Below are positions 1 through 40,226 of a stretch of 40,226 bases of DNA, one piece after another. This DNA comes from an uncultured bacterium (lineage in GTDB: Bacteria; Bacteroidota; Bacteroidia; 2-12-FULL-35-15): positions 1-40,226 of the forward strand of contig CAXHCC010000002.1 of the NCBI GenBank assembly GCA_964014945.1, given 5' to 3'. The first letter of the stretch is position 1, and every line of letters starts with the position of its first letter. Position numbers and translations under genes: made by a program. Under the pieces are notes generated by a model, which made no database searches, was not told where the DNA came from, and saw only the letters and a program-made list of their open reading frames with translations.

Positions 1-10
1 ATTATTCCGG

Positions 11-44
11 GTCTCGTGGGCTCGGAGATGTGTATAAGAGACAG
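11..44. other. Illumina Nextera transposase adapter (GTCTCGTGGGCTCGGAGATGTGTATAAGAGACAG); a library artefact, not biological sequence
   Basis: Exact 34-nt match to the Nextera read-2 adapter, read directly at 11-44. It produces the tell-tale LLYTSPSPRDPE tail on the minus-strand ORF. Confidence 0.95.
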
Positions 45-982
45 AATAAACGTGCAGCCTCATGATCTGCTTCCATACGCATATACGTTGCTTGTGCAGC
101 TGGTGCTTTATTAATTGGTGTTTTAAAATCTTCCAAATCAACTTTACCTGTTTTAGATAAAATCTCCTTGGTTCTTTCTAAAGTAGCTTGCTGTACGCCT
201 AAGGACATAGCCCCCACAAACGGACGGGTATTATCAAAGGTTTCCATTACACCAGCAAAGCCTTTCTTAATGTCAATTTCCGGACTTCCTAAAACGTTTG
301 CTGCTGGCACTCTACAATCAGTAAATACAATAGCAGCTGTATCAGATGCTCTAATACCTAGCTTTTTCTCTACTCTATCAAGGTGCATACCTGGCGTTCC
401 GTGCTCCACCACAAATGATTTAATAGCAGCACGACCTAAACTTTTATCTAAAGTAGCCCATACCACTACCACATCACAACGCTCACCAGCAGTAATAAAT
501 ATTTTTTCACCGTTTAGGATATATTCGTCGCCATCTTTTACAGCAGTAGCACAAATAGCAGCAGAATCTGAACCAAAGTTAGGCTCAGTAATGGCCATGG
601 CAGCCCATTTACCGCCAAAACGCTTTAACTGCTCTTCGTTAGCTACTGCCGCTATAGCGGCATTACCTAAACCTTGACCCGGAAAGGTTAATAACATACC
701 TACATCGCCATATCCAATACCTTGAATATTTAAGCAACTGGCCATATTACCACCATTTTTATTGGAATCATCTTTTTTATCAACTTTTGAAGATGCACCA
801 TCAATGGCACCTCCTGTTGCGTCGTTAATAGCATCTAAACCCTTTGCCAATAAACCCAATGGCTTAGGGAAGGTGTGTTCTGCTAAATCATACTTCCTTG
901 AATAAGGTCGCATCATTATTTCCGCAGCACCATAAGCACCTGCTAAAACGCCTTTATATTTTTTTGGAACTTCTAAATTCAT
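45..982 (-). CDS. Acyl-CoA dehydrogenase family protein, 3'-truncated by the contig end and adapter
   Basis: ACAD middle-domain pattern (AMAITEPNFGSDSAA...GDEYILNGEKIFITAG) and ATG at 982. The ORF-track extension down to base 2 is adapter-derived. Confidence 0.8.
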
Positions 983-1015
983 CTTATCAAATATTTGTTA
1001 AGTGTAATAGGTAAA

Positions 1016-2353
1016 TTATATGTGTACACCGTTATGAGCAATTGCAACTGCTCTTAAGTCTCTGTACCAACGTTGAACAGGAAAATCTCTAATATACCCG
1101 TGTCCACCTAATAATTGCACACCACTACTACCAATTTCCATACTCTTATCGCTACACATAATGTGTGCTAAATATGTTTCTTTTGCAAATGGTAACCCTT
1201 GTTCTGCTCTTGAAACAGCACGTTGCGTTAAAATACGCATACTATCCATTTCAATTTTAATATCAGAAATGATGAAAGCTACTGCCTGACGGTGAGAAAT
1301 TGGCTCACCAAATGCTACTCTATCGTTAGCATAAGGAATCACGTAATCTAATACCCCTTGGCAACATCCCACTGCCAATGAGCACCATCCTAATTTATTG
1401 TAGTTCACAAAATCTTCGTAGTTAAACGCATCACCACCACCTAACATAGCAGAAGCATCTACTTCAACATCTTTAAGTGTTAGTTTACCTAATTGAGCAG
1501 AGTTTAAGCCCATACCTTTATCTTCAGTAATGGTTAAACCAGCAGCACCTTTATCTACGATAAACGCTTGCGGGCCATTGTCTGTATCAGCAACAACTAT
1601 AAAATACTCAGCAACACTTGCCAATGGCACCATGTTTTTAACACCGTTTATTTTATATCCGTTACCCGATTTGGTTGCTTTAGTACTTAACTCATAAGGA
1701 GAGAAAAGTGGACTTGGCTCGTTAACTGCCATAGAAGTTTGTGGGAATCCTGCTTCGTTCAAGTAAGCTGGCACCAATTCTTTTTGTTGTGCCTCTGTAC
1801 CCCATTCGATAATTGCATTTAATACACTAAGAGGTGTATATAATGCTAATGCCATTCCTAAGTCGCCATGCGCTAAGGTTTCTAATACCATCATTTGTGT
1901 AACGGTAGATTTTTCTTTCATCATACCGCCTAAGCTTTCAGGCACTAGGTATAATACCAAACCAAGCTCACTAAAACCATTTCTGATTTCATCACTAACA
2001 ACAAAAACCTCATCCGTTTTTTCAGCTGCTTCACGTACTATACTCGCAAAAGACTTAACCGCCTCACGCACCATTTCTTGCTCTTCCGTGTAGTTTAAGT
2101 CAAATAAATCTGCTTTCGCTTTTGGATTTAAACGTGTTGCTGAACTTGCACCTCCACCGCTAAAAACTTTTTGTGCCATCATGGCCATTTTAGTGCCATT
2201 ATAAGCACCAAAATAAATCAACTTTTCCATTTTACTTCTTAAGCCGATAGATTCAGCAAAATCTGAATTAAGCATACTGTCAAATTTGAGCATTCTTTCT
2301 GCCCACTTTTTGTTGGTAGCGCCACCCGTTAATGATGAAATTTCAATTCCCAT
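1016..2353 (-). CDS. Acyl-CoA dehydrogenase family protein with a long N-terminal extension
   Basis: 445-aa ORF with ACAD-like beta-domain and C-terminal helical-domain patterns (GGHGYIRDFPVQRWYRD). It sits in tandem with the downstream ACAD. Confidence 0.8.
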   Translation of the reverse strand: MGIEISSLTGGATNKKWAERMLKFDSMLNSDFAESIGLRSKMEKLIYFGAYNGTKMAMMAQKVFSGGGASSATRLNPKAKADLFDLNYTEEQEMVREAVKSFASIVREAAEKTDEVFVVSDEIRNGFSELGLVLYLVPESLGGMMKEKSTVTQMMVLETLAHGDLGMALALYTPLSVLNAIIEWGTEAQQKELVPAYLNEAGFPQTSMAVNEPSPLFSPYELSTKATKSGNGYKINGVKNMVPLASVAEYFIVVADTDNGPQAFIVDKGAAGLTITEDKGMGLNSAQLGKLTLKDVEVDASAMLGGGDAFNYEDFVNYNKLGWCSLAVGCCQGVLDYVIPYANDRVAFGEPISHRQAVAFIISDIKIEMDSMRILTQRAVSRAEQGLPFAKETYLAHIMCSDKSMEIGSSGVQLLGGHGYIRDFPVQRWYRDLRAVAIAHNGVHI

Positions 2354-2656
2354 TTTTGTTTAATTTAATTTGTAATTAATTGTATATGTATTTATCTTTT
2401 TAAAAACTATTGCGCATTAGAACGCAGTCCATTTATAACTTATGGAGCACCAATAATAGAAATAATTTTATTCAAATCACAGCAATTGAGCAATTAATTG
2501 TTATGTAAGCATAATAATTATGGTTTAATACGTATTTTCCTGATGTAAGTCATGTATTTTTGCCTATAAACACAATATATACAGCCGATTGTTGTTAGTT
2601 TGGTATAACTTTTGAAGTATTGGTTACGTATCATATAAACGCAAGTATATAAGGTC

Positions 2657-3481
2657 ATGAAAAAAACGGTTATCATAAGTTTAAGTGTTGTACTAGCCCT
2701 CGTTGGTATATCTTTTACCCAAGAGGCTACCTTTCCCCATTATGCAGAAAATACAACCCGAGTAGAACTACCACAAGTAAAAAACACAGCATTTAAACGT
2801 GGAGAAAAAGTAAGTTACCGCTTGCATTATGGTTTTATTGATGCGGGTAAAGGCACCTTAACGGTTACTAACGAAGAAAAAAAGTTTGGTTCACGTAAAA
2901 CCTTTCATGTGGTGGGTGTAGCTTCTACACAAGGGGTTAGCGATTGGTTTTTTAAGGTACGCGATAGGTATGAATCCTATATAGATGAAAAGGCCATCAT
3001 TCCTTGGCGCTTTATTCGTCATGTAGATGAAGGGGGCTATAAGTTTAGCCAAGACTATTTTTTTAACCATTATTTAAGTAAGGTTACCACACAAAAAAAG
3101 GAAGTGTTTAGCATTACACCTGGCATGCAGGATATGTTTTCGGCTTTTTACAGAGCGCGTAACTTAGATTATAGCAATGTTAAAAAAGGAGATGTATTTA
3201 CCATTGATTGCTTTGTAGATGAAGAAGTGTTCCCTATTAAAATAAAGTACATAGGACGTAAAACGGTTAAAACAAAAATTGGCAAATTCAAATGTTTGCA
3301 GTTTAGGCCCATCATTCAAACAGGCCGAATATTTAAAGACGAAGAAGATTTAAATATGTGGATTTCAGATGACGGCAACCATATACCTATTAAAGTAAAA
3401 GCGGATATTTTGTTTGGTTCTATACAAATAGAAATTACCGACTATGAAGGCTTGGCCAACCCAATTGCCAAGGTGAAATAA
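2657..3481 (+). CDS. DUF3108-family secreted or outer-membrane-associated protein
   Basis: N-terminal signal peptide. The YRLHYGFIDAGKGTLTV pattern is typical of DUF3108 (family assigned from memory). Confidence 0.6.
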   Translation: MKKTVIISLSVVLALVGISFTQEATFPHYAENTTRVELPQVKNTAFKRGEKVSYRLHYGFIDAGKGTLTVTNEEKKFGSRKTFHVVGVASTQGVSDWFFKVRDRYESYIDEKAIIPWRFIRHVDEGGYKFSQDYFFNHYLSKVTTQKKEVFSITPGMQDMFSAFYRARNLDYSNVKKGDVFTIDCFVDEEVFPIKIKYIGRKTVKTKIGKFKCLQFRPIIQTGRIFKDEEDLNMWISDDGNHIPIKVKADILFGSIQIEITDYEGLANPIAKVK

Positions 3482-3513
3482 TTGCTAACTTGGCAAGCTA
3501 TTAGCACAGCCAA

Positions 3514-4287
3514 ATGAAATCATTACACAATAAAACAGTTTTAGTTACTGGTGCTGCTGGCGGTTTTGGACAAGCGTTTACAACCCAATTAATACAATTG
3601 GGTGCGCATGTTTTAATTACTGATAGAGATGCCAAGGTATTGGAACAATTGATGACCGAAAGTCATCCAGGTCCTGGTAAAATAATTGGTGCTTTTGCGG
3701 CAGATCTTTCAACCAGAGAAGGGTGTTTAAGTTGCTTTGAAAAAGCCATTGCCATTGCACCAGAAATTGATTACCTAATTAATAACGCGGGGCTAATTAC
3801 CTATGGGTATTTTGATGAAACACCTTTAGAAAAAATTGACCTACTCATGCAAGTAAACGTTCTCGCACCTTTGTATTTAAGCCATGCATTTATTAATCAA
3901 TATAAAACCAGAGGAAGTGGACATATTGTAACTATTTCTTCTGTTTCAGGTTTTGTAGGCACTGCACAATCGTTAGCTTATGGAGCATCTAAATTTGCCA
4001 TGCGTGGTTTTGGTATGTCCTTACAAAAAGAAGTAAAACGCTACAACATGCAGGTAAGCAATGTATACCCCTTTTATTCTAAAACGGGTTTATTAAATGA
4101 AGCGCCTGTAGGCAATAGTACAGTTAGTTCGTTACCCGGATTTTTGTATGACAGTCCTGATACCATAGTAAAAGCTACCATTAAGGGTATGCGTAAAAAT
4201 AAGTTACACATTTACCCAGGCATAATTTCACCGCTCATTTATTTTGCCAGTAGGTTTTGGCCTATAGTGGGTAAAATGTCTAATTAA
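3514..4287 (+). CDS. Short-chain dehydrogenase/reductase (SDR) family oxidoreductase
   Basis: TGAAGGFG Rossmann motif, NNAG motif, and catalytic S...YGASK triad. Confidence 0.85.
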   Translation: MKSLHNKTVLVTGAAGGFGQAFTTQLIQLGAHVLITDRDAKVLEQLMTESHPGPGKIIGAFAADLSTREGCLSCFEKAIAIAPEIDYLINNAGLITYGYFDETPLEKIDLLMQVNVLAPLYLSHAFINQYKTRGSGHIVTISSVSGFVGTAQSLAYGASKFAMRGFGMSLQKEVKRYNMQVSNVYPFYSKTGLLNEAPVGNSTVSSLPGFLYDSPDTIVKATIKGMRKNKLHIYPGIISPLIYFASRFWPIVGKMSN

Positions 4288-4342
4288 ATATGCCGCCAGT
4301 TTTACTTGCTTGCATTCTGGATAACTCGTATATTTAGTAGGT

Positions 4343-4855
4343 ATGCCAACAACCGAAACCCCTTTAGAATACACCTTAACCCATACGCATAAAGCCGACA
4401 TGTTTGCCTTTATGCAGCAACATCCCGATAGTTATGAGGAGGCGTTTAAGTTGGCCATTTCCAATAAGCAACCTTATGCTTGGCGGGCAGCTTGGTTGCT
4501 ATGGAGTTGCTTATCAAAAAACGATAAACGGGTACGCAAGCACATACCTAAAATATTAAAAGCTATTCCTGAAAAAGCAGATGGCCACCAACGAGAACTG
4601 GTGAAAATTTTAAGCTTAATGGATTTAAATGAAGATGCGCAAGGAACGTTGTTTGATATTTGTTTGAACCTGTGGAAAAGCATCGAAAAAAAACCATCGG
4701 TACGTTATATTGCTTTTCAATACTTGGCTAAAACCGCTCAACAACATCCCGACTTAGTAACTGAAATAAAATACTATACGCAAAAGGAATACTTGGTTAC
4801 GCTATCACCTGGCGTGCGTCGTGCAATAAACAAGTTGCTTACCTCTTTAAGCTAA
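4343..4855 (+). CDS. Hypothetical all-helical protein, possibly HEAT/ARM-like
   Basis: Clean 170-aa ORF in an otherwise tightly packed region. I recognised no motif. Confidence 0.5.
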   Translation: MPTTETPLEYTLTHTHKADMFAFMQQHPDSYEEAFKLAISNKQPYAWRAAWLLWSCLSKNDKRVRKHIPKILKAIPEKADGHQRELVKILSLMDLNEDAQGTLFDICLNLWKSIEKKPSVRYIAFQYLAKTAQQHPDLVTEIKYYTQKEYLVTLSPGVRRAINKLLTSLS

Positions 4856-4867
4856 ATTAAGCAAGCC

Positions 4868-5524
4868 CTACTCCTCTACCACCAACAATTGGTTGCACAC
4901 CGCATAGCTCAGTAACTCTTTGCTGTGCTTTTTATAGGAAACAATGCGGCTATTATCAAAGGGTTCTATTTGATCCACTTTCAAAACCGCACCCAACTTA
5001 ATCTCTTTACGATTAAGGTATTTTATAAATTCCGCTGAACTATCCCTGAGTGCTTTTAGCACCACCTTTTTACCTGCTTGTACTTTCGCCAAGGGTATAT
5101 AGGTAATGCTTTCAATTTTTCCGTTCTTATCTGGTATGGGCGATCCATGTGGATCGTTTTTAGGGTAACCCAGCAACTCATCTACCCTATCAAAAAACGA
5201 TTCCGACTTTAAGTGCTCCATATCTTCAGCAATGGCATGCACCTCTTCCCATCCAAATCCCATGATGTTACTTAAAAATAGTTCAGATAGGCGATGCTTT
5301 CTTATAATGTTAGAAGCTTGTTTTAATCCCTGCTTGGTTAAGTATAAAGGTTTGTACTTTTCATATTTTACCCAACCCATTACCTGCAACTTCTTCACCA
5401 TATCATTCACCGTTGGTTTACTTACCTCCATTTCTTTACCCAAGTTGGTTATAGAAATGGCCGCATCCTTCTGGTGTAAATAGTAAAGCGCCTTTAAGTA
5501 ATTCTCTTTGGTTTGAGTAGCCAT
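4868..5524 (-). CDS. DtxR/MntR-family metal-dependent transcriptional repressor with a FeoA-like C-terminal domain
   Basis: N-terminal ENYLKALYYL winged-helix signature of the DtxR family. Length is 218 aa. It is divergent from a TonB-dependent receptor gene. Confidence 0.8.
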   Translation of the reverse strand: MATQTKENYLKALYYLHQKDAAISITNLGKEMEVSKPTVNDMVKKLQVMGWVKYEKYKPLYLTKQGLKQASNIIRKHRLSELFLSNIMGFGWEEVHAIAEDMEHLKSESFFDRVDELLGYPKNDPHGSPIPDKNGKIESITYIPLAKVQAGKKVVLKALRDSSAEFIKYLNRKEIKLGAVLKVDQIEPFDNSRIVSYKKHSKELLSYAVCNQLLVVEE

Positions 5525-5540
5525 AATTAGGTATTTTTTA

Positions 5541-5548
5541 CAAATATA
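5541..5548 (-). promoter_or_regulatory. Bacteroidota -7 promoter box (TATATTTG on the minus strand) for the DtxR-like gene
   Basis: Exact TAnnTTTG match, 17-24 nt upstream of the ATG at 5524. Confidence 0.45.
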
Positions 5549-5591
5549 CTAAAGAGAACTATAATTATTTTGTTAGTCTAGTCTAACTTTT

Positions 5592-5599
5592 TATATTTG
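5592..5599 (+). promoter_or_regulatory. Bacteroidota -7 promoter box (TATATTTG) for the TonB-dependent receptor gene
   Basis: Exact TAnnTTTG match, 26-33 nt upstream of the ATG at 5625. The same TTATATTTGCACA string recurs upstream of the TetR gene. Confidence 0.45.
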
Positions 5600-5624
5600 C
5601 ACAGCAAAACAAAAAACCACCACC

Positions 5625-7901
5625 ATGAAAACTCTTGGCAACCTATTTTTTGTGTGCCTGCTTTTAGTTTGTTTCACCCACTCTCTATACGCACAAAACG
5701 CCTCCATAAGTGGCACGGTATCTGACAGTACTGGCGTTTTACCATTTGCTACTATCCATTTAAAAGGAACCAACTTTGGTGCATCGGCCAACGAAAAGGG
5801 GATTTATAATTTGCAAAACTTACCTGCAGGTGATTATGAGTTAGTAGCTTCTTTTATTGCTTATACTCCACAAGTAAAAAAAATTACACTTTCGGCTAAT
5901 AGTAACATCACTGTTAACTTTACACTGCAAACAAACCCTAATATGTTGGATGAGGTAGTAGTATCGGCCACCATGAAACCTGTTTCTAAGTTAGAAAGCC
6001 CAGTGCCTGTTGAAGTGTACACCCCTGCTTTTTTTAAAACCAACCCTACCCCATCGGTATATGAAGCCCTGCAAAATGTAAACGGTGTGCGGCCGCAAGT
6101 AAACTGTGCTGTATGCAATACCGGTGATATTCACATCAACGGTTTAGAAGGGGCTTATTCTATGGTGATGATAGACGGCATGCCTATAGTTAGTGGTTTG
6201 TCTACCGTGTACGGTTTAAGTGGCATTCCACAATCACTTATTCAACGAATTGAAATAGTAAAAGGACCTGCCAGTACACTGTATGGTTCAGAAGCAGTGG
6301 GCGGTTTGGTAAATGTAATTACCAAAACCACCAAGAACGCACCTGTTTTTTCTGCTGATGCTTTTGCCAGCGATTGGGGAGAAGTAAATGCAGATGTTTC
6401 CTCCAAATTTAACTTGGGTAAAAAAGCGTCGTCCATAGTGGGGGTTAACTACTTTAACTTTAACCAGCGTGTAGATAAAAACAAGGACAACTTTACCGAC
6501 TTGGCTTTGCAAGACCGTGTTTCCATATTTAATAAATGGGACTTTAGCAGAAAAGAAAACCGAGTTTTTTCTTTGGCGGGTCGTTATGTGTATGAGGACC
6601 GTTTAGGGGGTGATATAAATTGGCGTAAAGAATTTAGAGGCGGTGATAGTTTATACGGAGAAAGCATATATACCAGCAGGTGGGAATTATTTGGAACCTA
6701 TCAATTGCCGCTTAAAGAACGGGTGTTGTTTCAGTTTAGCGGTAACGCACACGATCAAAATTCGGTATATGGAGACACCTGGTACTTGGCCGATCAAAAA
6801 ATATTGTTTGGTCAACTAACATGGAACAAAACTATTGGTAAAAAACATGATTTACTATTGGGTAACCCAATGCGTTATACTTACTATGACGACAACACCC
6901 CTGCTACTGCCAGTGCTGATACACTTAACCCAAGCAATAAACCAACGCATACCTATTTACCAGGCATTTTTGTACAAGACGAATGGACGCTCAACAACTA
7001 CAATAAGTTATTGCTAGGCATGCGATACGATTATAATTCCGTTCATGGCAATATTTTTACACCTCGTTTTAATTATAAATGGTCGTCCAAAAACAAATTA
7101 AATGTGTTACGCTTTGGTTTTGGAACGGGGTATAGAGTAGCCAATGTTTTTACAGAAGACCATGCCGCATTAACAGGTGCCCGAGAAGTGGTTTTTCTTT
7201 CCAATTTAAATCCAGAAACATCTTATAACGGTAACGTTAATTATGTTAAAAAAATTTACACCAAAAATGATTGGTTTATAGGTATTGATGCATCCTTGTT
7301 CTACACCTACTTTAACAACAAAATTTTTGCTGATTATGATACCGACCCAAGTAAAATAATTTACGACAACTTAAGTGGATATGCGGTTTCCAATGGCGTA
7401 TCAAGTAATTTTGATATAGCGTATAAAAACGTAAAATTGCTTATGGGTGCTACCCTAATGGATGTGTATAGCGTTGAAAATAATGTAAGACGCCGACAAG
7501 AATTAACCGAACAATTTACCGGTACGTGGACATTGAGTTATGACTTCAAAAGCATCGGTTTAGCTATTGATTACACAGGAAATATATACAGCCCAATGGA
7601 ATTACCAACCCAAGACACAGATACTTTTGATGATCCACGACCGTCACAATCACCTTGGTGGAGTATGCAAAACATACAGCTCACCAAAAAGCTGGGCACG
7701 CGTTGGGAGCTTTATGGTGGTGTAAAAAACTTGTTAAATTGGACGCCGTGGCAAAACCTATCGGCACCATACTTGGGCAATACGGTCGACCCGTTTGAGA
7801 AAAACACGGCTCCTAATCAATTGGTGTTCGACCCAGCTTATGTGTATGCTCCCAACCAAGGAATTCGTTCTTTTTTTGGAATCCGTTATTTGGTTAAATA
7901 A
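5625..7901 (+). CDS. TonB-dependent outer-membrane receptor with an N-terminal carboxypeptidase-regulatory-like domain
   Basis: Signal peptide, an ISGTVSD...LPFATIHLKGT CarboxypepD_reg pattern, plug-domain motifs (IEIVKGPASTLYGSEAVGGLVNVITK) and a 758-aa barrel. Confidence 0.85.
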   Translation: MKTLGNLFFVCLLLVCFTHSLYAQNASISGTVSDSTGVLPFATIHLKGTNFGASANEKGIYNLQNLPAGDYELVASFIAYTPQVKKITLSANSNITVNFTLQTNPNMLDEVVVSATMKPVSKLESPVPVEVYTPAFFKTNPTPSVYEALQNVNGVRPQVNCAVCNTGDIHINGLEGAYSMVMIDGMPIVSGLSTVYGLSGIPQSLIQRIEIVKGPASTLYGSEAVGGLVNVITKTTKNAPVFSADAFASDWGEVNADVSSKFNLGKKASSIVGVNYFNFNQRVDKNKDNFTDLALQDRVSIFNKWDFSRKENRVFSLAGRYVYEDRLGGDINWRKEFRGGDSLYGESIYTSRWELFGTYQLPLKERVLFQFSGNAHDQNSVYGDTWYLADQKILFGQLTWNKTIGKKHDLLLGNPMRYTYYDDNTPATASADTLNPSNKPTHTYLPGIFVQDEWTLNNYNKLLLGMRYDYNSVHGNIFTPRFNYKWSSKNKLNVLRFGFGTGYRVANVFTEDHAALTGAREVVFLSNLNPETSYNGNVNYVKKIYTKNDWFIGIDASLFYTYFNNKIFADYDTDPSKIIYDNLSGYAVSNGVSSNFDIAYKNVKLLMGATLMDVYSVENNVRRRQELTEQFTGTWTLSYDFKSIGLAIDYTGNIYSPMELPTQDTDTFDDPRPSQSPWWSMQNIQLTKKLGTRWELYGGVKNLLNWTPWQNLSAPYLGNTVDPFEKNTAPNQLVFDPAYVYAPNQGIRSFFGIRYLVK

Positions 7902-8374
7902 TGAAGAGACTAAAAACCATCAGTTGTGTACTTAGTTTAGTAGGTATCTTTTTATTGAATACTGCTTACGCCCAATTACATGAAGTTGCCTTTGAAGAGT
8001 TGGACAGCTTACTGCTACAACAAGACAAAAACATCGTGGTGTTCATTCATACCGACTGGTGCAAGTTTTGCAAAAAAATGGAAGCGACCACCTTTAATAA
8101 CGACAGTGTTATTACCCTGTTAAACGAGCAGTTTTACTTTGTAAAAGTAAATGGAGAAACTAAAAAGGATATCCGTTTCCGCAACCGAACTTTTTCATTT
8201 AAACCTTCTGGAGGCAGCTCAGGTATACATGAACTAGCCGAGCAATTGGGCACTATTAAAGGGCAACTTAATTATCCTACTATTAGCATAGTTAACAAGC
8301 AAAACGAAATTATTTTTCAGTACGGCGGGTATTTGGATGCCCAAGCCTTGTTGGCTGTACTCCAATCGCTTTAG
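7901..8374 (+). CDS. Secreted thioredoxin-fold protein (CxxC)
   Basis: Signal peptide, WCKFCKKM redox motif, and a 1-nt TAATG overlap with the TonB receptor stop codon. Confidence 0.7.
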   Translation: MKRLKTISCVLSLVGIFLLNTAYAQLHEVAFEELDSLLLQQDKNIVVFIHTDWCKFCKKMEATTFNNDSVITLLNEQFYFVKVNGETKKDIRFRNRTFSFKPSGGSSGIHELAEQLGTIKGQLNYPTISIVNKQNEIIFQYGGYLDAQALLAVLQSL

Positions 8375-8393
8375 TTAGGAGGAAATTACGCGC

Positions 8394-9146
8394 TTAGTAT
8401 TTTGGTACCCTATCAGAAACCGTTCCTACGGTTTGTAATACTTTTAACATTTCCTCTATTTGGTCAGGACCAAAAAACTTTTCATGATGCCTAGGATATA
8501 CCACACCTTTTCTTTTTTCAAAATGGTTTAAAGGACACCAAGAAGATTCTATTTGTTCTAAGCCAGTATCAAAACGCAAAACGGCGTTTTTAACAACACG
8601 AATCCACCATTTAATAAACCCACTATGGTTTTTAGCGTAATCTTCTTTTTTTAAAATTTTAGACGCTTGCAGCCAACTAACTCTATGCATTCCTAATGGT
8701 GTGGCTACCATTACATCGTATATAAAATGCAAGCAAAACTCCACAAAAACTAATAAGGGTAAGTAAGCAATCATAATAGGTATAACTATTAATTTTTTTG
8801 CAAAACTTATCTTGTTCATTTTAGCCACTTCATCTATTTCCACATTTATCATTGTGCAAATACCGTTGGCATAACCGCAAAACTGACAATTTAATTTATC
8901 AAACCACGAAAGCTCTTCAATACGATGCCTGTCAATTATTACAAAATCGGCCCAATGGATTATTCTAGTACCAAAAATTGGTCGTAAAACTACTTGGTAC
9001 AAAAACAAGGATACCGTAAAATATACGATGATTAATGGCGGCACACACATATACATGGAAAATCCACCAACTAGCACTCTTATAAATCCTATTCTTGATA
9101 CGTGACTGCCAAATATGGGAGACAATAATGAAAACTGCTTTGCCAT
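8394..9146 (-). CDS. Hypothetical Cys-containing integral membrane protein
   Basis: Several hydrophobic segments, with NCQFCGYANGIC and SSWCP cysteine motifs. I placed the start at the ATG at 9146 because a TATATTTG -7 box overlaps the TTG start at 9167 used by the ORF track. Confidence 0.55.
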   Translation of the reverse strand: MAKQFSLLSPIFGSHVSRIGFIRVLVGGFSMYMCVPPLIIVYFTVSLFLYQVVLRPIFGTRIIHWADFVIIDRHRIEELSWFDKLNCQFCGYANGICTMINVEIDEVAKMNKISFAKKLIVIPIMIAYLPLLVFVEFCLHFIYDVMVATPLGMHRVSWLQASKILKKEDYAKNHSGFIKWWIRVVKNAVLRFDTGLEQIESSWCPLNHFEKRKGVVYPRHHEKFFGPDQIEEMLKVLQTVGTVSDRVPKY

Positions 9147-9164
9147 AGTCTTAAAAATTTTAAG

Positions 9165-9172
9165 CAAATATA
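9165..9172 (-). promoter_or_regulatory. Bacteroidota -7 promoter box (TATATTTG on the minus strand)
   Basis: Exact TAnnTTTG match, 19-26 nt upstream of the ATG at 9146. Confidence 0.4.
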
Positions 9173-9279
9173 GTTCATTTTGTTAAATAATTATAGTTGT
9201 ATATAATTTTATATTCGACAATACCTACAAGGCCAGGTTGTTATTGGAGAAATACTCACCTAACAAAAAAAGTGTGTAC

Positions 9280-10167
9280 TCAGGAGCACTTCACACCAAA
9301 GCGCTGCTCAAAACCTACAATACCTTGCAAGCCTCCGGTGTGTACAGCCACCACTTTTTTTGCATTAGAAAGTTGTCCTTTTTTAAGGAGGTCTATTACA
9401 CCATATAGTTGCTTGCCTGTGTAAATAGGATCAAGCTGAACAGCATACTTTTCTTTAAATTCTCTAATAAAGTAAAGAAGTTCATCGTTCCATTTTACAA
9501 AGCCGCCAAAATGGTAGTCCTCTATTACTTTAAAATTGGTAGGGCAAGGTGCGCCATAAGTTGCTTCGTAAAGCTGCTTAATTTCCGTTTCCATAAACCC
9601 ACCTTTAAGTACCGGAAACACCAATAGTTGTTGGTGAGGTTTTAGCGCTCGTAACATGCCAGCTGCCGTTGCACCTGTTCCTGCATCAACAGTAATAATA
9701 TCAAAGTCCATGGTTATTTCATGCACAATAGCTTCACAGCCCAACACCCCGTATTTAGATGCACCACCTTCTGGTACTAATAATATATTATCCTTAACAA
9801 CTACCTCTCTTACATCTCTTGCTCTCTCCTTAAAACTTGTTCGGCTCAGAAACTCCAATTCCATTCCTTCTGCTTCGCAAAATTGCAATGTTGGGTTTGC
9901 TACCTTTTCTCCACGAACATAACCTTTAGTTTTTATACTAAACATATTACCGATGGCGGCTACCGCAGGCAACAAATTAGAGTAGGCACCACCAAATGTT
10001 TCTATGGTATGGATGTTGTTTTCAGTTGCAAAGTTTACATGTTCCTTTAATTTGCGCCACTTGTTTCCAGAAACATCCTTGTGAATAAGATCGTCCCTTT
10101 TTAGGTACAAACTAATCCCATTAATATCATCAAGCTTTTGAAGTATACTTTTAGATAAATCCACCAA
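9280..10167 (-). CDS. 1-aminocyclopropane-1-carboxylate deaminase / D-cysteine desulfhydrase family PLP-dependent enzyme
   Basis: LKRDDL...SGNKWRKL lysine motif typical of this Trp-synthase-beta-like family. There is no in-frame ATG, so the start is TTG or GTG and remains uncertain. Confidence 0.75.
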   Translation of the reverse strand: MVDLSKSILQKLDDINGISLYLKRDDLIHKDVSGNKWRKLKEHVNFATENNIHTIETFGGAYSNLLPAVAAIGNMFSIKTKGYVRGEKVANPTLQFCEAEGMELEFLSRTSFKERARDVREVVVKDNILLVPEGGASKYGVLGCEAIVHEITMDFDIITVDAGTGATAAGMLRALKPHQQLLVFPVLKGGFMETEIKQLYEATYGAPCPTNFKVIEDYHFGGFVKWNDELLYFIREFKEKYAVQLDPIYTGKQLYGVIDLLKKGQLSNAKKVVAVHTGGLQGIVGFEQRFGVKCS

Positions 10168-10200
10168 CGTAATTTTTTCTGTAAAGGTAACAGTAAATGC

Positions 10201-11082
10201 CTAGCTGTATTGTTTTAAAACGGCATTCACTTGTGAAAGATAAGATGAACCAAAAAGGTTTACATGTACCAGCAAAGGATATAAATTGCACATAGTCATT
10301 CGGTCTTGCCATCCATCATTTAGTGGATATTCCTCATTGTATGCTTCATACAAACGCCCATCAAATCCACCAAACAATTGCGTCATGGCAATATCCATTT
10401 CTCTATGGCCATAGTAAACAGCTGGGTCCATAATCATTGGTTCACCTGCAGCTGTTACCATATAATTTCCCGACCATAAATCGCCATGCAACAGGGCAGG
10501 TGGTTCATTAGGAAATATATTTTCTATTTGTTTATAGAGTTGGTGGAAGCTTTCTAATTTATGCGCATCAATTAGTCCTTTTTCTACAGCTAACTTTAAT
10601 TGGGGGTCTATACGTTGTTCAATAAAAAAGCTCGACCACGATTTTGTCCAACTATTGTATTGTACCAAAGAACCGATATAATTGTCATTGGTCCATCCAA
10701 AATTAGTATGCGTACATTTATGCAATTGGCCTAATTGATGGCCAAAATCTTCCCAAAATGAAGTGGATGTAGTGCCTTTTTCTACCCAATCCAATAACAA
10801 AAATGCATCTTCTCCTTCCTCGCTAAAACCAATAACGTTAGGAATATGTATGGTATTAGTAGCAGCTAATGCTTCCAAGCCTAGCGCTTCCTTTTTAAAC
10901 ATGGATGGAAACTTACTTGCACTATTTACTTTAACAAAAAAAGTACCACTGTTGGTTATTAACTGATAGGCTTCGTTAATACTTCCTCCGCCTACCGAAC
11001 GTACGGATATGACCTCAACGTGAACACCTACGCGACTACTTAGTAATTGTTGAATACGTTCTTGAACAGAAGGCTTAATCAT
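10201..11082 (-). CDS. Fructosamine/ketosamine kinase family protein
   Basis: GGSINEAY N-terminal motif and the LLHGDLWSGN catalytic loop of fructosamine-3-kinase-like kinases. Confidence 0.85.
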   Translation of the reverse strand: MIKPSVQERIQQLLSSRVGVHVEVISVRSVGGGSINEAYQLITNSGTFFVKVNSASKFPSMFKKEALGLEALAATNTIHIPNVIGFSEEGEDAFLLLDWVEKGTTSTSFWEDFGHQLGQLHKCTHTNFGWTNDNYIGSLVQYNSWTKSWSSFFIEQRIDPQLKLAVEKGLIDAHKLESFHQLYKQIENIFPNEPPALLHGDLWSGNYMVTAAGEPMIMDPAVYYGHREMDIAMTQLFGGFDGRLYEAYNEEYPLNDGWQDRMTMCNLYPLLVHVNLFGSSYLSQVNAVLKQYS

Positions 11083-11164
11083 TTGTGCTTTGCTTTGCCA
11101 TAAAGGAAAGCTACAAATATTTTAATTCATGCGTACTGGAATGGTTAAAGAAAAACTGTAGTTA

Positions 11165-11983
11165 TTACGATGCTTGATATTTTAAATTGTATACAATCCT
11201 TCTCACCTCAGCCGCCCACTCCAAATCCGTTTTGCTATTATTAAATGCTTTATAACTGATAGGCTTACCAATGGTAATTTTAAATGTTTTGTTCTTCAAT
11301 TTAAATGTTTCATCCACCAAGTACATCATTTCAAGGTTAAGTTTAACACCCAACATGCGTCTGATATTGGATAGGTGATAAAAAAAGGAGGACAACTCAC
11401 CACTTATATGAACAGGTATTACATCTCTTTTAAACTTTTTAGCACGGCAAATAAATGTTTTTTTCCAAGTTGTATCAACCACCTCTTCATCTGGTTTTCT
11501 GCTCACCAAGCCTGCAGGAAAAATACATACAGGCTTGTCAGAAGCAAACAACTCATTTACTTCTTGCACGGCACTTTTTGATGTTGACCCATGTTTGTTT
11601 ACACCCACCATATAATCCTCTACATTCTGAAAACCATTTAATACATCATTGGTTATAAACTTTAAATCGGGGCGAATTTTGCTTACTTCATGCACCAAGC
11701 CCAAAGCATCAAAAGCACCTAAGGGGTGATTGCTTGCCAATATTGGACCACGTGCTTTTTGTATGTTTTCTAAACCAACCGTTTTAAACTTAAGGTTAAA
11801 CTTTTTTACCAAGGACCTACAAAAAGCAAAGTTTTTCTTGCTCCTGTTCTCATGTAAAAACCTATTTACTTCATCTTGATGCAAAATAGTTTTTAGGTAA
11901 TCAATCATAAACCCAGGCAACCACTTTTCCAAAGATGGGTTCTTCTCTTTTAATAAACGCTCTATATCAATTAACTTTTTCAT
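11165..11983 (-). CDS. Lysophospholipid / glycerol acyltransferase family protein
   Basis: NHPLGAFD (HX4D) acyltransferase motif and an FPAG block. Confidence 0.7.
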   Translation of the reverse strand: MKKLIDIERLLKEKNPSLEKWLPGFMIDYLKTILHQDEVNRFLHENRSKKNFAFCRSLVKKFNLKFKTVGLENIQKARGPILASNHPLGAFDALGLVHEVSKIRPDLKFITNDVLNGFQNVEDYMVGVNKHGSTSKSAVQEVNELFASDKPVCIFPAGLVSRKPDEEVVDTTWKKTFICRAKKFKRDVIPVHISGELSSFFYHLSNIRRMLGVKLNLEMMYLVDETFKLKNKTFKITIGKPISYKAFNNSKTDLEWAAEVRRIVYNLKYQAS

Positions 11984-12037
11984 TGCGCTGGCTAAACTCT
12001 TAATTCACAATACAAAAGTGATTGCTTGTATTTTATG

Positions 12038-12045
12038 CAAAGGTA
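12038..12045 (-). promoter_or_regulatory. Candidate -7 promoter box (TACCTTTG on the minus strand) for the acyltransferase gene
   Basis: TAnnTTTG match, 55-62 nt upstream of the ATG at 11983. Confidence 0.3.
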
Positions 12046-12166
12046 AGGCGCTTATTGTTAAGTAAATATGATATAAAGCATGGTCGTTATACTCAACTTC
12101 TTTTTACGTCTTTCATAACATAAGTCAATATATAACTTGGGTGTTACGCTGTACGCTAAAATTAAG

Positions 12167-12174
12167 TACATTTG
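12167..12174 (+). promoter_or_regulatory. Candidate -7 promoter box (TACATTTG) for the OMP / FGE-like / methyltransferase genes
   Basis: TAnnTTTG match, about 94 nt upstream of the ATG at 12268. Confidence 0.3.
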
Positions 12175-12267
12175 AAGCTTAATAAATTCTAACAAACCAT
12201 AGGAAATAAAAGGGTAACTAGGCCTTACCCCCCTTATACAAAAACCCAATTCACTAACAACGTAGCT

Positions 12268-13650
12268 ATGAATTTTAGTCGCATTAAAAAAGGAATACAG
12301 TTATTGTTAATTGCCGCATCACCGTTAGTACTTAATGCACAAAACGATACAATCAACAATAATACGCCTGCTGCTGTTGCAGACAGTACCGACAATAAAG
12401 GAGACATTATAAAAACGGGCTACAATTTTGTGCCTATTCCAGATTTTAGATACGACCCCTATGCAGGAGTAAACATTGGTGCGGTAGGTTTTTTATACAA
12501 CTTTGGTGATGGAAAACGTTATCCTAACTTCTATCATAGCACAGTTATTGAGGCCTCTTATACCACAAAAGGAGCGACTAATTTTAGAGTACGACATAAA
12601 CGTTTTGGTGATATTATTTCGTATGCCGAAGTATTTTACCAAAACCAAATTGCAGCCCCTTATTTTGGGGTTAACGGATTCCAACAATCGTTTAATCAAG
12701 ATTACTTAAAGTTAGATGGCACCTTGCCAAATTCTCCTAACAACCCTTTATTCTATAATTACCAATCACGCTTTTTACAGCTAAACTTTGAATTGCAAGA
12801 CACCATTAAAGGCACCAAAAACTTAAACTGGTTAGGTAGTATTTACAGTGGTTGGTATGATGTAGACGAAATTGATTTTGGTAAAGTAAACAAAGGAATT
12901 GATCCTACCGACGAAAATTACATACCAGATACTGCCGCTACGCTTTACGGATTAAATAGGCAGTGGGGTATTGCGGATAGTAATAAATTAGAAGGCGGTA
13001 ATGTTTATGCTATTCTTAAAGCGGAGTTAATTTATGATAAAAGAGATAGAATTACCAACCCCTTAAAAGGTGTTTTATCAAGAGTAGGAATTGCCTATTC
13101 TCCTAGATTTAAGAAAAACGGATATGGCAACTTAGCCATATTAAATGCCTCGCACACGCATTACGTTCCCTTAATAAAGCAGAAGTTATTTAGAAGCACA
13201 TTTGCTTATAGAATAAAATACGTGGGCTACTTAGGCGGCCAATTACCATACCCAATACAAGAAGGGTTAGGTGGCCAACGATCGGCTTGGGGTGTACACC
13301 AAAACAGGGCCATGGTAAAACAATGGACCTCTGGTCAATTTGAATTACGAACTAGAGCCTTTGGTTTTAAATTATTGGGTTCTAATTTTGATTTTTGGGG
13401 CGGACCATTTTTCCATACTGGCTATGTTATTCAAGAAGATGATATTGATATGAGCAAGGTGTCAGCAGTTGACCAACTTACCTTTTTTAATACGGGATAT
13501 GATCGTTGGTATTCATCGTACGGGTTTATGGGTAAAATGGTCATCAATAAAAACATTGTATTGGGTACCGATTTTGCTTTCCCAGCCAATGCAGAAACAG
13601 GTCCTCCACTATCTGTATTTATTGGCTCTGCCTTCTCGTTTATTTTTTAA
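12268..13650 (+). CDS. Outer-membrane beta-barrel protein (Omp85/surface-antigen-like, family uncertain)
   Basis: Signal peptide ending LNAQ. The sequence is rich in alternating aromatic residues and has a terminal FSFIF with C-terminal Phe, typical of OMP barrels. Confidence 0.55.
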   Translation: MNFSRIKKGIQLLLIAASPLVLNAQNDTINNNTPAAVADSTDNKGDIIKTGYNFVPIPDFRYDPYAGVNIGAVGFLYNFGDGKRYPNFYHSTVIEASYTTKGATNFRVRHKRFGDIISYAEVFYQNQIAAPYFGVNGFQQSFNQDYLKLDGTLPNSPNNPLFYNYQSRFLQLNFELQDTIKGTKNLNWLGSIYSGWYDVDEIDFGKVNKGIDPTDENYIPDTAATLYGLNRQWGIADSNKLEGGNVYAILKAELIYDKRDRITNPLKGVLSRVGIAYSPRFKKNGYGNLAILNASHTHYVPLIKQKLFRSTFAYRIKYVGYLGGQLPYPIQEGLGGQRSAWGVHQNRAMVKQWTSGQFELRTRAFGFKLLGSNFDFWGGPFFHTGYVIQEDDIDMSKVSAVDQLTFFNTGYDRWYSSYGFMGKMVINKNIVLGTDFAFPANAETGPPLSVFIGSAFSFIF

Positions 13651-13656
13651 AATTAC

Positions 13657-14667
13657 ATGCAAGGTATTCTCAATAATTGGGCATGCTGGCTTTCTTGCTG
13701 CCTCCTGCTACTTGTTGCTTCGTGTAAAAAGGATGAAACAAGCGCTGCTACTCCAACTACCTCCACTACACCAATAAGTAATAAAACTTTACCCAGCAAT
13801 ATTGCGTTGGTTAGTATACCAGCCCAAACCTATACAATGGGTGGCATAACAACTGCAAACGATGCCCCAGAAGTTCGAGTTAATTTAAGTGCATTTCAAA
13901 TTGGTATTCATGAAATTACCAATGCTCAGTACCTTACTTTTTTAAACGAAGCGTATGGTGATGGTTGGGTAACCGTAGCGTTACAATCAACAGCAGACCC
14001 ATGCGGCACCTATTCAGAAAACATGGTAATTGGTGCTGGTAATGCACCCAACGCAGGAGAAATATTTTTGCAGTTAGGTGAAACAGGAGGTTGTACAAGT
14101 GACGGAAAAACAGAACACATTGATAACAAAAGTTGGATTGCATTTAACAACACCACCAATACATTTGAATTGCTGGACACCTCCAAAAGCAATTGGCCAG
14201 TAAACTGGGTAAAGTGGTATGGCGCTTATGCCTTTGCTGCTTATTACAATGTTAGCTTACCCACCGAGGCGCAATGGGAATGTGCCGCACGTGGTGGACT
14301 ACAATACAGCTACCCTACCGATAATGACTCTTTATCATTACTAAAAGCAAATTACAACGGAGATACACCTGGAGTGCATAATGCTACCGGACATGCAGTA
14401 GCCGTTGGTTCCTACCCTGCCAACCCCTACGGAATTTATGATATGGGCGGCAATGTGTGGGAATGGTGTCAAGATTATTATGATTCCACCTTTTATTCAG
14501 ATGGCGCTACCAATCCTGTTAACACAACAACAGGCACATCGGCAAAACGAGTACGAAGAGGTGGCTCATGGAACTATCATGCAGCAACCCTACTTACCTA
14601 TGCACGCGCATCCGATTTTGAAAATAGGGGCAACAATCATTTTGGTTTCAGAATTGCAAAAAACTAA
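13657..14667 (+). CDS. Formylglycine-generating-enzyme (SUMF1/EgtB/PvdO) family lipoprotein
   Basis: Lipobox LLVASC, and FGE-family blocks (IPAQTYTMGG, EITNAQY, LPTEAQWECAARGG, GNVWEWCQD, RVRRGGSWNY). Confidence 0.8.
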   Translation: MQGILNNWACWLSCCLLLLVASCKKDETSAATPTTSTTPISNKTLPSNIALVSIPAQTYTMGGITTANDAPEVRVNLSAFQIGIHEITNAQYLTFLNEAYGDGWVTVALQSTADPCGTYSENMVIGAGNAPNAGEIFLQLGETGGCTSDGKTEHIDNKSWIAFNNTTNTFELLDTSKSNWPVNWVKWYGAYAFAAYYNVSLPTEAQWECAARGGLQYSYPTDNDSLSLLKANYNGDTPGVHNATGHAVAVGSYPANPYGIYDMGGNVWEWCQDYYDSTFYSDGATNPVNTTTGTSAKRVRRGGSWNYHAATLLTYARASDFENRGNNHFGFRIAKN

Positions 14668-14707
14668 TTTTGAATAGCACACGCACCTGTACGTGTACAC
14701 CAATACC

Positions 14708-15760
14708 ATGCCTGCAAACCTTATTCAATCGGCCATTGATAAACTACGTGTACAACTTAACAGTATTAACGTAGATGGCTTATTGATTTCTGAATACAAT
14801 AAACAGTATTTAAATAAGTACAAAAACAACTTTAACTTTTACATGCATAACTATGCGCAGTTGTTAGAAAAAACAATTGCGCAATTGGATAAGCCAATAC
14901 ATGAAAGTGTTTTTGTTGACTATGGTGGCGGCTGCGGTATACTATCCTTCTTGGCTATTAATTGCGGCTTTAAGCAAGTTGTATATAACGACATATACCA
15001 TGAATCGGTACAGGATGTACAGGAGATTGCCAAGGCAATCAATTGCGATATGAATCATTTTATTGCAGGAGACATAGACCAACTTTTTATTGAATTAGAA
15101 CAGCAAAATGTTCGACCTTCTTGTATTTGTTCCTTTGATGTGTTAGAACATATTTATAATGTTAATGCATGGATCAATAGTATTGCAGAATACCCTCTTA
15201 AGCTAAGTGTAATTGCCATGACCAGTGCCAACCCTGAAAACCCATTTATAAATACACGCCTTAAAAAATTACACCAACAAGCAGAGCTGATAGGTTTTGA
15301 AAAAAACAAAAGCTGGAAACCTTCCGACTTAAATACTTCTTTTCTAAACGAAAGAAAAAAAATAATTGCCAAGCATTTCCCAGCAGTTAAAAAAACGCAA
15401 CTGCAACAATTAGCAGCACAAACAAGGGGCTTACGTGAAGAGGATATAATAAGCGCCGTTCAAGAATATATCGACAATGGAAAGTTGTCGTATCAAATAA
15501 TACACCCAAGTAATACTTGTGATCCTTACACGGGTAATTGGACAGAACGTTTACTGAACCTAGAGAAGCTAAAGCAATATATTCGGAGTAAAAACTTGCA
15601 AGTAAGCATTCACAATTCTTTTTATGCTTGCTCAACAAACAAACTACTTAATATCCCCAAATTTGTATTAAACTTTTTGCTAAAAATAGCGGGTAACCAA
15701 AGCTTGCTTTTATCACCCACCTACACGCTTATTATTAAAAAGAGACGCAATAACAATTAG
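14708..15760 (+). CDS. Class I SAM-dependent methyltransferase
   Basis: VDYGGGCGILS motif I and FDVLEHI motif. I prefer the ATG at 14708 to the GTG at 14693 used by the ORF track. Confidence 0.7.
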   Translation: MPANLIQSAIDKLRVQLNSINVDGLLISEYNKQYLNKYKNNFNFYMHNYAQLLEKTIAQLDKPIHESVFVDYGGGCGILSFLAINCGFKQVVYNDIYHESVQDVQEIAKAINCDMNHFIAGDIDQLFIELEQQNVRPSCICSFDVLEHIYNVNAWINSIAEYPLKLSVIAMTSANPENPFINTRLKKLHQQAELIGFEKNKSWKPSDLNTSFLNERKKIIAKHFPAVKKTQLQQLAAQTRGLREEDIISAVQEYIDNGKLSYQIIHPSNTCDPYTGNWTERLLNLEKLKQYIRSKNLQVSIHNSFYACSTNKLLNIPKFVLNFLLKIAGNQSLLLSPTYTLIIKKRRNNN

Positions 15761-16809
15761 TACTTCATTGCTTGTAGTTTATCCGTATGCGGAATAACCC
15801 TTGATTTATTTACACTCACCAAACCTTCTTCTTTAAAATCCTTTAAAGTTCTAATAACTGTTTCGGATGTGGTGCCAACAAACTGTGCCAACTCTTCTCT
15901 TGACATAGGTATGCCGTCCACTAATTTGTCGGCGTAACGCTCCCCAAGTTTTACTAAGGCATCTGCCAACCTCGTTCTTATAGAGCCATAGGCAATTTCT
16001 AACAACTCGTTTTCTTTTTCCTCAATGTTACCTGCAAAAATTCTAATAAACCTATTGGCAATTTCAGCGTTTACATCCATTAATTTTTTAAACTCATCCA
16101 TTGGTATAGAAACCAATTCCGAATCTTCAGCTGCTACCGCAGCGTGCGTATATGCTGTTTCATTAATCGCTGCAATTACACCAAAAAAATCTTTATCCCG
16201 CCACACCTCGGTTATCAACTCTTTCCCATCATCATTGTATTTTACGCTTTTTACACTTCCTTTTTTGAGGTAATACACTTCTCTTGGAATTGACCCTGCG
16301 CGATAAATGGCATCTTTTTTCTTAAACTTTATGGTAACTGCATTTTGTAAAACACTTTCCAAATCTAATGCGCCCTTCGTATCTTCTAACAGGTTTTCTA
16401 AACCAGACATATCCGCAGCATACTTGTCTTTTAAATGCGCATTTTTTGCTAATCGCATTTCAATAGACGATAATAGATCACTTGCTTCATAAGGCTTGGT
16501 AATATAATCATCAGCCCCTATGCGCATTCCTCTTCTTAAGTCTTCTATGCCAGCCTTAGCGGTTAGATAAATAAATGGCGTGTGCATTAATTCTTCATCT
16601 TTTAGCAAGGTATGTAATACGCCATAGCCATCCATTTCTGGCATCATTACATCGCACAATATTAAATTTGGTTTGTTAAGTCTTGCCGCCTTTATCCCTT
16701 CTACACCATTTTTTGCACTCAACACCTTATAACCTGCCAGCTCCAACAATTCCGTTAAATTTTCGCGAATGCTAGCTTCGTCTTCTATTACTAAAATTGT
16801 GTGGGTCAT
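15757..16809 (-). CDS. Hybrid response regulator: receiver (REC) domain fused to a Crp/Fnr-type cNMP-binding domain and HTH
   Basis: REC motifs (ILVIEDE, LILCDVMMPEMDG, LTAK). These are followed by a Crp-like beta-roll (YYLKKGSVK...DFFG) and an HTH (SREELAQFVGTTSETVIRTLKDFKEEGLV). There is no FNR-type N-terminal Cys cluster. Confidence 0.8.
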   Translation of the reverse strand: MTHTILVIEDEASIRENLTELLELAGYKVLSAKNGVEGIKAARLNKPNLILCDVMMPEMDGYGVLHTLLKDEELMHTPFIYLTAKAGIEDLRRGMRIGADDYITKPYEASDLLSSIEMRLAKNAHLKDKYAADMSGLENLLEDTKGALDLESVLQNAVTIKFKKKDAIYRAGSIPREVYYLKKGSVKSVKYNDDGKELITEVWRDKDFFGVIAAINETAYTHAAVAAEDSELVSIPMDEFKKLMDVNAEIANRFIRIFAGNIEEKENELLEIAYGSIRTRLADALVKLGERYADKLVDGIPMSREELAQFVGTTSETVIRTLKDFKEEGLVSVNKSRVIPHTDKLQAMKY

Positions 16810-16837
16810 TTACTCGTGAGGTTTGTAATATAATTTA

Positions 16838-17203
16838 CTATTTGCCAATTACTTTATTTACAGTATCCATTAACGTTTTTTCATTAAACGGTTTCTCCAA
16901 AAAACCTTCAATACCCATTTTAAGGGCTTGTTCTTTTTCTTTGTACTGCACACTTGCACTGATAAAAATAAAAGGAACACTTTTTAACTTGGCGTTGCTT
17001 TTTGTTTGTTCCAATACCTCATAACCACTTACCTGTGGCATATGAATATCGCATAACACCAAGTCAAAATCATGCGCTTGCATTAATCCAAAAGCCTCAT
17101 TACCATTACCTGTAGCATGCACATTAAAATCATTTAACTCTAACAGTTCAATGATGTTTTCTCTAATTGAATTATTATCCTCAATTACCAGAATTTTTTT
17201 CAT
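16838..17203 (-). CDS. Single-domain CheY-like response regulator
   Basis: 121-aa REC domain (ILVIEDN, LVLCDIHMPQVSG). Its start overlaps the upstream kinase gene by 4 nt. Confidence 0.85.
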   Translation of the reverse strand: MKKILVIEDNNSIRENIIELLELNDFNVHATGNGNEAFGLMQAHDFDLVLCDIHMPQVSGYEVLEQTKSNAKLKSVPFIFISASVQYKEKEQALKMGIEGFLEKPFNEKTLMDTVNKVIGK

Positions 17204-18339
17204 GCTTGTTTAATATTGATCGTAAATGTGGTTCCTTTCCCCTCGGTACTTGTAAAATTAATCGTGCCATTTATCAACGATAAATAGCGTTTAACAATAT
17301 TTAAACCCAAGCCTGTTCCTTGAATGTTTTCAGCGTTATGGGCCCTAAAAAATTTTGTAAACAATTTATCTTGTTCATCGCTTGGTATACCAATGCCATT
17401 ATCTTTCACGGCAATAGTTAATTCAGAAGCAGAACAATTTGCCTCTACATCAATTGGACTATGTGGTGGTGAATATTTGATGGCATTGGAAAGTATATTC
17501 AATAATATATTTCTCAATATCCTACAATCTGTTTTAAAGTCAGCCTCCCCATTGCATTTAAGCTTCACCTCTTGACCCGGCTTAACAATATCATCAATAC
17601 CGCTGATTATTTCTTGCAAGAAACCTTCCACCTGCAGCTCTTCACAATCCACTTGTTCTTTACCCGCTTCAATTTTTTCAAGCGACAAGAAATCATTTAA
17701 TATGTCCACCAAATTATTCGAAGATTCTTCTATGCGTTCTAAATGCTTTTTAATTTTGTCACTTTTACCGGCTTCAACATATTTGGTAGCTAAATTTGCA
17801 CTTGATAATATGGCCGTTAAGGGGGTTCTAAATTCATGTGAAGCCATAGACACAAACCGCGATTTCATGTCATTAATTTCTGCTTCTCGTGCTAAGGCCC
17901 TCGTTAATTCCGAAGTTCGTTCCAGCACTTGGTCTTCTAACTCCAATTTTAAACGATTTAATTCCTGCTCTTTTTCCTTTCGTAAACTCACATCAGTTAT
18001 AAAAGCAATTGCCTTAGTATCACCTTCAACCGAGTAGTGTCCCAAACTTATTTCAACAGGAAATACTGTTTCGTTTTTGTTTTTGGCAAATAATGAAAGG
18101 TTGGAGCCCATGGCTCTGGTGGTAGGCTTCTTAAAGTAGTTGTTTCTATGGGCTACATGTGCCTCTCGGAGGGCGTCGGGTAATACAACTTCAAGTTTTT
18201 CTCCAACCAATTCCGCAACATCATAACCAAACATTTCGCAACTTTTGTTGTTTGCTAGTTCAATTATGCCGGCTTTATTAATTAGCACAATGCCAATACT
18301 CGCCGCATTAAACATTGTTTCACAATGCTCTGCATTCAT
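17200..18339 (-). CDS. Cytoplasmic PAS-domain sensor histidine kinase
   Basis: N-terminal PAS domain, H-box SHEFRTPL, N box (LSNAIKYS), and G boxes (DNGIGI, GTGLGL). I saw no transmembrane segment. Confidence 0.85.
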   Translation of the reverse strand: MNAEHCETMFNAASIGIVLINKAGIIELANNKSCEMFGYDVAELVGEKLEVVLPDALREAHVAHRNNYFKKPTTRAMGSNLSLFAKNKNETVFPVEISLGHYSVEGDTKAIAFITDVSLRKEKEQELNRLKLELEDQVLERTSELTRALAREAEINDMKSRFVSMASHEFRTPLTAILSSANLATKYVEAGKSDKIKKHLERIEESSNNLVDILNDFLSLEKIEAGKEQVDCEELQVEGFLQEIISGIDDIVKPGQEVKLKCNGEADFKTDCRILRNILLNILSNAIKYSPPHSPIDVEANCSASELTIAVKDNGIGIPSDEQDKLFTKFFRAHNAENIQGTGLGLNIVKRYLSLINGTINFTSTEGKGTTFTINIKQA

Positions 18340-18624
18340 TTGTTAGGTGGTTGAATTACTTACTCGAAAGCTAAAGATAACTATTATAACAGGTTTACAG
18401 CAAATTTTATTTGTTTACTTAACAAAAAATTAACGGTACTTGTCTTGGCATTGTGATGCGCTAATTATTTGGCAACCATGCGATATGTTATTCAATCTAT
18501 GTTTGCTTGCTGGGCTACCCCAACACAAACAACTAAAGGGACATAAGTGGCTGATTTAGTAAAACATACACAAAACTCTTGCAAAATAAAATAGTAATAT
18601 GCTCGTTTTTAAAAGTAATACTCT

Positions 18625-18632
18625 TATATTTG
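18625..18632 (+). promoter_or_regulatory. Bacteroidota -7 promoter box (TATATTTG) for the TetR / ABC / HlyD / TolC operon
   Basis: Exact TAnnTTTG match, 59-66 nt upstream of the ATG at 18691. Confidence 0.4.
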
Positions 18633-18690
18633 CACATAATAAATTCATAATTGATAGCGTTTAACTATAATTGAACTATTGTATAGCAAC

Positions 18691-19374
18691 ATGCAAAACT
18701 TGATTGGACAACTGCAAATTCAGGTAAACGAAAAGGTGTACTTAAAAGACCCCAACTCCAGTGAACTGGGTAAAAAAATTGTGGGTGAAGGGCTGTTGAT
18801 GATAGATGAAAAGGGTATTGAATGTTTTACGTTTGGCAAGTTGGCCAAAAAGCTAAACACCACAGAAAGCTCAATTTATAGATACTTTGAGAATAAGCAC
18901 AAGTTATTGATTTATCTTACCTCATGGTATTGGGGCTGGATAGAATACCAGCTGGTTTTTTCAATTACCAATATTGCATCTCCTGTTGATAGGTTACGCA
19001 CCGCTATTCAAGTAATTGCTAGAGACATTTCCATAAGCGCTGGAAACGGTCATATTGATTTAAAGGCATTGAACCGTATTGTTATTTCTGAATCGTCGAA
19101 AGCCTATTTAACTAAGGAAGTAGACAATGCTAACAAAGAAGGGTTTTATGCGGGCTATAAAAGAGTAGTAGGCCGCATTAGCGATATTGTATTGGAAATA
19201 AACCCAAAATTTAAGTATTCCCATACCATCATTTCTACCATTTTTGAAGGTGTACATCACCAAAAATATTTTGCTGATCATTTACCACGTTTAACGGATA
19301 TCAAAGGAGATGCGGAAGAGCTGGCGAGCTTTTATTTTGATATGGTATTAGCCAGCATACAAGCAAAAAAATAA
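18691..19374 (+). CDS. TetR/AcrR family transcriptional regulator
   Basis: N-terminal HTH (FTFGKLAKKLNTTESSIYRYFENKHKLL). I prefer the ATG at 18691 to the TTG at 18679 used by the ORF track. Confidence 0.75.
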   Translation: MQNLIGQLQIQVNEKVYLKDPNSSELGKKIVGEGLLMIDEKGIECFTFGKLAKKLNTTESSIYRYFENKHKLLIYLTSWYWGWIEYQLVFSITNIASPVDRLRTAIQVIARDISISAGNGHIDLKALNRIVISESSKAYLTKEVDNANKEGFYAGYKRVVGRISDIVLEINPKFKYSHTIISTIFEGVHHQKYFADHLPRLTDIKGDAEELASFYFDMVLASIQAKK

Positions 19375-19378
19375 CTGA

Positions 19379-21103
19379 ATGAGTGAAACCACCAACATAT
19401 CACCTCTTAAACGATTTTTTAGCCTAATAAATGTAGATCGACAGGAAATCATTAGCATTTATATATATGCCATGTTCAATGGTATATTGTCCTTAACATT
19501 ACCCTTAGGTATTCAAGCCATTATTAACCTTATTAGTGGTGGACAGGTTTCTACGTCTTGGATAATATTGGTATTGTTTGTAATTGCAGGGGTTGGCCTA
19601 ACCGGCATCATGCAAATTATGCAGTTATCTATATCCGAAAACTTGCAGCAAAAAATATTTACTCGATCGGCATTTGAATTTGCCTACCGTATTCCTCGTT
19701 TAAAATTAGAGTCGGTTGATAAGTACCATATTCCTGAATTAGTCAATCGTTTTTTTGATACGCTTTCTGTGCAAAAAGGCTTGTCCAAAATTTTAATGGA
19801 CTTTTCAAGTGCCTCCTTACAAATTGTATTTGGGCTCATATTGCTTTCACTCTACCACCCCTTCTTCATCATATTTAGTATGCTATTAATTGTAGTAGCC
19901 TATTTTATTTTTCGTTTAACGGCTCCTTATGGTTTAAAAACCAGTTTGGCCGAATCAAAACGTAAATACGAAGTTGCCCATTGGTTAGAAGAGCTTGGAA
20001 GAACCATGGAAACATTTAAACTGGCTGGGAAATCACCCTTACCGATGGACAAAACCGACGAGGTAGTGCAAGACTACCTAGGCTCTCGAAAAGCACATTT
20101 TAAGTCTTTACTGATACAGTACATAAACCTTATTGGATTTAAAGTAGTTATTGCAGCGGGCTTATTAGTTATTGGTGGTTTATTAGTAATAAACCAGCAA
20201 ATGAATATTGGACAATTTGTAGCTTCCGAAATTATCATCATCCTTGTGCTTTCGTCGGTTGAAAAACTAATATTAAGCATGGAAACCATTTACGATGTAC
20301 TCACCGCCATCGAAAAAATTGGCACCGTAACTGATATTCCTTTAGAACGAGATACTGGTTCTAAATCTTCTTCTTTAGAGAAAAGCGAAGGTGTTACAAT
20401 TCACCTCAACAATGTGTCCTACCGTTTTAAAGATAGTAGTAATAACGCGTTAACCAACATCAATTTAAAACTAGCGTCGGGCGAAAAAGTATGTCTATCC
20501 GGCTTTGGTGGTGCAGGGAAATCATTGCTCCTTCAAATAGTTGCAGGTTTATACCAAGACTTTACAGGTTCTGTATTATACAACAGTATTCCTTTGGGCA
20601 ACTGGTGTATCGAGGATTTGCGCTCTGCAATTGGTGATAGTCTTTCGCGTGAAGATATATTTAGAGGCACCTTGTTCGAAAACATCGCCCTTAATAAACC
20701 CAATGTTACTATAGAAGATGTACATAAATCGGCAAGTGTTTTAGGGTTGGATTCCTACGTAGAATCGTTACCTGAGGGTTATAACACCATGATGATGCCT
20801 GAAGGAAAAAGTTTACCCAAAAGCATTCGTTTAAAAATTATGCTGGCCAGATGCATTAGTGGTAAACCCCAATTATTGCTGTTAGGTGATAACTTTAACC
20901 AATTAAACTATTCGGATAAACAACGATTATTAGATCATATAATAACAGAGAAATGTACGGTAATAGCTGTTTCAAACAATCCAGCTGTTGCTAGCCGATT
21001 TAATAAAGTGGCGGTACTGGATGAAGGTAAGTTAATAGCTTGTGATACATTTAATGAAATTCAAAACAAGGAGTGGTACAACTCATTATATATAAGCCAA
21101 TAA
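19379..21103 (+). CDS. ABC exporter (fused TMD-NBD) with a degenerate nucleotide-binding domain
   Basis: Six-helix exporter-type TMD and Walker A GFGGAGKS. The signature, Walker B and H-loop positions are non-canonical; see findings. Confidence 0.8.
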   Translation: MSETTNISPLKRFFSLINVDRQEIISIYIYAMFNGILSLTLPLGIQAIINLISGGQVSTSWIILVLFVIAGVGLTGIMQIMQLSISENLQQKIFTRSAFEFAYRIPRLKLESVDKYHIPELVNRFFDTLSVQKGLSKILMDFSSASLQIVFGLILLSLYHPFFIIFSMLLIVVAYFIFRLTAPYGLKTSLAESKRKYEVAHWLEELGRTMETFKLAGKSPLPMDKTDEVVQDYLGSRKAHFKSLLIQYINLIGFKVVIAAGLLVIGGLLVINQQMNIGQFVASEIIIILVLSSVEKLILSMETIYDVLTAIEKIGTVTDIPLERDTGSKSSSLEKSEGVTIHLNNVSYRFKDSSNNALTNINLKLASGEKVCLSGFGGAGKSLLLQIVAGLYQDFTGSVLYNSIPLGNWCIEDLRSAIGDSLSREDIFRGTLFENIALNKPNVTIEDVHKSASVLGLDSYVESLPEGYNTMMMPEGKSLPKSIRLKIMLARCISGKPQLLLLGDNFNQLNYSDKQRLLDHIITEKCTVIAVSNNPAVASRFNKVAVLDEGKLIACDTFNEIQNKEWYNSLYISQ

Positions 21104-21106
21104 CGC

Positions 21107-22471
21107 ATGTTAAACATTAGCGAAAATAGTATTAAAGCGAAAGTAGATACCAGCAAGTATCGCTCCTTTTCTATGCTTAGAGGGTACCAGTCGGCCAAAA
21201 TATTATCTAAGCTGCTCATTATTTCATTTCTCCTTTTTGTCGTAGTATTGTTTCTTCCGTGGACGCAAAACATACGTTCACGAGGCTATCTTACTACTTT
21301 GCAACCCAACCAACGCCCACAAACCATTAATTCAGTTATTGCCGGTCGTATTGAAAAGTGGTTTGTAACAGAAGGTGATTTTGTAAGCAGAGGTGACACC
21401 ATTCTTTTTCTTTCCGAAATCAAAGATGATTACTTTGATCCGCTTTTATTAACCCGCAAAGAAGAACAAATAAAATCGAAAGAACTAGCGGTAAAGTCGT
21501 ACATGGAAAAGGTGAAGGCGTTGGATAACCAGGTGGATGCATTGTTAAAAACAAAACAACTTAAAGTAGAGCAAGCCATTAACTATGTAACACAAGCCAA
21601 ATTAAAAATTCAATCGGATAGCATTAATTACGAAGCCGCAATTACCAACCTGCAAATTGCCAACCGACAATTAAAACGGATGGAAGAATTATATAAGCAA
21701 GGCTTAAAATCGTTAACCGAATTAGAAACACGTAAGCTACGTGTACAAACAACACAAGCCAAAAAAATTAGTGCGCAAAACAAATTATTGAGTAGCAAAA
21801 ACAGCCTTATCAATGCGCAAGTAGAATTAAACTCTATTGAAAATCAATACCAAGACAAGCTTTCTAAAGCTGAATCAGAAAAGTTTACCGCCTTGTCAAG
21901 CATGTATGATGCAGAAGCAACGGTAACAAAAATGCAGAGTCAGTACATGAATTATTCTGTACGTTCAGGCTTTTATTTTATCACCGCTCAACAAGATGGG
22001 TACATTACAAAAGCAATACGATCAGGTATTGGTGAAACAGTAAAAGCGGGTGAGGAACTGGTTAGTATAATGCCAGCACATTATGACCTTGCCGTTGCCA
22101 TGTATATTGAACCTATGGATTTACCATTAATAAGCAAAGGACAAACCATTCGTTTTATGTTTGATGGTTGGCCAACGGTTGTGTTTTCTGGATGGCCCGA
22201 ACTATCGTATGGTACTTTTGGAGGAGAGGTAGCTGCTATTGACAACTTTATTAGTGACAATGGTAAATACCGCATTCTAGTTGCACCCGACCCAGATGAT
22301 AAAGAATGGCCAACAGGTTTAAAAGTAGGCTCTGGAGCCGATGGCATGGCCATTTTAAAAGATGTGCCTATATGGTATGAGTTATGGCGTAGGTTTAATG
22401 GTTTCCCTCCTGACTATTACCTAACAAAAGATACCAACTATTCTAATGCGGACCTAAACAAAAGTGAATAG
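21107..22471 (+). CDS. HlyD-family membrane fusion (periplasmic adaptor) protein
   Basis: N-terminal TM anchor, a long coiled-coil section, then a barrel-like C-terminal part. It lies between the ABC and TolC genes. Confidence 0.8.
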   Translation: MLNISENSIKAKVDTSKYRSFSMLRGYQSAKILSKLLIISFLLFVVVLFLPWTQNIRSRGYLTTLQPNQRPQTINSVIAGRIEKWFVTEGDFVSRGDTILFLSEIKDDYFDPLLLTRKEEQIKSKELAVKSYMEKVKALDNQVDALLKTKQLKVEQAINYVTQAKLKIQSDSINYEAAITNLQIANRQLKRMEELYKQGLKSLTELETRKLRVQTTQAKKISAQNKLLSSKNSLINAQVELNSIENQYQDKLSKAESEKFTALSSMYDAEATVTKMQSQYMNYSVRSGFYFITAQQDGYITKAIRSGIGETVKAGEELVSIMPAHYDLAVAMYIEPMDLPLISKGQTIRFMFDGWPTVVFSGWPELSYGTFGGEVAAIDNFISDNGKYRILVAPDPDDKEWPTGLKVGSGADGMAILKDVPIWYELWRRFNGFPPDYYLTKDTNYSNADLNKSE

Positions 22472-23870
22472 AATAATATGCATATTAGTCCTGATTTACT
22501 TTGTCCCGGTCAATATAAAGGCACAAACAAGGCCTCAAATATTTACTCAGGATAAGTTAATTTGGTTGTTGGATAAATATCACCCAATAGCCACACAGGG
22601 TAATTTATTGCTTAAAAAAGGTGAAAGTACCGTTCGCAAATCACGTGGTGGGTTTGACCCCTATTTAAATTCTACCCTGAGCCAAAAACAATTTGATTCT
22701 AAAAATTATTACAGCCTATTTAACGCTGCACTTAAGGTACCTACTTGGTATGGTGTGGAGCTTAAATCAGGTTTTGACCAAAACGGCGGTGACTTTTTAA
22801 ACGCTGAAAACAGTGTGCCATCAGGAGGCCTATGGTATGCGGGCATATCAGTACCATTAGCACAAGGCTTGTTTTTTGACAAACGCAGAGCAACCCTTAA
22901 GCAAGCAAAAAATTTTGCCAAGGCAACCAAAGCAGAACAACAACAATTAATGAATAACCTTTATTATGATGCATTAAAAGCGTATTGGAAATGGGTGCAA
23001 GTTTGGAATGAATATCAAGTTTATGAGGAAGCAGTTAGCTTAGCACAAACAAGATTTGAAGCTGTAAAAAAAAGTTATGCCTTTGGCGATAAGCCAGCTA
23101 TAGACACTCTGGAAGCTTTTATTCAAGTGCAAAACAGACAAGTTAATCGTAACAACTATTATTTAAAATATAAAAACAACACCTTGGCGCTTGCCAATTT
23201 TTTGTGGTATGAAAACAACACACCTTTAGAAATTACCGATAGCCTTCGGCCACCTTTATTTACTGAAATAAACCTGAATGAATACATACCTTCCGACTCG
23301 GTTAGCATGTGGTTAGACCAATTGGAAATAGCACACCCTAATATGCAGCTATATAAATACTCCATAGCCAATTTAACCCTCGAAAAAAAGCTAAAAGTGG
23401 AAGGTTTAAAACCAAAAATAAATGTACAATACAATGCCTTAACAGAACCTGTTAATAATAATGTATTTGCCAACCTATCCACCGAAAACTATAAATGGGG
23501 GCTTGCATTTAGTATGCCTATATTGTTACGCGAACAACGCGGTGATTTGCAACTGACAAAACTAAAAATTCAAGACACGCAACTAGATCAGCAGCAACAA
23601 TTATTATCGTTAAAAAACAAGGTTAAAGCTTATTACAATGAACAACAAACCTTACAGCAACAGGTAGTAGTTTATTCAGATGTGGTTAATAATTACGACG
23701 ACTTACTGAAAGGCGAACGCACCAAATTTAGTGCAGGAGAAAGCTCCTTATTTTTGGTGAATTCGCGCGAAATAAATTTCATCAAAGCACAGTTATCCTT
23801 GGTTAAGTATACTGCTGATTTTAATGTTGCACACACCGCATTATTGTGGGCATCAGGTAAACTATATTAA
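22464..23870 (+). CDS. TolC-family outer-membrane efflux protein
   Basis: Signal peptide and a two-repeat helical/barrel pattern over 468 aa. The GTG start overlaps the HlyD stop by 8 nt. Confidence 0.75.
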   Translation: MNRIICILVLIYFVPVNIKAQTRPQIFTQDKLIWLLDKYHPIATQGNLLLKKGESTVRKSRGGFDPYLNSTLSQKQFDSKNYYSLFNAALKVPTWYGVELKSGFDQNGGDFLNAENSVPSGGLWYAGISVPLAQGLFFDKRRATLKQAKNFAKATKAEQQQLMNNLYYDALKAYWKWVQVWNEYQVYEEAVSLAQTRFEAVKKSYAFGDKPAIDTLEAFIQVQNRQVNRNNYYLKYKNNTLALANFLWYENNTPLEITDSLRPPLFTEINLNEYIPSDSVSMWLDQLEIAHPNMQLYKYSIANLTLEKKLKVEGLKPKINVQYNALTEPVNNNVFANLSTENYKWGLAFSMPILLREQRGDLQLTKLKIQDTQLDQQQQLLSLKNKVKAYYNEQQTLQQQVVVYSDVVNNYDDLLKGERTKFSAGESSLFLVNSREINFIKAQLSLVKYTADFNVAHTALLWASGKLY

Positions 23871-23899
23871 ACAGATATCTACGCTACGCGCAACCCAAT

Positions 23900-24220
23900 T
23901 TATGCGTATTCTTTCAGCGAATCAAATCCGTTAACAATAAAACTAGTATAGTTAGCCGTTGATGCTAAACGATGACCTTTTGCCTCTTGATTTTTTGTGC
24001 TATACTCCCAAGCTGTTGCTTGATGGATACTTGGAAATTTAATGCCTACACACATTGATTTCTTTTTCCCTTTTCTAAAAACAGCCTTATCGTCGGCAAA
24101 AATAACCTCACCACCAAAATTGGCAATGTTTGAATAAATGGCCTCCTTGTATTCTTTAGCGTATTTAGAAAACCGAATGGGATCAATTACATCGTATATA
24201 AAAATCGAATAAACTGGCAT
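23900..24220 (-). CDS. DUF1330 domain protein
   Basis: 106-aa ORF with the FGGE...IKFPS...A..W pattern characteristic of DUF1330 (assigned from memory). Confidence 0.6.
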   Translation of the reverse strand: MPVYSIFIYDVIDPIRFSKYAKEYKEAIYSNIANFGGEVIFADDKAVFRKGKKKSMCVGIKFPSIHQATAWEYSTKNQEAKGHRLASTANYTSFIVNGFDSLKEYA

Positions 24221-24529
24221 ACCTATCTATAGTGAATAATTAAACCTTATAAGATGATTGATGATTACACAGAAACAACGTAGGAATGAAACAGCATGCG
24301 CACAGCTACTAGGCCAGCAGCAAAACAAACCATTTTTAAGAATAACAGCATTAAATCTTTTACTCGGATATCCATTTACTTTATCGCTTATTACAAGCGT
24401 AAATTTCGTTGGATAATTATGATTTAACGTTAGCCGAGTATTATGTGATTATTAAAAAATTGAAATTGGTGAATGTTTTTTACAGATAACGAGCAGTGCA
24501 AGTTTACGCTGTGTTAATATTCCAGAAAA

Positions 24530-24555
24530 TAAAAGCCCCGCAAATTAGCGGGGCT
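24530..24555 (-). terminator. Duplicated rho-independent terminator (copy 1)
   Basis: 8-bp GC-rich stem AGCCCCGC/GCGGGGCT with loop AAATTA, followed on the minus strand by TTTTATTTT. Confidence 0.7.
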
Positions 24556-24682
24556 TTCAATTAAAACAAACCTTGTGTTAGGATAAATAATTCCTTTTTA
24601 GTTGTGACCGAAATCTCTACTTTTTCCTGGAAAGTAGTTTCTTGATTTACGGATTTGTTTTGGATTCCAGTTCCAAATAACC
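24531..24682. repeat. Direct repeat copy 1 (152 bp, 151/152 identical to 24811-24962)
   Basis: Read directly. The only mismatch is A at 24631 against G at 24911. The offset between copies is exactly 280 bp. Confidence 0.95.
24598..24682 (-). pseudogene. Orphan 3' fragment of narI (last 27 codons plus stop) inside repeat copy 1
   Basis: It translates to VIWNWNPKQIRKSRNYFPGKSRDFGHN*, identical to the NarI C-terminus. Upstream the frame hits a stop, and there is no start codon. Confidence 0.85.
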
Positions 24683-24809
24683 CCCACTAAGCGTAGTTTG
24701 CAACTACGCTTCTATATAAATCCTTATTTATCATCCCACCTACACGTAAAATCGTATACCTATATCCTGTTATCAAACATACAATTTAACCCTTTTATGC
24801 CCAGTATAC

Positions 24810-24835
24810 AAAAAGCCCCGCAAATTAGCGGGGCT
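24810..24835 (-). terminator. Rho-independent terminator of the nar operon
   Basis: Same hairpin as copy 1, about 43 nt downstream of the narI stop (24878), followed on the minus strand by TTTTT. Confidence 0.75.
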
Positions 24836-24962
24836 TTCAATTAAAACAAACCTTGTGTTAGGATAAATAATTCCTTTTTAGTTGTGACCGAAATCTCTAC
24901 TTTTTCCTGGGAAGTAGTTTCTTGATTTACGGATTTGTTTTGGATTCCAGTTCCAAATAACC
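24811..24962. repeat. Direct repeat copy 2, comprising the authentic narI 3' end plus terminator
   Basis: See copy 1. Confidence 0.95.
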
Positions 24963-25627
24963 AATTGGTATCTTCTCCAAACATAATCAATTGGAGCAAC
25001 CAAAAAGTGTACGTATCTGGTAAACGGAATAATACCAATAATTAAGAAGGCTGATGCTACGTGCATTTTTACCATGAACAAAGCCGTGGCGTTACTTGTA
25101 GATAATTGTGCTATTAAATCTACATTAGGACTTAAAGCAAACACAGAGTATAAGTAAGGTGCCATTGCAGAAGCAAACCAGCTAGATCCCCATCTACCAA
25201 AATAAGCGATACCAATACCTGAAACAATTTGCATTAACAATGTTGCATATACAACATAATCCATTTTGTTAGATACAACCGAAATTCTTTTTGTGGTAAG
25301 TCGTCTGTAGATTAATGAAAACAAACCTACCAATGCAGAAATGGCAAAACCAAAAGCCGAAAATTCTAAGATTAATAATCTCACTGGTGAGCCATTCCAA
25401 GCCATAACACCACTTGGTACTAAAAAGCCAATTAGGTGTCCTAAAAACAACATAATCATGCCCCAGTGAAAAAACTGACTGCCAAAATAAAGTTTCTTCC
25501 CTTCTAAAAACTGAGAAGATAAAGATGATACTTGATACCCTTTATGTAAGTACCTGTAAATAGATCCGATTAAGAATACCGCAATTGCCACATAAGGGAA
25601 CGCTCCGAATAGTAAATAGTCTAACAT
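24878..25627 (-). CDS. narI: Respiratory nitrate reductase gamma subunit (di-haem b membrane anchor)
   Basis: About 5 TM helices and the N-terminal FGAFPYVAIAVFLIGSIYRY pattern with conserved His residues. It is the last gene of the narGHJI order. Confidence 0.9.
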   Translation of the reverse strand: MLDYLLFGAFPYVAIAVFLIGSIYRYLHKGYQVSSLSSQFLEGKKLYFGSQFFHWGMIMLFLGHLIGFLVPSGVMAWNGSPVRLLILEFSAFGFAISALVGLFSLIYRRLTTKRISVVSNKMDYVVYATLLMQIVSGIGIAYFGRWGSSWFASAMAPYLYSVFALSPNVDLIAQLSTSNATALFMVKMHVASAFLIIGIIPFTRYVHFLVAPIDYVWRRYQLVIWNWNPKQIRKSRNYFPGKSRDFGHN

Positions 25628-25658
25628 AATATTTTGTTTTAATTAATTATTTAATTTT

Positions 25659-26393
25659 TTATTTCGCCGCAGCCATCGACTGCTCTTTAATTTCATTTGG
25701 TGTAGGTATTGGTGTTGCACAATCCCCGCAATCCGATGCATTATCTCTAGCATTCAAAAATGTTCTTTGCTGGGCTGTTACCACATCTACTTTTTTCTTA
25801 AAATCAATGTGTTTAAAGTCTTCTTTTAACACCATAAACAACATACTCAAGGCATTTTTATAAATGTTACCATTCTTAATGCCCTTCATTATTATTACTT
25901 TTTGCTTTTTGTTCAGCACATTTTCTCTGATTCGCGTTTTGCGCTCATCAAATTCTGACAACATTTTCTCAATAGCCGGTAACATTATCATGGATACCAT
26001 TTCATCTAAAAACTGCTGGTCTTTATGAATGGCTATTAAGCGCAAAATATTTGGCAGGTTATCCGCAAGCTCTATTCCACAATCAATACCAGCCTTACGC
26101 TGTTCTTCTTTCATGTTTACTAAAAACTCACCTCTTTTATAATCTTCGCCAAATATTACATAGCCCAAATCCAAAAAGCAAATGGCTTGTATGTGAAAGG
26201 TTTTACCAAAAATTTCTTCAATTTCATCTTTGGTAGAATTAGCCATAAAGTCCGAAAATCGTGTAAACTCTTCTCCTGCTTCAGGATACTTTTCATCCAA
26301 TAGTACTTTTATTTCAGCAATTTTATTTGCCGTTTCAGCACTTGGATATTTAAATATCTCCGCTAACAGATTATAGTGTTCTAAGTTTTTCAT
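25659..26393 (-). CDS. narJ: Nitrate reductase molybdenum-cofactor assembly chaperone (NarJ/TorD-like)
   Basis: It lies between narH and narI. It is an acidic helical protein with the ELADNLPNILR motif, which resembles the NarJ E-L-P-D-x-L-P block. Confidence 0.7.
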   Translation of the reverse strand: MKNLEHYNLLAEIFKYPSAETANKIAEIKVLLDEKYPEAGEEFTRFSDFMANSTKDEIEEIFGKTFHIQAICFLDLGYVIFGEDYKRGEFLVNMKEEQRKAGIDCGIELADNLPNILRLIAIHKDQQFLDEMVSMIMLPAIEKMLSEFDERKTRIRENVLNKKQKVIIMKGIKNGNIYKNALSMLFMVLKEDFKHIDFKKKVDVVTAQQRTFLNARDNASDCGDCATPIPTPNEIKEQSMAAAK

Positions 26394-26471
26394 TTTTTAT
26401 TTTTTATCTCCCCTGCTGAACTTTTACGCCCATAAGGAGGGTGGTTGATAAACTATTTCTTTCTTCTTTAA

Positions 26472-27968
26472 TTACAAGCCACGTTCAGGTTTAGCTTTAA
26501 ATCCAAATCCTGTACTGCCTTTAAAGTCGCCTGTATTCTCCAACATTTCTATCGACTCTTCTCTATGCGCTGCTGGTACAACAAAACGTTCTTCGTAAGT
26601 TACCAGAGAAGTTAATCTATAGATAGCGTTTGCTTCATGCTCATCCATATTGGCTTCTCCCATACAAGTTGTTAGTTGTTGTTCAGAAACATCGCCTACA
26701 GTTGTATTTCTTCTAGAAACCCTAACAGCATGTAACTTTTTAAATACATCAACAATTTTTTCTTCATTTCCTGCAGAGAACAATGATGCTAAGTAGCTAA
26801 TTGGCACTCTCAGTTTTTCTATACCTACTAACAGTGTTTCATTCACTGAATCGTAGTTTCCGTCTTCGCCAATAGAAGCCATAGCTGGCAACAATGGTGG
26901 AACGTAGAATAAGTTAGGAACTGTTCTAAACTCAGGGTGTAATGGCAATGCAATACCCCACTCTTTTACAAATTTGTAAACAGGAGATAATTGTGCTGCT
27001 TTGATAGTTGAGTCAGCAATACCATTTTCTTTTGCCGCAGCTATTACTTCAGGATCGTTCGGATCTAAGTAAATACCTAATTGCGCATCTACTAAATCTG
27101 ATTCGTTTTTCGTTGCTGCTACTTGCTCAATTTTATCCGCATCGTACAACATAACTCCCATATATCTAATACGACCAACACAAGAGTGGAAACAAGCTGG
27201 TGGTTGTGCCGACTCTAAACGAGGGTAACACAATACACATTTTTCAGATTTTCCAGTATTCCAGTTGTAGTACGATTTTTTGTAAGGACATGCTGTAACA
27301 CACATTCTCCACGCTCTACATCTTTCTTGGTTCAATAGTACTACACCATCTTCACCTCTTTTGTATAAAGCACCTGAAGGACAAGATCCAACACAAGCAG
27401 GGTTTAAACAGTGGTTACAAATTCTTGGTAAGTAATGAAAGGTCATTCTTTCCAATTGGAACATGGCATCTTGCTCTGCTGCACTTACGTTTTTAAAGTT
27501 TACATCGTTACGTGCATAATCAGGCGTTCCAGATAAATCATCATCCCAGTTAGGCCCTGCTTTAATTTCCATTGGCTCACCAGTAATCATAGAAACGGCT
27601 CTACCAATTGGCTGATCATCACCTTCCGGCGCATCAAACAAATCTTGGTATTTGTATTGCCATGGCTCGTAATAATCATCCAATACAGGCATGTTAGGAT
27701 TGGCAAAGATGTTCTTTAACCCTTTTAACTTACCCGCTCCTTTCAATGAAACGGAGTCGCCATTTCTTTCCCATCCACCTTGGTAGATGTCTTGATCTTC
27801 CCATTTAGTAGGGTAACCTGTTCCTGGTTTTGTTTCTACGTTATTCCACCACATGTAGTCGGCTCCTTTCCTGTCGGTCCATACATTTTTACATGCAATA
27901 GAACAGGTATGGCACCCGATACATTTGTCGAGGTGAAAAACCATTGATATTTGCGATCTTATATTCAT
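26472..27968 (-). CDS. narH: Respiratory nitrate reductase beta subunit (Fe-S)
   Basis: KCIGCHTCSIACKNVW and further Cys clusters (CNHCLNPACVGSCPSGA, RCRAWRMCVTACPYKK, KCVLCYPR), and the WWNNVETKPG block typical of NarH. Confidence 0.95.
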   Translation of the reverse strand: MNIRSQISMVFHLDKCIGCHTCSIACKNVWTDRKGADYMWWNNVETKPGTGYPTKWEDQDIYQGGWERNGDSVSLKGAGKLKGLKNIFANPNMPVLDDYYEPWQYKYQDLFDAPEGDDQPIGRAVSMITGEPMEIKAGPNWDDDLSGTPDYARNDVNFKNVSAAEQDAMFQLERMTFHYLPRICNHCLNPACVGSCPSGALYKRGEDGVVLLNQERCRAWRMCVTACPYKKSYYNWNTGKSEKCVLCYPRLESAQPPACFHSCVGRIRYMGVMLYDADKIEQVAATKNESDLVDAQLGIYLDPNDPEVIAAAKENGIADSTIKAAQLSPVYKFVKEWGIALPLHPEFRTVPNLFYVPPLLPAMASIGEDGNYDSVNETLLVGIEKLRVPISYLASLFSAGNEEKIVDVFKKLHAVRVSRRNTTVGDVSEQQLTTCMGEANMDEHEANAIYRLTSLVTYEERFVVPAAHREESIEMLENTGDFKGSTGFGFKAKPERGL

Positions 27969-28002
27969 AATGCTAGGTATTATAGTTCGATTTTAGTATT
28001 TA

Positions 28003-31000
28003 TTAGTATTCTACTTTTTCCATTTTACGAACCAACACGTGCGTATCTCTGTTTACACCAACTGGTCCCCAATAGTTAAAGTGGTATGTAAATTGTCCGT
28101 AACCACCACACATCAAGTTTGGTTTTAAGTGTACCCTTGTAAAGGAGTTGTTCATACCACCTCTTCTTGGTTCACCTTTTCTACCTCTTCTTTCTTGTGA
28201 TTTTGCAATGTTATATGTTCTTTCCACTGCGTGGTACACTATACATGCTCCTTTCGGAATACGTGCACTAACACAAGCTCTGGTTACATAAGTACCGTGG
28301 TCATTATATACCTCAACATGGTCGTTATCTTTAATGCCTAGCTCAGCAGCATCTGCCTCACTTAACCAGCATGGTTCACCACCTCTTGATAGCGTTAACA
28401 TACGTAAGGTATCACCATAAGTAGAGTGGATATGCCACTTACCGTGTGGTGTTAAGCAGTTCAACATTTTTGCTTTACCATCATTTACTGTTACCCTTAA
28501 ATCGCCATAGGCTTCAGGGGTTGGTGATGGTTTGTAAGTTGATAAATGCTCACCAAAAGCAATGTAGGCATCATGATCTAAGTAGAAATGTTGTCTACCT
28601 GTTAATGTTCTCCATGGCACTAAGTAGTCTATATTATACGTATAGGCTGCATAAGTTCTACCTTCATGCATAAGTCCTGACCATAATGGAGATGAATTAT
28701 AACGTTTAGGTTGCGCTTGCAAATCACGATAGTTCATTTCTATTTGCTCATAGCCATCACCTAATCGTGCTACTTCTTCTACACCAATTTTCTTGGCCAT
28801 ATTTTCGTATGTACGTTTGGTAAGTTTACCATTGGTTAGTGTAGAAAGTTTAAGTACCGCATTAATCGCTTCGGTATCATCTTTCAACGAAGGATATTCA
28901 GTACCATCTGTTAGTTTAGAGATATGTCCTCTATCTTCTAACATTTCTTCATACACATCCTCACATTTGTAACTGTTACCGTGAGCACCCAATCCGTTTT
29001 TAGCTACACCAGTACCAAGTGAAATAAACTTGTCGTAAATTTTGGTGTAATCCCTATCAACAAACTTGATGTAGTGCATTGTTTTACCAGGCACTGGCTC
29101 ACATTCTCCTTTACTCCAGTCTTGCAAATTAGTTTGACTAATTTCATCAGCTGAATCGTGAACAAGCGGAGTATTTACTACATCCTTCATAACATGTGGT
29201 AAATACGTTTTACTCATTTCGCTCATTTTTTTAGCCAACGATTGGAAAATTTGCCAATCTGATTTTGACTCCCATACTGGAGGAATTGCTTCCGATAATG
29301 GGTGAATGAAAGAGTGCATATCTGTTGAGTTGATATCTGCTTTTTCATACCAAGAAGCTGTTGGTAATACGATATCAGAATAAAGCGCTGATGTATCCAT
29401 TCTAAAGTTTACATCTACTACTAAATCCATTTTACCTCTTGCCGCTTCTTTTTTGTAAGTGATATCTTCTACAACATCGCCTGCAACTTCATTCGCAATT
29501 TTATTACTATGCGTTCCTAAGTAATGGTCTAAGAAATACTCATGTCCTTTTGCAGAAGTTCCAATGGCATTTCCTTTCCAAATAAACCATACTCTTGGGA
29601 AGTTTATTTCTTCATCCGGCTCTACAACCGCATGCTTTAATGAGCCATCTTTTAATTGACTCACGATGTGATCACGCATGGCTTCGTCAGTTGTATGACC
29701 TGCTGCTTGCGCATCTTTTACAATTTCAAAGTTGCTTTTGTTGTATTGCGGATAGTATGGCATCCAACCGTTTCTAACAGCTTTCACTGCCCAGTCAGCT
29801 GTATGCATATTCGCTAGTTTATTATCTGGCGAAGAGTTGTAGAATTTTTGGTTACCATCATAACGCCACTGACTAGAGTTGATATAGTGCCAAATTGGAC
29901 CTTGTTGTAATCTTGGAATAGTACCCCAGTCTTTTGAACTCATTATGGTAGCCCATGAATCCATAGGTGCTAATTTTTCTTGACCCACATAGTGGTTCAT
30001 ACCACCACCATTTTTACCGTTACAACCTGTTAGCATTTGTGCCATAATAGCTGAACGATACATTAAGTTATTATGGAACCAGTGGTTAATAGCAGCACCA
30101 ACAATTACCATACATTTACCTTCTGTTTTCTCTGCTGTATCACTCCACTCTCTCGCTAATTGTATAACTGTTTCTTTACCAATACCGGTAAATATTTCTT
30201 GCCAAGCAGGTGTATAAGCTTGCTCTTTATCATTGTATGAACTTGGGTAATCGCCATCTAATCCACGACCAACACCATACTGTGCCATGGTTATATCATA
30301 GATAGTTGCAACCGCTACTTTGTTACCGTTCACATCGGTTATGTGTTTAACTGGCACACCTCTGTTCGCTTTTTTATCTAAACCAAACTCGGTAAACTGC
30401 ACTTGTAACACCTCATCGTTGTTATCTAACAAGGTTAATACCGGATCGTATTCTTTATCGGTTTCACCGTCCTCATATTTCAAGTTCCAGTTACCTTGTT
30501 TTTCATCCCAACGATGTCCCATACTTCCTTTTGGCATCGCGAAATCGCCCGATTTTTCATCCAAGCATAAGAACTTCCAATCGCCATTGCTTACATCTTT
30601 GTATTTAGCAATCTCATTAGCCCTTATCATTTTACCTGGTTGAAGTGCTCCGTCTTTTTCTTCAATTTTCACAAGGAACGGACAATCCGTATAGCGTTTT
30701 GTATAATCTATAAAGTAAGGTACTTGTCTTTTGTGGTGATATTCTTCTAATATCACATGTGTAACTGACATCCAAAAGGCACCATCAGAACCAGCGTGTA
30801 ATGGAATCCATTGATCGGCATGTTTTGTTACCATACTAAAGTCAGGCGACATTACAACCGTTTTGGTACCATTGTGTCTTGACTCCGAGAAGAAGTGAAT
30901 ATCTGGCGTTCTTGTCATACCCAAGTTAGCACCCATAGATACACAGAACTTAGAATGATACCAGTCTGCACTTTCACAAACATCTGTTTGCTCACCCCAA

Positions 31001-31644
31001 ATTTCTGGGAAGGCATTTGGTAAATCACAATACCAATCGTAGAAACTAAGGTTAATACCACCCATTAACTGAATGTATCGTGCACCAGATGCATAACTTA
31101 ACATACTTTTTGCTGGAATTGGCGCAAAGCCTGTAATCCTATCCGAACCGTATTTTTGAATGGTGTGGATATTTGCAGCGGTAATTAACTCAACTACCTC
31201 GTCCCAGTGCGCTCTTCTAAAACCACCTTTACCTCTTGCTCTTTGGTAGCGTTGTCTTTTCTTAGGATCGTTTTGCAAGTTAGCCCACGCTTTTACTGGA
31301 TCGCCACCAGCAGTTTGTTTTTCTGCTTTAAACAAATCCATTAATGCGCCACGCATCAACGGGTATTTTACCCTAATTGGGCTGTACAAATACCATGAGT
31401 AAGAAATACCTCTTTGACAACCACGTGGCTCATAAGGAGGAACCTCTTTATTGAATTGTGGGTAATCAACTTGTTGCATTTCCCATACAACAATACCATC
31501 TTTTACATGTATTGCCCAAGAGCAACCACCAGTACAGTTTACACCGTGGGTACTTCTTACAACTTTATCGTATTGCCATCTGTTACGATAAAACTCTTCC
31601 CATTTTCTGGTTTTCGGTGAAATTATATCTTCAATCCAACTCAT
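28003..31644 (-). CDS. narG: Respiratory nitrate reductase alpha subunit (Mo-bisMGD), cytoplasmic type
   Basis: 1213 aa with the N-terminal FS0 ligands [11 protein letters not shown]. There is no twin-arginine signal. narH follows directly. Confidence 0.95.
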
Positions 31645-31698
31645 ATTGTTTAGTTTTAAAATTATTAGTCCGTTTATTATGAACGTGCCAGCTTACGC

Positions 31699-32535
31699 TT
31701 AGCGCGCGTATATATCATCTTTTACACTTCCTTTTTTTCTTTTATTGAATAGCAAGAAAATTATAATTGCAATTACCACAAACGCTGCAAAACCACCGGC
31801 CACAATACTTTTGCTATCTTCTTCTCCCTGTGCAGGAGCGTCTACAGCGTTGGCAAAGAAGGCCGTTAATTGGGTAATCTCTTCGTCTGTTAATGGATCA
31901 TCTTTATAAGAAGATGTCATTGCTGGAAATGGAGGAGCAGTTAATATACCTCTGATTCCTGCTTCACCCATTCGCTCATACACTTTTGTTAAATCCTTCG
32001 CTAAAGCTCCACCAGTCATTACGCCTTTTTGATCAACATTATGACATGTTAAGCAAGAAGGCCCCCCTTCAGCAAACCTTGTTGCTCCAACAAACAAGTC
32101 ACGACCCGCAGCAATAACTTCTTCTGATGCATTGGCCGGATCCAATGCTGGATCTCTTGGTTCTTCAACCACTTCTTCTGCTGCTTCATCTCCACCGCCA
32201 CTATTTGCAGCTATATAATCTATGATAGTAGCAATATCTCCATCAGAAACAGATTGAGGTGGCATTGGATAACCATACTCTTGAATAATTGCTTTTGCAT
32301 CCGCATCTTTTTGTCCAAACGCTTCCGCATTTTTCACAAAGCTTGTTATCCACTCTGCTGATCTTTTAGTGTTAACTCCTGCTAAATCAGGTCCAACTAA
32401 TTTTCCTTTTCCTACAGTATGGCAGGCACCACAATTTTGTTTAAATATTGCTTGGCCATCTTGCGCCGTTAAGCCTAAACTGCAAATGAATGCGCCGGCT
32501 GTTAAAGCTATTCGTTTTAGGTTGGTGACTTTCAC
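31699..32535 (-). CDS. Membrane-anchored di-haem c-type cytochrome (NarC-like), first gene of the reductase operon
   Basis: Signal peptide, two CxxCH motifs (CGACH, CLTCH) and a C-terminal TM helix (FAAFVVIAIIIFLLF). It has a GTG start and ends 54 nt upstream of narG. Confidence 0.8.
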   Translation of the reverse strand: MKVTNLKRIALTAGAFICSLGLTAQDGQAIFKQNCGACHTVGKGKLVGPDLAGVNTKRSAEWITSFVKNAEAFGQKDADAKAIIQEYGYPMPPQSVSDGDIATIIDYIAANSGGGDEAAEEVVEEPRDPALDPANASEEVIAAGRDLFVGATRFAEGGPSCLTCHNVDQKGVMTGGALAKDLTKVYERMGEAGIRGILTAPPFPAMTSSYKDDPLTDEEITQLTAFFANAVDAPAQGEEDSKSIVAGGFAAFVVIAIIIFLLFNKRKKGSVKDDIYAR

Positions 32536-32629
32536 GTTTCTTAGTATTTAATTAATATCTGTTGTTATTTAATTTCAGTACAAAACAGAGACCGGTGGCT
32601 TTTTCTCTTTAACAAAAGTCAATCAAACC

Positions 32630-32648
32630 AACATGTTTTTATATGATG
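32630..32648 (-). promoter_or_regulatory. Shared nar-cluster upstream motif, copy A (AACATGTTTTTATATGATG on the plus strand)
   Basis: Near-identical to 40206-40225 (one 1-nt indel) and 15/18 identical to 38444-38461. It lies 95-113 nt upstream of the cytochrome c start. Confidence 0.5.
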
Positions 32649-32801
32649 TACAACATAAAACGATATGATTTATCTCATATACAAAAATGACGGGTCCATT
32701 TTTGTATGTATCTAGCTCTATTTCTGCTAGTTATAAATTACGCCGCCTGTTGAATCAGGCCAAGAAAGGCGGTAATTTATATTGCTTCTAAATTGCGCTT
32801 G

Positions 32802-34646
32802 TTAAAACGTAATCTTAGCAAAAGTAGTGCGCGATGAAGCTTCGCGCGCTTGTCCAAGGGTATGAATTCCTTTTGCTTTTAGTATAGGTATTAGTTTCAA
32901 AAATATTTCTGCCGTAACAATGGCATCGCCCAGAGCTGTGTGCCTGCCCACCAACTCTATACCCAACCTACTAGCAATGTCTTCCAAATTATGTAGCTCT
33001 TGTTTTGGATGACATACGGCCGACAACAACAAGGTATCTAATACAGGGTTGGTAAATTTAACACCAGACTGTTCTTCTTTTAGTTGAATAAAGCGCATAT
33101 CAAAAGCGGCATTGTGTGCCACTAAAACAGAGCGATCTACATATTCGCTAAAATGCGGTAACACTTTATCAATGGTTAATTTATCCGTTAACATTTCAGG
33201 ATGTATTTCGTGAATTTGGATAGACTTTAAAGAGATACTTCTTTTAGGGTTTACTAACTCATCAAACATCTCTTCATGGTTGATTTTATTATTATAAACC
33301 CTAACACCTGCAATGGAAATTATTTCATGTCCGCTTGAAGGATCCAAGCCGGTTGTTTCTGTATCGAATACAACATATGAAAGTTCTTCTAGTGGAATAT
33401 CATCCAATTCGTTATGCTGAACACTCTGGTCAAAGTTTTCAGAACTGTAATGTACAGGGCGTGATTCAACATGATCGCTAACAATGTTTTCGCTAACCTG
33501 TTTATAAGCGTTTAAGGAAACCGTTAAGCTTCGGTCGTTATCATCAATTACCGTTATCTTATCTTCAAACTTACTTATACTTGATCTAAAAGGAAATGGG
33601 TCTCCATCCCATTTTAAAGCAAGCGTATAATTCTCCACTATATTCACATTCAACTCCTTCATCTTTCTTAATCTACCCCGCTCTAACACTTCCAATAATA
33701 AGTCAACAAATTGCCGCTCTTGAATATTCACCCATACGCCATTTTCTGGAGTTATATTAAAACGATTATTGGTTTTCATATTGGCGATGGATGTAAGCTC
33801 ATCCAACAAAATAAAACAATCGTTGTAAGCAATTGATTGCTGTGCCAGCTCTTCAGTAACATCTTTAAACGTAAATATATAACCCGATATAATGGTTTCG
33901 TTTGCTTTAACCGTAGGCGAAATACTAACTCTGATAAACTGTTTTTTATACCGTGTTGTAATAAAATGAAAAGTAGTTTCGGCATCTTCCTTATCAACAT
34001 TATCATGAATACGCTCAAAGATATAAGCAATGGGTGCCTTGTTAAATATGCTAAATATGGAGCGGCCTACACCTAAGCGTGCAAACCTTCCTACCTCTTC
34101 ATGTTCAACTGAATTTATTATTTCATAGGCGCTTTTATTAGCCATGGCAATTCGTGCATCTTGGTCACAAATTATCACACCTTTATCAGCCATGTTCATA
34201 AAGGTTGCCAATCTAATTTTATCTTCTTCAAACCCTTCTTTCGATTCGGTAACAATTTCTTTTACATCCGACTTTAAGGATATATAGGAGTCGGCCAAAT
34301 CATTAATTACAGTGGTAAGCTTATTGGTTTCTAAAGCACCAACAGGTTTAATTCTATACTTGGCATTGGCTAAAGTAATGAGTCTTGTTTCTTCCGTTAA
34401 CACCTCAATAGGTGAAATATAGTTTCTGAAAATGTATAGGATAAATTGCGAACTAATGAAAAACAATACCACCATTGCTAAGGTGCCGTATATAACCACT
34501 CTACCAAAAACAGCTCTACCAAATTCCCGCTCCTCTTCCGTCATATCAGTCCACATAAGTAATATGGCCAAATTAACCACTACAATAGCCCCTATTGCGG
34601 TAATAATAAAAAACAGCCAATGCTTTTGTCGGGTTGTCATTTTCAT
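32802..34646 (-). CDS. Membrane-anchored sensor protein: 2 TM, HAMP, PAS-like, then a C-terminal DnaQ-like DEDDh 3'-5' exonuclease
   Basis: Two N-terminal hydrophobic helices, a HAMP-like segment (ISPIEVLTEETRLI...NDLADSY) and a PAS-like segment ending GYIFTFKDVTEE. Exonuclease motifs are Exo I VVFDTETTGLD, Exo II LVAHNAAFDMRF and Exo III HTALGDAIVTAE. Confidence 0.8.
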   Translation of the reverse strand: MKMTTRQKHWLFFIITAIGAIVVVNLAILLMWTDMTEEEREFGRAVFGRVVIYGTLAMVVLFFISSQFILYIFRNYISPIEVLTEETRLITLANAKYRIKPVGALETNKLTTVINDLADSYISLKSDVKEIVTESKEGFEEDKIRLATFMNMADKGVIICDQDARIAMANKSAYEIINSVEHEEVGRFARLGVGRSIFSIFNKAPIAYIFERIHDNVDKEDAETTFHFITTRYKKQFIRVSISPTVKANETIISGYIFTFKDVTEELAQQSIAYNDCFILLDELTSIANMKTNNRFNITPENGVWVNIQERQFVDLLLEVLERGRLRKMKELNVNIVENYTLALKWDGDPFPFRSSISKFEDKITVIDDNDRSLTVSLNAYKQVSENIVSDHVESRPVHYSSENFDQSVQHNELDDIPLEELSYVVFDTETTGLDPSSGHEIISIAGVRVYNNKINHEEMFDELVNPKRSISLKSIQIHEIHPEMLTDKLTIDKVLPHFSEYVDRSVLVAHNAAFDMRFIQLKEEQSGVKFTNPVLDTLLLSAVCHPKQELHNLEDIASRLGIELVGRHTALGDAIVTAEIFLKLIPILKAKGIHTLGQAREASSRTTFAKITF

Positions 34647-34665
34647 AATTAACTCCTTTTTAATT

Positions 34666-36162
34666 TTATCTCATCGACCATGGTACGGGTAATTCCGTTA
34701 CCGTACTAAATACATAATCTTGTAAACGATAAATCGTTTTTAACGACTCTTTTAATTTTCTAAGTTCAATAGCACTTAACTCTTCTGTATCAACCATATG
34801 GTTGCTTGTTTCAGGTTGCGTTTCAAACGTAAACTCCAATTTAAAACGTAGTTTAAGAATAAAGTCGAATGCCACATGCACATTGTTGGCCAACACTTTT
34901 GACATGTTTCCACTTTCTAAAATTCCTTGTAAACGTTTAAGTGTACTTGTTTCTTTTATACCACTATGCAAGGCCAATAATCTAATAGCAGCATCTAAAG
35001 GTGCTGTGGCTTCTCTTCTAATATCAAACTCATCAGGCTTAACACCAAAGGCAACAAATTTCCAAGCCCATTTTTTAATTGGTGGCCTACTTGCTTGCAA
35101 AATGTTTTCAGCAAAATAGCGCAAAAAGAATTTATGCGTTTCCATACGCTCAAATAAATACGCCCACAATTCATCACTCAATTCACGCTTACCGTAAATA
35201 CATCTAAAGTCAAAATAGATAGACGCATCTAATAACTCTTTTGAGTCAGCCTTTTTAATAATAGTTTCAAAGGTCTCTTTCCAAATATCAATAGAATTGC
35301 ACAACTCCGGGTTGGTTGCCATGATGTTTCCTTTGCACAAGGGAAAACCACATTCGTGCAAGCCACTCACCACAATCTCTGCATATTCTAAAAACCACTC
35401 TTTAACAGCATCGTAATTTTCAGCTGGAACATTTTCAAAAATAATTCCATTGTCCTGATCGGTTCTAATGGTCTGCGCTTTTCTGCCTTCACTTCCCATA
35501 CCAATCCACGCAAAATTTACGGGTGGTGCGCCCTTACCTCTGCGATCCATTTCAGCTAAAGCAATTTCTTGCACCCTTTTACCAATGGCATCGTTTACTA
35601 CCGTAATAATGTTGGTTAAGGATACTGCGTTCTCCTCTTTTTCAAAATTATCCCAAATAACTTTTTTACTTTCTTTTCGGTAATAAGCAATTTGTGCAAC
35701 ACTTTCAGCACTCCTAATTTTCTTAATTATTTGGTTGGGGTAATTCACTTGTACCGATAGCCAATCTTGTTGACTCAATACCCCTATGGATTCTTTGCCG
35801 TCCATTACCAACAACAGTTTAATGTTATGCTTAAGCATATACATTAGCGCATCAAATACGGGGTGCTCTTTTTGAACGGTAATTAGGTTGGGATCCATAA
35901 TAGATACCACCTCTTCATTACCTTTTTCAGAATTGGATAGTTTTTTTATGTCTGCTCCTGAAAAATGTTTTTTTGTAACAATACCAATAGGAATGTCTTC
36001 TCTTAATACAATTAAGAAATTGATTAAGGGGTTAACCAATAAACGAGAAGCTCTCGACAAGGTACAAAAGGAATCAACTGTTTTAATTTCGTTATGCGCT
36101 AAATCGCCAACTACCCCAGTAAAGGCCAGCAAAGTACTTTGGTATGTCGACTTTAGTTCCAT
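34666..36162 (-). CDS. CBS-pair protein with DUF294-type putative nucleotidyltransferase and DUF294_C domains
   Basis: GMGSEGRKAQTIRTDQDNGIIF matches the GS-x-GR...DQDN Pol-beta-like NTase motif of DUF294. A CBS-like tandem lies upstream and a helical substrate-binding-like C-terminal region follows (FDFRCIYG). Confidence 0.75.
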   Translation of the reverse strand: MELKSTYQSTLLAFTGVVGDLAHNEIKTVDSFCTLSRASRLLVNPLINFLIVLREDIPIGIVTKKHFSGADIKKLSNSEKGNEEVVSIMDPNLITVQKEHPVFDALMYMLKHNIKLLLVMDGKESIGVLSQQDWLSVQVNYPNQIIKKIRSAESVAQIAYYRKESKKVIWDNFEKEENAVSLTNIITVVNDAIGKRVQEIALAEMDRRGKGAPPVNFAWIGMGSEGRKAQTIRTDQDNGIIFENVPAENYDAVKEWFLEYAEIVVSGLHECGFPLCKGNIMATNPELCNSIDIWKETFETIIKKADSKELLDASIYFDFRCIYGKRELSDELWAYLFERMETHKFFLRYFAENILQASRPPIKKWAWKFVAFGVKPDEFDIRREATAPLDAAIRLLALHSGIKETSTLKRLQGILESGNMSKVLANNVHVAFDFILKLRFKLEFTFETQPETSNHMVDTEELSAIELRKLKESLKTIYRLQDYVFSTVTELPVPWSMR

Positions 36163-36645
36163 TTAGTTTAGTTGCGCTTTTTTGTTTTGTTCTTCTATCA
36201 TATTGGCAACTTGCTTAATGTCTGGCTTTGCTCGCAACAACTCACCAATAACGTATTCTGATTCTTCTTGTATTTTTTTTACCAGAAAATAAATGATAAT
36301 TACATCCACCACGATGATCGTGTAAATTAACATTTCATAATTTTCAAGTGTATACAAATACACAATCCATGCAAGTGGACCAGCCATTAGCACTAGCAGC
36401 AAACCCATGTATTTATTAAATGTGGAAAATAAACGTTTTAGGGCAGGCAGTTTTTTTGCATTTTCTGATATGGATTTATTCTTGGCAAATTGTATAAATG
36501 CAATTAGTTGCTTATACCATTTTTCATAATAGGTTTTAAACTGCCCCATTGCTTCCCTTTTAGGTTTACCATCACTTATCTTACCAACCTCCTCTGGATA
36601 ACGGTTAAGAGCTGCTATTAATTCCTCTATATCTTTTTGTTCCAT
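36163..36645 (-). CDS. Hypothetical 2-TM membrane protein, first gene of the cassette
   Basis: 160-aa ORF with two adjacent hydrophobic helices (MGLLLVLMAGPLAWIVYLY, LIYTIIVVDVIIIYFLV). Its stop abuts the next start (TAAATG). Confidence 0.55.
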   Translation of the reverse strand: MEQKDIEELIAALNRYPEEVGKISDGKPKREAMGQFKTYYEKWYKQLIAFIQFAKNKSISENAKKLPALKRLFSTFNKYMGLLLVLMAGPLAWIVYLYTLENYEMLIYTIIVVDVIIIYFLVKKIQEESEYVIGELLRAKPDIKQVANMIEEQNKKAQLN

Positions 36646-36694
36646 AACAATTTAAATGTTGGTATAAAGTTAACTGGTTTAGTTTTTAAATGCG

Positions 36695-36727
36695 CAAAAA
36701 AGAGGGCTATGAAAATCATAGCCCTCT
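36695..36727 (-). terminator. Rho-independent terminator after narK
   Basis: Perfect 12-bp stem AGAGGGCTATGA/TCATAGCCCTCT at 36701-36727, followed on the minus strand by TTTTT. It begins about 25 nt after the narK stop. Confidence 0.75.
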
Positions 36728-36751
36728 AAAACACACTAACTGTTGCAAAGG

Positions 36752-38380
36752 TTATGGATTTTTAAACTCTGCCTTAGGTCCTAAATAATACCACCAGTTA
36801 AGTACCGCACATAATGCATAAAACACTGCAAACCCATAAAGTGCATATTCTGGAGTTGTTGCTTTCATTTGCTCACCAATAACTTTTGGAATTAAGAAAG
36901 CACCATAAGCAGCAACTGCAGAAGTCCAACCTAATACCGGCCCCCGCTGCTCTTCATTAAATACACCTGTTATAGTTTTAAATGTAGAACCATTACCAAT
37001 ACCTGTTGCTGCAAATAGTATTACTATAAGAACAAAGAATTTGATAAAATAATCCTGTGGTGTTTCTGATTGGTAAGCTAGCTGCATGTAGTATCCAACA
37101 CCAAGCGATGCCAATACCATTACAATAGCCACCCATTGAGTTACAATAGCACCACCTACTTTATCAGCAATAGCACCACCTACAGGTCTAATTAAAGCAC
37201 CCACAAAGGCACCAACCCACACCCACATAAAGGTAACTGGCCCATCAGGGTTAGCCATTGAGTGTGTCATAACCCCATCTACTTCTACGTGCGATACACC
37301 AAAAATAAACTTGATAGATAAACCTACAGCGTTGGCAAACCCAATAAATGAACCAAAAGTCATTACATAAATAATGGTCATTACCCAGGTGTGTTTGTTG
37401 TCAAATATTTTATACTGCCGTTGTAAGTTTGCTTTAATTTCTCCAGGAGAAAGTATTTTCATTAAGAACACACATAAAGCAATTACCGATGGAAGCACTA
37501 CCCATTTTACCCACGTTTCTTGTTTAAATGTAATGATGAAATACAAACCAATTGCTGCAGAAACGAATCCAATGATTAATAACCAGGTCATTCGCCCAAA
37601 AGAAACTAAAGGGTTGCCAATTTTTGGTGAAACAGCTTCCGTACGAATGTTATTCATACCAAACCAGCCAGCAAAGGCCAAAGGTATTAACCACAACATC
37701 CACACCCAACCAGCGTTTGAGAGCCAAGTGTCAGAACCAGCAGCCACCCGTTTAAAAATGGTACCACTTGCACTGGTTAACTCCATTGCATCACCACTTA
37801 ACGCTCCTAACATTGGAAAGGTCATACAAAGCGGTATTAATATTTGCATGGTGGTAACACCAAAATTACCCAAACCAGCATTTAAGCCTAAAGCCAAACC
37901 TTGTTGTTTTTTTGGATAAAAGAAAGAGATGTTACTCATGGAAGAGGCAAAGTTACCACCACCAAAACCAGATAAAAATGCCATTACCATAAAGAAGCCA
38001 AACGGTGTATTAGGATCTTGCAAACCAATGGCTGCACCCGTTGCTGGAATCATTAATAAGGCCGTTGTAAAGAAAATAGTATTTCTACCACCTGCTAAAC
38101 GAATAAAAAAGGTACTTGGAATACGCTGCGTTGCACCAGTAAAACCAGCAATAGCAGGCAGCATAAACAATAATGCCTTTGCTTCTTCAGGCGATTTACC
38201 AAAGGTAAATCCTAAATTTTTCATTTGCACGGTAATAATACCCCACATTAACCATACGGCGAAACCTACCAAAAGGCTAGGGATTGAGATCCACAAGTTT
38301 CGAGAAGCGATTTTTTTTCCTTCCGACTCCCAAAACTGTTCGTCTTCCGGGTTCCACTCCATTAAATCTTTGTTCGACAT
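36752..38380 (-). CDS. narK: MFS nitrate/nitrite transporter, E. coli NarK type
   Basis: WNPEDEQFWESEGKKIASRNLWISIPSLLVGFAVW closely parallels the E. coli NarK N-terminus. It also has GGNFASSMSNISFFYPK and GLNAGLGNFG NNP signatures. I prefer the ATG at 38380 to the upstream ORF extension. Confidence 0.9.
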   Translation of the reverse strand: MSNKDLMEWNPEDEQFWESEGKKIASRNLWISIPSLLVGFAVWLMWGIITVQMKNLGFTFGKSPEEAKALLFMLPAIAGFTGATQRIPSTFFIRLAGGRNTIFFTTALLMIPATGAAIGLQDPNTPFGFFMVMAFLSGFGGGNFASSMSNISFFYPKKQQGLALGLNAGLGNFGVTTMQILIPLCMTFPMLGALSGDAMELTSASGTIFKRVAAGSDTWLSNAGWVWMLWLIPLAFAGWFGMNNIRTEAVSPKIGNPLVSFGRMTWLLIIGFVSAAIGLYFIITFKQETWVKWVVLPSVIALCVFLMKILSPGEIKANLQRQYKIFDNKHTWVMTIIYVMTFGSFIGFANAVGLSIKFIFGVSHVEVDGVMTHSMANPDGPVTFMWVWVGAFVGALIRPVGGAIADKVGGAIVTQWVAIVMVLASLGVGYYMQLAYQSETPQDYFIKFFVLIVILFAATGIGNGSTFKTITGVFNEEQRGPVLGWTSAVAAYGAFLIPKVIGEQMKATTPEYALYGFAVFYALCAVLNWWYYLGPKAEFKNP

Positions 38381-38443
38381 TTTTTGTGTTTTTAAGTTAG
38401 TACGCGTGATTGTTAGTTTACTGAGGTAAATGTAGTACAGCAA

Positions 38444-38470
38444 AACATATTCCTATATGATATTAATCAT
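38444..38470 (-). promoter_or_regulatory. Shared nar-cluster upstream motif, copy C, overlapping an FNR/Crp-like box ATGAT-ATTA-ATCAT
   Basis: AACATATTCCTATATGAT lies at 38444-38461 and TGAT-N4-ATCA at 38457-38470. The box is centred about 83 nt upstream of the narK ATG. Confidence 0.45.
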
Positions 38471-38510
38471 TGGATTTACTGCTACTCGTCACATAACAAG
38501 AAGTTTGATG

Positions 38511-38551
38511 TCCTTAAAAAAGGAAAGGGAGCATTAAATATTAATGCTCCC
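38511..38551 (-). terminator. Rho-independent, possibly bidirectional, terminator after the NNP transporter gene
   Basis: 11-bp stem GGGAGCATTAA/TTAATGCTCCC at 38527-38551, flanked by an A-run on one side and a T-run on the other. Confidence 0.7.
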
Positions 38552-38612
38552 TTTTAATACTTGCAATTCATGAAACTTTTCTGGAATCAAGAAGTGCTCA
38601 TTTCGAATGTTC

Positions 38613-40175
38613 TTATTCGTCGCTAAAAGAATCTTTTGGTTCTTCCAACATTAATGCACAGAATAAGAAACTTATACCTGCGCCTGCCGCCACCACATAA
38701 AAGAAGGTTTTAGCATCTACGAAAGAGTATATTGTTAAGTAGGTTACCGCACCTACGTTACCGTATGCGCCAGCCATACCTGCAATTTTTCCTTGAATTT
38801 TGTGGTTGATAAGTGGTACAAAAGCAAAGGTAGCACCCTCAGCTCCTTGCACAAACATAGAGCAAGCCATGGTTATGATAACAGAAACTACCAACCACCA
38901 TACACCACTAAACTGCGGTAATAATGTTTGTACACCTTCTACTATTGGACCATACTTTGGTATAATAGCCATGCAAAAGAAACCTACAGTAATACCTAAC
39001 ATATAAATAAGCATGGTTCTTTTTCTACTCGACATGTGATCGGATAAATAACCACCCAAAGGACGAGCAACCAGGTTAATAAATGCAAATGAACCTGCTA
39101 CCAAACCTGCCATCGTTACCGTCATAATTTTTTCTCCTTCAGCATTACGCAATGGCTCAAATACGGTTAAGAAAAACCATGGTAACATTGATACAACCGC
39201 TAACTCTGCACCAAAATTGGCGAAGTAGGTACTGTTTAAGGCTGCCACACTACTCCAAGGATACTTTTCCTCTTCCGGCACTCCTTTTTTAAGTGCTGGT
39301 AAGTTTTCTTTTAAAATACCATATACCGTGTATAAATACCACAAGCCAAGTACTACATAAATAGCGTTAACAATGGTAGCCGACAACATTGGTTTTCCAT
39401 CAACATCCATCCCACCTAATTTCCATGTTAAAATACCAAGGGCACCGTACAATGGAAACGACCAAACGATGTATTGAATTAAATCTTTATAGCTCGAAAC
39501 CGGCATAGCGCCCATTTTTTTTGCCGCAACAAAGTGGTAATCTTTAGTGGCGCCTTCTTTTGGCAAATCACGTGCTGCAAAGTAATAGAATACGCCATAA
39601 ACCGCACACAAAATTGAGCTAGATGCTAAAGACCATCTCCAACCATCATCACCTCCAAAAACGGTAAAAGCAATAACTGGTATTAAACCTGCTGCAGCTG
39701 CAGAACCAAAGTTACCCCAGCCTGCATAAAAACCTTCTGCTTTACCAATGTGTTTTGGCGGAAACCACTGACCCGTCATTCTAATACCAATAACAAAACC
39801 GGCACCAATAACACTTAAGAACAATCTAGACACTACTAGCTGTATAAACGTGTCACCAAATGCAAAAAACAATCCTGGAATGGCCATTAACACCATTAAA
39901 ATACCAAACACTCTTCTTGGTCCAAACTTATCTACCATAGAACCAATAATTACCCTACCTGGTATGGTTAGTGCCACGTTACAAATTAGTAAGGTTTTAA
40001 TGTGCTTTTTTGTAAGAAAATCTAAATCCTCCAAAATGGTACTGGCCAGTGGAGCAAAGTTAAACCACACAAAAAACGTTAAAAAGAATGCAATCCACGT
40101 TAAGTGAAGAATTCTTATTTCTTCTTTAGAAAAATCAAACAATCTGAATTTTCCATCATCAATTGTTGTTGCCAT
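38613..40175 (-). CDS. MFS nitrate/nitrite porter (NNP) family transporter, NarK1/NrtP-like
   Basis: 12-TM MFS protein of 520 aa with the NNP signature YAGWGNFGSAAAG and a GAGFVIGIRMTGQWFPPK block. Confidence 0.8.
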   Translation of the reverse strand: MATTIDDGKFRLFDFSKEEIRILHLTWIAFFLTFFVWFNFAPLASTILEDLDFLTKKHIKTLLICNVALTIPGRVIIGSMVDKFGPRRVFGILMVLMAIPGLFFAFGDTFIQLVVSRLFLSVIGAGFVIGIRMTGQWFPPKHIGKAEGFYAGWGNFGSAAAAGLIPVIAFTVFGGDDGWRWSLASSSILCAVYGVFYYFAARDLPKEGATKDYHFVAAKKMGAMPVSSYKDLIQYIVWSFPLYGALGILTWKLGGMDVDGKPMLSATIVNAIYVVLGLWYLYTVYGILKENLPALKKGVPEEEKYPWSSVAALNSTYFANFGAELAVVSMLPWFFLTVFEPLRNAEGEKIMTVTMAGLVAGSFAFINLVARPLGGYLSDHMSSRKRTMLIYMLGITVGFFCMAIIPKYGPIVEGVQTLLPQFSGVWWLVVSVIITMACSMFVQGAEGATFAFVPLINHKIQGKIAGMAGAYGNVGAVTYLTIYSFVDAKTFFYVVAAGAGISFLFCALMLEEPKDSFSDE

Positions 40176-40205
40176 AATAATTTATTGTTTGTTGTAATTG
40201 TTATT

Positions 40206-40226
40206 AACATGTTTATTATATGATGG
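40206..40226 (-). promoter_or_regulatory. Shared nar-cluster upstream motif, copy B (AACATGTTTATTATATGATG), cut by the window end
   Basis: It lies 31-50 nt upstream of the transporter ATG. It differs from 32630-32648 by a single 1-nt indel. Confidence 0.45.

What the first reader, a model, noticed from the sequence alone, without database searches (positions are those of the whole stretch)
32802..36645. Uncharacterised three-gene cassette (2-TM protein / CBS-DUF294 nucleotidyltransferase / membrane HAMP-PAS DEDD exonuclease) wedged into a nitrate-respiration cluster
Seen in the sequence: three tightly packed minus-strand genes lie between the two nitrate transporters and the narC-like/narGHJI reductase operon. 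The first pair abut at TAAATG and the second pair are 19 nt apart. Strong terminator hairpins follow each transporter gene (36701-36727 and 38527-38551), so the cassette appears to be its own transcription unit. The middle gene carries an intact Pol-beta-type NTase motif (GSEGR...DQDN) behind a CBS pair. The last gene carries all DEDDh exonuclease catalytic motifs behind a membrane/HAMP/PAS input.

Established knowledge, from memory and to be verified: DUF294 NTase plus DnaQ-like exonuclease gene pairs recur in bacteria, for example beside acetate permease genes in gamma-proteobacteria, and have no assigned function.

Inference: this is a writer/eraser pair. The NTase would add or polymerise nucleotides and the exonuclease would remove them. 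It would be gated by ligand-sensing CBS and PAS domains and placed to couple nitrate or nitrite transport, or energy state, to the reductase. It could be a new nucleotide-based signalling or protein-nucleotidylylation switch.
Basis: partly seen in the sequence, partly recalled or inferred. Interest (0 to 1): 0.85.

Follow-up and report, generated by a model that had tools for sequence, protein, structure and literature searches.

The report
Nitrate-transporter-linked nucleotidyltransferase/exonuclease regulatory gene pair
Two neighbouring genes, a sensor-equipped enzyme that attaches nucleotides and a membrane-anchored sensor enzyme that clips them off, form a widespread bacterial pair of unknown function; here the pair sits beside nitrate transporters instead of its usual acetate-uptake genes, which gives a second, independent clue that it regulates small-anion transport.

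Summary
Three minus-strand ORFs lie at the stated coordinates, the domain calls hold, and both upstream terminators are present.

The region is not one three-gene cassette. The 160-aa two-TM protein travels with one variant of the second NarK transporter, and it also occurs where the enzyme pair is absent.

The core is a two-gene module: a CBS-DUF294 nucleotidyltransferase and a DEDDh exonuclease carrying a TM/HAMP-like/PAS input. In 80 species-level genomes, DUF294 had a DEDDh exonuclease within 6 kb in 70. In 66 of the 80 it sat among acetate genes (ActP-like symporter, Acs, malate synthase, CrbS-like kinase).

The window belongs to a single clade of DUF294 found next to NarK in about ten loci. 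These include organisms at 32-40% and 65% GC, sometimes with no reductase nearby. The pair therefore tracks the transporter, not narGHJI.

The predicted NTase fold is closest to the protein AMPylators GlnE and DrrA. The exonuclease is closest to PolC/DnaQ proofreaders. A 2026 preprint still calls the Pseudomonas orthologues (PP_0354/PP_0353) functionally unclear.

A writer/eraser switch is plausible but unproven, and no DEDDh protein de-nucleotidylylase is known. I rate it a new variant of a known, uncharacterised kind.

The parts
38613..40175 (-). NarK-family MFS transporter A (520 aa)
   Evidence: MFS_1 2.8e-34. TIGR00886 NarK family 270.7 bits, below the 311.7 cut-off. It is 62-87% identical to the transporter next to the pair or in the nar cluster in L002, L004-L006, L084, L085, L089, L090, L094 and L095.
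38524..38554 (-). Terminator-like hairpin after transporter A
   Evidence: 14-bp stem followed by a T-run.
36752..38443 (-). NarK/NarU-like MFS transporter B (563-aa ORF; called as 542 aa on the source contig)
   Evidence: NF011608 NarU 4.1e-83 and TIGR00886 235 bits, both below cut-off. Two variants exist in relatives, about 80-91% and about 48-50% identical to the window copy.
36701..36727 (-). Conserved hairpin / intrinsic terminator between transporter B and the downstream genes
   Evidence: 12-bp stem with a T-run. The same hairpin, with compensatory stem changes, occurs in L084, L002, L004, L005 and L085.
36163..36645 (-). Small 2-TM protein (160 aa). It is an accessory of the NarK-B variant, not an obligate part of the enzyme pair.
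   Evidence: No Pfam or NCBIfam family. TM segments at residues 82-100 and 104-122. Only 13 representatives among 1.84 billion proteins. Present in L084, L094 and L085/L086 (L085/L086 lack the pair) and absent from L002, L004, L005, L006 and L095.
34666..36162 (-). CBS-pair / DUF294 nucleotidyltransferase / DUF294_C protein (498 aa)
   Evidence: PF03445 6.9e-40, PF10335 1.3e-26, CBS 6.7e-12. AF2 mean pLDDT 88.4. Foldseek top non-CBS hits are GlnE (1v4a, 3k7d) and DrrA (6yx5_B).
35743..36114 (-). CBS pair (Bateman module), about residues 17-140
   Evidence: The profile aligns to full CBS pairs in the PDB, e.g. 2ef7 and 2yzi.
35446..35496 (-). NTase catalytic motif G223-S-E-G-R...T-D235-Q-D237-N-G239
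   Evidence: Invariant in 92 homologues. Pattern of GlnD/GlnE type.
34711..35127 (-). DUF294_C helical domain (residues 346-484)
   Evidence: PF10335 1.3e-26. It is in the same Pfam clan as the GlnD/GlnE C-terminal helical domains (PMC3710099).
32802..34646 (-). Membrane-anchored sensor-DEDDh exonuclease (614 aa)
   Evidence: PF00929 1.9e-35. AF2 mean pLDDT 81.7. Homologues of 614-800 aa conserve the N-terminal sensor across phyla.
34455..34616 (-). Two TM helices (residues 11-29 and 46-64) joined by a short loop of about 17 aa
   Evidence: Hydropathy and AF2 helices 5-34 and 37-92.
34191..34454 (-). HAMP-like helix-connector-helix and signalling helix (residues 65-152)
   Evidence: AF2 topology. 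Foldseek aligns the N-terminal part to the WalK and VicK kinases. No PF00672 hit.
33840..34181 (-). PAS domain (residues 156-269) with invariant Cys160
   Evidence: PAS_9 1.1e-5, 26.1 bits against a cut-off of 27. AF2 shows a beta-sheet/helix PAS topology. C160 is invariant in 83 homologues.
33501..33815 (-). Unassigned alpha/beta domain (residues 278-382)
   Evidence: AF2 secondary structure, pLDDT about 80-86. No Pfam hit.
32814..33377 (-). DEDDh 3'-5' exonuclease domain (residues 424-611)
   Evidence: Sequence search: PDB 2p1j PolC exonuclease, 5e-31. Foldseek: DnaQ epsilon with target TM-score about 0.86 and rmsd about 2 A. D428, E430, D516, H569 and D574 are invariant.
32536..32801 (-). 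266-nt intergenic region before the cytochrome c / narG genes
   Evidence: Sequence read. No strong terminator, no Rfam family, no FNR-box match.
24878..32535 (-). Cytochrome c gene, then narG, narH, an ORF at the narJ position, and narI
   Evidence: Pfam hits. NarG domains are listed on the source contig.

Best explanation
SHOWN.
The region holds two separable things.
1. A small 2-TM accessory protein that goes with one variant of the second NarK transporter.
2. The NarK-linked clade of a very widespread, tightly coupled two-gene module. One partner is a CBS-DUF294 nucleotidyltransferase with a GlnE/DrrA-like fold and intact catalytic residues. The other is a DEDDh 3'-5' exonuclease with intact catalytic residues. 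In this clade the exonuclease is anchored in the membrane and preceded by a histidine-kinase-like TM/HAMP-like/PAS input.
In most other bacteria the same module sits in the acetate-uptake and acetate-activation regulon (ActP-like symporter, Acs, malate synthase, CrbS/R). Here it has been recruited to nitrate/nitrite transporters. The common denominator is a secondary transporter for a small anion, not the reductase.

INFERRED MECHANISM (about 0.3-0.4 likely).
- Both enzymes are output domains of signalling proteins.
- The NTase is gated by adenine-nucleotide or energy status through its CBS pair. It transfers one or a few nucleotides onto a hydroxyl of a target, most likely a protein at or near the membrane such as the transporter or an associated regulator.
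- The exonuclease is gated by its PAS/transmembrane input. It hydrolyses the phosphodiester and releases 5'-NMP. This is the bond chemistry DEDDh enzymes already perform on 3' ends.
- The balance of the two activities tunes nitrate/nitrite transport after translation. Expression is uncoupled from the narK genes by the conserved terminator.
For: Anatomy and catalytic residues.

Pairing.
- An exonuclease lies within 6 kb of DUF294 in 70 of 80 species-level genome loci.
- Of the 68 loci (genome loci plus L002) with a same-strand pair, 41 overlap or abut and 20 lie within 30 nt.

Context.
- SSF in 31 loci, Acs in 17, GlcB in 30, CrbS-like kinase in 17; any of these in 66 of 80.
- NarK plus the pair occurs in the window (L001), L002/L003, L004, L005, L006, L084, L089, L090, L094 and L095.
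- All eight NarK-linked DUF294 sequences included in the NJ tree fall in one clade, sister to acetate-context sequences.
- L089 and L090 are 65% GC, against 32-40% GC for the flavobacterial loci.
- L002 and L090 have no reductase genes in their flanks.

Sensor modules move between the two partners.
- cNMP-CBS-DUF294 goes with a short exonuclease.
- CBS-DUF294 goes with a long TM/PAS exonuclease.
- Cache-TM-PAS-CBS-DUF294 occurs with no exonuclease.

Fold.
- NTase: GlnE 1v4a E 3.8e-7, GlnE 3k7d and DrrA 6yx5_B.
- DUF294_C is in the GlnD/GlnE helical-domain clan.
- Weak hhalign matches fall at the correct GlnD and GlnE regions (P about 0.01), against none for Cca or PcnB.
- Exonuclease: PolC/DnaQ-like, on a WalK/VicK-like N-terminal scaffold.

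Literature and terminator.
- The terminator after NarK-B is conserved.
Against: - No substrate, product or target is known for any DUF294 protein or its partner exonuclease.
- No DEDDh enzyme is known to remove nucleotides from a protein. The known erasers use other folds or chemistry: the second NTase domain of GlnE, the HD domain of GlnD, and SidD (my own knowledge).
- The exonuclease domain is about 40% identical to a PolC proofreading domain and about 60% identical between phyla. This argues for a canonical nucleic-acid 3' end as substrate.
- No DUF294-exonuclease fusion protein appeared among the roughly 240 listed homologues.
- The long exonuclease can occur alone, as in Malonomonas L087. 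DUF294 occurs without an exonuclease in 10 of 80 loci.
- Deleting the Pseudomonas orthologues gives only mild phenotypes.
- The 80-genome sample is dominated by Pseudomonas.
Confidence: 0.4

Rival explanations
1. A nucleotide second-messenger or short-oligonucleotide signalling pair. The sensor-gated NTase synthesises a diffusible linear or cyclic nucleotide. The sensor-gated exonuclease degrades it. Effectors such as CBS-bearing or transporter proteins read it out.
For: Both enzymes sit behind classical signalling inputs (cNMP-binding, CBS, REC, Cache, PAS, TM/HAMP-like). That arrangement is typical of messenger-turnover enzymes.

From my own knowledge, the exonuclease layout (2 TM, PAS, an unassigned domain, then a nuclease) parallels the c-di-AMP phosphodiesterase GdpP, and the DEDDh enzyme Orn degrades dinucleotides.

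Either partner can occur alone. This is easier to explain with a diffusible product than with a shared bound target.
Against: The top structural neighbours are protein AMPylators. No cyclase or CD-NTase appears among the listed Foldseek hits. PADLOC has no CD-NTase-like hit for the NTase. The exonuclease is closest to DNA proofreaders, not Orn or RNase T. No receptor candidate is conserved across the loci.
Confidence: 0.2
2. An RNA 3'-end tailing and trimming pair. The NTase adds untemplated nucleotides to a specific mRNA, sRNA or tRNA. The exonuclease trims them, setting the stability or translation of transporter-related transcripts.
For: From my own knowledge, Pol-beta NTase plus DEDD exonuclease is the established logic of GLD-2/PARN, TRAMP/Rrp6 and CCA-adding enzyme/RNase T. 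The preprint authors note RNase T-like similarity for PP_0353. The exonuclease has a fully canonical nucleic-acid active site.
Against: The NTase profile shows no similarity to E. coli Cca or PcnB (hhalign P 0.46 and 0.23), against weak but correctly placed matches to GlnD and GlnE. Foldseek top hits are GlnE and DrrA. Membrane anchoring of the exonuclease is unusual for RNA-end processing. No conserved RNA element was found: there are no Rfam hits in the window.
Confidence: 0.15
3. A DNA repair or proofreading function that protects against nitrosative damage during nitrate respiration. A DnaQ-like exonuclease would work with a nucleotide-adding enzyme.
For: The exonuclease domain is most similar to the exonucleases of PolC, DnaQ, DinG and ExoX. 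Hemerythrin/ScdA-like genes, which I associate with nitrosative stress (my own knowledge), recur nearby in L084, L089 and L095.
Against: The same module is overwhelmingly linked to acetate genes, where nitrosative damage is not an issue. The exonuclease is membrane-anchored with signalling inputs. The NTase is GlnE-like, not polymerase-like.
Confidence: 0.05
4. A mobile or anti-phage defence insertion (a CBASS-like NTase plus nuclease effector) that landed by chance in the nar cluster.
For: GC is slightly lower across 33-37 kb (0.35-0.375) than in the flanks (about 0.39-0.40). The exonuclease matches generic DEDDh defence-associated models in PADLOC.
Against: The NTase and the small protein have no PADLOC hit. 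The same gene order next to NarK is conserved in about ten loci at 42-71% identity and across very different GC contents. No integrase or repeat boundaries lie next to the pair in the window. The orthologous pair is a direct target of a metabolic two-component system.
Confidence: 0.03

Closest known systems
PP_0354/PP_0353 of Pseudomonas alloputida (P. putida KT2440), the cNMP-CBS-DUF294 / DnaQ-like pair of the CrbS/R (MxtR/ErdR) acetate regulon
   Same: Same two enzyme families (PF03445+PF10335 NTase with CBS; PF00929 DEDDh exonuclease). The genes are adjacent, on the same strand and usually overlapping. They are linked to a secondary anion transporter. The function is unknown.
   Different: - The window NTase lacks the cNMP-binding domain: 498 aa against about 645 aa.
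- The window exonuclease is a different DEDDh lineage. Pseudomonas-type exonucleases score about 55 bits against the window domain, while long exonucleases score about 230 bits.
- The window exonuclease carries about 410 extra residues of TM/HAMP-like/PAS input.
- The context is NarK and nitrate respiration, not ActP/Acs/GlcB.
GlnE (glutamine synthetase adenylyltransferase), GlnD (PII uridylyltransferase) and DrrA/SidM, which are protein nucleotidyltransferases
   Same: Best non-CBS structural matches of the NTase model. Catalytic pattern G-x-G-R...D-x-D. The C-terminal helical domain belongs to the same Pfam clan. From my own knowledge, these enzymes run reversible modification cycles that respond to metabolic state.
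   Different: Only 12-15% identity in the structural alignments. hhalign support is weak (P about 0.01). The target is unknown. In those systems removal uses a second NTase domain, an HD domain or SidD, never a DEDDh exonuclease (my own knowledge).
DnaQ (Pol III epsilon) and PolC-type proofreading exonuclease domains
   Same: All five DEDDh catalytic residues are present. About 40% identity to T. maritima PolC exonuclease 2p1j. Target TM-score about 0.86 and rmsd about 2 A against epsilon.
   Different: The domain is not attached to a polymerase. It is membrane-anchored, sits behind signalling domains, and is genetically coupled to an NTase and to transporters.
GdpP, the membrane PAS-containing c-di-AMP phosphodiesterase (analogy only, from my own knowledge)
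   Same: The layout is alike: two N-terminal TM helices, a PAS domain, an intermediate domain, then a C-terminal nuclease/phosphodiesterase output.
   Different: The catalytic fold differs (DHH/DHHA1 against DEDDh). No homology was tested or claimed.

Membership tests
DUF294 nucleotidyltransferase (PF03445 + PF10335) | Both Pfam models above their gathering thresholds | tested here: met
   PF03445 scores 136.6 bits (cut-off 21). PF10335 scores 93.6 bits (cut-off 22.5).
DUF294 nucleotidyltransferase (PF03445 + PF10335) | Pol-beta-type catalytic motif G-S-x-G-R ... D-x-D intact | tested here: met
   G223, S224, G226, R227, D235 and D237 are invariant in 92 homologues.
GlnE/GlnD-type protein nucleotidyltransferases | Structural similarity of the NTase plus its helical domain | tested here: met
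   Foldseek: 1v4a E 3.8e-7 (target TM-score 0.59), 3k7d E 9.7e-7, DrrA 6yx5_B E 1e-6 (target TM-score 0.62).
GlnE/GlnD-type protein nucleotidyltransferases | Detectable sequence homology to GlnD or GlnE | tested here: inconclusive
   hhalign P 0.0075 for GlnD residues 47-161 and 0.0098 for GlnE. The aligned regions are correct but the scores are weak. No PDB sequence hit for the NTase part, even with the profile.
GlnE/GlnD-type protein nucleotidyltransferases | Transfers NMP to a protein side chain | not testable with these tools
   Needs biochemistry.
DEDDh (DnaQ-like, PF00929) 3'-5' exonuclease | Pfam model above threshold and all five catalytic residues present | tested here: met
   123.3 bits against a cut-off of 24. 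D428, E430, D516, H569 and D574 are invariant. Target TM-score about 0.86 to epsilon.
Acetate-regulon DUF294/DnaQ pair (PP_0354/PP_0353 type) | NTase and exonuclease genes adjacent on the same strand | tested here: met
   19-nt spacer in the window. 61 of 68 same-strand pairs lie within 30 nt.
Acetate-regulon DUF294/DnaQ pair (PP_0354/PP_0353 type) | N-terminal cNMP-binding domain on the NTase and a short (about 235 aa) exonuclease | tested here: not met
   The window NTase starts directly with the CBS pair. The window exonuclease is 614 aa with a sensor N-terminus.
Acetate-regulon DUF294/DnaQ pair (PP_0354/PP_0353 type) | Neighbourhood of ActP-like SSF, Acs, GlcB or CrbS/R | tested here: not met
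   In the fully annotated nar cluster (24.9-40.2 kb) the neighbours are two NarK-family MFS genes, a cytochrome c gene and narGHI, with no acetate gene. No acetate-gene family turned up among the other ORFs scanned with Pfam; the ORFs at 1-4.9 kb and 7.9-8.4 kb were not scanned.
HAMP domain (PF00672) | HMM match | tested here: not met
   No PF00672 hit at E <= 0.01. A helix-connector-helix after TM2 is seen only in the AF2 model.
PAS domain | HMM match or PAS fold | tested here: inconclusive
   PAS_9 scores 26.1 bits against a cut-off of 27. AF2 shows PAS-like topology at residues 156-269. Homologues carry precomputed PAS hits.
CBASS / CD-NTase defence systems | NTase matches defence-system models | tested here: not met
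   No PADLOC hit for the NTase or the small protein.
NarK nitrate/nitrite transporters (flanking genes) | NCBIfam TIGR00886 at or above its cut-off | tested here: inconclusive
   270.7 and 235 bits against a cut-off of 311.7. Synteny with narGHI supports the assignment.

The most novel reading that the evidence does not exclude
The pair is a new kind of reversible nucleotide-based switch on secondary anion transporters. A GlnE-like NTase, gated by CBS, cNMP or PAS sensors, adds one or several nucleotides to a transporter or transporter-bound protein. A DEDDh 'proofreading-type' exonuclease acts as the first known protein de-nucleotidylylase or chain trimmer of its fold. The same logic would control acetate/pyruvate uptake (ActP) in proteobacteria and nitrate/nitrite exchange (NarK) in this clade.
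Probability: 0.2. Interest if true: 0.85.

Novelty: new variant of a known kind. Interest (0 to 1): 0.55.

Why it matters
The DUF294/DEDDh pair is one of the more widespread conserved bacterial gene pairs that still has no function. In Pseudomonas it is among the genes most strongly dependent on the acetate-switch regulator MxtR/ErdR, yet its role remains unclear.

A single clade of this pair has moved from acetate symporters to nitrate/nitrite transporters. It keeps both catalytic centres and its tight gene coupling, and it occurs in organisms with very different GC content. This gives an independent constraint on function: whatever the pair does relates to a secondary anion transporter or to the energy state of the membrane, not to acetate chemistry or to the nitrate reductase.

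That narrows the experiments to transporter-centred assays and searches for nucleotidylylated proteins. It also offers a second physiological read-out, namely nitrate uptake and nitrite export. If the exonuclease proves to be an eraser of protein nucleotidylylation, or a degrader of a new messenger, that would be a new regulatory chemistry.

Tried and rejected
1. Three-gene cassette. Rejected: the small protein is separable from the pair.
2. Coupling to the reductase. Rejected in favour of coupling to NarK: L002 and L090 lack nar reductase genes in their flanks.
3. Solved structure of a DUF294 NTase. None was found by sequence or by profile; only CBS hits appeared.
4. Defence system. No PADLOC support for the NTase.
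5. Riboswitch or other known RNA in the intergenic regions. No Rfam hit in the window.
6. FNR box (TTGAT-N4-ATCAA). One hit elsewhere in the window, fewer than chance expectation.
7. Rosetta-stone fusion of DUF294 with the exonuclease. None was seen among the roughly 240 listed homologues. The apparent 1407-aa ORF in L032 is an ORF-calling artefact in a high-GC genome.
8. Metagenome scan with the single protein. It returned only one locus, L094.
9. First greedy ORF calling. It lost genes in high-GC loci and was replaced by an unfiltered ORF search.
10. Further literature searches. The search and DOI look-up failed seven times. The literature check therefore rests. Most 'DUF294' text hits were DUF2945, DUF2946 or DUF2947.
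11. Complex prediction (AlphaFold-Multimer). Not possible with the tools available.

Full report
**1. Observation**

The three minus-strand ORFs are present exactly as described: 36163-36645 (160 aa), 34666-36162 (498 aa) and 32802-34646 (614 aa). At the first junction the TAA stop abuts the ATG start. The second junction is a 19-nt spacer containing AGGAG.

Strong terminator-like hairpins follow each upstream MFS gene, at 36727-36701 and 38554-38524. The region holds 17 such sites against 7.3 expected from shuffles.

Upstream lie two NarK-family MFS transporters. Downstream lie a c-type cytochrome, narG, narH, an ORF at the narJ position, and narI. TonB/CarboxypepD_reg receptors, about 37% GC and the nearest homologues (Flavobacteriales, Vicingus) place the window in Bacteroidota.

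**2. Domain content**

- *Middle gene.* It scores well above threshold for DUF294 (PF03445, 6.9e-40), DUF294_C (PF10335, 1.3e-26) and CBS. The GSEGR...TDQDNG motif is invariant in 92 homologues.
- *Last gene.* It has a DEDDh exonuclease domain (PF00929, 1.9e-35). D428, E430, D516, H569 and D574 are invariant in 83 homologues.
- *Its N-terminus.* There are two TM segments.
  - A PAS hit falls just under the Pfam threshold. An AF2 model (pLDDT 81.7) shows a PAS fold at residues 156-269. An unassigned alpha/beta domain follows at 278-382.
  - HAMP was not recovered by HMM. The model shows a helix-connector-helix after TM2, and Foldseek aligns the N-terminal part to the TM-HAMP-PAS kinases WalK and VicK.
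- *Small protein.* It has no family assignment, two TM helices, and only 13 representatives in 1.84 billion proteins.

**3. It is not one cassette**

The small protein is found only where the second NarK gene is the variant at least 80% identical to the window copy. These loci are the window, L084, L094 and L085/L086. It is absent where that transporter is the 48-50% variant, in L002, L004, L005, L006 and L095.

L085/L086 carry NarK-NarK-small protein-hemerythrin-cytochrome c, with narGHJI on L085 and a cut narG on L086, and no NTase or exonuclease at all. The small protein is therefore a NarK-associated accessory. The conserved unit is the two-enzyme pair.

**4. The pair is a very widespread module**

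I annotated the best 80 myself.

| Measure | Count |
|---|---|
| DEDDh exonuclease within 6 kb of DUF294 | 70 of 80 |
| Same-strand pairs that overlap or abut | 41 of 68 |
| Same-strand pairs 1-30 nt apart | 20 of 68 |
| Loci with an ActP-like SSF symporter | 31 |
| Loci with acetyl-CoA synthetase | 17 |
| Loci with malate synthase G | 30 |
| Loci with a CrbS-like SSF-histidine kinase | 17 |
| Loci with any acetate gene | 66 of 80 |

(The 68 same-strand pairs include L002 in addition to the genome loci.)

The sample is biased towards Pseudomonas, which supplies roughly half of the loci.

[quoted passage not shown] Deletion gives only mild phenotypes on propionate and pyruvate, and the function 'remained unclear'. 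An older comparative study noted a DUF294-dnaQ operon next to a nitrogen-metabolism gene in Bacilli.

**5. Architectures covary**

- cNMP-CBS-DUF294 (about 645 aa) goes with a short exonuclease (about 235 aa).
- CBS-DUF294 (about 485-500 aa) goes with a long sensor-exonuclease (614-800 aa).
- Rhodocyclales carry long exonuclease + short DUF294 + cNMP-CBS-DUF294, and at least one locus (L072) adds a short exonuclease.
- Some Bacteroidota and Ignavibacteriota have Cache-TM-PAS-CBS-DUF294 next to SSF and no exonuclease.

The short exonucleases are a different DEDDh lineage: about 55 bits against the window domain, compared with about 230 bits for long exonucleases. The long sensor-exonuclease is strongly conserved across phyla. 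Its exonuclease domain keeps 57-61% identity, and there are invariant N-terminal positions such as R98 and C160. It can also occur alone, as in Malonomonas.

**6. The window belongs to a NarK-linked clade**

NarK genes flank the pair in the window (L001), L002/L003, L004, L005, L006, L084, L094, L095, L089 and L090.

In a neighbour-joining tree of the NTase plus C-terminal region, all eight NarK-linked sequences included form one clade. Its sisters are acetate-context sequences (L091, L008).

L089 and L090 are 65% GC, while the flavobacterial loci are 32-40% GC. L002 and L090 have NarK plus the pair but no nar reductase genes in their flanks. The association is with the transporter, not the reductase.

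A hairpin/terminator after NarK-B is conserved, with compensatory stem changes, in six of seven relatives compared. L085, which lacks the pair, is one of the six. The pair is therefore probably expressed separately from narK or by read-through. No convincing terminator separates the exonuclease gene from the cytochrome c gene.

**7. What the enzymes resemble**

- *NTase.*
  - No solved structure matches the NTase part by sequence or profile.
  - The AF2 model (pLDDT 88.4) finds as best non-CBS neighbours the two halves of GlnE (1v4a, 3k7d) and the Legionella AMPylator DrrA.
  - DUF294_C shares a Pfam clan with the GlnD/GlnE helical domains.
  - hhalign gives weak but correctly placed matches to E. 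coli GlnD and GlnE (P about 0.01), and none to Cca or PcnB.
- *Exonuclease.* The domain is closest to the exonucleases of PolC, DnaQ, DinG and ExoX.
- *Defence.* PADLOC gives no defence assignment for the NTase.

**8. Mechanism**

*Shown.* There are two catalytically intact enzymes, each behind signalling inputs. They are genetically coupled and recurrently placed beside secondary anion transporters.

*Inferred.* The reading I consider most likely (about 0.3-0.4) is an antagonistic nucleotidyl-transfer and hydrolysis cycle on a membrane-proximal protein target. The CBS pair would gate it by energy state, and the exonuclease sensor by a PAS/transmembrane signal. The chemistry is feasible, because a Tyr- or Ser-O-P-5'-nucleoside bond is a phosphodiester like the one DEDDh enzymes cleave. 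No precedent exists.

*Rivals.*
- A diffusible nucleotide messenger pair (0.2), favoured by the signalling-domain logic and a GdpP-like layout.
- RNA 3'-end tailing and trimming (0.15).
- DNA repair (0.05).
- A defence or mobile element (0.03).

**9. Novelty and score**

The pair as such is known but uncharacterised. The literature I could reach does not describe the NarK-linked clade, the covariation of sensor modules between the partners, or the separability of the small protein. The paper-search and DOI look-up service failed in seven later attempts, so this check is incomplete.

I rate it a new variant of a known kind, with interest 0.55. It is not astonishing. It does give a widely conserved orphan gene pair a second, independent physiological context, and it sharpens the experiments.

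Noticed in passing
window 36701-36727; L084 9914-9944; L002 9934-9968; alignment A4: The hairpin after the second NarK gene (GGGYTATGA...TCATARCCC flanked by A- and T-runs) is conserved in six of the seven sequences compared (five relatives plus the window) and shows compensatory stem changes. It looks like a bidirectional intrinsic terminator. It is also present in L085, which lacks the enzyme pair, and absent from L006.
   Followed up: partly
window 36163-36645 and 36752-38443; L084, L085, L094 versus L002, L004, L005, L006, L095: The 160-aa 2-TM protein is present in all four loci whose NarK-B is at least 80% identical to the window copy. It is absent from all five loci with the roughly 48-50% variant. 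This suggests it is a partner of that transporter variant.
   Followed up: partly
window 34647-34665: An AGGAG Shine-Dalgarno-like sequence sits 8 nt upstream of the exonuclease start codon. From my own knowledge, Bacteroidota usually lack such sites.
   Followed up: no
L084 15799-16521; L085 10627-11343; L089 5303-5956; L095 2327-3043 and 11876-12601: Hemerythrin/ScdA-like di-iron protein genes recur next to the NarK cluster and the pair in relatives. From my own knowledge these are linked to nitrosative-stress repair. An Alginate_exp-like putative porin also recurs in L002/L003 and L095 (and a 499-aa ORF with no Pfam hit sits at the same position in L084). Neither is present in the window between narK and narG.
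   Followed up: no
window 15757-18339: A PAS histidine kinase, a stand-alone receiver, and a receiver-cNMP-binding-Crp-type regulator lie together. They are candidate regulators of the nar cluster. Relatives instead carry a plain Crp/Fnr-type regulator directly upstream of narK (L002, L084).
   Followed up: no
window 25659-26393: The 244-aa ORF between narH and narI, at the position of narJ, has no Pfam hit. The same is true of its counterparts in L085 and L095.
   Followed up: no
L027 8522-11437; L050 393-3311; L053 8936-11449; L057 8795-11308; L065 8945-11407: Proteins of 820-970 aa appear to fuse a periplasmic (Cache-like, by inspection) domain, TM segments, PAS and CBS to DUF294. In three of the five loci (L027, L053, L057) they sit next to an SSF symporter, and none has an exonuclease nearby. 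In these lineages the membrane and PAS input sits on the NTase instead of the exonuclease.
   Followed up: partly
L042, L046, L054, L066, L069, L072, L073, L082 (Rhodocyclales and relatives): These are double systems: long sensor-exonuclease + a short 350-aa DUF294 without CBS + cNMP-CBS-DUF294. One (L072) also carries a short exonuclease. In seven of the eight they follow a CrbS-like kinase, and Acs (six) or an SSF symporter (six) is also nearby.
   Followed up: no
window 34167-34169 (Cys160 of the exonuclease) and about 35335-35352 (C271...C276 of the NTase): A Cys in the PAS domain is invariant across 83 long exonucleases. A C-G-F-P-L-C-x-G-N-x-M-A-x-N-P motif in DUF294 is invariant or nearly so. 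These are possible redox or metal/cofactor sites.
   Followed up: no
L087 7001-9154 (Malonomonas rubra): A 717-aa long sensor-exonuclease of the same family occurs alone. No DUF294 gene or transporter lies within 7 kb.
   Followed up: no
Foldseek hits of the CBS pair: Many of the listed structural matches to the CBS pair are 2026 structures of AcuB bound to AMP, ADP, ATP or Ap4A. From my own knowledge, AcuB belongs to the acuABC system that controls acetyl-CoA synthetase acetylation in Bacillus. This may be only generic CBS similarity.
   Followed up: no
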